Assembly: GCA_004431415.1 (NCBI GenBank)
Contig: QPMI01000535.1
Coordinates: 248,001 to 312,000, forward strand
Length of the DNA stretch: 64,000 nucleotides
Direction: 5' to 3'
Source of the DNA: Cyanophora paradoxa CCMP329
Lineage: Eukaryota; Plantae; Glaucophyta
Shown here: in pieces, positions 1 to 64,000 of the stretch
Layout: the number at the start of each line of letters is the position of its first letter
Numbering within the stretch: position 1 is the stretch's first letter
The notes under the pieces: generated by a model
Seen by the model: the letters and a program-made list of their open reading frames with translations, nothing else
Database searches by the model: none
What the model was told of the DNA's origin: nothing
Position numbers and translations under genes: made by a program

Positions 1-3000
1 GCGAGGTCTTCACGGGGCACGCCTGCACGAACGTGAAGACGCCACGGGATGCCCAGCCTTTCGTGGACGGGGTGCAGTTCGAGACGGGGGTGGACGCGCT
101 CGGGGAGACGGAGGCCTTCGCGATGGATCTGTGCCGCTGCCTCCGCCGGCGTGCATTTGAGCTCCGCATACGCGACAAGGCCACCGGCGCCCGCCCCGCA
201 GTGCGCGCTTCCCTCCCTCCCGCCCCCCCCCCCCCCCCCCCCTCCAACCCGAGCCGCCATGTTGCTGAGTCGAGCCGGGGTACAGGGCCGCATCAAGATG
301 AACCTCGTGCGGAGCGGGACAGGGCCGAAGGAGGACGGCCCCGGGGAGCCCCAGCCCCAGCCGCTGCCGCCCGGGCGCCCCGGGTACCCCCGCGCCTAGT
401 CCAAGCACGCCGCCGGAGACGCCGCGCCCGACCCGCCGCCAGCCGTCAAGCGGCCCTGCGCGAGGGCCGGCGGCGGGCCGAGCGCCGCGCCCGCCGTCTG
501 GATGGCCCCCGGCCCGCCGCTGCTCGGCTTCAGCCCGCCGCCACCGCCCGTGCTCTCACCCCCGATTCCAACCCCTCCGCCGGGCACGCCGGATTCGCCG
601 GGGGGCCCGGCGCCGACCTTCCTCCCGACGGCCCAGATCAAGCGGGAGGAGAGCGTCCTGCAGGAGGCCGGCTACCTCGACTCGCTCTTCTCGGCCTTCC
701 TCCGCTCGCCCCCCGCCGAGAACCGTTCCTCCGTCTCCGAGCTGCTCTCTTCCGCCGAGCAGAAGTTCTGGGAGCTCTTCGTCTCCTCCGAGACCAGCCG
801 CCTCTCCTTCCGCCGCCGCTCCGTGTTCGACGAGCCCAGCCCGCCGCTGCCGCGGCTGCTACCGCCGGCCGCCGAGGCCGAGTCGCACCGCGGGCGCCAC
901 GCGCGGCCCGTGCCCGACTCGGATGTGGACGCTCTCTTCGTTCAGCTCTCCAACCTCGCGATCGATCCCGACGCCCCCGTCCCCGTCCCCATCAGCCCGC
1001 CTTCTCCGCCCCAACCCGCCGAGTCGCCGCCGCAAACGCCGTCGCTGCCGCCGCCCGTGCCCTTCTCTCCGTCGCCCTACATCCTGGACCCACGCGAGGA
1101 GGACGAGTTTATGCGCCGCGTGAATGCCGCCGAGGCCGCCGGCGCAGCCTCCGCCCTCGCCGTCCTGTTGGGCGACCCCCGGTACCCCTCCGCGCGCCCC
1201 CTCCCCCTTCCAGCCCCTCCACTGACTTCGCCGGAAGCGTGCTGGGTACGGCCCTCTTTCGGACACCCGCCGGCCGAATACGTACCCGGCACCTCCTCGT
1301 GGTGCGCTCATGTACCCTCCACTTCACCACCCCACCCTCCCTCTCCTCAACCAACCGCTCTGGCACGGCAGCTTGTCCGCATCGCCGCCCGCTCCGCCGG
1401 CCCCGGGGGGGCCCGCTCCCTCTTCCCGCCCCCCCTGGTCCGACCCCCGCCCCCGCCCCCGCCCGCCCCCCGGAGCTCACCGCGCCTCTGTTTTCTCAGT
1501 TCGACTCCATACTCCGGTCCCTTTCATTCAATCTCCTCTCCAGCCCAACCTCGTACCCCACCCTGTGCGCCCCGCACACTACCCCCGCCGGGCTGCTGAC
1601 TTGACCCCCCCCCCTCCCCCCAGGGAGGAAGCGGAGCGCGCGTGCGAGAACGTGTGGAACTACGTCACGGTCGTCACGGCGGGTGCGGGCCCCGTACTCC
1701 CTCCCTTCCCCTCCCCCCCGCCCCCCTTTCTTCCGCACGCCCGCCCCCCCCCCCCCCCCTCCCGTCCCTTACGCCCCCGGGCAGAGTACGTGCTCATCTC
1801 ACCGGACTTTCTGCTCGCTCCCTTGGACGAGGCGCGCCGTACCCCCCTCACCCTCCCCCGGAACGTCACGTGTACCCCCGACAGGTGCTGGCGCTGCACG
1901 AGCAGGCGATGCAAATCGCGGAGGACACCATCGAGCGGTGAGGCGTACCCCTCCCGAGTCCGGCTCGGAAAGCCCGCCGCCCGGAGCCGAACCGGGGCGC
2001 GCAGCTTCGGGCGGGATCCGCGCGCGGAGCTCCTGCTGACGACGGCCAAGGTCCGCGGGGGCCGCTGCCAAAGGCGGCAGCTGGCGACTCGGGGGCCGCG
2101 CGCAGATGCGGGCGGGGTTCAGCCTGCGCCAGTGCGGCCACTTGCGGGAGGCCCTCGAGCTCACCTTCGAGGTCCGCCGGCGCCGCGCCGTTTCCGCGGG
2201 CCCTTCTACCCCTCGCGATCGCGATCGTGATCGAACCGGCCCTTCGGTCGCAGGCCTGGGACGACCTCCTCCGCCTGCGGGTGCGCCCCTTCTGCCCCCT
2301 GCCGGCGCCTCTGCGCGGCCGGGCGCCGAGAACCCTGGCAGGTGTACCCCCACCGCCTCGAGAGCGAGGCGCTGCGCGAGCTTTGCGAGTTGCACGGTAC
2401 CCATCCATCCCGTCCCAGCGGGGCGCGGGGCGGGCTTGACATTGAGGCGGGCGGGCGCAGTGCACATCGAGCGGACGGACCTCGCGCGCCATTTTGCGGA
2501 GCGCCTGTACTGGTGACCTGCAGCCTGCTCGCTCTGCGCTCGCACATTGCTCCCGAGTAAACGCTGACTACCCGCGACCCTTCAGGTTCGAGGAGACGGA
2601 CGACGACGTAGAGTTCAAGGTTTCCTGCCTCCAGACCCTCGGTCCGGCCCGTCGCGCTGCGCCCCGCCCCGCCCCGCCTCGTTCAGGGAGCGCCGGCAGC
2701 GTTCATCGAGTGGCACGAGGGGGACCCGTCCGCCGCCGTCGAGATCTACCGCCGCGCTGTCGCCATCTGCCGCGGTCGGCCCCCGCCAGCCCCGCCCCGC
2801 CCCGCGAGCTCACGCCGGCCTCTTGCACTGCCGCTGGCAGAGCTCGTGGAGCGCACCGGGGGCAACGCGGCGTACGCGCTGCGCCTCGGGCGCGCCGGCA
2901 AGTCCCTCGGCCTCTGCGAGCTCACCGCCGGTGCTCTTCCCTGCGCCGCTTAGCTACTCTCCGCTGCTCTGCGCTGTGCCGTTCTCGAACGTTTCTCACC

Positions 3001-3949
3001 CGTCCTGACCGCGCGCGCAGGGCTGGTGGGCAGCTGGGGGCGCACGGCCTACACGGCCTGTAAAGGTCTTCCCCCTCCTCCAGCGCCGCCGCGCCCCTCC
3101 CAGCGACAGGCGCTCACTTCTGTCTCGCGCAGTGACCGACGCCGTCTGTGAGCTGACCAGCTCTGAGCACGACGACTTCGGCCTTGCGGGCGCGGCGCCT
3201 TCCAAAACCTCCCCTCTCGTTTCGTTTCCTGAGCCGGTGGCCCGGACCGCAGCGTGCGCCGTGATCTTCCGCCCCGACGGCTTCGCCCTCCGCCACGCGA
3301 TCCGCATCATGCGCACCTGCGCCCTGCACCTCGAGGCGCCCCCGCCCCGCCCCGCCCCGCCCGCCCTCTTCAAAGCCCCCTCCGATTCTGAGCGCCCGTC
3401 TCCCGCGCAGTGGGGCCACCAGCGGTACAAGACGCCGCACAAGATGGCGTCCACCTTCTACCACATCGGCCTCGTCTGCGGTGCGCCCGCGGCGCCCCAA
3501 ACCGTCGTTCCTCTTTTGCCCTGCACGTGGACTTCCTCTCGGGCTCACGCTCTCTTCTGTTCCTAGCGCTGGACGGGCAGCTGCCGGAGGCGCTGGAGTT
3601 GTTTTCAACGGCGATGGCCAAGTACACGTGCACGCCCGAGCTCGCCGCCTGCTTCGGCGACTCCCACCCCCGCATCCGCAACCTCCGCCGCGCCGCCGCC
3701 TGGGTCGCCGCCCGCCTCGGGCGGCCCGTGCCGCCGGAGCTCGCCGCCCCCCTCGACGCCAGCGGGCAGCTGTGCGGCCCGGCGGCTCCGGCGCGGCGCG
3801 GCTCGCGGCTCGCCCCGCGCCAGAGCCTGGACCCGGCGTTCTGGACCAGCCGGGGTATAGACGTCGAGCTGCAGGAGGTGTTCAAGGCGACGTACCCCGC
3901 GGACACCCTCGTGCAGATCGGCGCCTGGCTCGCAAACGGGCCCGGCTGA
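1..3949 (+). CDS. Multi-exon hypothetical protein (5' end outside window), Pro-rich N-half, helical C-half
   Basis: Chain of plausible exons separated by short C-rich GT/GC-AG introns (e.g. QIKREESVLQEAGYLDSLFSAF, LRECELHVHIERTDLARHFAERLYW-like segments, ALDGQLPEALELFSTAMAKY); last exon ends TGA at 3947-3949. No family recognised. Confidence 0.55.
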
Positions 3950-4189
3950 CCACCCGCGGGCCTTCTGCTCCCAACCTTTCGTGAAATGCTCTGAATCTCG
4001 CTTATCTGCCACGCTGACTCGTCGGAATCGTGCTGCCTTCTTTTGTAAACCTTACAGACTGTTACATATATAGTGAACACTGTGCTCGGAGGGGGCGGCA
4101 GCCGTGAGGTCGATCTCGGTCCTCGCCGCCCCCCGCCCCGCCCCGCCGCAGTGCGTGGCGGGAGGGCCGAGCGGCGCTGCCGCCTCCGC

Positions 4190-5745
4190 TCAGAGCACGT
4201 GGTAGCGCCCGTCGGCCGCGTAGCCGTCGTCGTGAGCCTCCGCGCCCACAGCGCCCTCCCTCGAGTCGAAGTCGGCGGAGGCCCCGTACCCGTCCTGCGG
4301 GGGTCGTCACGGGGTATCCAGAGAGGGAGAGGGGGGCGGGGGGGGGGGGGGGGGGGGGGGGGAGTACCTCGGCGAACTCGGAGCCGTCGTCGATCTCGGC
4401 GTACCCCTCCCCGGCGGCGTAGATCTGCAGGATGCCGTCCTCGAGCTGCTCGGCGTAGGGGGGGTACGGGCCCTGGGAGTCGGAGGGCGGGGGCGGGGTG
4501 TCGCCGGAGCCATCTTCGGGGGCCTGGCTGCCGTCGGGGGCCTGAATGAAGCCCTTGGCACCCTTGCCGCCCTTGGCGCCCCTGCCGCCCTTGGCCAGCT
4601 TGCCCTTCGGCGCCGCCTTGAGCTTCTTGCCCTGCTGCCTGCCCCCCTTCCCCGACTTCCCGGATCCTCGCAGAGTCTGCGTGGCCGCCTGCTCGCCCTC
4701 CCCCGCCGCCTGCCCGCCGCCCGCCTGCGCCTTCAAGGCCACGCAGCGGTACGCCTTCATGTACTTCCCCAGCGCTTCCTCCGCTCTTTCCACGTCCCGG
4801 ACAACGGCGTCGAGGTCGCGGCACACGCCGTCCGGCCCCTTCATCTTCCCCACGTTCTTCTCCCCGTTGGACTGCAGCGCCTCCTCGCAGCTGCGCGCGC
4901 GCGCGGGGCGCGTCGGCGGCGGCCGGCGCGGCCGGGCGGGGCGGGGCGGGGGGTCCGCACCGCTTCACGGAGACGTCCTCGGGAAAGACGCGGTACGAGG
5001 CGAGGCACATGTTGCGCCACGGGTAGTTGAACCCCGTCACGAACTTGAGAGCGTTCGACTGGCCCGCGGACTTGTAGCCTGCGGCCGTGGCGTCGGGCCC
5101 CGGGGGGCAAGGACGATTTGCATGGCCAAGCACAGGTTGGAAATTAAAAGGACGCGCGCACAGCCTCCGGGCTCGTTCAACTTGTCAACTGCCTCCAGGA
5201 GGGCCTTCAGTTTGGTGTCCTCGCCGCCGGCCTGCACCTTCCAGTAGTTCTTGTCTGCGTTCCCGTAGGGATCTTTCGCGTCGTCCGAGGCGCAGTCCTC
5301 CAGAGACTGCGGCATCGCGACGCCGCCGACGCTCGCGGCACTCCAGTCGGCGACGCTCTTCTCTACAGGGTTCGCCCCTGAGCGCTGGGCGTCAGCGGCG
5401 CTGCGAAACAACACGCTGGGAATCTTAGAACAGGCGTCGATGATCGGACGTCCGCAATGACACGCGCGCGCAGCACCAGCGAGCTCGAGCCTCGGAGTTT
5501 CAGCTCCAGGACAGGCCAAGGCCCCGAATCGCACCTGTGGCTGGCTTCGCTTTCCAGTTCTTGATCTTGTGGACGGCTTCTCGGGCCCCGAGGTACAGAC
5601 CGTGCGCCCCGGCCCCGACCACATTGACGGCACCAAGAGCGGCTCCGCCTGCAACGATGCCAGCGCCCGCCACGGGAGCCCAAAGAGGAGCTGTCACTCC
5701 GGCACCAATCAATCCCAAGAAACCGCCAATATCCCCTCCTCCCAT
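4190..5745 (-). CDS. Hypothetical protein with Gly-rich hydrophobic N-terminus, Cys-containing core and acidic Tyr/Gly-rich tail
   Basis: ATG 5745 (MGGGDIGGFLGLIGAGVTAPLWAPVAGAG...), exons ...YWKVQAGGEDTKLKALLEAVDKL..., KFVTGFNYPWRNMCLASYRVFPEDV, GYAEIDDGSEFAE; stop at 4190 after ...GRYHVL. Confidence 0.55.
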
Positions 5746-6256
5746 GGTTGCTGCAGCTGGTCGGGCTGGCCCGGCCTGGCCGCGGCTGCTGCTCGGCGAG
5801 CTGTTGCGGGCGAGCTCGAGCCGGGCGGTTTGCTTGCTGCTTGCAATCGAAACACGATGAACGCCGTGAGGCTGCGCGTCGGCGTTCGCCCCGTGCCGAG
5901 GCTGTGCGAGTTCGACGTCGAACCTTTTTTTCGTGAACCACGAACGGGAGTACACCGTTCCGGACCACTGCAGGCGTTTTCTTTCGAACCATGCAATAAA
6001 CGGATCCGGATTCCGGAGTACAGCGTTAACGTTCGATTCCGAGTTTCACAGCGCTAGGCTGCCGGCGAGCCTGCCGCCGCCTGCCGCCGCTGCCGGAGCC
6101 TGCCGCTAGCGTTAACGTTCCTCACAATTGCAACTTGCAAGCGGATTGCGGGCACCGCGGCCGGCCGCGGGAAGCACAGCGTTTGAGCTCGCCCCCTGTG
6201 CTCGGCGAGCGTCGCAGCAAACCAGCGTCGCGCAGCGCTAGCCAGCAATTCATTGA

Positions 6257-7664
6257 ATGGCGCCCACGCGTACGGCCGGATCCGGAGCCGAGCAAGACGC
6301 TCCCTTAAGACTAGATCGGACAGCGAAAGAGCAGGCTCTGCTGTATGCCAACGATCCCGTAGAAGTTGGGAGCATCTTCGGCCTTCCGTTCGTCCCAGTC
6401 GCGTTGCTCGCCGGCGGAGCCTATCAAGGCTACAAGTGGGCCCAGAAGAAAGCCTGCCTTCGCTCAAATGACGAGAAGTGTCTGAAGAAGCTCTGCCTTG
6501 GGCCGTTCCAGACACAAAAATGTTACATGTCTAAGTACGTAACTACATACATTCCGCTCCCGGATCCCCCGAGGTCAGCTGCAGCACTCAGTGGCCCGCA
6601 GGTGCCTCGGCGTCTTTGACAGGAACGTGAAGTGCATGAAGGAGAACTGCGTGGGCAACTATGAGGACGAGAAGTGTTTCCGCGCTCAGTGCATAGGCCG
6701 GTACAAGACGGACGCCTGCATGATGGAGAAGTGCAAGGTGCGCGTGGGAAACGAGCGGTATTGGAACAAGTTGGGCAAATTCGAGGCGATCGCGTGCGAC
6801 GGTGCGCGCGGGCTTCCCCTTTCGCGCGCACCGAAGCCGGCCCTAACCCAAGGCCTTCTTCCCGCAATCAGAGTGGAAGGCGGCGAAGGGCGGCGGAGGC
6901 GCCGCGCAGGGGGAGCTCGAGCCCGCCGCGGCTGAAGCGGCCGAGGTGCCGTCCGGCGTCCCCGCGCAAGCTCTGGACTCCGACGTGCGCCGCGGCGCCC
7001 CGCCCCGCGCCCCGCCCCGCGCCCCGCGCCCGGCCGCTGACCCAGAGCTCAGACCCTCGTCCAGGACGACGCGTACGCTTACGCCATCGTCGACGCCGAC
7101 GGCCGTGCCGCGGAGGGTAATCGCGTACCCCCAACTCCCGGATGTGGACTCACCGACTCCCGGATCTGGACTCACCGACTCCCGGATTTGGACTCACCCG
7201 CCCCGCCCCCGCAGAGGCGCAGGCGTCGCCCGAGGACGGGGGTACCGCCCTCACCGAGGTCCGCGGGCTGTACCCCTCCCTCCCGCCGCCCCGGCCGCTC
7301 TGATGCCTGTACCCCCGCAGGGCGGAGCGCTGTACGGCGCGAAAGCGGCGGCGAAGGCGGCGGACGGGGGGTACACGAGCTACAGCGCTGTGCGCGGGCC
7401 CGAGGAGGGGGGCCCGCTGCCCGCCGTCGAGCGGGGCCCGCAGGGGGGGTACGGCGAGGCGGAGGAGGCGCCGGCAGCGGAGGCGGACTCGGCGGAGGGG
7501 TGCGCCTTCGAAGCCGCCGCCGACGGCGGCCTCGCCCACGCGGTACCCCCTCCCCCCCCTTTTCCGGCGAGCCCCCCTTCTCCGTTGGCTGACGCGTACC
7601 CCCCCAGGACGGGGAGGCGGTGTGCCTGTGGCACGGCGCCCACGAGCCGCCAGCGCTCTGCTGA
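6257..7664 (+). CDS. Hypothetical protein with five tandem C-x4-C repeats and acidic tail
   Basis: Splicing the intron after TCTAA (gtacgt...cgcag, ~6535-6601) gives KCLKKLCLGPFQTQ KCYMSKCLGVFDRNV KCMKENCVGNYEDE KCFRAQCIGRYKTD ACMMEKCKV; final exon DGEAVCLWHGAHEPPALC* ends 7664. Confidence 0.6.
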
Positions 7665-8389
7665 GAACAAGAGAAGGGTGCGTTGGATCTCTTCGTGGGC
7701 CCAGCGCCCCGGACGGCGTCGCGAGGCCCGAACCCCCCCCCCCCCCCCCCCCGCCCCCCCCCCCCCCCCCCCCTTCCCCGGTTCCTTCGCCCCATCAGGC
7801 CGGGCCCGCCAGGGGCCGTCTATGATCGCGGGAAGCCTGGTAGCCGCTGAATTCAAGCTGAAGCTGAAGACTGCTCTCTTCTGGAGACTGGCAGACTACG
7901 CTAAGGGACTTTCACGACTCTGAGAAGCGCTAGCGGACGGCTGCCAGGCGATGGCCGCGATGCTCGTCAAAAGAAAGGGGGAAAAGTCGGCACATTTTAA
8001 ATGGTCATATCGATCATGAGACATCATTCATGAAAGCAACAGTAGCTGGGGCCGAACTGAGTGATGAACAATTTTGCAAGCAAAAAGCGCTTTGAATCGA
8101 AGTACTGGCTATAGATTTGCTACAAAAGAGGACTACTACCAGGCCGGTGCAAGCCGATCTTAAAGGCGAGAGGGAGGGCAGATCTACAGCAGCACCCGAT
8201 TGTATTACTATGTATAACCCCGTAGTACGAATCACTGCAATCGCAAGCTACGCTACAATAATCAAAGTCCGAGGCGCGAGAAATCGTCCAGCGAAAAGCA
8301 AAGGGTCCACGGAAGTCAAACCGCGACTTCTCTTACTGGTTACCTAACTTCGATTGGGGAGGGGGAAAAGGGATGGGGAGGGGGTCGGG

Positions 8390-9531
8390 CTACAAACCCC
8401 CAGAAAGAAAGGGGTACGCAGAGGCTGTAGAGGCGTCGGAGAAAGCGAAAGCGGCCGCGGGGGGGCTCGAGGCGGGGGTCCACGCGGGCGGGGGTGCGGC
8501 AGCGGGCGCCCCCTGGGCCGCGGGGGGACAGGCGAGGCCGGGGGCGGGCACGATGGGCCGCGGGGGCTTCGGCGGGGGAGAGGCGCGCTTCTGACTGCGG
8601 GCGGGGCCTCGTGGGGCACGGTCCCGCGAGGCGCCGGCCGGCCAGGGCACGAGGGGCCGCCCCGCCACCCCGGGCGCCGACCTCCCTTCCGCTCTCGGCC
8701 GCACCGGCTGCGGCACGGCGTAGGCGAGGGGCAGCCGGGAGGCTTCTTGCGTCGCCAGGGGGTACACGGAGACCGTCGCGGGTTCGGATCCCGCCCGCTC
8801 CTCTTCGGGCATCGAGCCCCACTCGGCTGCGCGGGCGCTGCGGTGAGCGGAGGGCCGCGGGTCGCGGGAGGGGGAACACGTTACCCCGCAACCGATCAAC
8901 GACGGACCCCAGCGGCACACTGCGTGCCAAGCGGAACGAAGTAAGGGCCGCCCCAGGCGGTTCGGAGGGCAGGGGTACAGCGGCGCTGACCCGGGGTACT
9001 CCTTCACGGCATCGCTGAGCCGCTCGTTCAGGAAGGCCGCGAAGCTGCGCGCGGTCACGGGGGTACGGGCGACCAGACCGGAGGGAGGGGGGTACGCACC
9101 CGGAGGCGGAGGGCGGGGTGAAGGCGGGGCGGGCGGGGGCGGGGCGGCTGGAGGGGGGGTGGGGGCTCCTGGGGGAGGAGTCGCCCCCGACCCGCGGGGC
9201 GGGGGGCCGGGCCCTCCCTTCGGCCAGAGCGTCCGAGCTGCACCGCGCCCGCGCCTGGAGGGGGGTACGAGAGATGAGCAGGGGGTACAGGCGATCGACT
9301 GGATCACAGCACCTTCTTCACCGAAGCGGCTCCCTCGGCGTACGCGGGGGGAGGGGCGTCGAAGAGGGCGGGGGGTACGGGAAGCGCGGGGGCGGGGGGC
9401 GACTGGTCGTCCCCTCCCGGGGCTAGGGGCGAGAAGACAAGGGCGGAGGGCCCCGCGCCGGCCACCGCGCCGGCGGCTGCTCCCGCGGCCGGGGCCGGGG
9501 CCGGGGCCGGGGCGAGCTCGGCGAGGGACAT
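8390..9531 (-). CDS. Pro/Ala-rich hypothetical protein
   Basis: ATG 9531 MSLAELAPAPAPA...; segment ARSFAAFLNERLSDAVKEY; low complexity, exon structure uncertain. Confidence 0.35.
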
Positions 9532-9777
9532 GGACTCGAGGCGGAGGGAGAGCTCGAGGGACGCCCGTGCCGCCTCCACCGACTGCCGCGCGGGCCGGGG
9601 CGACGCTCGCTCAGACGGCACGCGAGGCGCCCTCTACACGCTCGCTCACGCCGTCTAGACGTCTAGACGTCTAGACGTCTCGAGGGAGAGAGGGCAAGGC
9701 AGAGGGGGGGAAGACGGCGTGCGGCGCCGCAGAAGAGGAGGGGCGGGAGGAGGAGGCGCGAGGCGCGGAGGGGTCTA

Positions 9778-12424
9778 CTACACGCGGCCCGGCCCCAGGC
9801 AGGCATCGTCTAGAGGAGGACTCTGCAGCGCTAGAGGGGAGGCGAGGACTGGAGGGCGGGGACCTCTGCAGCGGCGGGGCGGGCGGGGCCGAGGGGTACG
9901 CACGCGCGAGAGGACGCCCGGGTTTCTCCGCGGCTCCCGCATCTCCTGCGCCTCCGCCCGCAGCACCTGGAAGGGGGGGCGGGGGGGGGGGGGGGGGGCA
10001 CAGGGGCCGGGCCGGCCGGGGCCGGGGGAGGCCTTCCGGGCACCTGCCCCGCCTCGACGAGCGGCGACTTAGCGTCGTAGTTGTAGGGAGAGCCGTCGGA
10101 GGAGTCGCCCGGCGGCCGCACCCACGAGGCGCCCCCGTCCGGGGACCACGGGCCCTCCGAGCCCCGCCGCTGCGCCCCGGCTCGGCCTCAGGAGGAGAAG
10201 AAGGGGGAGGGGATGGTACGGGGGGTACGGGGAACGCGCCTCGACGCCGACGAGGTCGAAGAAGATCTCGGTGGCCTTCGAGGGCTGCTCCCCCGCCTCC
10301 TGGGGGGGCCCGGCGGGGGCCGCGGCGGGGGCGGCGGGGGCGGCCGAAGCGGCGGCGAGGACGAGGCCCGGGCCGAGGGCGGCGGGGGCCCCGCGGGGCG
10401 CGAAGGAGTGGAGGACGAACGGCGAGGGCGCCGGCCCGGCCCCGATCCCCGGGCCGTGGGGCACAGAGAGGGAGAGCCTGCGGGCGCCCCAGTGGAGGGG
10501 TACGCCCGCGCTCCCGGAGGCGAAGCGAAGGGAGCGCGGGGCCCGGACTCCCGCGCAGCCGTCCGCCGCGAACTCCTGCGGGCGAAAAAGAGGCCTCAGC
10601 GGGCTCGGAGGGGGCAGGCTGCGAGACAGGAGCGCTCTAAGATCGGCGAGATGCATGCTAGACTCGACTGGACATCGAGGGAGGACGATGCGGCGGGGCG
10701 AGAGCTTGTCGCTCGGCGCCCTTCATCCTCCATCGACTCGGCCCCCTTCGCAGGCTCCTTCCCCCGGCCGAGGGGGGTGGGCACTGGCCTGGAGGACGAT
10801 GCGGCGGACGCGGAGGGTGTACTTGGCCAGCAGCCGGCAGAAGAGCTGCCGCACCACTGCCCGGCGCGGTGCCGCGGCCGTCAGAAAGGCGAGAGGGGGG
10901 GCAGGGCGGGCGGGGGGGGGGGGGGGGGGGGGGGGGTGCTGGGGGAGGCGCCGTTGGCCAAGCCTCTAGCAACGGCGGGGAGGAAGGAAGGGCGGGGCGG
11001 GCGCACTGTAGCCGGGGAGGTAGGAGACGAAGGAGCGCGGCTTCTCCAGCGCCAGGAACGTGTACCTGAGTTCAGTTCAGGTGAGCGCCAGGAAAGCGGT
11101 CGGGCCGCCTCTAGAGCCCTTGACTAGACATCAGGACTACCCCCGCCCAGAGCGGGGGGCGGGTCTATAGAGCCTCGGTTCGAGCCCTCCGAAGTCTTCA
11201 CGAGGGGTTATGCGAGGCGCGAGCTCCCATAGCCGTGCCCCGCCCCGCCCCGCTCCGCTTGCCGCTTAACTCGCCGCCAAGAGAACACCCGCGTTCCTTC
11301 GCCCCGGCCGGCCCCAGCGCAAGCCCCTCTCCGGGAGGGAGGAAGGGGCCTAGAGCCGGGCGCGCCGCGCGCCCGTCAGCCTCCCTCCAAGGCCCTGGGC
11401 CGCCCGTCTCGCTCTAGATCCCCTGGAGCCCGGCGCGGACGAGCCGGGGCCGGCTGCCCGGGCGCACCGGCAGCCCTCCGGGGTACCGGCGATGTGCCAC
11501 GCCGACAGCGTCCGCATCTTCTCCCGGTACCGCCGCGGCGTCCTTTTTTGAGGGGCGGGGGTACGGGCGTCAGCAGGGGCGGGGGGCGGGGGGCCGGCTG
11601 CGCGGACCAGATGCCGCCCTCGCGCTCGACGGGCACGCGGATCCCGAACGCGGAGCCGTCCGGTAGCCTGCGGGGGTTTCAAAAGGGGGGGGTCGAAACG
11701 GTCGGGGTACGGGATCGGGCAGACCTGCGCGTGGCCCGCAGCATGAAGCTCTCGAGTAGCCAGCCTGCGGGCGCCGTCAGGGGGGAAGGAGCCGGAGGGG
11801 GGTACGGGCGCGCCGAGGTAGTTCGCGTGGTCCTCGTGGACGGAGACGGCGCCAATGTTCTGCAGGTCCTCGGGGGGCGCCGCCTCGAGCTGCGCGATCT
11901 CCGTCTCCCGCACCGTGAACTCGTTAAAGTCCTGCGCGCGCGGCTAAGGGAAGAGGAGGAGGGGGAGGAGGGGGAGGAGGAGCAGGGGCTCGAGCGCGGG
12001 GACCTTGGTGCGGGAGTGGCTCAGGATGGCGGAGGTCGCGAACGCGGCGGGCATCCCTTCGAAGTCCGTGACGACGCGGTACGCTGTGAACGGCGCGTAG
12101 CAGTCGCTGCAGCAGAGCGCGTTGGGATCGGGCGCGAGTATGGCCCGGATCCAACCCGGCAACGATCCGGATCATGTAAGAGCGCACTTGGTCTCCACGC
12201 TGACGCTCGTCTCGGCGGGGCCGCCCACGCCGTGCTCCATCGACACGCTGAAGCCGCTGTGCCTCATGAGTTCCAGAGCGCCGTGAAGGATCTGCGCACG
12301 TGCGCGCCGGCGCCCCGCGTCGACGTCCAGTTGATTGCAAGAGCGGTCGCGGTCGCCGGCGCCGGCGAGGGAAGGCAGCGCGGACCTGCTCGACGAGCTG
12401 CGCGTCGTAAGCCGGCTCCTCCAT
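9778..12424 (-). CDS. Multi-exon hypothetical protein (possibly two genes)
   Basis: Protein-like segments MEEPAYDAQLVEQVRAAF, GWIRAILAPDPNALCCSDCYAPFTAY, FNEFTVRETEIAQLEAAPPEDLQNIG, SKATEIFFDLVGVE separated by C-rich introns; apparent frameshifts. Confidence 0.4.
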
Positions 12425-12813
12425 CGGAATTGCTGCCGGCAGCTTGCAGCTCACGCGAGCGTTTCGTGGGCGATTCGCCGGCCTGACGGGGTCAGGAAGG
12501 AGCACCGTCCGAGCACCTACTGCCGAGTCGGCGCTGACCGAGGCCCGATTCTACAGAATATCCAGCACTAATGGCACTATGCTAGCTGGGGTTCCAAAGC
12601 GATGTCTGTAAAACCAAATCAGCGGCCGCAACGCCGTAGTCCCGCCCCCTGCTCGTGTTGCTCTCGCGGCATCGGTTGCTCGTGCGCGCAGCCGACTTCT
12701 GCCGGTAACGCTGCAGCGCAGCGATGCTTCCGCGAGGGGGGTATGCGAGCGACTTCTGTTCTCCGCACGCTCCGGACGACCGTGACACGTACCCGTGCGA
12801 CCTCCTTCCCGTC

Positions 12814-15427
12814 ATGCTCCGCACGCTGCGCCTCCGTCCGGCCGTCCCGGCCTCTTCCTCGGTGCATGCTGGATGTCGATTCGCGTCCCGGTCGCCGTAT
12901 CCGCGGCGGCTCTGATCGACCGCCGCATGCGCAGCTTCGGCGGCCGGCGGGCGAGGTCATCCCGCGTCGCAACCACACGCAGGACGTCCACCATGGACAT
13001 CAGCACCTCATGCCCCACCACCATGTACGCACCATCGCGCCGCCGACGCGGCCCGCAACCGACGGGGGCGGCAGAGCCCCGCGCCGAAGACGCTGGTGCT
13101 CAGCCAGAAGGAGATTGCGATGTTGCTGACGACGGAGCTCGCGTTCCCGGCCGTCGAGCGGACCTTCGCGGCACTCGGTCCGCACCCGCGCGGGCGGCGG
13201 GCCGTGACGCGCGTGCGCCGCGCCGAGGAAGTGAACCTCGCGCAGGGCGCGACGAGATCCACGTGCACAAGAAGCTCTTCATCGACATCCCACAGGCACG
13301 CGTCCCCGGCCCGATGTCGTCAGCGCCCGCTCGCCGGCGCGCCCCGGCCTGACGCCGCGCTCCAGATCTTCGCGGGCGAGTTCGCCGGCATGCCGGCGTA
13401 CGTCGACAACCCGCCCTCGGTCGGCTTCAAGGTCCGCCCGCCCGTCCGCCCGCCCGACGCATGTGCCGGCCGGCCGCCCGGCCGTTTCCTTTCCGCCGCG
13501 CGGCGCCCGAATTTGATCGCCTCGGCGGCCGCCGGCAGTGGGTCAACACGCACCCGAATAACCGCAACCGCCACGGCCTCCCGACGCTCATGGGCACCTT
13601 CATCCTCAGCGACCCATGTGCGAACGAAGGCCGCCGAAGCGCGCCGCGCCGCCCCCGCTGATCCTCCGCCGGCCAGCGAGCGCCGTGCCGATCGCGATCA
13701 TGGACGGCACAATCCTCACGGCCGTCCGCACGGGCTGCGCCTGCGCCGTCGCCTCGAAGTACCTCGCCAAGAAGGCGCGCGCCCGTACCCCCCGGCCGGC
13801 CTCGTCCCCCCCCGCCTGACGACGCTCGCGGCAGGTCCCCCGCACGCTCGGCCTCATCGGCACGGGCATGCAGGTGCCCGCCCCCCCGCCTTGGCGCCCC
13901 CCGCCTCCGCTCGCCGCCGCCCACTCCGCACCCCCCGCCCCTTCTCCGCAGGCCCGCATGCAGATCGCGGCGCACCGCTACCTGTACGCCCCCCTGGGGG
14001 TGCGCCTCAACGTCCTCGTCGCCGATCGCGACCCCGAGGCCGCCGAGAAGTTCGTCCACGAGGTCCGTACCCCCCCCCCCCCCTTCCGAGACGCGCCGCC
14101 GGCCGGATTCGAGCCCGTGCTATTTTCGCGGCGCAGGTGGGGGGCAAGGTCGCGTCGCTGGAGGAGGCGGCCCACTGCGACATCGTCTGCACCACGACCC
14201 CCTCCCGCGAGCCGGTGGGCCGGGGTTGAGGAGGGGAGCGCGCACCCCCGCCCTGCCCCTACTAAACCGCCCTTTGTTCTCTCAGATCGTGAAGCGGAAG
14301 TGGATCAACCCCGGGGCGCACATCAACGCAATTGGCGCCGACTCCCCGGGCAAGCAGGTCCGTGCCAAGAGAGAGAGGGTCTCTTCGGGGCGGCATAAAA
14401 TCCGTGCCATTAATGGGTGGCTATCAAGAGATCGTCGAGATAATCTGTCAGGTGGCATGAATGCAGCAATGCGGTAGTAGTATGCTCAGGCCAGGCGGTG
14501 CCCCCTAGGCTAAGGCGGGTCCCTGCCCGAGCGTCGCACTGCCCGGCGTCCCGCCTGTTCCGGTATCCCCGCAGTTCTGACCCCCTCCTCCTCCCCCTCG
14601 CGCAGGAGCTCGACCCCTCGCTCCTCAAGCACGCGCGGGCACGCACCCCCCCCCCCCCCTTCCCCCTCTCCCCACGCCTGAAAGGGGGTACAGGTCTTCG
14701 TGGACGACATGGAGCAGGCGATCCCGTCGGGCGAGGTCAACATGCCCATCTCCAAGGGTCCGTACCCCTCCTCTCCGCCCCCCCATCCTTCCGCCCTTGA
14801 CGCGTCTTCTTCTTCTCGTTCCGGCAGGGATCCTGAAGCGCGAGGACCTCGCCGGCTCGCTGGGCCAGGTGCGCCCGCCGGCAGAGGCTTCTCCCGGGGC
14901 GGCGCGCGCGCGGGGGACGCTGGGCGGGGGCGGGCCCTCCAGCTCTTAGCCCGCCTTCGATTTCCGCCGGATCCGGGGCTGACGACTCCGGCGCGGCGCG
15001 GCAGGTGGTGGCGGGCCTCGTCAAGGGCCGCACCGCCGACGACCAGGCCCGCCCCGCCCGGCCCCTTCCTTCCGCCCTCGAGCGGCGTCTGAGGGGGCGC
15101 GGGCGGGGGCGCAGATCACGATCTTCGACTCGACGGGCCTCGCGGTCCACGACACCGCCATCGCCGTGCGCCCCCGGCCCGCCCCCGGCCCCGGCCCCGG
15201 CCCCGTCGCCCTTCTCTCGATGCCTCCCCCTGCGGCCGAGGCGCTGAGGCGGGTCCCGGGGCGGGGGCGCAGCGGGTGGTGTACGAGCGCGCGCGGCAGC
15301 TCGGCGTCGGCGTCGAGGTCCGCGTACCCCCCCACGAGGCTCCCCTCCGGCCTCTGAGAGGGAGGTCCGGCGCGCGCAGGTTCAGATCTTCAACAACGAC
15401 GAGATCCACTGGCCCCGCGACGCCTAG
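12814..15427 (+). CDS. Ornithine cyclodeaminase/mu-crystallin family enzyme, closest in motifs to archaeal-type alanine dehydrogenase; N-terminal transit-peptide-like extension
   Basis: Spliced motifs KWVNTHPNN...GLPTLMG, MDGTILTAVRTG..AVASKYLA, LGLIGTGMQA (Rossmann), CDIVCTTTPSREP, HINAIGADSPGKQELD, SGEVN, ITIFDSTGLAVHD; ATG 12814 (MLRTLRLRPAVPASSS), TAG 15425-15427. Confidence 0.9.
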
Positions 15428-16092
15428 CCGCCTAGCCACCTAGCCGCCCCGCTCCGCCACGCCCCGCCTCGCTGGCTGTCACAGTGTAGGCCCCCTCGCC
15501 GCGGCCGCCCGGCCCCGAGGCCTGCCGAGTCTGATTAGATGGCTTGAGAGCGGGCGGGAGCTGCAGCTTTAGGGTCGCTTCAATTTCGTCCTCAAAGATA
15601 TCCCCAAGTTGGTTAACGTTCCAGCAAATCGAATCCGCCGCTACCATGACCATGGCATGCCCGGCCTCCATGATGGAGCCCGAGCACGAGCTGCACGAGA
15701 AGTTTTTCGAACCGTTGAACTGGATTCTGGAATTCGAAGCAGAACTTGCCATGGCCATTGATCGGACCGAAATTATGGCGATGTTGAGCAGGTTAATAGA
15801 GAGCCGGAGAGCCGAGCTCCATTGATCATCGGATCACGAGTTGATCGGTGAATAGTATCGCCAGTACAGTATCGGACCGGCCACGGCTCTGATGGAGCCC
15901 GAGCACGGGCTGCAGCTGCAGGCCGCGGCTCTCGTAATGTCCTGGCTCTCCCATCGTCGCTTCCTGGCGATACTGTTCACCATGAGCGGTTCACATTCGA
16001 CTTCACAGACAGCCGCGGCAGAGCAAGGGGCGCGGCGGGGCTCGAAGCTCGAGCGAGGGGCCCGCCCCGCCCTTCGGCGCCTGCGCCTGCGC

Positions 16093-17672
16093 CTAGATCC
16101 AGTTGTCCGGGCGGGTCTTGACCCAGCGCGCGATGCCTGCGGGCCGCCGGATCGCGAGCGGGCGTGAGGGAGGGACGGAAGAGCACGGGAGATGCCCCAG
16201 GCCCTCAATTCCCCTCGCGCACCGCTGTGGCAGGCCGTCTTGTCGACGGCCTTCCGCAGGTTCGGGAGCGTGTCCAGCACCGCGTTCACCTTGTCCTGCG
16301 CGCCGCGAACCCCGTCAGCCCGGGCCCGCCTCCCGCGCCCGTACCCCGGCGCGGGTCCCACCTTCGCGTCGTAGAAGTCGCGGAGAAGGTAGTAGAACTG
16401 TACATGTGCGCCACGGCGCCACGTCAGGGGCACGTCGAATTTGGGGGAAAGGGGGGTACGGGGGCGCACGTGGATGTCCGCGAGGGAGAGGCGGTTGCCG
16501 ACGAGGTACCCCCCGAAGCCGTCCGCCGCGTTCTTCGCCGCGAACGCCTCTACCCCCTTCAGCAGCGCCGCGAAGGTTGTGCTCCAGTACTCCTCAACCT
16601 GGGGTACGGGTTCGCACCCGCTCGGGGGGTACGGGATCGATCGAGAGCGGACCTTGGCCGGGCTCTCCTTCTTCGCGTCCATGTACTTCTGCTTGATGTC
16701 CAGCGCCTCTGCGGGGGGTACGCGTCGCCGCGCAGGCCCGGCGAGGGAGGGGGGTACGCACGCTCGCAGAGCGCGTCGATGAGGGCCGCCTGGATCTCGT
16801 CGTCTCCGAACATGCCGAAGCGCTGCGGGGGAGACTGAGCGGCGCGGGTACAGCGCGCGCGCATGGCCAGGGGTACGGGCGCGCACGCGGGCGAGGTAGC
16901 GCTCGATGGCGTGCGACTGGGGGATGATCTTGCCGTCCACGTGCAGGACCGGGATCTGGCCTGCGGATCGCGCTCGGATCGTTGGCGTGCGGGTCTAAGA
17001 GGGGCGCCGGCCCGGGTGCGCGGACCGAACGGGAACTTCCCGGCTGCGGGCGCAGCGCGCGCGCGCGTGCGTCAGCGTACGTCATTGCGGGCGGGCAGCG
17101 AAAGTCTGCCTCCCCCGGCGAACCTTCCTTGTCCGCGTTGAACTCGGGCTGCGCAGAAGCGCGCGGCGGTCGTCAGCGCCGCGCGGTTGGAGCGCCGGCG
17201 CCGCGGGCGGCCGGCGAGCAGCGGCCGATCCAACGCCCGCGCGTCATCGAGGCGCGGGGAGGGGGAGGCGAACCCGCTCGAACGTCTTCGAGATCGGGTA
17301 CCTAGCGATGCGGCGTCACAGGCAAGGAGGCGAAGCGCGAAGCGAGCCGCCGTCACCTGTAGTCCTCGTACTTCACACCAGCCGCCGCGAACACAAGGCG
17401 AGCGACCTAAAGAACAAGTATCAACCATATTGGTCGCAATCATGCCGCCACGGCGCCTGCGAACCTCGCCCTTGCTGTATACGAGTCGGACCGGCGGGCC
17501 GCGTCAGCCCAGAGCGAGGCGAAGCGTTTCTAGAGAGCAGCGCATTCAATTACGACGCACCCGCGGGCATCGAAGTACCTGTGCGAAGACGCGGGGCGAC
17601 GTCAGCGAGGAAGGTTCGGGCGGTGAGGGCGGTGACGGACACTAGCTTGTAGGACGACGCGCTGATGCCCAT
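16093..17672 (-). CDS. Glutathione S-transferase (sigma/alpha-like cytosolic GST)
   Basis: Spliced: MGISASSYKL.YFDARG.GE, KYEDYRYP, KFPFGQIPVLHVDGKIIPQSHAIERYLAR, YLVGNRLSLADI, IARWVKTRP; stop 16093. Confidence 0.9.
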
Positions 17673-17866
17673 GATTCCGGTCTGTAGTCCCTTACGGAAA
17701 AGACACGCGGCAGATCGAGTTTCGCTACAGTCCCCGCGAAAGGTGAAGAACCTGGGTATGCACAAGCGATGACAAGACCTCAGTTTCGCTGATCGAACCT
17801 GGGTACAGATCACGCCCAAATCGACCAGCACGAAACACGCTCAGAGGGCCGTTTTCTTCTACTAGA

Positions 17867-20800
17867 ATGGCCGCGGCAGACACGCTGCCGCCGCCTGCGG
17901 CGCCGATGCCTCCAAGCGCCATCCACCTGGACCCCCAAAACTTCCGAGTCCTGGGCTCGCAGCTGGGGGCTGACGAGTTCGTTTTGGACAACAGCGCCAT
18001 CGACGGCGTCATGGGGATCAACATGAAGCGCGCCCCGCGCGCTCGGCAGTTGCCCCGCCGCCGTCCGGCACTGACGCCGGCCCGCAGGAAGCTCTTCTCG
18101 ATTGACACTGACGCGCTTCAGCTCCTCTTTCACACCATCATTCGCTCTCTGCACCTGCAGAGCCAGGCGGTCGCGCAAGTGAAAGCCGGTGCGCCGTGTC
18201 CGCGCCTCCGAGTTGCCGCTCGCCGACGCGGGGCCGGCGGCGGGGCAGAGAGCGAGGCGCGGTTCGAGAGGATGCAGGCGACGATCGATTCGCAGCAGCG
18301 GGAGATCGCGGAGCTGCGGGACAGCACCTTCGACCTCGCGGCGGCGCGGGCGGAGCTTCAGGAGAACCTCGACGCCCAGAAGGAGGCCCTGGGCGCACTC
18401 CAGGCGCGCCTGCGCCTGCACCTCGCCGCCGCGCCGCTCGGCCTCCGCGCGGCCTCTCATCAGAGGCGGCGGCGCGCGGGGCAGACTCTGGTGGACGACC
18501 GCGCCTCGGAGTCCAGGGAGGCCCTGGAGGGCCTGCGGGTGCGCGGCGGCGCCCCCGCGCTCCCCGCCCCGAGCTCCGGGCCGAAGGGGCGCGCCCCGCG
18601 CGCAGTCGCGGGTGGACGAGGCGGAGCAGGGCCTCGCGACGATGCAGGAGCAGCACGCCCTCCTCGCCCAGCAGGTGTACCCCCCGCTCGCCCTCGCGCC
18701 GCCGTACCCCTGGCCGGGCGACGCTGAGACCCTTCGCTCGCAGGTGGACGGCATCGAGGAGAAGGTGATCGCGCAGACGCCCGGCCCCCTCTCCGTCCAG
18801 GCGCGGCGTACCCCTCCCCCACCCACCCCACCCCTTGCACATCTTTCTCCCCCCCCCCTGAAGGGTCCGGGGTACAGTCTCCGGCAACGGGCGGCCGGGC
18901 GCCGTCCGCGACGTCCTCCGCGGGGTCCGAGGGCGCCGCCTCCCGCCTCGCCGGGCCCTCCGCCGCCGGCCCCGCCCGCCTCTGTGCGCGCCCACCCCGC
19001 CCCGCCCCGCAACATGCAGTGCCCTCTGACTCCCCGCCGCGCAGGGGCCGACGCCAGATTGCAGGCCCGCATCGACTGGCTCACAGGCGCGCCCGCCCCG
19101 GCGCTCTCCGTACCCGCCCGCCTCGTCTGATCCCCCCCCCCCCCCCCCCCCCAGAGTCGGTCATGCGCCTCGGGGGCGCGCTGAGGGCCCTCGCGACGGC
19201 CCCGCCGGGAGCCGAGGCCCGCGACGTGCGTTTACCACCCCTCGCCTCGCCCGCGGCCCGCCTACCCTCGCTGACCCCGCTGAGCGAAGGTCATCACTGA
19301 CAACCTCCTGCCGCTGCCGCCGCCGGCGGAGGGGCCCTCGTCGGGCGCCGGCTCGCGGCGGCCCTCCGTCGCGGCCGGCTCGGTGCCGGGGTCCCCCGCG
19401 CGCAAGGCGAGCGCGGCGAGCGCGGCGGCGGCAGAGGAAGAGGGGAGCCTCCACGGGGGAGCCGGCTTCGGCGCCCTGTGCGCCCTGCCCGCCCGCCCGC
19501 CCCCCGAGGAGCGGCCCACTTCGGGCGCCTTCGCTCGCTCGCTCTGACCGCCGCCCCCGCCTTCGTCCGCAGGATGGCGAACAGGAACCTCGAGGCCCGC
19601 CTCGAGTGAGCGCCGCCGCCGCCGGTCCCCCCCGCCGTGCACCCTGAAGCGGTACCCCCCGCCAGGGCGGCGAGGGCGGCGCGGGAGGAGGAGCTCCGCT
19701 CGCTGCACGAGACGGTCCGCATCGAGTTCGAATCCCGCCTCGCGGTGCGTCTACCGCCCCCCTCACCGTACACCGTACCCCCCTGATCCTCCCCCCCCCC
19801 AGGGAGAGCTGGAGGCGCTGGAGAAGCGCGTGGGGGAGGCGCTGCGGGCGGAGGTTCGCGGGATCCAGTCCCTCCTCGACCGCAAGGCGCGCCCGTTGGG
19901 GCCGGGGGGGTACGCGCTCGCGCGGGTGGGGGTACCTGAACCCCGTCGCAGGCGGCGGCGGAGGAGTTCTCGCGCCTGTCGGTCGTCCTGAACGAGTTCG
20001 GGAAGAACGTGCGCGTACCCCGGGAACGTCCCCCTCCCCCCTTCTCCTGACTCCGGGGGGTACAGCTCCAGGCGGCCGTGGAGGAGTACCGCGAGACGGG
20101 CCGCGTTTCGGCCGAGGGGCTCGCGGACGCCGCCGCGGTACCACCCCAGCACCACCGCCGCCGTACCCCCTCCTCCCGGAAATCCGACGGGTCCGGCGGC
20201 TCGGCAGCGGCTGGAGGCGGCGGAGGGGCGGCTGTCCGAGCTGGAGGAGGCGGCGCGTGGAGCCGACGAGGCCCGCGCCTCCGACCGCGCCGTGGGCCCC
20301 CCCATCCCTGTACCCCCGACCGCCCGGCTGAGGCCGCCCGGGGCGGGCAGGGGGCGGTGCGGGTCGCGGCGCAGGTCGCCGACCTCGCCGCCCGCCTCGC
20401 CGCCCTCACCGACTCCAAGGCCGAGTGGCGCGCCCCGTACCCCCGCCTCCCCCTCGCTCGTGTACCCCCCCCCCCCCGCTGACTCCCCCCCAGGAACGAG
20501 GTGGTGGCGCTGGTGAACCGGCAGGCGGCGGTGCAGCAGGCGGAGAAGGCCGACAAGGCCTTCGTCCAGGTGCCCCCGCTCGCCTCTCCCCCTCGTACCC
20601 CTCGTGGGGGCCGAATCCAGGGCGAGAGCGTCCTCCCCCGCCTTTCGCCTCACGGCCTCCCCCGCAGGCTGCGCTGCGGAAGGTTGTGCTGAAGCTGGAC
20701 GCGGCGGCCGTCGTCCTCGGCGACGTCAAGGCCGAGCTCCGCGTCCGCCCCGGCGCCCCGCCGCCCTCCCTGCCACGCTGCTAGGCCTCACGTTCGGGCG

Positions 20801-21949
20801 GGGGCGCGCAGGAGCACGACGCTTGCCTTGCGCGCCTCCTCGAGCAGGACGGCGCCGCCGCCGCCCGCGTCCGCCCCGCCCCGCTCCGCCCCGCCCCTCG
20901 CCTTTCCCTTTCCTTTACTCTCCCCTCGCCCCCGGCAGATGCACTTCCGGTGCCTCTCGTGCGACAAGTACCAGCCCCGCGGCAGCGAGCACGCCGACAA
21001 GATGCCCCAGGCGCGCGCGAGCCCCTCCCCGCGCCCCTCGCCCGCCCCTCCCCGCGCGGCTCAGCGGGCGGGGCGCAGCTGGCGGCGTTCCCGGCGTCGC
21101 CGCAGCGCAACCCGAACCTCGTCGCCTCCCGAGAGTGAGCGAGCGCTCCCCGCCGCCATCGTTAGAAGACGAGGGCTGAGGCTGATGCTTTGCCCGCGGC
21201 GCAGCGCCTCGCCGCCGCCGTCGCGGGAGCGGCCCGCCGTCCCCTCCATCGACCTCGGCCTCGTTGGCCGCGCCGGGGGCGGGGGCGGCGGGGCGCAGTC
21301 GCAGCGCTCGCCGCAGCCGCCGGCCTCGACGCGCATCAAGCCCTCGATGCTGCGCCCGCTGTACAGCCCCACGCTTCGGGCGCTGGTGGAGGAGGGGAGC
21401 CTGGGCCTGGGCGCGCGCCCCAAGGAGGAGCGGGACTGGAACCCGGAGGCGGAGCGGGCGGAGGACGAGGGGGCGTTCCGCGAGGCCCTCGACGGCCTCG
21501 CGGGGCACGGCCCGCACCCCCGACCCAGGCCGGCATGGGCGGGGGCCTCCCGCTGCGCGTCCCGACCCTCACCCGCGGCGGCACCGCCCCCGCCGGCGCC
21601 TCCCGCCGCGACAAGGGCCCCGCCGGCGCGCCCCCGCCCCGCCCCGCCCCTCCACCCGCCACCCCGTGACGTCACGACCCCCGCAGGCTTCGGCATGCGC
21701 GGCCGCGACGAGCAGGACTCCCGCGGCTCCGGTGCGCGCTGTACCCCCTTCCCTCCCCTTCCCCCCAGTAAACCCCCCCCCCTCCCCCCGGCAGCGCGGA
21801 CGGGCGGGGGCGCCGGCGTGTCGCTCTCGGTGACGTCCTCCTCGGCGGGGGCCTCGGGGCGCGTGCTCTCCCTCGCGGGGGCGAGCCCGCCGTCGACGCG
21901 GGGCGGCCCCGGCACGGGCCCCCTCGCCGAGGAGGCCGCCGTCGACTGA
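17867..21949 (+). CDS. Long coiled-coil protein with C-terminal HFRCLSCD motif (QRICH2/C16orf96/DUF4795-like, possibly flagellar)
   Basis: Heptad-rich exons (ARFERMQATIDSQQREIAELRD, RVDEAEQGLATMQEQH), KADK-type repeats, MHFRCLSCDK at ~20939; about 20 short introns. Confidence 0.65.
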
Positions 21950-22336
21950 GGCGGCCCGGGCCGCCCCGACCTCCCCTAGCACCTCCGCTCCGGACAGGCC
22001 GGTCTAAATTTAGAGCAGGCCGGGCTCGCCGTGGAGGGGCCCACCGGCCCCAGATCTAGATCTAGAGCAGGCTAGATTCACCAGGACCCGGAGATGCATG
22101 CTTGGGACTTGTATAGCTTTGTAAACAATTGCGAGATGATCATGCTCAGGAGAGCTATATATATGAACGGAGTAGCTATAGAATGCGCCCGGGCGGCACC
22201 AAGGGGCCGGGGGTACTCGCTTTGCCTGTTCAAGCTCGAGACAGCACGTACAGAATGTGACTAAACAGGACTTGCAATTTAATTGCACCCCGAATTCGAA
22301 TTCGCGGTCGATCGAGGCGAGGCTCGAGAGCTTGAT

Positions 22337-25300
22337 CTAGAGCTGGGCAAAGGTGCTGGCTGGGCCCGACTTGAGGCACATGCGGACGGCCCCGGAGCCG
22401 GAGCCGGCCCGGCTGCAGTCGCTGCACGGGTCCGCCGCCTCCGCCACGCGCCAGTCGTACACACCCACCGCCCTGCCCGCCATCAAATATCAGATCACTG
22501 GCTTGCGGTGTCGGAGCTCATGATCAAGGGGCGCGCACCCGTAGCCGCCGCAGAAGGCGCCCGGGGGGGAGGCCCCCATGCAGGCGGTGCTGCAGCCGGT
22601 GTACGCGGTGCCCTGGGGGGCCGGCCCGAGGCGGGAAGCGGCGTCTAGGCTCCCCGAGACGAGGCAGAGGGACCAAGACACGCCGAAGAAGCGGAAGCCG
22701 AGGCGGGCCGCCTCCGCCGCGCACGCGCCGAGGCCGTTGTCGGGCGGCGCGCTCACCGACTGCATCACCGGCGCCGCCGCCGCCGCGTCGAAGGCGAAGC
22801 AGCCGCGGTACGCGTAGGGGAGGGGCGCGGCCGGCGTGTAGGACGGGGTCGGGGAGGGCGTCGCCGTGGGGCTCGAATTCGGCGCCTGCCACGAGGAGAT
22901 TGAGCGCAAATTCAGCTCGACAATGTTAATATTGGAAGCTTCAGTTTGTACAAGTGATCATTAATATTCATGATTCACGGATCAAGGATTCGTGATTATT
23001 AATATTTAGATTATGCAACACATTGGAACACGAATATTCATGATTATTAAATTTTAAAATGCATTTGCGATCATGATCGATATCATTCAATGATTGGAAT
23101 GCAATTCATGATCATTTTGCCGAACGTTCATGATCATAAAAATGCAATTGCGCATGCAACGGCGTCACTTGCAATTGCAATTTTATTCAACAGCACCTGT
23201 ACCTCAGTTGAGGTCTGGTTGGCCTTGGGCAGCACACGGTAGACGAAGATAGCGGTCGCTTTGGTCTCCTGGCGGTGCCAGACGTTGTAGACGACGCCTG
23301 GCCGTAGAAGATGGGCGCAGTCAGCACTACCATGCGCATGCATGCATTTATGCTATTTCACTGTTCGCTGAAATAGCTCCCAGCCGCAAACGAACCCTCC
23401 GGAGAGGCAGTAACGAGCTCCCAGTTGCTGAATTCGAAAAAGGCAAAGTCAGCGAATGTGAGGGGTTAGGGTTGGGGTTTATGCTAATTTATCACGATCT
23501 CGATACCGATGCGCGAGCATGTATTTATCTCGCTCGAGCGCGTACGGTTCGCGCACACGCAAGCCTCAGAGCCCCAAGTGCTGGTCGCCGCCGTGTTCGG
23601 GCAAAGGCCGGCGGGTGCGATCGGCTGGAGCCTGCCGTTACCGTCCCCGATGGGGCCCCCCGTCGTGTTCATCGCGTAGCTACGAGCGGGTCAAGCATTT
23701 ACAGCGACCGCGATCACGATTCATCACAAAAGCACGCGCACAGGTAGCCGACTGCTGCGACGACGAGCCTTGCGTCTTGTCCCCTGTAAGCTTAAGGTTT
23801 GCGGTTAACTTTAGTAATGAAGAAAAGGGATGGGGCTGGCGAGGAGAAGGTGGCCGGAGTGGGAGGGAGGAGCCGGGGGGGGGGGGGGGGGGGGGGGGGG
23901 CGGGAGGGGGGGGGGGGGCGGGAGGGGGGGGGGAGGAGGAGGGCGCGGGGTAGAAAGGGGCTGGAAAAAGGGGTGAAGGGGCGAAACGACATTCACACAC
24001 GCACGCGGCGTTTTGGACGAGGGTGAGGTGGCCCCCAATTCCGCCGACGGGACCCGAGCCGAGGGGCCCCGCGATCTGCTGGGAGGTGTAGGGCGCCCTC
24101 GTCGAAATCTGCGGTCGATCCCGAAACAGATCATGATCAGAAAAGATCCGTCGACAGTATTTGATAAGCCGCGCGCGCATCTCACCTTGAAAACGAGTCG
24201 ATCTGTCGTGGCTGCGTACACGTACGGCTGCGTCCGATCCGCCACGAGGCCTCGAAATTCTGGGTACGCATATAAGTATACGATTTGCAAATTAAAGAGC
24301 GGAATTCGAAGCCTATGTCTACGTATCCGATCGCGGCGATCGCGATATGTACCGATTTCCTGGGGATCGGTCGGCACTCGAAGCCTCATGGCGGCGACCA
24401 CGACGTCGCTTCCTGTTCGAAACTTATATGATTAATTAATATAATTATGGCTTGCAATTGTTCGCACCGTCCGTGTTCATACTCCACACTTCGCTTCGGG
24501 GCGCCTGAATAGAAACGAAGACGCGGTTCTCGACGGGGGAGTACGCGATTCCGCGAATTATTCCCATAAGCATGCGCCCCGTCGCGTTCGACGGCCGCTG
24601 CCCGACCTGTAAACTCGCTCGTCAAGCTCATGCGTATATGTGCACGGCAGCACGGCCGGTGAGGGTCCGGATCCGACCGTGTGGGCGGGCGCTGTTTGCT
24701 CCGAGCAAGTGCCGGTGCCCGGCAGACGTCCCAAATCGTGGTCCGGGCCATCGAATGCGGAGACGGTGTTCGTGGCCGGGTCGTAAAGACGCACTGCCGA
24801 GATATTATAATTAATGATCATGAGACACATATATATAAGTGTCGTCGATACGGAAGGTCTACAGCTCCGGGACTCACGGCGGCAGTTATACTGCGGAAGG
24901 GCATCGATGTGCATTACTCAAAATAAGAATTCGAATAGCGAAGATGGGGGAGGGGTAGGGGGGGCGAATAAGACGGGGGCCTACGCACTTCCCCGAGAAG
25001 AACTTTCTTGTTCGGCAGAGCTGAGAAGGAAAACGCGCAGAAAAGGCACTCGATTCATTAATATTACGCGCGGTCATTAATATTGTGCGTATCAGGGGGC
25101 ATGATGAGCAGCTCACGTTCAATTCCAGAGATCCAACTGCGAAAACACGCACACAGGCGGAATATTTAATAAATATTCGGCCGCCGGCCGCGCCTAGGGT
25201 CGCGATCGGATCCCGTATGAGGAAAATTTAGAGGATGGGTGTAATAAAGTGGGAGGAATAAATATACGGCCGTGGGCCGTACCGGCCGCGGGCTCAACTA

Positions 25301-26195
25301 AATTGAAGGCCCAGAAGGTGGGAGTAATAAAATTCTATGCATGAGACACTGCAAGCTCAAGCCGATTATCGATAGCACGCACTTGAATGAAGCAGTAGAG
25401 CTGCCTCCGTCGACGTCGCCCGAGTACGGCATACCGAGCATCTTCTCCAGAGAGCACGTCGCCGTGTGGACCTGCATGCGTGTGTACATACAGCAGTCAG
25501 CCTCTCGAGTCTCTATCTTCTCTGTTCGTCGTGTAGAATATAGCGCCCGACTTCAAATTGACCTTGTATAGGTAGTAAACTACGAAAATCGAAAGACAGT
25601 TTGATTAGGACATTGAAAACGCCAAGAGAACTCGAAGCATGCGTGCGCACATGTGCTGTACCAGAGAACTTGATTATACTGCGCGCAGAGTACGCGCGCG
25701 CGCGCGTCTTTTGAAAAGGCCAGCAAGAAGGATAAGGGGCCAAGAAAGGCCGCGGGCGCACCTCGTCGTATTTGAGGCCAGCGACCCAATCCATGATCGC
25801 GTTCGTCCCCTGCACGGGCCCTGGAGAGGGCGCGATCATGCTCATAATCAGGCCCGAATGATCATGAGTTCAAACTGACATACCGACGGTGTTGTCGACC
25901 GGACCCGCGCCATATGCCAGGTTTCCCACGCAATGCGCGCTGTTGGCTCTTGTAAGCCACGTGCACCCGGCCCCGCGCGCGCGCCAGGGATTGCGGGGGC
26001 GCGCGCAGGCGAGAGAGCGCGCGCGCACTACTGCCCGACGGGGAGGTCGACGAGGTTGGGGTCGGCGCCCGGCGGCAGGTGGGGAGCTGGCAGGGCGGCG
26101 TGGACGAGCACGCCGCATGCGCAGAGCGACAGCACCAGCGAGTGCAGGGCCAGCAGCCAGCTGCGGCTGCGGCCGCAGAGCGCTCCTCGTCGCAT
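22337..26195 (-). CDS. Secreted protein with C-terminal WSC carbohydrate-binding domain
   Basis: Signal peptide MRRGALCGRSRSWLLALHSLVLSLCACGVLVHA (ATG 26195); WSC pattern YRGCF...ACAAEAARLGFRFFGV..LCLV...CSTACMG...FCGG at 22540-22815; stop 22337. Internal exons only partly resolved. Confidence 0.65.
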
Positions 26196-26648
26196 GTTCG
26201 ACCCCGTGCACGTGCGCACCGCTGGGATCATGATCAGCCCGCGGCCGCCCGAGAGCAAATCCAGAGCCGCGTCGCTGCCGGGGGCTGAGGCCTAGGAGAC
26301 ACCGTGGCACGCACGCCGAATCGAAGCGAACGAACTGCAGCTGTACTGCGGCAGCATGCGCAGCTGCTGCGCAATGCGCGCACGCACACGCTGCCAGGCT
26401 GCGCGTGCACGTGCGTGCCGTGCATCACTTAGTGAGCACTGAGCACTGACTGAGTGAGCATGGAAAATTGCCGCGCGCACGCTGGCCGCGCCCTTCACGC
26501 TAGCGCCGGCGCACGTGGGTTGCGAATTCGCAGGTGAGCCGGTTCGAGAGTCGAGCTAGCTCGAGCTCAGATAATTTTCCATTCATGGACCGGAGCCGGC
26601 GCTGAAGCGGCTGATCATGATTCATGATTAAATATTAAATATTCATGA

Positions 26649-26902
26649 TCATGTGTTTTTTTGTGAATAACCGGCCACAGTCTCTAGACACCAGCACTGC
26701 GGGGGTGCCCAGGCCTAGGGGGAAATATTCGAATTCATGTGTGTTTTTGGTGAATTACCGGCCACAGTCTCTAGACACCAGCACTGCGGGGGCTGCCCAG
26801 GGGGCGCAGAGACAAAAAGCAAGCTTTAAGAGAACTAAGACAAGAGCACGAAGAAAGCAAACATGAGCTCAGAAGAGCACGGGGGCCCGTCGGGGGGTCT
26901 AT
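26649..26902 (-). mobile_element. Two tandem short A-tailed retro-insertions (family 2) at one target site
   Basis: Core CCGGCCACAGTCTCTAGACACCAGCACTGCGGGG at ~26671 and ~26758, each preceded by a T-run; target AAATATTCATG repeated at 26637, ~26723 (with micro-insertion) and 26905. Confidence 0.7.
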
Positions 26903-27815
26903 TTAAATATTCATGAGCTCATGGTCATGATCAAACGCACTGCAGCTGCATGCGGCAATCGTTGATCGAACGGCGGCACTGAACCTGCCCGGTCCTACCG
27001 CCGCATACCGGTACCGGCCGCGCGGAAGCTATACTAGTACTAGTACTCCAGTATTGCCGATGCAATGCCGCAGACTACAGTCTTCAGCCTGGCAAGCTCG
27101 GCGGCCCGGCTTCCGAACTAGTTCTGCAGCTCAGCTCCAGCTCAGCTCAGCTGAGAGCGGCTCATAGCGCTACAGCGCAGCCCAGTCTGCATTAATTTCA
27201 TTGACTCTACAGAGGCTACCAGCCTATCACCCCCTAACAGAGCCCTCTTAACTTCCCGGCCGGGGGCCGGCGCCAGGAGGCGGTCAGATCTTGATCTAGA
27301 GAAGGTCGACGTCATGATCCATTGCAAGAACTTCGGAACTGAATCGGAAGGGCTCGGAGGCGGTGCTGGCGGAGGTCGCAGGTTGGCAGCGGTCGCAGCT
27401 GCATGGCTGAGACCACGTGACAGCCGCTGAGCAGTCACAGTGTGACGGCGCTAGCAGACGTCGACGTCGCACAGTGCATGCGCACCGTGCACGTGTGACA
27501 GCCGCAGATTTTCCTGCCGCTTCAAGCACCGGGCAGTGACGCTCGCGATCGGGCTATTAGTTCGTGCCTTTTCATTTGATCGACATTCCCGTTACGTTGG
27601 GCGAGTATGCATATGGGCCTACTATGGGGCCAGCCGGCGCCAACACGCGGGCCGACCGGGGGCCGTGTACGTGTAAATTTGTGTATAGTTAAAATATACA
27701 TAGTGAACATAGCTCGACGAGAACAGGCGCGGCTCGCTCCCGCTCCCGCGGCCGGCTGCAGCTGGCGACTCCTGCTCGTTTTCACGAACAGACCGCAGCG
27801 ACCGCGGCATCCCTC

Positions 27816-30800
27816 CTATCTGTCCGCCTCGTCGGAGGCCGTAGCTTTCAGCCTCGCGCCGTCGCGATGAAGAGCCGATCGCTGAGAGCAGTGGCGCCGG
27901 CGGAGAAGGAGGACAGCGATGGTGGCGACGCCAACGGCGACCGTGGCGAGGAGGGTCAGCGAACTCACGAGACCCGCGAAGACAAGCTGCGCGCGGCGGT
28001 CCAGGGCCGGGGCCCTCATGATCAGCGCCGACGTCGAATACATACATAACCAATAGATCTAATTCTAGAGTTGGCGAGATCTATAGATTTCGTTCAAATT
28101 CGGACCTTGTCGTCGATCCAGGAGGGAGACGAGTCGCCCTCGAGCTCGCCCCGGCTGGTCCTCACGGCAACTCCGCCCGACGGGTCTCCCCGGGAAATTA
28201 TGCTCGGCTCGCTCGCTTGGGCCGCTGCGCCGGCGCCGCCGCTGTTTGAGCCGCTCGATCCAGCAAGCAACGCCTGTCGACGAACGAGTTTCGCATGAAA
28301 AAACGATTAGTTGAATTCTCGAGCTCAATTATGCATTATCGCACGTCGACGAGGACGACGGGGGGAAAGGCGGCGCGTCGGGACTCGATCCGGAGGCTGA
28401 ACGTGCGCGCCACCTGCGCCTGCGCCAGCGCCCGCCGCGCCGCGCCCACCGCCGGCATCCCTGCGACGCCATTGGCGGCGGCAGCGGTGGCGGGCGGGGC
28501 GGAGCGGGGCGGGGCGGACGGAAGCGGATGCCGGCGGGGACGAGTTGGGCGTCGGGGGCCTCGAGGGCGGCGCCGTCGGGGCGACGAGGAGGACGCGCAC
28601 GGGGTCGCCGACGAGGGCCCCGAACGCGTCGCCCGCCGCCCCGATCGTCACCCACTCGCCCTCCTGCGCGCCGTCGGCTGCGCCAGGGGCGGCGGGGCGG
28701 GGCGGGCGGGGCGGGCGGGGCGGGCGCACGGGGAGGGCGGCGAGGAGGGGCCGGGGCAGGTCGACGCGGACGGAGGCGTCGGATGCCTTCACGCGGCGGG
28801 CGCTGACCGTCACGCCCCGACGGTGACTTGCGACATCGCCATCGCCACCGCGAACGGCGCCTGTCGCCGGAGGCCGGCTGTCAGCACCGGGCGGGGCGCG
28901 GGGCGCGCAGCACAGTGCGGCGTGAAGCGGGCCGCGAACCAGAGTCGGCCCCGCCTCGGCTGTGGGCGTGGGGGACGCGGCTGGCGCTGCGGGCAACGGG
29001 CTCGCCAAGGGAGAGGGGCTCGGGGCAGGCGCTTGCGACGGCGCGGCGGAGGGAGTGGCGGAGGCGGTCGGAGGGGGCACGGGCGACGGGGAGGGCGAGG
29101 GGCTGGCGGACGGCGTCGCCGCGGCAGAGGGCGCGGGCGGTGCGGTGGGGGAGGCGGTGGGGGTAGGGGGGGCGGAGGCCGACGCGGTGGGGGCGGGGGC
29201 GGGGAGGGGGACGGGGACGGCGTCGCGGAGGGGGAGGGGCTGGCGGTCGCGCTCGGGGACGGCGCGGGGCTCGGGGAGGGGCAGGGCGAGGGGGAGGCGC
29301 TGGGGGTGGGGGACGCGCTGGGCGAGGGGGAGGAGGAGGGCGAGGGGGAGGGCGAGGGGGACGGGGAGGGCGTGGCGTTCGAGAGGGGCTCGGGCCACGG
29401 CAGCTGCTGCCCGAGCGCGTCGCGGTTCGTCTCTGCTGCGAGGTCGGTGCCGAGGCGGAAGGGGCGGGGGGCGGTCGCGCGGACCGATCTTGAGGACGGC
29501 CCAGCGGTCGGCCTCCGTTTCGTGCGTCGAGTTTCCGGACTTGGCAGAGCCCGCCACGTAGGCGCCGCAGCGGCCGCGGAGCTTCGCCGCTTGGGAGAAG
29601 CGGCCCCCGGGCACGCCGGTAGCCACCACCGAGAACGTCACTGCTTGCGGGGAGCGGTGTTGGAAATGCGGGAATCACAGGGAAGCGTGCGAGGCGGGCG
29701 TACCGGGGACTTCTGTGAGGTTGGCGACGACGATGGTGTGGTCGAGCTCGCTGCTGTACCCGCTGCCGGGCAGCGGCTCTGCGGGGCGCGCCTCTCCGCG
29801 CACCAGGAACAGCAGCGGGCCGCAGGTCCACGACGCCCCGTTGAGGCGCTGGGGCGGGCTGGTCGGGGCCACTTGCACCGGCTCCCACACGGAGGCCCAA
29901 GCATCCAGACTAGCAACGTACATGGCGTGCCCTCCCCATTCGTCGTCCCTCTGCTCTGGTGTAAGCAGTTGGTAACTGTAAGCGGCACGATGCCGGCGAA
30001 CCGGAACGTAGTAGTAGAATCGGGCGTCTGCAGTCACACCACGCGAGCGAGGGGCGTGAGCAAGGGAAAGCATCCCACGAAGCGCGCGAGTGACATAAAT
30101 ACAGGCGCGGTCACCGAAGATGCCGCCGTGTCCAGAAGGGAGGTGCACGCCGTCGTTGTGCGGGATAATCGCGCGCCACTCGTTCCACCTGTGAGGAAAG
30201 TACCGGTTGTAGACTCTGCGCAAAAACGAAACAAGCTCAAGCTTGTACGGGAGCCGGATGTGTCATCAGAAGACGGACATGAGGGAAGCTGTCGGGTGTG
30301 TAATGCCGTCGGCGTCAACAAATGCTCCGCCGGCAATGTAGAGCTGCGGTACATACATGCATGAGAGGGGGGGGTGGGTGGGGGGTGGGGGTGGGGGGGA
30401 AGTGGGCGACAGCCAGCTCGCCACGCACGCGTCCATCGAAGGTGGCAAAGACAGAGCCAACGCGATTGCGGAACATTGGCTGCGGTGGTGTGTGCTCAAC
30501 GCAGCGCGAACCTCCATCTGCAAAAGAATCCACAATAAGCAAGCTGCACGAAAGCGCGATGGAAGTGCACGAAATCATTTGCACCCCAAAAGAAGAACTT
30601 TGAGGAAGAGACGCCGGCGCGCGCCACGAAGAAGGGATACACGAAGGACGAAGAGCTGTAGCTTGGTGGGGAATAGAGGTCGTCGAACAATCTCTCCTCA
30701 GAGCTGAACCCGATTTCGCAGACGCCCCGCCCAAACTCGTTCCAGACACCCGTGACGGGGTTGAACGTGGCAGGGCGGCCTGTTGTCGTCGGCACGGATC

Positions 30801-31095
30801 CATTGAGGTACATTCCGGCTGTGCGTATGCGGACGGATTGCATGTCAAATTGGATTCGTACAACCGAACCCAAATACCGACTAAATCACGCACTGGATAT
30901 TAAATACCCTGAGGACCGCTCAAGTGCAAGGCCGCCCAAGGGGGCCCCGGACAGCGGTGGAGTGCCGACGCGCCGGGAGAGGACGGGTCCGCCAGCGAGC
31001 AGCGTGAGCTTCAGCTGCAGCGGCTCCAGAGGCGGCGGTGGAGGAGGACTCGACGGGCTTGGAGGAGGGACGCTGAACGAGTCGGAAGTGGCCAT
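27816..31095 (-). CDS. Single-pass membrane protein with beta-rich (kelch/propeller-like) ectodomain and Ser/Pro linker
   Basis: Exons such as ATFNPVTGVWNEF and YVASLDAWASVWEPVQ; (PS)n linker ~28960-29390; TM LVFAGLVSSLTLLATVAVGVATIAVLLL followed by RRR near 27900-27990. Confidence 0.55.
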
Positions 31096-31212
31096 GGCCT
31101 GGTCGGACCATTCGATCTCGTTGGTGACTGCGGCGCATGCACTCATGATCAGTGACTCATGATCAGTGACCTTGTCAGACCGTCGGACTGCCACTGGGCC
31201 ACGCAGCCTCAG

Positions 31213-31617
31213 TGCTACATAGTAGATTAACCCATGTTCCCCTTGGAAGAAAATTCCGTTTAGTACTACGGCAGACTCAAACTGCCAGCATTGTTTACGG
31301 TGCGAACAGTCAAACTCACTGAGTGGAGTGTGCTCCATGGGTGGTCCAGCCTGCAGCTGGGCTACGTATACCAACAGTCGTGCCAGCATGTTTGGTAAGT
31401 GGGGAACTTGTGAATCACAGGCCAGTGGTTGAGTTGTCGCTCTCATTGGTATACTCAATTCGATATGCACTTGAAGGCTGCCAGTGCTGCCTTGACTCAC
31501 TGTGGTCACTGAGACGGGCTCCACAGAAGAAGAGAAAGTCACTGAGTGATGTATGACTCTGTGACTTTTTTAAAAAAGTAGTGGCAGCCGCTGCCCTTGC
31601 CGAGCTTGGAAGTATGA
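31213..31617. repeat. ~400-bp segment A, present again inverted at 33236-33631
   Basis: TGCTACATAGTAGATTAACC...CTTGGAAGTATGA is the reverse complement (with scattered substitutions/indels) of 33236-33631. Confidence 0.9.
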
Positions 31618-34600
31618 CAAGCAGGGGGGCTCCGCCCCCCCGCACCCCCCCAGTGTTTTTTTGGGTTCTTTGATTTCTTGAGGCTTTTATTCTTCTTCTT
31701 CTAATTAATTAGAATAAAAAATGAGACTGAAGTACTAAAAGTATGAAGACAGAACAGAAGAAGCTGAAGCACTGAGAAACGATTTTTGCTTGGATAGGTT
31801 CGGCCATGAACATGAAGAACAGAACAGATCTGAGTTCATAACAGAAAGAAGAGAGCATTTCAGAACAGATCTAGAAACGATGAAGTGATCATGCAAAAGA
31901 AGCACATGCAATGTATTTCAAAGGTTTGATCATTTATGTTCATTTATGTTATGTTTATGTTCATCGAACATCGAGTTTCGATGCTAGATTCTGGCCATGG
32001 CTGGAAAAGAAAGGGCAAAAGATCTTTGAGAATTGACAAAAACAATATTTTTTGCTTGCAATGATGCCATGATGAATATAATCATTGAATGCATGCATCA
32101 TGATCAATATACAGGTACCATCTAGAGCTCTGTTTTGTTAACGTTTGCAATTGTGCATGTTTTGTGCACGTGGTGCTTGTGTTGTGCTTTATTGTTTGTT
32201 GTCATGTTTTGTTGTTTGTACATTGTGGAACATGTGTACATGTTTTCTTTTTGTTGTGCATGCCAAGATGTTTAATTTATTGTACATGTTTGTTGTTTGC
32301 CAAGAATCGAACCGGTTCTGAATCGGCACTGAGCAGCCAAATGTACCACAGCACTTCAGTAAGAAAAAAGGTAAAAAAAGGACTTTCCATTGACAGAACT
32401 GCCGGATACACAATTTGAGCTTCAAAACTCCACTCTGTGGCAGATCTTGCTGCTTCAGGTGCAGTGCTAGGATGCTTCTTGCCAGTCTTCCTGGCCATGC
32501 TGAAGCAGCTGTAGAGCAGTGCTTGATGGCAGATAGGAAAGCCTTCCAGGTAACAACTGTGCCTCCCTTCCAGCAAGAACCTGATGGGTCAAGGACTTTT
32601 TTTCCAGATCTTTTTTTCCAAAACCGCGTGGTTCTTTTTTTGTTTTTTGTTCAAGATCTTTTTTTTATGCAATTCGCGTGATTGTTTTTCAGAAATGGAG
32701 AAAAACCAACATCAAACTTTTACAGTTACTTTTAGAGTTCAACCAACGACAAGCAGCCATCTTTGCCAGCCTGTGCAACACAGGTTTTTCAGTCCAACGG
32801 ACTACATCATAGTTAGTTAAAGACAGTTCGATTGTCAACAAATAACAAAGAAAGGACAATTAGTTTCTCATGTTTGTTGTTGGCGGGGGGGCTGTGCCCC
32901 CCCGCACCCCCCCAAAGTTGTTTTTGCTTGCGTTGATGTTTGTGGTGTTTTCTTCTTTTTGTTTATTGCTTTTCAAGAATCCAACCATTACTGAATAAGC
33001 ACTACAGTCACACTGTACAGTTCAGTGCGCACGGATATGGCATTTGCTTTTTGTGCAACGTGTGAAGAGATTCATTATTTGTTCTTTGCCAAGTATAGAA
33101 CAGGTTCTGAATCGGCACTGAACAGTCACAGCTGTTCAGGAAGAAAAAGGAGAAAAAAAGCGACTTTCCATTGACAGAACTGCCGGATACGCAATTTGAG
33201 CCACAAAACTCCACTCTGTGGCAGATCTTGCTGCTTCACACTTCCAAGCTCACTGGCAAGGGCAGCGGCTGCCGCTACTTTTTTTAAAAAGTCACAGAGT
33301 CATACATCACTCAGTGACTTTTCCTTCTCATGTGGAGTTTCTCTCAGTGACCACAGTGAGTCAAGGCAGCTCCGGCAGCCTTCAAGTGCATATCGAATTG
33401 AGTATACCAATGAGAGCGACAACTCAACCACTGGCCTGCGATTCACAAGTTCCCCACTTACCAAACATGCTGGCACGACTGTTGGCAGCCCAGGCTGGAC
33501 CACCCATGGAGCACAGTCCAGTCAGTGACTTTGACTGTTTGCACCGCTCTCAATGCTGGCAGTTTGAGTCTGCCGTAGTACTAAATGGAATTTTCTTCCA
33601 AGGGGAACATGGGTTAATCTACTATGTAGCAAGTGGCAAGATCTGTCACAGAGTGGAGTTTTGTAGCTCAAATTGTGTATCCGGCAGTTCTATCAATGGA
33701 AAGTCCCTTTTTTTCCTTTTTTCTTCCTCAAGTACTGTGCCTGTTCAGTGCCGATTCAGAACCTGTTTGATTCTTGGCAAATTTAAACAAGAAATAATGA
33801 ACATGTTCGCAGGTTGATCAAAAAGCAAATGCCATATGCATATTCGCACTGCACTGTACAGTGTGATTTCAGAACATTTGGCAAGCAACATACAATAAAC
33901 AAAACAACATGATAAACACCAACATATGATGCGAGCACCACATGCACAACACATGCACAACAAACAAGACAGAGCTTGTACTTGCATTTTTTGTGACAGA
34001 AATGGTTGGACTCTTGGCAAGCAACATACAATAAACAAAACAACATGGTAAACACCAACATATGATGCGAGCACCACGTGCACAACACATGCACAACAAA
34101 CAAAACAGAGCTTGTACTTGCAATTTTTGTTTCACAAAACAAATAACATTCTTTTCTAGATGCATATGGTATCTGTTTATTGATCATGATGCATGCATTA
34201 TATTCATCATGGCATCCGATGATCATTGCACGCATAAAATATTGTTTTTGTCAATTCTCCAAGATCTTCTTGTTTTTGTCTGAAGTGTTCAATTCTTAAG
34301 CCTCTTGCAATTGTTCAGTGCCGCAATGTTAACGTTCAAGCTTCTTGCCCATGTTCCTGCTAAGAATTGCCCTTTCTTTTCCAGCCATGGCCAGAATCTA
34401 TTAGGGTAGCATCGAAACTCGATGTTCGATGAACATCAACATAACATGAACATAAATGATCAAACCTTTGAAATACATTGCATGTGCTTCTTTTGCGTGA
34501 TCACTTCATCGTTTCTAGATCTGTTCTGAAATGCTCTCTTCTTTTTGTTCAGTGCTTCAGCTTCATTTTCATTCTTTGTGATATGATTGAGCCACAAGAG

Positions 34601-35070
34601 ATATGATATGATTGATATTCAATTTCAAACTTCTTGCAATTGTACAGTGCTTTAGCTTTTCTTCTCATCTTCCTGGCTAAAGCTAAGAATTGCCTTTCAA
34701 TTACTTTGCCAGTCAAGAATTAAACACCAATTGCAAAGCACTATATATATGTATGTTTCATGACAAATTTTTATTTTATTAATTTATTAAAACATAAATG
34801 ATGAAGCCTAGCTTTGGACTACATTGCATTTGGTGCATTGTTTCTTGATTACATTATCAGTGTTTAATTTCTACATCTTTCATGCACTCAGATCTGTTCT
34901 GTTCTTTATGTTCAGTGCTTCAGCTTCTTCTGTTCTGTCTTCATAATTTTAGTACTTCAGTCTCATTCTTTATTCTAATTGATTAGAAGAAGAAGAATAA
35001 AAAACCACAAGAAATCAAAGAGCCCAAAAAAACACTGGGGGGGTGCGGGGGGGCGGAGCCCCCCTGCTTG
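31618..35070. mobile_element. AT-rich non-autonomous foldback DNA element, long imperfect inverted arms, 3-bp TSD TGA
   Basis: Termini TGA|CAAGCAGGGGGGCTCCGCCCCCCCGCACCCCCCCAGTG ... CACTGGGGGGGTGCGGGGGGGCGGAGCCCCCCTGCTTG|TGA; arms alignable over hundreds of bp; third copy of the terminal motif at ~32883; CpG-depleted; no transposase ORF. Confidence 0.8.
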
Positions 35071-35585
35071 TGACTGTTTGCGAATGTTTGTGTTCTCATA
35101 TGCGGTATCATACGCGCACTGACAGATCGGGGACGGGCCAACTTGGCAATAGAAATCAAACTTCGAGGCTCAGCCGGCGAAGATCCCATGACTTTTTCAG
35201 CTATGAATCTCAAAGATATACTGTCTATTGTGAGAAACACCGGGAGGAACAGAATTTAGAGAGAGCCAAAGAAGAAGAAAACAGAGAAGAAGATGAGGGA
35301 AATTCGAGGATATTAAACCACATAGATTGCGAAAAACGATTAGACGAATTGAAAATAAAACGAAAGGAAATAGAAGAGGAATTTAAAAATCGTTCGAGTG
35401 GTTTAACTGTTACTCTGGTTCCGAGAAAGTATTTAACATGGAATGAAAAACATATGATGTGTAGAAACCCGTGGAAAGATTTGGTGAATTACACAAAAGA
35501 GAAAGGAAGATATTATGTATGTCAACAGCGCGTTAATCTCTTCCGTGAAATGGGTATTATGTCATCTTACAACTCATGGGTGTAA
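35071..35585 (+). pseudogene. AT-rich intronless ORF remnant (TE- or virus-derived), charged coiled segment
   Basis: YTVYCEKHREEQNLERAKEEENREEDE...; base composition unlike host genes; followed by several GGGTGTA(A)T motifs to ~35910. Confidence 0.4.
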
Positions 35586-35929
35586 TGTGAATCAATCGGA
35601 AAATTTAAAGTGTAACGGGTGTTAGTTATGGTTTGTTGTTTTTTATGGATTCAATCGAGAAATATGGGTATATTGGGTGTATCATCGGGAATCTCTCGTT
35701 GTTACTGAATGTCGTAAATAAAATGCGGTAAAATTTGGGTGTAATGCATATAACTTCGATTGATTAGATTTTAGATATAACTTCGATTAAATAAAATAGA
35801 TTGTGACTGAGGCTTACTGAGATTTACTGAGATTGGGGATTGGGTTACTGGGAATCATGCGGATATTGTGAAAAGCAGTGAAATATATTGGGGTAATTTT
35901 TGGGTGTAATGCTCACAGCTCAGCTCCGG

Positions 35930-37176
35930 ATGGTCGTACCCCCCTCCGCCACCCTCTTCGCCTTCCCCCCTCCCCCCTCCTCCCCCTCCGCAAACGATTC
36001 CTTCTTCCGCACCCTGGGGGTCCGCTCGTTCCCGTATACGTAGCCTTCCCGGCCCCTCCAGCGCTAGCCCTGATCCCGCACCCCAGATCGAGAGCGCGGG
36101 GCGCGATCTCTCGAAGGACTTTAGGCCGGCGCAGACGATGCAGCTGGGCAGGGGCCAGGTCGTGAAGGCCTTCCAGCCGCAGAACGCGGCCGCCCTCAAA
36201 CAGGCGCCCCAGCTCCCCGCCCTCTCCGATTCTTTCCTTCCTTCCGATCCGCGCTGAGCCTAGCCTCGCCTCGCCCAGGCCGAGGAGGTCATGCGGGCGA
36301 CTCTGGACGTAGCCCTGCGCCTCGAGAGCCTCTCCCTCGGCGCGGAGGCTGACGCCGACGCCGACGCCGCCATCGAGCTCGCCCCGCCCCAGGTGCCCGG
36401 CCTACGGGGGATACTCGACCTCTCTTCTTCTCCCCGTGCCTGATCACGATCGCGCGCGCGCGCAGGCGCTGCTGCCGCCGCTGGAGCCGAAGCCAAACGC
36501 GCGGACGTGGGCGGACGTAGAGGGGCCGCCCGAGCCGGCGGCGGCCCCGGGCCGGCGCCCGGTGCAGGCCTCCGCGTCCGGGCCTCGCCCCCTGGCGTTG
36601 GCCCCCGCCCCATCGCCCCGTCCCCGCCCCGCCCCCGCCCGACGCGCCCCGCCTCCCTTCCCTGAACGTCGTCCTCCCGCCCCGCATCCGTCGCCGCAAG
36701 AAGGCCAAGCCCGCCGAGCAGTCGCCTGCCCCCGCCCCGCCCACGACCGAGCGGCAGCCCCTGCCATCCCTCGCCCCCCGCGGCCGCCCCTCCGACGCCG
36801 CGGCCTCCGTCCAAGCCCCACCTTCCCCCGCCCAGTCCCCATTCGCCCCCTCCGAGATGGTACCCGTCTACATCGTCCCGGCGTACTACGTGGTACCCCT
36901 CTCCCACGTGCACGTGCAGTCGCCGGCCGGCCCCTCCTCCGGCTCGAGCGGCGCCGCGAGCCTCCCGGTGCTTCGAATTCGATCCGCGTGCGCGCCGCGC
37001 CTCGCGCGCCGCTCACCCTCGCGCAGGCGTCCCCCTCGCCCCCGTCGAAGCGGCGCGCCTCGAGCTCGTCGCCGGGGGGCGCAGCCTCCGGATCCCAGGC
37101 GGGCTTGAGCCCCCCCTCCCTGGACTCCTCGCAGGCCCCTACCCCGACCTCGGGCTCGACCCGGGCGACGCCGTAG
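35930..37176 (+). CDS. Pro-rich hypothetical protein
   Basis: Exons MQLGRGQVVKAFQPQNAAALKQ, AEEVMRATLDVALRLESLSL; stop TAG at 37174-37176; start uncertain. Confidence 0.4.
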
Positions 37177-38746
37177 ATTGTACATACACAAGTAGACGTG
37201 AAATATGGACCAGCAGCCTGGCAGACGGACCTGATCATGAGACGGTCCGCTGTGCACGTGGCCCAGCACCCGTCAGCTACGTGTATTGCCGTGTCCTGTT
37301 ACAGATGCGTGGCCTGTGCCATCGCTTCCGGCGCCACCCTCAAGGTCCGATAGAGATCAAGAGCGCATGTGCCCCGGCGCCCCGGCTGAGGCGGCGGGCG
37401 GCGGCACATGCGCAGCACGGCGGAGCCCTTCTTCCTCGCCTTTGAATTCCGAGTTCCGCTTTCGAGCCGGGCGACGTCGTAGACTGTTAGTAGTATGTTA
37501 CGTAGACGTTGAAATTTCGGTTGAATGTATCAAACGGCGCCCCGCCGGGCCGCTGCGACCCTGTCGAGTTTTCACTTCCCATCTGATGGAGCTTATTCAT
37601 GACGTGCACGTGGGTCGACGTCGACCAAAAAAGGATCTCCCGAAGCTCTGTAGACGCGTATACGTACGTCATCTTGCCTAAGCTCGAGAAAATGAAAATT
37701 TTAGACAACGTTAACGAAATCTTCGTGCACGTGCACATGATCACTGATTCAATTCGCAAGAAACCGCCCGCGCTAAGTGCCGCTAACGTCGTCAGCCTAA
37801 CGAGGCTAATTATATATAACGGTGTCTGACACCTGGCGGCCCATGGCCAGCTGCGCATGCAGTGCACCACTGGTCCACTGCACGTGCACGTGGCGGCCCA
37901 CTGGCGGCCCGGCGCCCTCTCTGCCTGCATAATAGTGCATCATGGCACTTTCACCCTGGAGGACAATGCTTAGGACATCGCCGAGTCGGACCGTCGGACT
38001 AGCTTTAGCCTCTACTAAAGCTAGTAGCCTTCAAACTTGAGGTTAGATACAATTGCAATTATATCCTTTCGTGTTTCGTGACTTCACAGCTCGTCATGAT
38101 CACGTCACAGACTCACAGATCTAGACTCTGAGAGTCTGAGAGCTGCCAGACTGCTAGTGCCTGCCACTGCGGAAAATTTAATTGACGCGTACGCGTACGG
38201 GTTGTGACTCGTGAGAACTTGTGACGTGATCATGAAAGGTTGTGACGCCGTGACGGGAAGGCGATTCGGGCGAGGACTCCGGGAGGAACTGGCCCAGTGG
38301 GTCCAAATTTAGACCGTCGGACTGATCATGATTCAGTAGCACTGGGGCTGAGTCACTGATCATGATTGACTGATCATGATTCAGTCATGCATATGGTATT
38401 TTGCTCTATGGCGCCGGCGGGCCGGGTTTTACAAAGTGAAAACGCGGTAATTCATGCCGCGGTAATTTACCCGGTAGTGCCCGACGCCGGGCCCGGCGGG
38501 CCGACGGTAGTAGCCTAGTATATACGTAGCGGGCCACTAGCGGCGAGTCCGCCGGCGACCCTTCTGTACCAGGTAGCGCTACGTACCGTGAAATACTTAT
38601 TTACTGCGCCACAAATTACTGCGTTCCAAATTGTCTGCGCCGGTAGCGCTTTACGCGTTACCAAATTACCGCGTTCTAAAAAATTTCAAGTTTGAACGCA
38701 GTAATATGGTAGCGCAGTACTAGTAGGTATATCAGCGCGGTAATTA

Positions 38747-39150
38747 CTGTAAACGTACGTAGAAATTTTCGTCGAGACTTAATTTCGACAAAACCCGATT
38801 TTTTTGAGAGACTACGGTGGGGCGAACCCCCCGTAGGTAGTGATATTAAGGACAACAAAGCAATCACAAATCAAAGATACAGTAAAGTAGTACAAAATAC
38901 AGAATCAAGAGGGATCACGAGAAGGGACACGATCAGATCTCGACAAAACCCGAAAATCGTGACGAAAATATGGTTCGACAGCATCATATTTTCGTCAGCC
39001 GCAGCTGCAGGACTCCGCCATAGATGGGTCAGCCGTTGATACCCCTCTCCATACAAAATTTCAGTTCCAGAGCATCAAATATTCGTCAAAGCGAGGGTCT
39101 GGCGAATATAGACGAAATAAAGACGCTGTCGAAGATTCCTACGTTTACAG
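38747..39150. mobile_element. MITE B (TA TSD) nested in the right TIR of MITE A
   Basis: TA|CTGTAAACGTA(CGTA)GAAATTTTCG ... CGAAGATTCCTACGTTTACAG|TA. Confidence 0.8.
38799..38939 (-). mobile_element. Short 5'-truncated A-tailed retro-insertion (family 1) with 14-bp TSD
   Basis: TSD TCGACAAAACCCGA at 38785-38798 and 38940-38953; T7 run then GAGAGACTACGGTGGGGCGAACCCCCCGTAGGTAGTGATAT. Confidence 0.85.
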
Positions 39151-40014
39151 TAAGTATTACACGGTACTACGGTAGCGCTGAATCACTGTGCCACTGTACA
39201 CTGCCGCGGTGTTACTGATCATGCCAGCCTGGCAGTGATGATGATGGCTGATCATGACTCAGTGACGGCGGACCCTGCACGGCTCAGTCGCGCTGCTGAC
39301 TCACGCAGCCGATATCGATTCGAGCGGCTGCCCGTCCCGGTCCGACGGTCCGACGTCCGACGGTCACGCCGGCGGCCGCGGCGGATCCACTGCCGCTGGC
39401 CAAGACTCTGAGACGTCGCAGACTCGCAGGCTCACACTGCCTCACAGCCAGAAGTTGCCCAGAATTGAGCGTCACAGCTCGTGCCGCTTGATCATGAGCA
39501 CGCGCATCGCGCGCCTCAAGCTAGCGCTCGCGTCATGACGCTGTGACGAGTCAGTCGGAGTCACCGATAGATCATAGTATATGAGGCGCCAAAACTTGAA
39601 ACTGTGGCTCAAAACTTGCAATTGTACTACGGTAATTTGTCAGCTGGCCATGCCATGATCATGATGGCACCGGGTTGCAGGTCCGGCCCGGCCGGGCGCA
39701 CTTCTCAGAGTCTAGACATCAACTTTTGGCCCAGTGGCAACACTGAGTCGACCGTCGGACACCGACTCTCAGAGTCTACAGCTATATACCAGTACTAGCT
39801 ATAGTACGGTATACGTATACGTGGGCGCGGCGCTGAGCAGCCTGAGCCGCGTACGCAGTACGCACTGCGGCAGGCGCCTCCTTATAAGCAGAAACGCGAT
39901 ACACACGCTTACGGTTGTCCACGCGTACGGTGATCCGCCCTCAGCTGCAGTCTGGATCTGAGACTCGACTGCAACCGCCTCCTAATACGTGGAACGTTTA
40001 CTTAACGCTGCTAG

Positions 40015-43000
40015 ATGACGTGGATAAATATACGTATACGCACGGTTCCGCGGCCGCTGCTTGCGTGGGTTGCAATCATATTCTTCGGCGTGCTGCAGCT
40101 AGCACTGCCCGCCGTAAATGCAGGTGCATCGGATTCCTTATTGTGTAAATTGTATGCGTATACTATATATGTAAGGCCGCGCTGATAATAACAACTGCGC
40201 AGCTGAACCTCGTTCGATCAAAATTGATTCGCCTTCTCCGTCGGCTCCCTTGAAAGCCATCGAGATCCCGGCCGACGCGGTCTTCACCATCAAATGGACA
40301 GCCAACTTTTTGTGCGGTACTGCCACTATGTCGTACTGCCTATCGAGCACTGGCGAGAAAAACAAGCTTGTCGTCGACATTGTGCCTGACTCCGACGCGG
40401 AAGTCCTGGGCCCGACCAAAGCCATCGCGAATCTCATTGGCGGAGACCGTGCGTCACGGCGTTCTCATAATTATATAAGATATATATATATATATATATC
40501 GCGTGGCTCTCGCATATGCTCATGCATATGCAAATGCATACGAATTCCTCTATCGTATACGTAACCGCACCGCAGAAAAGTACTTGCGATTCGGTGGCTG
40601 GCATACCGCCGAGACGCAGACGGCAGTGGTAAGGATGCCGAAGCTGGACAGCAACAATGCCGCTCTGAGGACTAATATTCCCTATCGTCTCCGCTTCTAT
40701 ATGAAAGACGCGACGAAATGGACTCTAGCGGAGCGAAACGTCGAGTTCGATTTCATTATATTCGTGTTGATTGATTCTGTGACACACACTGCAACCGTTT
40801 CGGCAAACTCCGTGCTTCGTGGTGAAACGGTGCGCGCGTCTACATCTTAGCGGCTTTATCTATATTTAGTGACTCACGATTGTAGATCTCCTGCTCGTGG
40901 TCGCTAAGCGCTGGATCGCCGACGTCTTACGTGGACGCATCAACCAGTTATCTGGGTCTGTACTTTGCAACAGACACTGACGGCGCGAGCACGAACCTCG
41001 GGATCACAAGTCTTTACAGCACGGTGAGCAGCGGCACAGAGGCTTTCCAGGTTCGGAAATTCGATGCCTTGCGAATTGCTACGTATATGTATATTCACCA
41101 GAACGCACGGTTGGTTTCGTAACCGCTCTACAATTAGATATCATCGACAGCAGCGACGACAACGTACGCTTGCCGCTACATTACCATTTATACACAGAAT
41201 TACAATAGCCCTCTCTCCACGGTATGCAAGTATCCAGGAAGCACTCCATGTTCCCGCAAACTCCAAATTGTCAGGTAATTGCACATGACCCTCACACAGG
41301 CAATTGCCAGCGGCTCTAAATTTATTAAAGCTCTAAAGCGCTTTAGTGATTTTGATTCTATGGCCCACGCAGGGCCTCTAGCTCAGAGTTTACAGTCACG
41401 GCGCCGGGGTCGGCTGCGCCGGCCACGGCGCCCACGCCAACTGCTGCTCCCGTGTCGGGCTCATCGACGTCGACTTCGACGTCTCCGAACAAATACGGCG
41501 CTTGCGGCCTCAGCAAGACGTGCTCCGCATGTTCCGGTGCGCAAGGACGTGAGAGTAGGCTGCTCCGAGCACGTTCTACTGTTATCGAGCTCGGCGCGCA
41601 GGCGAGTGTCGCTGGTGCTCCACCGGCGGAATGGGCGACTCGGGCGTCTGTATGCCTGCATCGGGTTCGACAGCTACTTGCGCAAGCCTCAACGGGGCGA
41701 TCACGGCCTCCGTCGATCTCTGCCCGAAGGACACATGCGCGGCGCTGACGTCTTGCACAACCTGCGCCGGTTAGAGTTCCCCTGTCCTGAATATGTCGTC
41801 TTCCTGATTGCGATCGCAATTCACTGGCGCGACTGCGCGCATGGTCAGCCACTGGATGCTCGTTTTGCGGATCAGCTGGCGACGGCGGAATATGCACTGG
41901 CGCAGCTTTCGACGGGTGCCCTTCACCGTTCGAATCGTTGACTCCCACCTCTGTTCAGGGGAGCTGCCCCGCACCGTGCTCTTCCTTGACATCGTGTAAT
42001 TCGTGCCTCGGTTCGCGCATTCTTGCGTGGGCTCTTACTTGACGTTTTACTAAAACGCGCGGCCACGGCGTCGACCAGGCTCTTCGAGTTGCAGGTAAGA
42101 GAGCTAGAATGTTTGATTCCCGATTTAATTCCATCCATATTCGGCTAGCGCTTAATTATAATTCCTGCAGCTGGTGCGAGGGCGCCGGAACGTGCATCGC
42201 AAAGTCGGCATCGTGCGCATTGGGCAAGGCCATCACTGGCCAGGCAGCGTCATGCCCAGCTCCCGACTCGCGTGGATGCTCAAAGCTCACGTCATGCTCT
42301 TCCTGCTTTGGTGCGTATAATGCGATCGAATGTTTTACGAGATCCGCACGCGTTTGCGCTTATGGATACGCGTACGTCTGCGCATGCAGGAGTAACAAAC
42401 TGCCAGTGGTGCGGAAATGCGGGCGATGCCGGGCAGTGTTTGCCTGTTGAGGACATGAGTCCGGATCCAAATACGGGAAAAGAGTCCAAGTGCAGTTCGA
42501 CGAGCAAGGTCCTGAGCCTCGGAGCCTGCCCAGCACTCTGCTCCGCGCAGACGCAGTGCTCTGGCTGTACGGGCAAAGGCTGCAAATACTGCGGTGGCGC
42601 CGGCGAAGGCGGTCTCTGCCTAGGCACGGCATCAGCTTCGTGCACCGGCATTCACGCGAGTCTCAGTCCGATCGTCGTACCGGCACAATGCCCTGCTACG
42701 TGCACGTCGCACACCACATGTGCAAGCTGTGCAGGTGCTCACGGTCACTTGCTTTGCTTGCAATCTCTGCAATTGACATCGCTCGCAGTGGTGCCTGGAT
42801 GCGCCTGGACATCTGCGGCCAAAGGCGACGGCGGCACATGCTCGTCCCTCGCCGACGCCCCAGCGACGGGATCCATCACTGCCGTTTCGTCGTGTCCACG
42901 CACGTGCACCTCGATTTTGTCGTGCGGTCCTTGCGCGGATTCGGGTGCGCTTTGCAGACGAATGGCCATGGCCCGTTTGCATGTTGCACTTGTTCAATCG

Positions 43001-45442
43001 TGAAATGCGAAGGTCGGTGCTTCTGGTCTACGGCGACGTCAAAGTGCAGCTCCACTGCGACGGCTGGGGCCATTTCGGAGAGCGGCAAGTGTCCGGCCAC
43101 CGCCTGCACTTCGAGTCTCTTCTCCCACAGCTGCCTGTCGTGCACGGGGCCTGACGCCCTCGGAGCATGCCACTGGTGCGACGCGATCCTTTTCGATATA
43201 TATACTTCGGAATCTGAATAAAAATTCGAAATCTGATCACGGGCATGATTGCGCGGGTGCAGGTGCTCAGACAGTACAGGAGCGGGTACGTGCGCAACCG
43301 CAGGCCAATGCAAGTCGGGCATGGCATCTTTTGGAGAGTCTTCACAGTGCTCGTTTGCCTGTGCGCTCAATAGCCCGCAATTGTGCGTGTACGATTGCAA
43401 ATTAATCGCGTTCATGGCAGCCAAGTTCACCATTCGACTCTCGTACGGAACTGCGACTGTGCCTCCCCAGTTCTGGTACGACAGCGGTGTGCGAGAGGAC
43501 CTCAGAATCTGGTTTGCGGAGCTGGCAAAGATCGACAAACGCCTTGTCAAGGTTCGCATAAATCGCAATTCTATATTTTTCACTTTAAATCAATATGCGG
43601 CTCCGTTTCTCGTCAGCTTATAATAATCTCAGATCTTGTCGCTTACCCAAGGCTCCGTGATCGTGGAGGGCGAGGTGAGAGGATAATTAAAACATTGCGA
43701 TCGATTTTATTTGTCGCGAGAAACCCAGAGAGATTCACGCATGCGCACACGCTCGATACCTGCAGATTCAATCCAGCGAATCGACGGCAAGCACGACTGC
43801 TGCAGTCGGCACGCTCATCTCCAGCCTCAGCAAGGCAACCACCAAGAAGCAGATCGGATCGCTCATGCTCGGCCCGACGCGCGCCTGTGACTCGGCCTCG
43901 AACTGTTACTCGAACAACGTATTTGCTGCGGAGGAGGCAGCGGCAGCATCTGCAGCCACCTCGAGCGGCGTTAACGGGGGCGCCGTTGCCGGTGGCGTCA
44001 TCGCTGCGATTGTTTTCATGTGCGTTCGTTCTGAATAAAGCTATTTTCCGTTTAGAGTAATTAAGCTGTTCATTAAATACAATATTGATCACGCACAACC
44101 GCAGAGCCGCCGTTTTCTTCTTGGTCTGGTGGTTCGTTATCCGCAAGCCGATGCACCCGCTTCCGGAGGGTATGAAGTACCACGCCTTCATCTCGTACCG
44201 CCGGGACGACGGAGTCGACCGCGCGCGGGGTCTGCAGTCCCTCCTCGCCCGCCACCAGTGCGTCTCCCTTTGAACTATTTCGATATCATTGGGGCCGCAA
44301 TACTTACTTGAGAACGAACTCGTACAGATTCAAGGCCTTCTTCGACGCGCGGAGTCTGGGCGCTGGGGACTTCGGCACTCAGCTCACTGTCCGTCCATGG
44401 CCAACGCGCGCGATGGTTGCCGCTCCCACATACTGATGTCCCTCCGCAGAGTGCGCTGAAGAGCTCCGTCGCCTTCATTTCGGTGCTCTATGAGCACACA
44501 CTCGACCGTGCTCGGGATCCTGTGAACGGCCACAGTGACTGGGTCCGAATCGAGATTGTGACAGCGCTCAAGGAGAAGAAAGTGCGCGTTTGCGCATATT
44601 CTTTAACGTTGACGAATTCATATCCTGATCGCACGAGGATCGCGATTGCAGACGATCATCCCCGTGTTCGACCGCGTCTTCAAGCAGAAGGACAAGATGC
44701 TGAGGGACGAGGAGCTCCCGGAGGAGATGCGCGGCTTCACACGCAACAACGCCGTCTTCTTCGACGCCATCGACGGCGCCGAGGACGCCGAGCGCAAGAT
44801 CGTCCACTTCGTTAGCGACGCCGTCCAGGCGCTGCTTGAGAAGGAGAATCGCAGGTGCGCAGCCGCTCCGATCGCGAAGATCTCAAATATAAGCTTGCAC
44901 ATTGCCATTGAAGCTAGAGATTGAGCTTTGCATTTCGCAGGGGCTTCCGGGCGTTGTTCCCCTTCTCCAAAATTAAACAACCCGCCTCCGGTCGCTTGTC
45001 GGATGTCGAGAAGGGGAGCAGTGACTCCCTGGCCGGCGAGGGTGAGAAGAAAACGGCAGCCCGGGGACCTGCAACTGTGCCCTCCAGCTCCCAGCTTAAG
45101 ATCTGGCCAGAGCCCGGGAGTTCCGCTCCGCAACCGGCTGCCGCCAGCTCAGAGCGGCCTGCAGTCGATCACAATCACGGATCCGGAGCGGCCGGCGCCA
45201 TGCATTCGGCCACCGCACCGGCCGCGGCTGCGGCCGCTGGCGCCCCCGCTTCGATCGCGAGCGGCGTCCATCCGAACCAGTTCGAGTGCCCCATCTGCCT
45301 CGCCGCCAAGGAGCGGCGCTTCGCGCTCGTCCCCTGTGGGCACGTCGCCTGCGCCGAGTGTGCAGCGAGCCTCATGGGCGAAGGCAAGCCCTGCCACGGC
45401 TGCCGGGGCGCCATCACCGGCCTTCAGCGTGTCTTTGAATAG
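40015..45442 (+). CDS. Type I membrane receptor: signal peptide, beta-rich N-domain, ~8 PSI-like Cys repeats, SEA-like module, TM, SARM1-like TIR domain, C3HC4 RING
   Basis: ATG 40015 ...PLLAWVAIIFFGVLQLALPAVNA; repeats of type C-x5-C-x2-C...C-x-W-C...CP at 41500-43350; GSVIV 43651-43665; TM GAVAGGVIAAIVFIAAVFFLVWWFVI-RK; TIR YHAFISYRR...FFDARSLGAGDF...DWVRIEIVTAL...IIPVF...LPEEM; RING CPIC...PCGHVACAECA...CHGCR; TAG 45440-45442. Confidence 0.88.
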
Positions 45443-45621
45443 AGCGTTCACTTTAATTTCCTTCAGCATACACGTAGCTATATATAGATCGCAAAAGTCT
45501 ATCGATATCTCGCAACATGCATATGCTGCACGCAGTACAATCTGGCTATATATATAGGTTTTGGCTTGAAAATCTCTATTCTTCAATTCCGTATTGAAGG
45601 CTCAAACGATTTGCATTAGCA

Positions 45622-45672
45622 CTCATATCACTACCTACGGGGGATTCGCTCCACCGTAGTCTCTCAAAAACA
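45622..45672 (+). mobile_element. Family 1 retro-insertion, very short copy
   Basis: ATATCACTACCTACGGGGGATTCGCTCCACCGTAGTCTCTCAAAAA, the reverse-complement homologue of the 38799/52639 copies; possible TSD ATTAGCA. Confidence 0.7.
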
Positions 45673-46095
45673 ATTAGCATCGCCCAATTTAATTTATCTC
45701 ACCGACTAGATAACACTGAGGACCGTCGAGTGCTGTGCTCTGTATTTGGTGTTTGTATATCTATTAGCTAGTGCTAGGTCTGGTCTGTAGCTTTAAAGTG
45801 TTTAGGTTCAATTAGGTCTTTAGGTCTGGTCTGGTTTTACTCCGTAACGAAGAATTCGTTTCGTTTGGTTTAGGTTTCGTTGGAATTTTCTTAACGAAGC
45901 ACGCATATAGTTCTTAAGCTTATCACATGCAAATAGCCTCTGGCATACATGTAAATAGCGAGTTTCCGGCGCGGGCGCCTCGTTAGCCAATGGCGGAGGC
46001 ATCGAGCTCCTTGCAATTTGCGTCTGTTATGCATTTATTTGGCAACGACAGATGAGCGGAATCGCGGGAGCGGCGCCCCAAACTCGGACCCGGGC

Positions 46096-48991
46096 TCAGT
46101 CTCCCGGGGCCTCCTCGATGTCGGGGGCGCCGCGGCGCCCCCGCCAGGCGCCCCAGCGCTCCGCCGCCCGCGCCGCCAGACGCCGCGCCTCCGCTGGGTG
46201 CTTCGCTGCGCCGCGGGGTCGGAGGTGGAGGGGCGAAGGGGAGGGAGGGGGGAGGGGTTCGGGCACCGTACACGTTCAGGAGGGTGCCTGCCGCCCGAGG
46301 CCGAGCGAGTCAGAAACGGGCGCGGATGGGGGGGGGGGGGGGAAGGGCCGGGGGTACCGGAGAAGAGGAGGAGGGATGAGACGAGGTAGAGGTTGGACCA
46401 GGGCTTGGGGTAGAAGATGAACTGCGGCGGGTTAGACGGGGAGGCGCGGAAACGGTACCCTTCCCCCTGGACCCACCGCCTCTCAGCCCCCTCCGATCCC
46501 CGCCGCCCTGGTCCCCTCTAATCCCCGTCGCCCCGCCCCCCGCTGGGCGGACCGAGAGGCAGATTGTGAGGAGCTTGCGGCATGAGGTCACCACCACCTG
46601 CGCCGCGGTGGGTACGGGGTGCCGGGAACGGGAGGGGGGGGGGGGGGGGGGGCGCAAGGACCGTCGTGACGGCGCCGAAGAGCTGCAGTGAGGCGAAACA
46701 ATATGAAAAGGAAGGAAGGAGGAAAGGGGGGTACGCGCCTTGACGGAGGCGAGGACGAGCTGCAGGCCGACGTACGAGGCGGAGCAGAGCTGCAGAGGGG
46801 GGTACAGGCTGTGAGGGCCCGAGGCGGAGCCGGAGGGGTAGTGGGGAGGAGGGGAGGGGCTTCGCCTCGCACGGCGCTAAGTCGGGTAGGAGTCCGAGCC
46901 CGTCGCCCCTTGCCCGCCTCCCCCACCCCCCCCCCCTCTCCGCCCCCCCCCCGCTCTCCCCCCCCCGCCCCCAACCCCCTTTTCGCGCACGAGGAGGAGG
47001 CGCCAGTAGCAGGAGGGGTTCCTCGTGAAGAAGCGGAGGGCGGCGCGGAGCTCCCCGTGGCGAGGACGACGAGGAGGTTGAGGCCGGCCGCCACCGCGTA
47101 CGAGCACGCGCACATCTCAGCCGAGGAGACCCCGTGCCTGGGGCAAGGGAGAGCGGAGGGGGAGGAAGATGGTGAGCCGGGGGCGGGGGGGGGGGGGGGG
47201 GCGGGGGGGGGGGGGGCGGGCGAGAGGGCGGCGTCTCCGTCTTCTTCTTATGTTATAACTATGTGCCCGTGCTCCTATGTCTCCTCTCTGGTGTGCTGCG
47301 GACCGTGTGAGCATCTTCTCCTGGACGTTGCCGAGGAAGGCGTCCGAGGCGAGGGCGACGAGGAGGAAGGCGATCCCGCGCGCGTCGAACTTCGGCGACA
47401 CCGACACGTCTGCGGGGGCGCGAGGGAGGGAGGCCCCGGGCATGAGACCTCGAGGCGGCGATGGAGGGGCCTAGACGGAGCCTAGACTGCAGAAGAAGCC
47501 TAGACGGAGCCTAAACTTGAGCCTAGGCTGGAGCCTAGACCCCAGACTCGGGCGACACCGACATCGACGGCGCGGAGAGGGGAGGGAGGCCCCGCGCCAG
47601 GCGCCCCGCCCCGCCCCGCCCCGCCCCGCGGCGGGGCGCCTGGTCCCCCGCCCCGCCGGCCGCACCGGCGAGGGTGAAGAGGGTGAGGCCAAGGAAGAAG
47701 AGGAACGACGAGAGGTACCTGGAGGGGTACGGCATCAGGAAGGCGGGGGGGGGGGGGAAGAGGGGGGGGTGCCGCACTCGAGGCCCGAGTAGCGTTTTCG
47801 GAGGACGAGGAAGCCCGCGAGCTGCGGGGGTACGCGGTTCGAAAGGGGTACGGGGCGGGGAAGGGCCGAGGGTGTGCGGGGGCACCATGACGGGAATGAC
47901 TGGCGGAGGAAACGGGGCGCAGGTTGGCGAGATGGGGTGGGGGTACGCTTGGCGAGGCGCGCCGTACCCTTGGCGCTCTGCGGGCGGGAGGAGGCACGTG
48001 AGGGGGGTACGCGAGCGCCAAATCGTGGTGGCCGACCTTGAAAACGATGCTAATAGGGTAGTTCACGTGATTGAGGGACCTGGCGGGCGGGGGGTGGGAT
48101 AGCACGACGGGTCAGGGCGGGGTAAGAGGACGGGATGGACGCAAGAGGGGGGGGTAGACGAACATGGAAGTGAAGCCGGAGCTTCGTGCGCAAAAGCGGG
48201 GTACGTTAGAGGGGCGCGGCGGGTCGCGAGGCGCCGCGCCGCGTGCACCTTATGAACGCCAGGGCTGGGTGGGGGTACCAGAATTTAGCAGCGCCGGCAA
48301 AGGAAAAGGGGCGCGGGCGGGATTCGAACCGCCGATGAAGAGGTACGAGGTCCAGGGGCCCTTCCGCACCGTCTCGTTTCGCTGGAGCCTGGCGCAGAAA
48401 AGCGATCAGGGCGGATCGAGCCGCGTCGAACGGGACCAATTCTTCTTCTTCTTCTTCTTCCAGGCACCGCTCGAGCTGGGAGTAGGAGGCGGCGATAGTG
48501 AAGATGGAGAGGGTCATGACCCACGTGAACGTGAAGCCCGGGATGTGGAAGAGGCCCTCCTGCATGTACGCTGCCCGCGGATCAAATCTCACGAAATCAA
48601 ATCTCGGGGGAGGGCGGGCGCGGGACACCGTAGATCTGGTAGACGGAGAAGATGCCGCCGGCACAGACGAAGAAACGAGCCCGGGGGCTCCCCCTCGGAG
48701 GTCATCGAATCCATCCTGGGGGTACTGTCCACCCCGGTCGCGGCCTCCGATCGCGTACCCCCCGGCCGATCGACATCGCGGGCCGGGGCGCAGGCCGAGG
48801 AAGCTCGGGAACGGAGGCGAAGGCAGGAGGAGGAGGAGGAGGAGGAGGGGGTCCGGGGGCGGCAGGAGCAGCAGCTGCGGGCGGCCCCGGGCACCAAAAA
48901 CAGCGCCGCACCCGCCCGCGAGCCGGTGCGGATCGATGTCGCCCGCCCGCCCGCGCCCCCGCGCGGCCGGACCGTCTCGTGACCGGGGCAT
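46096..48991 (-). CDS. UAA-family nucleotide-sugar/PAPS transporter (SLC35B3-like)
   Basis: YMQEGLFHIPGFTFTWVMTL, SLNHVNYPISIVFK, PKFDARGIAFLLVALASDAFLGNVQEKML, VVVTSCRKLLTICLS; 3' end approximate. Confidence 0.8.
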
Positions 48992-49776
48992 GCGCACGCG
49001 CGGCGCAGGAGCGCGGGGGAAAGGGGAAGGCGAGGCGCGCCGGGGGCGCGGCGGGCGGGGGCGGCCCCCGCCGGAGCGCCGAGAGGAGGTCGGCGGCCCA
49101 CGGCCCCCTCGCCGCGCTCGACCCCCAGCTCCTCCTCTAGCGAACAGGCCAGCTAGATGCAGCTTCGTGTAGTGGGCAAGGGGGTGGGATTAGCTTTAGG
49201 CGCACCCAATTTTGCAATGCAACTGGACGGGGCTAATCAAAAGATATAAGAGCAGGGAAGATGGGGCCGGAGGCAAGACCACGGCCCCCGCGGAGACCTA
49301 GGCGTGAAGCCCCTGACCGAGCGCTTTGTTTCCTCTATAGGTACTAGGCTAGCTCCGGGGAGGGCCCCGGGGAGCCCGAGGCGCGGCGTCGCAGGCCTCG
49401 CAAGGCCACGGCCGCCGGCGCCCCCGAGGGCTCGAGCTCCGCGTATGCATGCACATGCACCGGGCGCGCGCGAGCTAGCGCTCGAGCTCGAGGCCGGAGG
49501 CAGACCGTAGAGGTAGCGCGCGGAGCGTGAGGTAGCCCGAGTGCTGCTTTCAATTGCAGGCGGGACGTCACCGTCACGTCGGCAGGACCCGCAATTCATT
49601 GCAAGCGGACGTCGACGGCGCGCAGCGCAAACCGATTTTGGACGTGATCGGCGCTGTTTAAGCCGCCTTTTAGCTCGCTCGCATCGGCGCCATCTAGATC
49701 TAGATCTGCATGCGCAGCGGCTGCAGCTGCAGCCTGTATACGTAGCGCTTTTGCTAGCGCGAGGCTCTGTGAGCAA

Positions 49777-51469
49777 TGGGGGGTACAGCACTCGACAGAA
49801 GTGCACCAGGGCTTTGGATCAGGGCCGGGGCGTTATCCCGAGTTCGCCCGTCCAAAAGCGCGGCGATGACATCGGCGCAGTGTGACAACGGCTGGGATGT
49901 GGTCGACGGCAAGAGCGCGCCGGTCTTCTACCTCCAATCCATACAAAAATGGGTTCGTCGCGCTAGCGCTGCGCATGCCCCGGCCCGGCCCGGCGGCCTC
50001 GAACTCGCCGGGGGCCACGCCGCGGCGACGGCGTTGCAACTAGCGTCGTCTGAGGGTCCCTCCGGTCCTGGCCACGGTTCTAGATCCATGTGCTCGGATA
50101 GCAATTGCAACGAGACGCGCCGCGGTTCCGAGCGCCGACCCTCTCGCCGACGACCACCTGCAGCCTGCAGGCATAGGCCTAGAGCCTAGGCTCAGGGGAT
50201 GAGCGGCAGGCGCCGACGCCCGCCTAATCATGAGCCCCATCTCAGAGTCTGATCCAGAGCGCAGGACCCGAATGCCCGCTTCACTGTCGGCGAGCGAGCG
50301 CAGGAAAAGTGCGCGGAATCCGACGATGACACAGTTCTCTTGGGCCTGCGCATGCGCTCGCATCCGAACCGGTCCGCGTACGCGTTGCTGATCATGGGAG
50401 GCCGCAGGGGTTTCGTGCCCGGAGAGCTCCGCTATCCCATCTGCTGCCCGAGCCAGACCAAGTGCGCACACTGGCCGCCCGCGGCCGCCGCGTCAGCGTT
50501 CGAGACGGGGCCGGCGCCCGGCCCGGCCGCGGCTCCCCCGCTCGAACTTCGTTCGAGCTCGAGCTTGCGCCGCGCGGCCGCAGGTATGTCCTGATGATGA
50601 AAGAGGAGAGCCCGGGCCCGGATAACGGCTTCGCGATGAACGCCCACTGCTGCGGCTCGGCCCAGGACCTCCTCGGCAAGGACGCCCCCTCGGTCCGCGC
50701 CGGCCAGCGAAGAGGATAAGACGAGAGATGGGTCCCCTGCAGCCGGCTGACGGACGCCGGGGCGGGGGCGGCGCGCAGGACACTCTGGAGGCCGGGGCGG
50801 CGTTCAACCAGACCTGCCGCGCCGGTGCGCTCGCTCGATGGCGAGCTTAGGCCCTAGGCCTAGCTCTAGCAGCGCCCGCACTCCTCTTAGCTTCATGGAG
50901 CCTATATAGCTAAGCGATCGCCGGGCAGCGGACGGGTGGGACTTCGGGAGCGTGCTGCTCCACAAGCGGAACCGGGCCCTCCTGGGCAAGGCCAAGTTCT
51001 CGAAGGACGTCCAGCGGCAGGTCGACAAGCTCGTCGCCGCCCACCTCCTCAGCTACATGCAGTGCGCGCGCGCTCAGCTGCAGCCCGCCGGGCCGCAGCC
51101 GCGGCCGCGAGCTCGGCTTTGAGCGAGGCCGGCCGGGGCCGCGGGGCGCGTGCGCAGGAACGACGGGCGGATGCTGCGCGCCGACGCGTACGCGCAGTAC
51201 AGCGCGGCGCCGGAGGACGTCGACGCCGCCGACGAAGACTCCGCCCCGACGCGCTCGCGTTCGATCTCGTCGGCGCCGAGGTCCGATGTCCATCCGGCCT
51301 GCCCCGAGGCCGAGGCCTGATCATCGGGCCGGGGCGGGGCGCAGGAGGACGGGGCGGAGGCGGGCTTCGCGGCGGGGGCGGCGGGGCGGGCGACGAAACG
51401 GCGACGGCGCTCGCGTTCGCCGGCGCCGGCGCGGCCGACGGCGCCCGGGAGGTGCTCCAGCTCCTCTGA
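49777..51469 (+). CDS. Multi-exon hypothetical protein
   Basis: Segments MTSAQCDNGWDVVDGKSAPVFYLQSIQKW, YVLMMKEESPGPDNGFAMNAHCCG, DGWDFGSVLLHKRNRALLGKAKFSKDVQRQVDKL; stop at 51469. Confidence 0.5.
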
Positions 51470-52638
51470 CCCCCCCCCCCCCCCCTCTACCCCCCCCTAC
51501 CCCCGGCCCGGCCCGGCGTCCTTAGAGGAGTGTCGATAATCACGTGCACATGTCTCGTCGCCGGCTTTTTCCTCGGCTCCTGAATCGATATCGCTAGGGG
51601 CGGGCGGGGGGGGCGGAGCCGGGGGCCGGGGAGGGACGGGATGGGGGGGAGGGGGGGAGCAGGGGAGGGGAAGGGGGTCCGGAGGCGGAGGCGCCGGCAG
51701 CGCGGGGGAAGCGGCGGGCGGGGGGGGGGGGGGGGGGGGGGGCGGGCCGAATAGGAGCCCTCTAGCCTTAATTTGAGCCTTTCACTCTAGTGTTGCTGCA
51801 TCACACACCCTCGGCCCGGGACTCGGGCCCATCACACGGGACTCGGGCCCGGCCCGGAGGCCATGCCTAGGCCTAGGGTGCACTGCGGCAGCTGCATGCA
51901 TGTGGCGCCAGCACGCGCTCAGAGATTCAGAGGTACCAGCTCTCCAAGCTCACCAAAGCTCACCAATTGCAAGCTGCCCCCCCCCACTCTGGATCCCACT
52001 ATAACATTCAGATGTATATTTAACGAAAAACCAATCAGAGGGCTCACGATAACGCGAGGGAAAAGGAAACGCTGCGGGGTACGCCCCTCTGCTGCGCTGC
52101 GGCCCCCATCCGGGCCAGCGAGGGGGGCCGGGAGTTGGGGGGGGAGCTCGAGGGGACCGCGGGGGCGGGGCCGGGGACGGTGGGCGCCGAGGCGCGGCGG
52201 GAGGGGAGGGACGCCGGGGCGGGCGGAAGGGCCCCGAAACTGTCAGAGCTGCTCGCCCCGCTTCCGCTGCCGCCCCGCGAGCGCGCGGAGAGCGACCCGG
52301 GCGTGCGCGCCCCCTCCCCGCCGCTGCTCCCCGCGGCCGTCACTGAGATCTAGATCTCGTCTTCCACCCTCGCGATCGTCTGCTCGATACCTCTCACTGA
52401 AGCCGAAGGCGCCTCGGACACGGGCGGGACCTTCGAATTCCAGCCCCATGGCCAGATGGCCTGGAACGCCGCGAACACCTTAAGTAAGCTTCTGTCAGGC
52501 GCTGCGGAACTACATACGCAGCATGCGCCAAATATATTAATTGTACTCCTTAAGCTTGGTGCGCTCGCCACGGGCTTCTACCCGGTCTGAGACGAGAGCT
52601 TTAATTTCTGACTATCGATATCACTGAATCAATAGCAA

Positions 52639-52732
52639 TTTTTTTGAGAGACTACGGTGGGGCGAACCCCCCGTAGGTAGTGATATTAAGGACAACAAAG
52701 CAATCACAAATCATGATCAAAGATACAGAAAA
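52639..52732 (-). mobile_element. Family 1 retro-insertion with 16-bp TSD
   Basis: Near-identical to 38799-38880; TSD ACTGAATCAATAGCAA (52623-52638) / ACTGAGTCAATACCAA (52733-52748). Confidence 0.85.
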
Positions 52733-53315
52733 ACTGAGTCAATACCAAGATCTAGATCTAGTAGTAGACGATTTCTTCGCCATATTGCAAGGGGGGAAAG
52801 AAGGCCGAAGGGCTTCTCCCAGCTTGCTTCCCATTCCCTCGCTTCAGCCAAAATTTTTGTACGAGGCCGTTTTCGAGGTCCAGTATGCAACACCAGAAAA
52901 CAATGATGCTTTATTCACGATCCGATTGGCTCGGTGGACCGGTCAGCCTTCGACTTTCGAGCGTCAAAGTCGAGCTCGCGAGAGCTCTCTCTCTGTACGG
53001 TCTAGCTAGATTATAGCCTAGATAGATCTGTAGATTCTGTACCCGATCGCGATGACCGTCTGTACCGTGACTGAACCGTTGAACGTTGCTGCAACTTGCT
53101 GGCAAGTGCCAATTTGCCGCCGCCGCAGTGCTGCGAGCCCGCGTCTCCTCAGTGAGTCCTCGGTGACTCCTCACTGCCATACTGGTAGTCCTCATGATCA
53201 GGGCATGCAGACTTTGAGAGGCAGGGCCTCAGAGGAGTCAGGACTCAGGAGCCTGCGATTCGGACACCTCGAGGCTCGAGCCTCTTTTTGTGTCAATTGA
53301 AATTGTTTTTTGCTC

Positions 53316-53390
53316 GAAGCGGACCTTTTCTTTCTAGAAGCGGACCTTTTCTTTCTAGAAGCGGACCTTTTCTTTCTAGAAGCGGACTTT
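53316..53390. repeat. Tandem minisatellite, 21-bp unit x3.5
   Basis: GAAGCGGACCTTTTCTTTCTA repeated three times plus a partial copy. Confidence 0.9.
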
Positions 53391-53905
53391 TTTTACTTTT
53401 TTGAGAAGTGCTGTCGCATTTCTAATTCGTACGTACAGTCGATCGCGAAGTGTGCGACATGTCCTACCGGTACGGTACTGTGATGTACGATGATCGGCAC
53501 TGGTTCCGAAGTTCGGCAGTCGGCGATGATCATGACTCAGTGACTCCTGTCACGAGTCCTGTGTCGAATACTGTACAGGCCCTGAGGGATGCAGAGTCAT
53601 CGCCTGTCTAGATCTACCGGTTACTGGTAGATCTAGTACAAGCTTAAGAGGAGATACTGCGCGCGTGAAGGGATTCTACACCGTGCACCGTGGCACGTGG
53701 CACGTACCAGTAATCTACTCTGATTCCACAGCAGCGCTAGCTTGTCGTCCACGAGTCCCACTATCGCGATCGCGACTCGATGTGTCGAGCAGAATCGAGC
53801 TGCGCATGCAGGCTGCACTGCCGCTGCAGCCGGTCACCCGGTGCTTTAATTTAGCCTGTACTACGGTACATGTATGTCGTCGATCGCGATTTGCGAGTCG
53901 CCTAG

Positions 53906-53976
53906 CCTGGGCAGCCCCCGCAGTGCTGGTGTCTAGAGACTGTACACATGTGGCCGGTAATTCACCAAAAACAAAC
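53906..53976 (+). mobile_element. Family 2 short retro-insertion with 7-bp TSD
   Basis: CCTGGGCAGCCCCCGCAGTGCTGGTGTCTAGAGACTGT...GGCCGGTAATTCACCAAAAACAAAC flanked by CGCCTAG (53899-53905, 53977-53983). Confidence 0.75.
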
Positions 53977-53997
53977 CGCCTAGTACCGTAGCCTGGT

Positions 53998-54269
53998 CCG
54001 TAGGGCACTTAAGTACCGCGGGCACTTAACTAACGCGGTACCAAATTAACGCGCCAAAAGTTTGTTAAAACGCGGTAATTTGGTGCCGCGGTAATTCGCT
54101 GCTGAGAAGTCGCCCCATACAGTACCCCCTGAAATTACTGCCCCATACAATAAAAATTAAGCCTCAAATTTTCAAAACCGCGTTAATTTGGTACCGCGGT
54201 ATTTTGCTCAGAGGAGGGCCATTTTTGAAACCGCGTTAATTACCGCCGCAGTAATTTAGTGCCCGACGG
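53998..54269. mobile_element. MITE with ~23-bp TIR and internal AATTACCGCG-type repeats
   Basis: CCGTAGGGCACTTAAGTACCGCG ... CGCAGTAATTTAGTGCCCGACGG|TA; a related right-end fragment lies at ~38440-38510. Confidence 0.7.
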
Positions 54270-55323
54270 TAGATTTCCAGAACATAAAAAGTTTAATTAA
54301 ATGCGCCGGTCCTCTCAGAGAGTCATGCATAGTCACTGAGTCTGACGCGTACGTACGTCGACTCCGGATTCCGAATCATTTTTATCTGAGTCCTCTCGCA
54401 GACTGAGTCGCAGTGAACGTGACGTCGACATATGCATGGTGAATTATTAACATTGCAATTTATTTTTGATCGACTGATCGCTATCTGCAGTCATTTTGCA
54501 CGGTTCGAGATGCATACTACCCGGTATGATATGCCCGGGCCCGCTTGCTGGCCATCTTGCATTTGGCCGCCGGCGGCGCCGCCGCGCCGGGCATGCATGG
54601 TTAACGTTCTTCGAACGTGGTTTACCCACGGTACGGTGGTTTACCGTCCGACCGTCGGACGGTCTACCCGGGTACGTCGTGAATGACCGTCGCGATCGGG
54701 CTTGTCATGCGCATCATACATGCATGCGCTCTCACTGAGTCAGAGTCTTAAACTTGAATCGAAAGCTGTAACGGTAGCTACCGGATATCTAAATAGAGGA
54801 CCTTTGATTTTTCTGCGAGAAGCGGACAGGACTTTTTTCCTAGTTGCAATTGGCAAGCTTAAGTTGGCAACTTGGAATTGCAAGCTTTAAGTTGGCAAAG
54901 ATAGAACTGTCGGACGCTGATAATTAGTGGGGCCCGAAATTAGTGGACCGTACAAGTGCCGGTCCCTCACTGAGTCATCGTCCGGACTCCGGACTCCGGA
55001 TCCGTGACATTCCGTGTACGTGCGGCCCGCTGGCCCGTACACTTGCGCGTTCGGCTTTGGGGCTTATGGGCTTATGCATATGAGCAATTCAATTTTGTCA
55101 GCTCTTCCAGTTGATTTCCGAGTTTCCGACACTGACAACCGACGCCTCAATTCGGTGAAAAACGCCCTCGAGCTCGCCAATCGCGACCCGGTGACCGCCC
55201 GCGAGGGGCAATACTATACAAAGGCTCAATTTGTTGACGTAACTGCGGCTGCGCGCCCATATGCGTCGGGCCGGGTTGCAGGTTTCCAAATCGCCGTCGT
55301 CGCCGGCGCCGTCGATGCCCGCC

Positions 55324-57748
55324 ATGGCCACCTACGCATTCGCCTACGCACACATATGCGCGGCGTGCATTCTGATCACGAACATCGTGGTGCCGGTCGC
55401 GTCTCAGCTCCAGGCGTCGCCATGCGGCGTGACGTTCGACACCTCGAAAACGTTCCAGGTGGTCTCGCGTAACGATACCACCAAGTGCTGGGGAGCAGGA
55501 GCTGTCGGTCCGGTGACTCCTGGCGTGTATCTGGCCACCTGCAGTCCAAGTGCGCACGCAAACGCGTATGCGCCCCGCGCTGCAACCGCGCAAACACACC
55601 TGCGCACTGCGGCATAAGCTTAAGCATGTATATATATGCATGCAGAAGCAGATCTAGACGACGCGCTTTCGAATTCGAAGTTTCTGACAGCGATGCTTGG
55701 TTCTTCATGCGCAGATGATTTAACACAGTTCTTTTCGGCGAACTTTACGGGGTATTCAAATGGAGAACATAAATACGAGCTCATCTATCCAGCGGCCATG
55801 ACGAGCATCTCTGGCCTAGACCTGCACTCCAAAATAATCGGCACGAGTTCGCTGAACCGTTACGATGGAGGCGGAAATGTCGCAGAAACAATCAATGGAG
55901 TGCGTACGAATACGCGCTCGCAATTTCTTGAGACTTCGACTTTTTGTTCTCACGCTAATTTATATATATGAGTATGTACACACATACGATATCGATTATT
56001 AAATGAGTTCATTATTAGCTGCAGTGCTATTGAGTTTAATTTGAATTTCGCATCATCAATGCAGTTGTTTGGGAGAGCTGGCACACCCGGCGGCGGCGAT
56101 GCGTGGGCCATGGCCGTCACGCCAAGAGCAATCGTTCGCATCTCGAAGCCAGGAGAGAATCTCACGTTGGTCGCCCCTATTGCACCCAAGTACTCCTACA
56201 GCGGGTCTCCATTCAGCATTTACAGCAGTGCAATTCTGTACAGACCTGTTATTGAAGGTGCGCTCGTGAACGAGATCAATTGTCTGCGCTCTGGACTCCG
56301 GGAAGTCATAATCGGAAGTCATAATTATATATTATAACTTGCCAGCGCATGCGCACTCTGTGGTTTCGATCGATTTGAACGCGGGCATTTCCTTACTATA
56401 GCGCTTGTGCTTAAATCGATATCGAGGCATATATATGATCATGTGCCCTTGATTATCTATAGCTAATAAGATTGTGGGTTGCTAGGTGATTCGGAGTTCG
56501 AGTGGATGTTCCGCTACGACGATAATACGATTTTTCCTTCGTGCTCGTTCCCGCAGCCGGCCGCGGTGCGCGCGGGGCCGAGTTCTATGATGTGTATACG
56601 TCACATTGGGCTTGGCGTTGGAATGCTGACCATGCCGTTCCAGACACCAAGCCCCTCACCGAGTCCGAGCCCTTCCCCGAGTCCGAGTCCCTCGAGCTCT
56701 CCGACCCCAGGCGCTAGTCCTTCGCCAAGCCCTTCGCCCATGGCCACGGCCAGCCCTTCTCCCAGCCCGACCACGATCGCCACGCCTTCGATTTCCACCA
56801 GCACGCCGTCGCCGAGCCCGTCGCCGAGCGCCATGGCCACTCCCAGCGTGCAGCTGCAGCCCCGAGCAAATGTCACAGCGTTAGAAATTGTTCAAGTGGT
56901 CATTGACGGGAAATCCGTGCGTTCATGCATATGCTCATGCTCTGACCTCGGCTATCGCTGATGTGATGTGATCTCGAGTTTTCGAACCGCTTACAATTAC
57001 TCGGCGCACTGCTATACGCAGTTTGACGTTTCGGGGGGAAGCGCTGTTTTATCCTCGGATCCGGTGCGCTTGCGAGCAATTGATGTTACGAGCTTCTCTC
57101 ACGGATTGTTTTGGAGTTGACCATGGGCTTGGGATTCGTGATTTCAGGACGGGACAAAACGAATTGCGCTTGGCGGTCTCGTCTTCTCAGCCCCTGCGGA
57201 GGCAAATAATAATTACTTTAGATATAAATCAATTGATCATGCTTTAATTGTGCGGGTACCATGCGTCCCGCAGACGGGGAGCACGGATTTCGTGATGATC
57301 AAAGGCAGCAATCTTCCGGTACGAGTTTCCATAAAATCATTGCTTTCAATCTCAAGTGACAAACTTGGCTTCGAAATAGGCAAACAAACCAGTCAAGATC
57401 TACATTGTGAATCCGAATAATAGCAGCCAAAGGGTCGAGGCCCGTGAAGCGTCCATCCCAGACTCGGAAACCATCAGATTCAGTGCGTGCAATTAATTTG
57501 ATAGCGCGAGTGATCGGGTACTATGCCGTCGAGAATTCGAATTAGAAAAAGATAGGAAATCGAACCGGAGCGTCACGGAAAGACGCCCTGAGGCCCTGAT
57601 GTCCTATCTTATCATAGGTTGTGTTTTTGCTGATGTCCGGGGATCCTGAATTGTTTTTGCTCCGCAGAGGTCCCGCCGCTCCCGAAGAGCACCAGCGCCG
57701 GCAGCCGCCGCGCACGCGCCCTACTCCAATTCGTGTCCGGATCCTCGG
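55324..57748 (+). CDS. Secreted protein with ricin-B-like N-terminal motif and (PS)n linker; runs into the virus-like insertion with no clear stop
   Basis: Signal peptide MATYAFAYAHICAACILITNIVVPVAS; TKCW...GVYLATCSP.DLTQFF; PSPSPS linker 56641-56850; last visible exon ~57667-57748 is followed by a GT donor. Confidence 0.55.
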
Positions 57749-57949
57749 TGCATTGCAATTTCCAGCCCCTCGTAAATCCTTTCCGGCTGCCGTAAGCTTA
57801 CGTGTACGTATATACCGTAGTACTAGTACTCAAAACTCTTTATGCCACCCCCCCCCCTCTCCCCCCCTACAACACACATGTACACACATAAACCCCCAAA
57901 ACCCCACCCCCTCCTGCAGTATGACCTGCGGATCGAGTCGGCGTCTGCT

Positions 57950-58257
57950 ACACATATACAACGCCCGGCTTTTAGACCTCGGCTTATTTAAATTGATCTC
58001 GTTAGTATATAACCTGTATTTATAATATATCTATCGTGAATATGTGTGTATTTTATCTGTGATATGTATTTATTTTATCGTGGGTTATAGCTTCTTTTTA
58101 ATAAAATATGTGAAATATGTATAGTTTATGTGAAGTTTAGCTATATTCTCGATGAGTAGACTTATATATCTCGTGAGATTCATTATAGTTTAGGTGTGAC
58201 TCAACTTAGTTTAATTATAACTTGCCTCAGTCTAAAAGCCGGGCGTTGTATATGTGT
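57950..58257. repeat. 28-bp perfect inverted repeat around a 252-bp AT-rich spacer
   Basis: ACACATATACAACGCCCGGCTTTTAGAC (57950-57977) / GTCTAAAAGCCGGGCGTTGTATATGTGT (58230-58257). Confidence 0.95.
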
Positions 58258-58420
58258 GTTGTTCTGAATTTTCAATATAAAAGCGACGATCACGCGCCGT
58301 TTTATCAAAAACAACTACCATGAGCTGCATGGAACGTTCTGTATGCGGCTCTCTATAAAACAAAGTAGATCTATGATATATTATGATTGATTCTTTTGTA
58401 TTTTAATTGGTCTTATTCAG

Positions 58421-58792
58421 TGTTACAGGTGTTACAGGTTTATCCCAAAGTCCGCCCTAGGAGTGGGGTCTTGGTTCCCGAGTTTGGGCAAGACCTGTAA
58501 CACCTGTAACAACGTAAACAATTATCGTGTGCTGCATAAAACATTTCGCGCGCATCGAAAATATGTGATAGTGAATAGTTTCGCACTGAAAACGATACGA
58601 AATTGATCGTTATAATACAAAAATAATTACTACTGATATTATTATGATATACTAAGACTGATATTTTGTTGTTTTAATAGGTTCTTACTGAATTAGGTCA
58701 GTGTTACAGGTGTTACAGGTTCATCCCAAACTTTGCCCTAGGAGGGGTGGGGGATAGGAAACTTTGGGATAGACCTGTAACACCTGTAACAC
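58421..58792. repeat. Two inverted-iteron cassettes, family (TGTTACAGG)2
   Basis: Arms 58421-58439/58493-58511 and 58701-58720/58773-58792; both spacers contain CCCAAA..GCCCTAGGAG..TTTGGG. Confidence 0.95.
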
Positions 58793-58849
58793 CTTACTGA
58801 TTAGCACGTAAATGCATGAGTTTCGCATCGAGATCGTGCGGCTACACAT

Positions 58850-59520
58850 AGAAACTACGCAATTTACCGCAACTACTCAAAGAAACTACGCAATTTAATA
58901 CCGGGAACTACTGAAAAGATACCAAAACTACGCAACTACGCAACTTTCAGAAAAAGTTTGAAACTCGGGGCGGGAAAAATTTAGAAAAGTGAAAAACTTG
59001 CGTAGTTGCGTAGTTTTGGTTTCGTTTGCGTAGTTTTGGTTTCGAATTGCGTAGTTTTTCATGGTAAGATGAGTAGTTTCAAGTAGTTTATATATTATAA
59101 AGTAGTTTCTTATTAATATCAATATGATTCTATGATATATACCATGCTTTCTCTACTGAAAAGAGCGCCGGCATACTACAAGGGAAGCTACGCGATAGTT
59201 TCGCACTGAAACACGACCGTTTTATAGGCTACGCAATAGTCTCGCACCTAAATGCATGCGGACTCCCGGTAGACTACGCAATTTAACGTAACTACGCATG
59301 AAAACTACGCAATCTGATCGCTTTTAATACCGAAAACTACACATTTAATACCAAAACTACGCAACTACGCAACTTTCTGAAAAAGTTTAGAAGTTGGCGG
59401 GGAAAAAAATTAGAGAAGTGAAAAACTTGCGTAGTTGCGTAGTTTTGGTATTAATGGCGTAGTTTCCGGTATTAAGTTGCGTAGTTTAACATAGGTAGTT
59501 GAGTAGTTTAAAGTAGTTTT
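58850..59520. repeat. Two inverted-iteron cassettes, family AACTACGC
   Basis: Perfect arms 58921-58943/58998-59020 and 59345-59372/59427-59454, with several further (A)ACTAC copies on the left and GTAGTT copies on the right of each A-rich spacer. Confidence 0.95.
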
Positions 59521-59682
59521 TATTAATTATAAAGTAGTTTATTATTTATCTTATTGTTATCAGTCTGAGACTCTATGAAAATCGATTGACCTTAGTGTGA
59601 AACAGTGCGCCCCGCCCACTATGCAAGATACATGCCTTTCTTATGCATGATCTATGAAAAATAACAATAAACCCATCTCGCT

Positions 59683-59946
59683 TTACATAGGAGCACTCAC
59701 AGGAATTTCGCTTGCCTTTCGAACAGTCCCCCGATTAAACGCTTGCTCTACAATCGCTTCCTTTGTGAGTGGAATCGGAATTCCAGCGGCAATACACGAT
59801 TTAACTTCTTTGTCCACAACCTCATCAATCGCGATTCTCGCCCTATTATGAGCCGCATTATCGATCCAATCCTGAACAGAGTAGGCACAGTATTCCATTC
59901 CCAGTTTTTCAGTATCAGTTAGAACCACTTGGTAGATGTTCGACAT
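59683..59946 (-). CDS. 87-aa phage-type tail-fibre companion protein
   Basis: VVLTDTEKLGMEYCAYSVQDWIDNAAHNRARIAIDEVV...IPLTKEAIVEQAF resembles, from recall, small proteins encoded downstream of C1q fibre genes in aquatic bacteriophages. Confidence 0.75.
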   Translation of the reverse strand: MSNIYQVVLTDTEKLGMEYCAYSVQDWIDNAAHNRARIAIDEVVDKEVKSCIAAGIPIPLTKEAIVEQAFNRGTVRKASEIPVSAPM

Positions 59947-59955
59947 TCTTTTACT

Positions 59956-60981
59956 CTATGTTGCAGAAATTAATTCACCAGTAAATAAACAATTTGCATG
60001 AGTGGTTGCACCAAAAATAGCACCGCTATTGAGGTAGAACCTTATTGTATCATAACCGGCTAATATAGTTATAATGGAAAATCCAAATTGCCTTGCAACT
60101 GATGTTGTTCCGATTGCATCAGAGTATGCTTGCACAACAACACTCTCAAAATCTATATTATTCCTTTTCAATTGCATAGCAGTATCTGAGGTATTTTCAG
60201 TTGTCAGACCTGTAAATGTAAATCTGTAATGTCCAGGAACAGGAGCTGTAAACACACCAGTGTCTCTATCCATATGATTTCCATTGTTGACCCAGTTATA
60301 TGGAAAACTTGTTATGTATCCAGCTGTGGTTATAGAATTATTAATACTAACACAGAATCGTGGATGATTTGGGGTAGAAAGATAGGAATTGGTTCCATTT
60401 ACACTGAATCCATTATAGCTATACTGAGTGCTGTTCTTTGTGAAAGTTGATGCGAAGGTAGAAGCAATCTTTGCCCCACCTCTCTTGATCTCAAAATTGT
60501 CATTCGCACCCACAGTATCAATAGAATTGGTCTTCACTCCACCACTTGCTGTTAGGAGCCCAGTAAATCCACCAGTGGTTGCATTCACAGCCCCATAAGA
60601 AGTTGCTGTCACTGTCCCATTCACACTCAGTCCAGTCCCAATCCATGCCCCGCCACTGTAAACTTGGAAAGCCGCCGAATTCCTATCAGCCGGATTAAAA
60701 GCCGTTTTGGAATCCTGTTGACCTTCATATAGATTTTCTTTGGTGACCAGCCCCGAAGATATTGCGGGTCGATTAGATACGATTATTTGAGTAGCTTTAA
60801 CGAGTCCATCAATCTTGTCAGCTCTGAGTTCTTTGACTCTGAGTATGCTTTGGTCATTAAAAGAATCGGTTTTCGCTGTCTCAGTCGAAGGGTGGCTCGG
60901 AGATAAATCATAGACTGTGTGTTGGACATTATGGACAGCACTTGCACTCAAAGAAAACACAGGCGTGAATACAGTTGACAT
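59956..60981 (-). CDS. Fibre protein with C-terminal C1q-like domain (341 aa)
   Basis: TPNHPRFCV...VNNGNHMDRDTGVFTAPVPGHYRFTF...LAGYDTIRFY...FTGELI; G/T/V-rich shaft GLSVNGTVTATS. Confidence 0.85.
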   Translation of the reverse strand: MSTVFTPVFSLSASAVHNVQHTVYDLSPSHPSTETAKTDSFNDQSILRVKELRADKIDGLVKATQIIVSNRPAISSGLVTKENLYEGQQDSKTAFNPADRNSAAFQVYSGGAWIGTGLSVNGTVTATSYGAVNATTGGFTGLLTASGGVKTNSIDTVGANDNFEIKRGGAKIASTFASTFTKNSTQYSYNGFSVNGTNSYLSTPNHPRFCVSINNSITTAGYITSFPYNWVNNGNHMDRDTGVFTAPVPGHYRFTFTGLTTENTSDTAMQLKRNNIDFESVVVQAYSDAIGTTSVARQFGFSIITILAGYDTIRFYLNSGAIFGATTHANCLFTGELISAT

Positions 60982-61002
60982 CTTTTGATTGTTCTTTACT
61001 TA

Positions 61003-62465
61003 TTAAGCGAGAATATTATTGTTTTGGAGAGGTCCGACAGCAATCCAATGGAGTTTAAGGGTGCGATTGCTTTGGATCACACTGTTATAATTGATGTCCG
61101 AGTAACAAGTGAATATCGCAATCCAAGTGAATTTATTTTTGAACCCAATGCGATTTCCGAACTGATATTCAGCAGAGAGATATATGCTATTGGTGAAATC
61201 GACACTTGTTAAAATAATACTGTTTTCGAGAGTAGCAGTAATTACAGGATCACTAAAAAATGGGGTTGAGAATGTAACGGTTCCCGATACTGTGGTAAAA
61301 TCCCCTTTGTAATAGACTCCGGCAGGAATTACTACATCCATTGTCCCTTGTTGCACATATGCATTTGGATTCACATAACTACCGAAATTCGTGAGCAACT
61401 CGATGCTGTGATTGTGAGTAGGTGGCGAAGTGGGTGTGTTAATTAAATCGTCATAGTTCCCGCTTGTAGCCACAGCATGCAAGTTTGGTGTATTAACTAA
61501 ATCTGTATAGCTCCCACTTGTAGCCACAGCATGCAAGGTCGGTGCAATAGGGGTGTTAGTTAAATCGTTGTAATCACCACTTGTGGCAACAGCATGCAAA
61601 TTCGGCTTAGTAAATAACCTATCCCATGTCCCATTGAAAGGGAGTGTAGATTCTGATATAATTACACTTTGATCAATCCAACGAGGTATATAGCTTGTGA
61701 AATCGGGAGTTCCTACTAAATCATAGTAATTTCCTGTGTATGCTACACTACTCCAAGTCGGCTTCTGAATGATATCACTCCACTTCCCACTAAATCCCGC
61801 CGGCACATCTGTAAGCTCCTTATAGCTCACCTTTTGCTTCGGTATAGACAGCTCAATGGGTGAGAATGCACCAGAAAGGCGATTTTCAGAGGTGAAATAC
61901 ATGAGACTTTGACTGTTAGGGAACTCATCCACGAGATTAAAGGTGAAATTCGTGGGCAATTCGAGTCGACTAATTGGGGTGTTGTCGCCTAATATAAATT
62001 CGGCGCCTGTATGCACGACCGGATTTCTTTGGATATACATATTTGATGCACCTATTACAGGTGCTACTATGGGCACATCCGAATTAACGAGATTGCAAGT
62101 GATAGAAAAAATGGTTTTGGGGGCATACAGATTGCAATCAAAAGTAATCGTGGCGGGATCAATAGTAGGATCGACATTTGAACAGATCTGAAACATCCAC
62201 CCACCCACACAGTTGCAATTTAAATTGCGAAAAGCTGTGCCTGCCATTGCATCCACATAGCCAATCCCATTTGCAATGTCATAGATGTGACCAAACTCGT
62301 AACCGAAAATGTCATTCCATAGGTTAGAAGCCATAGCTCCCATCACATAGCCTTTTAGATTAACAATTAGGTCATTGGATTCACTGGTATATTGGCATGG
62401 GTTATATAAAATTGATTATCCAATACAGCATTCTTTACTGTCGTTTCTACTATGGGTTCCGTCAT
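61003..62465 (-). CDS. Fibre protein with HAVATSGxYxDL repeats and gp53/H-lectin-like C-terminus; probable true start 62465 with one frameshift at ~62408
   Basis: LHAVATSG(D/S/N)Y(N/T/D)DL.NTP x3 plus degenerate copies; C-terminal QQGT...GTVTFSTPF..DPVITAT...LHWIAVG; adding one T to the T4 run joins MTEPIVETTVKNAVLDNQF to the 447-aa frame. Confidence 0.8.
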
Positions 62466-62475
62466 TATTTCTCTA

Positions 62476-64000
62476 TTATGGCATTCTACAAAAATTAAGG
62501 TCGCATTGGAGAAGCTCGTATGTTCTGCCCTCTCGTTGTGCAATTTCCGCCATAAAGTCTGCATTTTCATTCATTATTGATTCAGCCATTCGTTCTGCTC
62601 GTGATTTTTTGGGTGCTGCCCTACTTGCTGGTGGTTGATCAGTTCTCACAACACTAAGACCATGCCCCTCGGCTGACCTCACCTCTAACCCCACATCTCC
62701 TTCGGCTGTTTGGGTCACATTAAGCTCTGGTGTTGAGTATTTATTACCTGCTCCTGCAATGGTTCTGTCTATGCAAGCACAACATAGAGCTCGGAATTTG
62801 TATGCAAGCACAAGTCCAAGAGCACCGAGAATCGGCAAGAGAATGAGAAGCACTAACGTTCCTGGATCCATTCCTGGCGATCCGACTGGATTTGTAGGAT
62901 TTGAGGGATTATTAGGTGTCGTGTTCGGATCTGGATCAGTTGTAGGGGATCTTTTGAATCGGGATCTGGCTTAGGTGTGTTTGGATTGGGATCGTTTGGT
63001 GGCGGTTCTGTCGACCCTGCTAATGATGTCGGCGCTGTGTATGCATTCGCAAACACGATGGGAGCCGTTGCTGGATTTCCTGTTGAAGACCCTGTAATTG
63101 CACCATAGGTATCTGAGAGATATTTATATAATTCCTTTGTCACAGGTGGATTGCTCACAGATCGGCACACCCAAATATTGCATGTAGTATCATAGACTGT
63201 GTCCCTGATAAATGGCGGTAGAGCTGTCCCACTAAATGACTCAAAGAGCCCATTTCTCGATAGCAACCTATGGGCTGCATCACAGTTCCCACCCTCGAAA
63301 TATTTGGTAGCCGAAATTGCACCTTGCACATAAATATTGCAAGTCGAGTGCATTCCGATGCTATTTAGGTTGGGAGTGTATCTATCATCGAGCCGGACAG
63401 TGCACACCCATGGGGAAGCGGTTTTAATATATTTCTTATCGCCCACTTCGATTACATCTGTATTTGGGTGGCTGTCAAGCTGAGTCCAAACAGCATCATA
63501 CCTGAAAGTGTAATAAACTAAGAGCCCATCAGTAGAGGATGTGAAAGCAAAGAAGGTCATAAAGTCCGTGGATCCAAAGAAGTCAGCATTGGTCGATGTT
63601 AGGGTGACTCTGGGATAGCTCATATCCACAGTCTCAGAAGGATATGGAATATAAGAGGTGTAATTGCGATTGAACAGGTAATAGTGAAATCCATCTGAGA
63701 CATTCGAGTGAGTGGGCAAGGTGACTGTTAAGGTCTTACTGCGATTTTCAAACGTGTTTTGTATGACAATATTGCAAGTATTAATATATCGAGAATCGAA
63801 AAAGTAATTATTTGTGACACTGTTATTGATCAGAGTCGCATTGGTTCCATTAAATACGAAATTCTGCCCATTTATTCTCGTAGTATGGAGGTCGGTCACA
63901 TCGAGAGGATACCTTATTTTCAAGCGGTCTTCGGGGTCAAATCGCGGAATAGTTCCTGTTGCCTTCCAATTGATAGTAAAGGGAGGAGAAAGGGACACAG
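62476..64000 (-). CDS. Viral membrane-anchored protein (ectodomain, P/D/N/T linker, TM, tail), split by one frameshift at ~62946; 5' end outside window
   Basis: The 381-aa ORF ends ...PDPDSKDP; removing one C from the C4 run continues TTDPDPNTTPNNPSNP...GTLVLLILLPILGALGLVLAYKFR (TM) to the stop at 62476. Confidence 0.75.

Follow-up and report, generated by a model that had tools for sequence, protein, structure and literature searches.

Repeat copies in one stretch of the Cyanophora paradoxa genome differ from each other by short palindromic insertions of exactly six or eight bases. What process made them? The stretch, called the window below, comprises 64,000 nucleotides of strain CCMP329 (contig QPMI01000535.1, positions 248,001 to 312,000), and coordinates are counted from its first letter. 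Its layout is eukaryotic, with GC-rich genes carrying many short introns alternating with blocks of lower GC; passages of the genome paper describe a haploid organism with a 100-Mb genome, GC near 67% and short introns (PMC6704402). The insertions follow two rules. In the six-base class a triplet X has become X-rcX-X, where rcX is its reverse complement, and in the eight-base class it has become X-C-rcX-G-X. A preliminary description had named six of them: CTG-CAG-CTG (31351..31359), TAC-GTA-TAC (31363..31371), GTT-AAC-GTT (32137..32145), and TCA-TGA-TCA (52711..52719, in an unrelated retroposon-like fragment with a copy at 38798-38886) in the six-base class, and AAT-C-ATT-G-AAT (32080..32090) and ATC-C-GAT-G-ATC (34214..34224) in the eight-base class. 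All six are present there, and each shows up as a clean gap when aligned with a paralogue, which for GTT-AAC-GTT is the reverse complement of 34050-34112. That scar is overlapped by a second motif, TTG-CAA-TTG (32145-32153), and the repeat-copy alignments add one more six-base scar, AAA-TTT-AAA (33779..33787, also written TTT-AAA-TTT).

Twelve alignments of non-viral paralogues (1,652 columns, some of the pairs overlapping) contain 94 substitutions and 24 internal indels. Exact motifs account for seven of the 24, that is, for all five six-base indels and two of the four eight-base ones; the other two eight-base indels are TACCCTAA and ACATGTGT. Two further alignments, inside a virus-like block, have 13 indels, none of them of six or eight bases. 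Which state came first? The family around 31213-31614 reaches a depth near 3,000 in one short-read run (X8) against about 100 for single-copy pieces, read depth being only a rough guide to copy number. The six bases of CTG-CAG-CTG are absent in 2970 of a family depth of 3065, and those of TAC-GTA-TAC are missing in contigs of depth 2345 and 626, of 3065; at this second site the other copy reads TGC, not TAC. Since the inserts at 31354 and 31364-31367 are missing from most of the family depth, both are insertions in the window's own copy. By family depth, then, the ancestral sequence had the triplet X only once, and the longer form arose from it. At 34314..34317 it is the window that has an empty TCA site, and other family copies carry TCA-TGA-TCA: TCATGA follows 34314 in four of four runs, with depth 1917 of 4486 in X8. 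The earlier reading of these differences as micro-insertions therefore holds, with clean gaps of six and eight bases and two insertions private to one copy by family-wide depth.

Could such motifs be chance palindromes or an artefact of assembly? Parts of the window are GC-rich and of low complexity, which would favour this view. All motif counts refer to the 64-kb window. Against an order-3 Markov model fitted per 2 kb, X-rcX-X occurs 314 times where 50.0±6.6 are expected, and the motif with a one-base loop, X-a-rcX-a'-X, 87 times where 14.5±5.9 are expected. The loop base a is C in 69 of these 87, against 5.7 expected, so that X-C-rcX-G-X is found 67 to 69 times where about 5.5 are expected. 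The enrichment over a Markov background and the C/G bias that the preliminary description had anticipated are thus both borne out strongly. An order-4 model with low-complexity matches kept in gives 374 X-rcX-X against 87.6±12.3. In four scar-rich blocks (21.7 kb in total, picked after the density was known) the counts are 216 against 15.9 for X-rcX-X and 52 against 1.0 for X-C-rcX-G-X. An equally constrained mirror control, X-reverse(X)-X, has 14 matches in the same 21.7 kb against 176 for X-rcX-X; another control, X-complement(X)-X, has 53, which may in part be shifted frames of true motifs. Short-read contigs of all four runs cross the scar-bearing intervals 31989-32191 and 34079-34296 with no difference, and in single-copy pieces the short-read runs are identical to the window. 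With a sixfold to fiftyfold excess over local models, a mirror control so much poorer and scars unchanged in four of four runs, chance or artefact is scarcely credible as an explanation, and we regard the six- and eight-base insertions as a real and sharply defined mutational signature of the window's non-coding DNA.

The signature is also narrow. When unit lengths n from 2 to 10 were scanned in four hairpin geometries (offsets -1 to +2), an enrichment of about sixfold was seen only for n=3 at offset 0 or +1. Longer units of 4, 5 and 6 have 12, 2 and 1 matches where 5.8, 0.5 and 0.1 are expected. The neighbouring geometries are modestly raised (n=2 at offset +1, 244 against 151 expected; at offset -1, 504 against 423 for n=3 and 63 against 43 for n=4), and we read these as shadows of the true motifs. 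Versions with one mismatch are in excess too (555 against 219 and 70 against 21), as expected of a process that has been running for a long time.

Where do the C and the G of the eight-base class come from? C or G stands on both sides of 24 of the 67 eight-base scars, and the pair C..G flanks only 7 of 67; flank pairs are near random. At least one flank is A or T in 43 of 67, both paralogue-proven cases included. Two specific templating rules are fitted by 3/52 and 6/52 eight-base scars, the latter being the complement rule. The C and G thus mostly cannot be derived from the flanks, which argues against a hAT-type cut and against template switching during replication. In the latter, a polymerase would copy X, turn back for an inverted X and return, and no transposon would take part. 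X-rcX-X can be expressed as a four-point event in the model as passages of PMC5453318 describe it; no element is required, and the scars occur in any sequence. The model as described there, however, copies all bases from the local reference, and the 43 scars named above offer no local C/G template. It also predicts a spread of lengths, against the counts for n=4 to 6. Template switching is therefore an improbable source of the scars.

We consider it probable that the scars are hairpin-repair excision footprints of one or more cut-and-paste transposons with a 3-bp target duplication. A direct X on both sides of an inverted copy requires that X was duplicated beforehand and that both ends folded back. 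Insertion would duplicate X on both sides of the element, for which the window holds one local example. On excision the transposase would nick the non-transferred strand, and the freed 3'-OH would attack the other strand to leave a flank hairpin X|rcX, a step modelled on the biochemistry of hAT, Transib, MULE and RAG. Were the nick placed one base into the element, the element's first base, C, would stay in the loop of the hairpin. The host would then open each hairpin a few bases past its tip, giving X-(C)-rcX at the left end and, on the other strand, rcX-(C)-X at the right end; the two would anneal through rcX:X, and fill-in would give X-rcX-X or X-C-rcX-G-X. A border nick would thus add six bases; if it fell one base farther in, within a C...G element, eight would be added, first C and then G, the terminal C being kept at both ends. 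Because of the target duplication the opened hairpins share the rcX:X microhomology, so that one product would dominate. In a haploid host every jump may leave a heritable scar, and scars would accumulate where they are tolerated. Within the window and the short-read data, no site showed the whole series of empty, occupied and scarred states. The interpretation of the preliminary description, precise excision footprints of an element with a 3-bp target duplication and C...G ends, is on the whole supported by the enrichment and by the C..G bias.

Is one enzyme enough? If the nick were chosen independently at the two ends, about 200 mixed seven-base scars (X-C-rcX-X and X-rcX-G-X) would be predicted. 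After removal of those overlapping exact scars by more than three bases there are 15, against a background of 7.4; unmasked, the window has 47 against 29. Independent choice at the two ends is ruled out, the mixed scars being about tenfold too rare, and this shortage likely means two enzymes or a coupled cut. Both ends would be cut alike in each event, most simply by two transposase families. The preliminary description had a single resident element as the source; in this respect it probably falls short. The share of eight-base scars varies among blocks (p=2e-4), for example 5/62 against 22/59 (p=1.4e-4). Eight-base scars are not significantly adjacent to one another (p=0.16), and any distinction between the target spectra of the two classes was weak (p=0.04 for the outer base, p=0.24 for TCA).

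The strings of the scars alone do not fix the length of the duplication, since a 5-bp duplication that loses or replaces its tip bases gives the same strings. One alternative is built on this point. It supposes a 5-bp duplication and a nick of hAT type, lying in the flank at a distance of one base. The base at the hairpin tip would then either be lost, giving the six-base class, or give way to an untemplated C/G pair, giving the eight-base class, e.g. through a dCMP-inserting repair polymerase. It yields the same end strings with a single enzyme. Its plain version, which needs C-X-G targets, is ruled out by the C..G flanks of only 7/67 and by the count for n=5 at offset -1, 9 against 3.4. Replacement of the tip base is an ad hoc assumption that would leave the two ends uncoupled, and the sole duplication measured in the window is 3 bp. 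We hold this alternative to be quite unlikely.

Does the window itself contain a source for hairpin-repair excision footprints? A non-coding foldback at 31618..35070, with ends CAAGCAGG...CCTGCTTG and a perfect 48-bp terminal inverted repeat, belongs to a multi-copy family. Its arms are similar over about 500 bp, the outer 158 bp being 96% alike. Its depth is many times that of single-copy sequence, with loose ends at 31617, 31459 and 35073. Three contigs depart just before 31617, one joins the end CCCCCCTGCTTG at 31459, and at the right end two contigs continue through TGA; the C...G ends of this resident family are thus confirmed at other copies. The outer termini read CAAGC...GCTTG, not CACTA...TAGTG. 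The foldback had been described as TGA|C...G|TGA, and the repeat, the C...G ends and a TGA on both sides are indeed there. The two TGAs, however, are judged from the sequence probably not to be true partners of a target duplication. The left one (31615..31617, + strand) is an insertion point in repeat-family sequence, and a sister copy reads through a single TGA. The right one (35071..35073, + strand) has an uncertain partner: the sequence to the right of 35073 does not extend the family interrupted at 31617, the continuation of which sits inverted inside the foldback. The TGA/TGA pair around the foldback fails the empty-site check. A second copy of the left TGA stands at 32455..32457 (- strand, reading TCA) in the inverted other half of the interrupted sequence, and compared with the sister copy (33236-33238) the two halves overlap by exactly TGA. 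This overlap would be a direct sign, though only one, of a 3-bp duplication, in a rearranged setting; the second element end that the rearrangement leads one to expect at 32458 is absent there.

Inside the foldback lies an older one (33011..33863), with arms 84% alike and, if trimmed by 3, ends CACTG...CAGTG; its flanks TCA/TGA are inverted and hence no clean duplication. The words CAGTG and CACTG recur by eye. A scan that asked for a perfect duplication together with a terminal repeat of at least 10 bp returned only 31618-35070 as a convincing element. Repeats at 38798, 45625 and 52638 were considered as terminal-inverted-repeat elements and ruled out by their T/A tail and direct repeats of 7-14 bp. 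Scans of 200 window ORFs (50 long ones and 150 of the 176 listed short ones) gave no transposase Pfam match, Tnp2 (PF02992) included. The terminal-repeat pattern had no match in metagenome contigs or in viral contigs, and for an ORF fragment of the neighbouring repeat (35178-35582) there was no homologue in longer proteins, no usable Atlas match and only a faint PHROG match.

TCA/TGA had been thought the commonest triplet and a fit to this element. In the six-base class it is the commonest X, fourfold over-represented (25/172 against 6.2 expected, p=4e-9), and it flanks the CAAG..CTTG ends. In the eight-base class, 4/52 against 1.9 expected is not significant, and the spectrum of X is broad, about 85% of scars carrying triplets other than TCA/TGA. 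The agreement between the X spectrum and the target preference of a transposon family, which the preliminary description had called for, is borne out in part.

Another alternative turns to the window's contents in a different way. A non-transposon nuclease, or a viral integrase or recombinase, might make breaks with a 3-nt stagger, to be followed by fill-in, hairpin formation and rejoining; the window is free of transposase matches among the ORFs scanned, and a virus-like insertion is present. This proposal, however, gives the fixed C and G no source, and C...G elements are resident. For a blunt end, once filled in, to be sealed as a hairpin, a transesterification such as DDE transposases perform is required, which also counts against the proposal, and we take it to be a poor candidate.

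How do the scars compare with known transposon footprints? Hairpin footprints are known for Ac/Ds and MULE elements. Ac/Ds, a hAT element, makes an 8-bp duplication; RAG and Transib nick exactly at the element border and make a 5-bp one. Passages of PMC5499845 describe, for hAT, Transib, RAG and MULE, flank hairpins that DDE transposases form and the host then opens. According to passages of PMC5873905, Ac/Ds excision joints carry palindromic P-nucleotides from flank hairpins, mostly joined by microhomology (likewise PMC4561436), and are heterogeneous (28 types in 128 Candida clones), with palindromes centred on the complement of the element-adjacent base. The window shares with Ac/Ds in yeast, Candida and plants an inverted copy of the flank at the joint, seen in seven exact cases between repeat copies and in the window-wide excess. 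It differs in its 3-bp unit, in a centre that is empty or a fixed C/G and in having two dominant products. The hAT geometry (n=8, offset -1) gives no match, nor do n=6-10, and the complement rule is poorly fitted, as given above. A host-opened flank hairpin would likewise be shared with Transib, RAG and the MULE Muta1, and a border nick would yield X-rcX-X; the 5-bp duplication of Transib/RAG is not matched by the n=5 counts at offset 0 (2 against 0.5) or -1 (9 against 3.4). MULEs have duplications longer than 5 bp, and over 90% of Muta1 excisions are precise, unlike the window scars.

Among families with a 3-bp duplication, the PIF/Harbinger element mPing relies on microhomology to guide repair (PMC4561436, in the passages on excision), and its relative mJing leaves variable indels (passages of PMC6850418). 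Excision of mPing is precise, with no inverted copy, whereas the window scars contain rcX. Tc1/mariner footprints keep terminal bases of the element between duplicated targets, again according to passages of PMC4561436, much as the C and G of the scars may have been kept; that group, however, has a 2-bp duplication, no hairpin and no inverted target copy. CACTA/EnSpm (CMC) elements have a 3-bp duplication and ends that start with C and finish with G (PMC3193017, section 18; also passages of PMC7139988, with the Repbase grouping in PMC4455052). They share with the window the C...G ends and may share the duplication, and the inner foldback of the window is readable as CACTG...CAGTG. The window differs in its outer CAAGC start, in that Tnp2 was not found in its ORFs and in scars of stereotyped +6 and +8, published CACTA scars being heterogeneous and of 3-5 bp in the passages available of 10.64898/2026.08.24.746626. 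We found no paper giving CACTA nick positions and no biochemical account of CACTA cleavage. The scars thus resemble a footprint of hAT/RAG type, yet match neither hAT nor Transib nor Harbinger, and a CACTA/CMC-like superfamily would be their likeliest source.

The scars are spread unevenly and sit in mutually unrelated classes of sequence. Their excess per kb is 19.7 at 37.2-40.2 kb, 14.2 at 52.6-55.2 kb, 10.0 at 22.0-28.2 kb, 6.4 in the foldback, 1.7 in the GC-rich gene block and 0.2 both at 46.0-49.3 kb and in the virus-like block. The densest intergenic block (37200..40200) has 40 six-base and 22 eight-base scars making up about 13% of its bases; they are nested up to three deep, the removal of scars exposing further ones for up to three rounds. 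The virus-like block at 58-64 kb is nearly free of them (three six-base, no eight-base), as expected if it arrived recently. The summed excess over the 58 kb scored is about 300, or about 5 per kb, and if the window is typical this extrapolates to a genome-wide number of order 10^5. Coding sequence may also be touched. In a predicted exon, the linker that precedes a RING finger has four in-frame six-base motifs (45179..45260, + strand; RING match), against 0.33 in codon shuffles (p=0.002). A GST frame at 16191-16709, whose matching protein (eukprot:tig00021038_g17538.t1) agrees exactly in 207/217 residues across twelve window exons, has no scars in its exons (630 bp).

Taken further, the reading is that two 3-bp-duplicating transposases with different cut geometry have been at work, one of them placing its nick one base within its own end before it hairpins the flank, and that their scars are among the leading indel mutations of this genome, of order 10^5 in number, making up as much as 13% of intergenic bases and adding pairs of residues to proteins. 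We put this forward tentatively, as somewhat less than an even chance. What is new here compared with known hairpin footprints is the 3-bp unit, the retained C, the stereotypy and the density. No report of the stereotyped X-rcX-X / X-C-rcX-G-X pattern was found in the literature searched, which is poor in subscription papers and in older CACTA footprint work, and none of the combination of a nick one base inside the element's own end with a flank hairpin. The main text of the Cyanophora paradoxa genome paper (PMC6704402) lacks the strings 'palindrom' and 'EnSpm', and passages of PMC12344493 speak of methylated DNA transposons in this species with the families unnamed.

Why should such small insertions matter? 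Usual transposon footprints come as a few dozen from a single reporter locus, and they vary too much to be counted in a reference genome; those of the window obey two exact rules, and a direct count is possible. As clustered palindromic insertions they inflate palindrome counts, and variant callers can miscall them. The scars fix both the nick site of the transposase and the host's way of opening and joining hairpins, and this bears on how superfamilies with a 3-bp duplication, CACTA among them, cleave DNA. If two transposases are indeed responsible, the genome would preserve, in readable form, a fossil record of how transposases cut and which targets they choose; for CACTA-type enzymes it may be the first such record. 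If the pattern is general, excision scars would be one of the main ways in which Cyanophora gains non-coding DNA and in-frame insertions.

Two palindromic sequences may fall outside the 3-base unit length of the scars, the exact 6-bp (X-rcX-X) or 8-bp (X-C-rcX-G-X) insertions read as transposon excision footprints. At 9652-9680 there is an array of 3.6 copies of the 8-base unit CGTCTAGA, built from alternating palindromes, and its sequence fits repeated 4-base forward-inverted units, not the 3-base rule. At 53940-53955, an 8-base insert, ACATGTGT, is seen by comparison with the copies at 26637-26801. It is palindromic but departs from the C..G form of the 8-bp scars, and it may be a 4-base-unit scar carrying one change. 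Another 8-base insert, TTAGGGTA, lies at 34395-34410 in one arm of the foldback element 31618-35070. It is missing from the other arm and from other copies of the family, and its sequence suggests a break patched with telomere repeat.

Other repeats are also found in the window. Three tailed fragments of one repeat (38800-38941, 45625-45675 and 52638-52745), with a short GC-rich hairpin and flanking direct repeats of 7-14 bp, are likely the 3' ends of a non-LTR retroposon. An AT-rich fragment at 35178-35912, from a repeat in 5-8 copies with recurring GGGTGTAATG words, may be where a further DNA transposon ends; the 135-codon ORF end in it has no homologue in protein searches.

As for genes, the lower-GC gene at 40250-45442 has a predicted receptor-like architecture, in which a C-terminal RING finger (Pfam match) is combined with cysteine-rich repeats, what is likely a membrane span, and a stretch that on visual inspection is TIR-like. 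Inside a scar-rich block, the minus-strand ORF 22493-22957, with a weak WSC domain match, is possibly a decaying gene.

The block 58000-64000 is virus-like, rich in AT and without introns. It has four minus-strand ORFs, with a C1q domain in 59956-60999 and PHROG matches of unknown function, and palindromic iteron-like arrays (58372-59549) lie ahead of them. At its edge lies a 308-bp element (57950-58257) which has a perfect 28-bp terminal inverted repeat and no clean target duplication. Scars are nearly absent from this block, and therefore it is probably a recent insertion.

Follow-up and report, generated by a model that had tools for sequence, protein, structure and literature searches.

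A 64,000-nt window of the genome of the glaucophyte Cyanophora paradoxa CCMP329 contains a predicted gene that joins, in this order, a signal peptide, an N-terminal domain of ~275 aa, eight Cys repeats, a module with a GSVIV motif, one transmembrane (TM) helix, a TIR domain and a RING finger (Table 1). The best reading of the predicted protein, to which a probability of about 40% is assigned from sequence and modelling, is a type I surface receptor whose NADase would be activated by clustering and which would ubiquitinate itself. The receptor architecture is real at the DNA level, and its ectodomain is linked to the remainder by a gene model with predicted splicing. An earlier note on this DNA had proposed one spliced frame with such a domain order in a unicellular eukaryote; the 22-exon, stop-free model, with GT-AG at every intron, and the identity of the host bear this out.

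In the preferred reading, the N-terminal domain would bind a ligand, held outward on a disulfide-knotted stalk formed by the eight repeats. Contact outside the cell would cluster the inner SARM1-type TIRs, and a putative self-association of these domains in the plane of the membrane would stand in for the SAM-driven oligomerisation of SARM1. Clustered TIRs would cleave NAD+, resulting in NAD+ loss or in an ADPR-type messenger. The RING would most likely end the signal through self-ubiquitination and uptake; alternatively, it might relay the signal or ubiquitinate a partner. The GSVIV module may cleave itself, permitting shedding.

Table 1. Features of the predicted receptor gene (positions in the window).
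Feature	Position	Strand	Remarks
Predicted gene	40015..45442	+	22 exons, 1270 aa; ATG 40015 to TAG 45442
Predicted exons 1-8	40015-40123, 40203-40448, 40576-40829, 40886-41050, 41138-41274, 41373-41548, 41602-41769, 41849-42010	+	
Predicted exons 9-16	42079-42094, 42171-42310, 42390-42734, 42789-42944, 43013-43175, 43263-43360, 43421-43551, 43633-43674	+	
Predicted exons 17-22	43766-44019, 44105-44257, 44328-44388, 44450-44581, 44652-44854, 44941-45442	+	
16-nt micro-exon	42079-42094	+	required for the frame of repeat 3; intact
Predicted signal peptide, aa 1-36	40015..40122	+	hydropathy; cleavage site placed by eye
Uncharacterised N-terminal ectodomain, aa 37-312	40203..41397	+	~275 aa; absent from the earlier note
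Linker rich in Ser/Thr/Pro/Ala, aa 313-347	41398..41502	+	sequence
Eight tandem Cys repeats, aa 348-775	41503..43350	+	CxxC...Cx[WFY] core, roughly one exon each
Membrane-proximal module of ~95 aa, aa 779-875	43421..43882	+	SEA-like by pattern and position alone
GSVIV motif	43651-43665	+	within the membrane-proximal module
Single TM helix, aa ~909-933	43982..44141	+	hydropathy; basic residues after it, fits type I topology
SARM1-type TIR, aa ~945-1100	44175..44843	+	exons 18-21; profile, PDB, fold, trees
Glu1027, GAG codon	44552-44554	+	aligns with catalytic E642 of SARM1
Low-complexity linker	44941..45286	+	possible in-frame 123-nt intron (45042-45164) inside
C-terminal C3HC4 RING, aa 1220-1258	45287..45403	+	Pfam PF13920, E=1.8e-10; PDB matches

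By sequence and predicted structure, the TIR is of the SARM1 type, with the catalytic Glu and the main pocket kept. It exceeds the cut-off of the Pfam TIR_2 profile (36.1 vs 28 bits), and its significant sequence matches in the PDB are exclusively to SARM1 and TIR-1, with 19 sequences at E<1e-10; none of the 21 PDB sequence matches at E<=1 is a chain of the TLR/IL-1R/MyD88 group. PADLOC and NCBIfam gave partial TIR matches only. The likeness to SARM1 proposed in the earlier note extends to the predicted structure (pLDDT 88.6), whose best fold match is SARM1 (Z 21.1, rmsd 1.7 over 140 residues); TIR-1 follows at Z 18.5, and the IL-18R, MyD88 and plant TIR folds lie at Z <=14.9. Structural alignments give 31-34% identity to SARM1 and TIR-1. 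The Glu that had been singled out as the equivalent of E642 is confirmed as such, and its column is invariant in a 93-row alignment. Kept likewise are the equivalents of F565, Y568, R569, D594, L598, G601, F603, L607, W638, P655 and N679, of which R569, F603 and L607 are required for SARM1 activation. When the exons and the public protein model were scanned with Pfam, neither ARM nor SAM domains turned up, and the TM helix directly precedes the TIR. On its sequence, the domain is fairly likely to be a catalytic NADase. Protist TIRs can be NADases, including the membrane-anchored TirC, and in a published screen cyclic-ADPR products were obtained from 4 of 29 Glu-bearing TIRs of unicellular non-animal eukaryotes.

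Other positions have changed. W662, H685 and Y687 are required for the function of SARM1. The W662 position is Gln here and aromatic in 133/152 other rows, and the P663 position is Lys here and Pro in 143/152. The equivalents of H685 and Y687 are missing (Ala/Ile with a one-residue insertion, at a gappy place in the alignment); H685 is missing from most non-animal rows too.

The TIR sits in a Cyanophora clade with support of 98/94. The paralogue count envisaged in the earlier note comes to at least eight clade proteins, a lower bound, being drawn from protein matches. The clade includes cytosolic SAM-TIR proteins and a second predicted single-pass receptor, P0009, which has an N-terminal hydrophobic segment, an ectodomain, a TM helix and a TIR; the receptor layout is therefore found twice in the clade. 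The receptor TIR forms the longest branch of the clade (1.29-1.51). A sister relation to animal SARM1 is weakly supported (90/79, 85/46). Direct descent from TM-bearing prokaryote-type TIRs is disfavoured in both trees, but the AU test does not reject it (p=0.077); the group for that test was picked after the tree had been seen.

These relatives bear on the main rival explanation, which is rather unlikely. According to it, the receptor TIR would be inactive or nearly so and would nucleate cytosolic SAM-TIR paralogues that cleave NAD+, with the RING acting in a TRAF6-like manner. The lost W662 and P663 equivalents and the long branch favour such a scaffold, as do the cytosolic SAM-TIR and LRR-SAM-TIR paralogues P0004, P0109, P0135 and P0169, which all belong to one clade and retain the P663-equivalent Pro and mostly also the aromatic residue at the W662 position. 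It is opposed by the Glu and the entire primary pocket, which have been kept despite the long branch. If the scaffold were true, a TLR-adaptor pathway would have been made from a single TIR clade. The receptor had been called self-contained in the earlier note. It need not be so: the genome also encodes cytosolic SAM-TIRs, and these could be adaptors.

The terminal C3HC4 RING that had been reported is upheld by a match to zf-C3HC4_3 (PF13920) at 40.9 bits against a cut-off of 27, with all eight zinc ligands present. Its PDB matches are the RINGs of cIAP, RNF4, CBL and TRAF6.

The signal peptide, single TM helix and cytosolic TIR described earlier are likewise predicted by hydropathy and the Pfam TIR match. 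Hydropathy marks two hydrophobic segments, aa ~13-35 in the signal peptide, which has an Arg-rich n-region, a hydrophobic core and a small-residue end, and aa ~909-933 as the TM helix. A single-sequence structural model of the public protein P0001 (pLDDT 42.5) is confident only at the helix spanning its residues 35-64. The domain at aa 37-312 is likely to be beta-rich and to be the part that would bind a ligand; it found no match in Pfam, NCBIfam or PDB, and its resemblance to the P0009 ectodomain is non-significant.

Eight Cys are present in five of the eight repeats, seven in one and six in two. Each repeat outscores 200/200 shuffles under a leave-one-out profile of the other repeats, r7 and r8 narrowly. 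The PSI consensus (PF01437) is an eight-Cys pattern with a CxxC...CxWC core, which the repeats fit. The best Pfam PSI score, from one exon among exon-cut pieces, is 13.3 bits (E=0.11, cut-off 23.1). The repeat profile had no match in the PDB, solved PSI domains included. With exon 11 as query, an Atlas search gave no match, PSI or other, and none of 228 pattern matches in metagenome contigs was confirmed. A pooled three-exon query, a weak test, found 0 ectodomain homologues among 2962 candidates, and no LRR was found by Pfam in 14 ectodomain exon pieces. Of the roughly eight PSI-like repeats claimed earlier, the eight repeats are thus present, but their PSI identity is pattern-level, no profile passing the cut-off.

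The same division applies to the SEA module with GSVIV: motif and membrane-proximal position stand, but the SEA (PF01390) identity is without a profile match. The module is split over three exons, of which exons 15 and 17 gave no match in profile searches and exon 16 is too short to scan. A motif of the G-S-V-V-V type marks the site of SEA autoproteolysis (PMC6954182). A second rival, judged unlikely, builds on this module: a membrane tether would hold the TIR off until force or proteolysis opened the self-cleaved GSVIV module and a further cut freed a TIR-RING fragment, which would polymerise in the cytosol, similar to Notch or TirC. The motif adjoins the membrane, cleaved SEA domains come apart under force (PMC6954182), and TirC without its TM helix is toxic in amoebae (PMC13142454). 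Against such a release, the hydrophobic-moment pattern is distinct only for the first strand and the helix of the module, and the SEA label is at the level of pattern.

The spliced model is a single 3813-nt frame without internal stop or frameshift. Its 21 predicted introns measure 53-127 nt (median 79) and are GT..AG in 21/21; GC is 0.61 in the CDS, 0.70 at third positions and 0.47 in introns. According to the C. paradoxa genome paper, the mean intron is 86 bp and its gene models need manual curation. The public model P0001 is a 360-aa TM-TIR-RING protein that starts at Met870 and has no ectodomain. It is identical to our model over 268 residues and 5/5 shared introns between exons 17 and 22, and it takes out one extra in-frame intron of 123 nt (45042-45164). 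In-frame codons, 33 in number, precede the annotated Met870. The donors and acceptors of the bridging introns 15 and 16 fall within the top 1-3.4% of decoys, the best codon score of exons 15-17 lies in the model frame, and reading through the donor of exon 16 leads to a stop after 3 codons. In the upstream exons, the model frame has the top codon score in only 9/16. Boundaries at introns 4, 7, 8, 11, 12 and 14 are less certain, because their acceptors score no better than at least a third of decoy AGs.

From this predicted splicing, it is very probable that ectodomain and TIR-RING part belong to one transcript. Two genes, namely the 360-aa TM-TIR-RING protein with a separate secreted protein upstream, or else a recently silenced copy, are improbable. 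The start of the public model at Met870 and the setting of the gene, a lower-GC island (0.56 vs 0.70-0.72) bordered by high-copy repeats, would agree with them. The gap between exons 16 and 17, however, could hold neither a promoter nor a terminal exon, and the signals of intron 16 are strong; decay is countered by 3813 nt free of stops and frameshifts, the intact micro-exon and undepleted CpG (o/e 1.24; the repeat-rich block at 31-36 kb has 0.57). The gene is spanned with zero differences by DNA contigs from run X1; runs X2 and X3 continue through introns and are therefore DNA. Runs X4, X7, X10 and X11, guessed to be RNA from other samples, gave no contig over the exons and are uninformative either way on expression. 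Their short matches at 44181-44226 run on into sequence fitting the paralogue P0049.

Rfam found no match over 37500-47000. A virus-like block begins ~13 kb from the gene, and nothing connects the two. A viral origin is rejected, given that distance, the 21 introns, the lack of a relative on viral contigs and the <=16% identity to viral TIR folds.

A defence role, directed at microbes or viruses, is conjecture by analogy with other TIR domains. The same chemistry could serve cell recognition, adhesion or stress sensing through an ADPR-type calcium messenger and not death, a non-immune role that has little probability: Cys-repeat and SEA-type modules are frequent in adhesion receptors and many eukaryotic TIRs yield cADPR without NAD+ depletion, but SARM1 and TIR-1, the closest characterised TIRs, deplete NAD+, and the family appears confined to its lineage and shuffled in its domains, a common trait of defence genes. 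More broadly, glaucophytes might have built, independently, a Toll-like pathway out of TIRs of the SARM1 lineage, in which the receptor, combining sensor, NAD+ cleavage and ubiquitin ligase in a single chain, would act with P0009 and the cytosolic SAM-TIRs to start immunity or death from the surface of this basal archaeplastid alga; this is doubtful at present.

In eukaryotes, SARM1-type TIRs have been described for the most part in cytosolic ARM-SAM-TIR proteins; the TIRs of receptors come chiefly from animals and choanoflagellates, in LRR-TM-TIR or Ig-TM-TIR form. The Toll-like design was probably assembled here independently of animals. If the protein is indeed a type I receptor with a SARM1-type TIR, a Toll layout would have evolved a further time in a glaucophyte, out of another lineage of TIRs; the protein would offer a natural test of whether clustering from outside switches on a SARM1-type NADase, and would point to an unstudied family of surface-sensing TIRs in a group of central importance for how plastids evolved. 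The TIR domain itself is small and lends itself to assays. Should the TIR prove inactive, or the ectodomain belong to a separate gene, the value of the protein would fall.

Compared with SARM1 and C. elegans TIR-1, the receptor has the same TIR sequence type, fold, catalytic Glu and main pocket. It differs in the altered equivalents of the SARM1 residues W662, P663, H685 and Y687, and in carrying a membrane anchor, an ectodomain and a C-terminal RING in place of ARM and SAM. Membrane-anchored SARM1-like TIR proteins among its 149 nearest matches share the TIR group and one TM helix leading to an outside domain. Most have the reverse domain order, with the TM helix after the TIR in 94/149 and before it in 3/149; they lack Cys repeats, and a RING occurs in 0/149. 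Most are metagenomic, and one of that layout, checked by name, is from Oscillospiraceae. Attractin/MEGF8 with MGRN1 couples a PSI-bearing single-pass protein to a C3HC4-type RING ligase, as two polypeptides and with no TIR, unlike the receptor. In Filamoeba and Helgoeca, according to a TIR atlas table, cytosolic proteins combine a TIR and a RING in one chain; their TIRs fall outside the SARM1 clade, and no ectodomain is listed for them. The published TIR atlas table contains no PSI or SEA partner, and the architecture, described earlier as unfamiliar, was found neither there nor among homologues. Dictyostelium TirC is also a protist TIR with a membrane anchor, and its NADase activity has been shown; it is a TIR-STING relative with an N-terminal helix only and without ectodomain or RING (PMC13142454). 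With Toll-like and IL-1 receptors, the protein has in common a signal peptide, a repeat ectodomain, one TM helix and a cytosolic TIR. LRR-TM-TIR was confined to choanozoans and Ig-TM-TIR to animals in the data set of one study (PMC6040629). Here, Cys repeats replace LRR or Ig, the TIR is SARM1-type and the host is a glaucophyte. Choanoflagellate Kinase TLRs (PMC6040629) also carry an extra signalling domain in the tail, a kinase there and a RING here.

The receptor feature at 40015-45442 is real, and its architecture appears to be new to the literature. The gene model was assembled by hand from 39000-46500 and then checked by script. It predicts 22 exons and 21 introns of 53-127 nt, all GT..AG, and a single stop-free frame of 1270 codons, with GC contents of 0.61 in exons versus 0.47 in introns. 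The predicted protein begins with a signal peptide and a domain of about 275 aa of unassigned family, which a Ser/Thr/Pro linker joins to eight Cys repeats; repeat 3 stays in frame only with a 16-nt micro-exon. A module of about 95 aa bearing the motif GSVIV comes next, then a single TM helix with basic residues behind it, and the chain ends in a TIR and a RING separated by a linker of low complexity. The earlier note had read the parts from the repeats to the RING in this order within one spliced frame, and the predicted model bears it out.

The TIR of P0001, a public model of the TM-TIR-RING end of the same gene, passes Pfam TIR_2. In a PDB sequence search, 19/19 entries at E<1e-10 were SARM1 or TIR-1. 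An alignment-based model (pLDDT 88.6) is closest to the SARM1 TIR (Z 21.1, rmsd 1.7, 140 aligned residues), followed by TIR-1 (Z 18.5), with IL-18R, MyD88 and plant TIRs at Z <=14.9. In SARM1 numbering derived from the PDB sequence alignment, equivalents of F565, Y568, R569, D594, L598, G601, F603, L607, W638, E642, P655 and N679 are retained; the proposal of a SARM1-like TIR with the catalytic Glu is thus upheld. SARM1 activation is reported in a preprint to require R569, F603, L607, W662, H685 and Y687 (10.1101/2024.11.19.624255, available text). The W662 position is Gln (aromatic in 133/152 other rows), the P663 position Lys (Pro in 143/152, including 8/8 other Cyanophora rows) and the C629 position Ala, and H685/Y687 equivalents are absent from a gappy loop alignment. 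On sequence grounds, the W662/H685/Y687 changes would lower the likelihood of NADase catalysis rather than exclude it, because most non-animal rows also lack an H685 equivalent and the loop alignment is gappy. Cyclic-ADPR products came from 4/29 Glu-bearing TIRs of unicellular non-animal eukaryotes in a screen whose available text does not mention Cyanophora (10.64898/2026.04.20.719644).

The preferred reading, with a probability of roughly 0.4, is a surface receptor. A ligand outside the cell would cluster it at the surface, the clustered TIRs would assemble into an oligomer cleaving NAD+, and the RING would attach ubiquitin to the receptor or to a partner. The retained Glu and the substituted activation residues also bear on a rather unlikely alternative, in which the TIR is a scaffold for cytosolic paralogues. 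A representative search retrieved 5106 proteins at E<=0.001, and the family analysis rests on the best 150. P0001 clusters with eight other rows (support 95; FastTree, 165 TIR rows), all from C. paradoxa, giving at least 8 proteins counting P0001. IQ-TREE recovered this clade in 44- and 32-row subsets (99/97 and 98/94), weakly beside SARM1-like rows (90/79 and 85/46); P0113, one of three 'animal' rows, was called animal by tree position. Grouping of P0001 with TM-bearing prokaryote-type TIRs was not rejected by an AU test (p=0.077). The paralogues include SAM-TIR-TIR, LRR-SAM-TIR, a same-contig TIR with a coiled coil, and P0009 (tig00020830_g14506). P0009 is likewise predicted to be a single-pass receptor, in which an N-terminal hydrophobic segment is followed by an ectodomain, a TM and a SARM1-type TIR. 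It may be better suited to NADase testing than the receptor under study, because its W662, P663 and H685 equivalents are kept. Its ectodomain holds two Cys-containing repeats, and its tail is rich in Pro/Gln/Tyr. The receptor under study probably arose by domain shuffling within this Cyanophora TIR expansion.

Among the best 149 of the 5106 relatives, a TM helix follows the TIR in 94 and precedes it in 3, so membrane anchoring is frequent in the SARM1-type TIR group; RING occurs in 0/149, and the receptor's domain order with Cys repeats and RING has no second case among them. The 94 (within P0007-P0151), mostly metagenomic, have an N-terminal TIR, a TM helix and a variable outside domain, and are apparently a large bacterial receptor-like family with SARM1-type TIRs.

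Each of the eight Cys repeats, scored on a profile built from the remaining seven, outscores 200/200 shuffles, and their spacing fits the PSI pattern. Pfam PSI reached 13.3 bits on one exon versus a cut-off of 23.1, and PDB and Atlas searches gave no match to the repeats, exon boundaries splitting the repeats and weakening these tests. The GSVIV module resembles SEA in motif and location (motif description in the available text of PMC6954182), with no profile match. The proposed PSI and SEA identities are therefore leads: Cys spacing, motif and position agree, but no Pfam or profile score passes. SEA-type shedding followed by tail release is an improbable alternative mechanism. The predicted ectodomain (aa 37-904) contains zero N-glycosylation sequons among 20 Asn and is 26% Ser/Thr; shuffles average 5 sequons, with zero in 0.26% of 5000 (single post-hoc test).

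P0001 (360 aa; labelled Cyanophora paradoxa in EukProt) starts at Met870 of the hand model. Exon 21 matches it at 100%, and the models agree across 268 residues with 5/5 shared introns, P0001 splicing out one additional in-frame intron. TM-TIR-RING is thus publicly modelled, and the ectodomain is joined to it in one predicted gene by the hand model alone. Counted for this link are the donors of introns 15/16 (top 1.1%/3.4% of 261 decoys) and their acceptors (top 1.6%/2.8% of 250), the best codon score of the model frame in each of exons 15-17, a stop almost immediately on reading through the exon 16 donor, and 33 in-frame codons preceding Met870. Counted against a neat model are six weak acceptors and a codon score favouring the model frame in just 9/16 upstream exons. 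That two separate genes, or one silenced copy, are present is very doubtful, and a sensor with a non-immune role is equally so. According to the genome paper, introns average 86 bp and gene models require curation; the words TIR, Toll and receptor do not occur in its available text (PMC6704402). An assembly chimera was rejected, since contigs of the DNA run X1 span the gene with zero differences.

Features of the window
Feature	Position	Strand	Remarks
Predicted receptor gene	40015-45442	+	
Predicted ectodomain	40203-43970	+	
AT-rich nested inverted repeats	31000-36000		CpG o/e 0.57, depleted unlike remainder of window; likely old methylated repeats
46-nt hairpin-plus-poly(A) repeat	38801-38846, 45625-45670, 52641-52686		possibly retroelement 3' ends
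~60-nt high-depth piece	in 45678-45743		contig depth ~1,400 (DNA), 1,900-2,800 (guessed-RNA runs) vs ~36 for gene; possibly organelle fragment or repeat; no Rfam match
Second intron-rich gene	~55260-57800	+	lower-GC island; Ser-Pro-rich stalk; apparently secreted or surface protein
Virus-like block	58000-64000	minus (ORFs)	ORFs without introns; GC 0.40; likely end of integrated virus-like element
C1q-domain protein ORF	59956-60981	minus	in virus-like block; PHROG matches for block's ORFs
Fibre-like repeat protein ORF	61003-62343	minus	in virus-like block; PHROG matches for block's ORFs; no relative in viral contigs

The first two 46-nt copies bracket the receptor gene, inverted; that at 38.8-39.1 kb belongs to a very high-copy element. 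The second intron-rich gene ends beside the virus-like block, which includes fibre-like ORFs and has inverted repeats around 58-59.5 kb. Polinton-like viruses are reported from C. paradoxa (PMC12220804, available text); nothing was found tying the block to the receptor gene.

A literature search, with subscription journals thinly covered, found no description of the gene or its architecture. In the down-sampled table of the TIR atlas, a published survey, PF01437, PF01390 and PF13920 have 0 entries, TIR+RING occurs in two proteins, both cytosolic, and PSI_integrin has one match, in a clade-10 TIR. The receptor's TIR family occupies 0/15 glaucophyte rows, and none of the 52 SARM1-clade rows covered, out of 85, lists a PSI, SEA or RING partner, TM helices being unmarked in the table. 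The architecture appears as unfamiliar as the earlier note held. A published study reports LRR-TM-TIR from choanozoans alone and Ig-TM-TIR from animals alone in its data set (PMC6040629, available text). The Cyanophora protein is laid out like a Toll receptor and has a TIR like that of SARM1, but lies outside both families.
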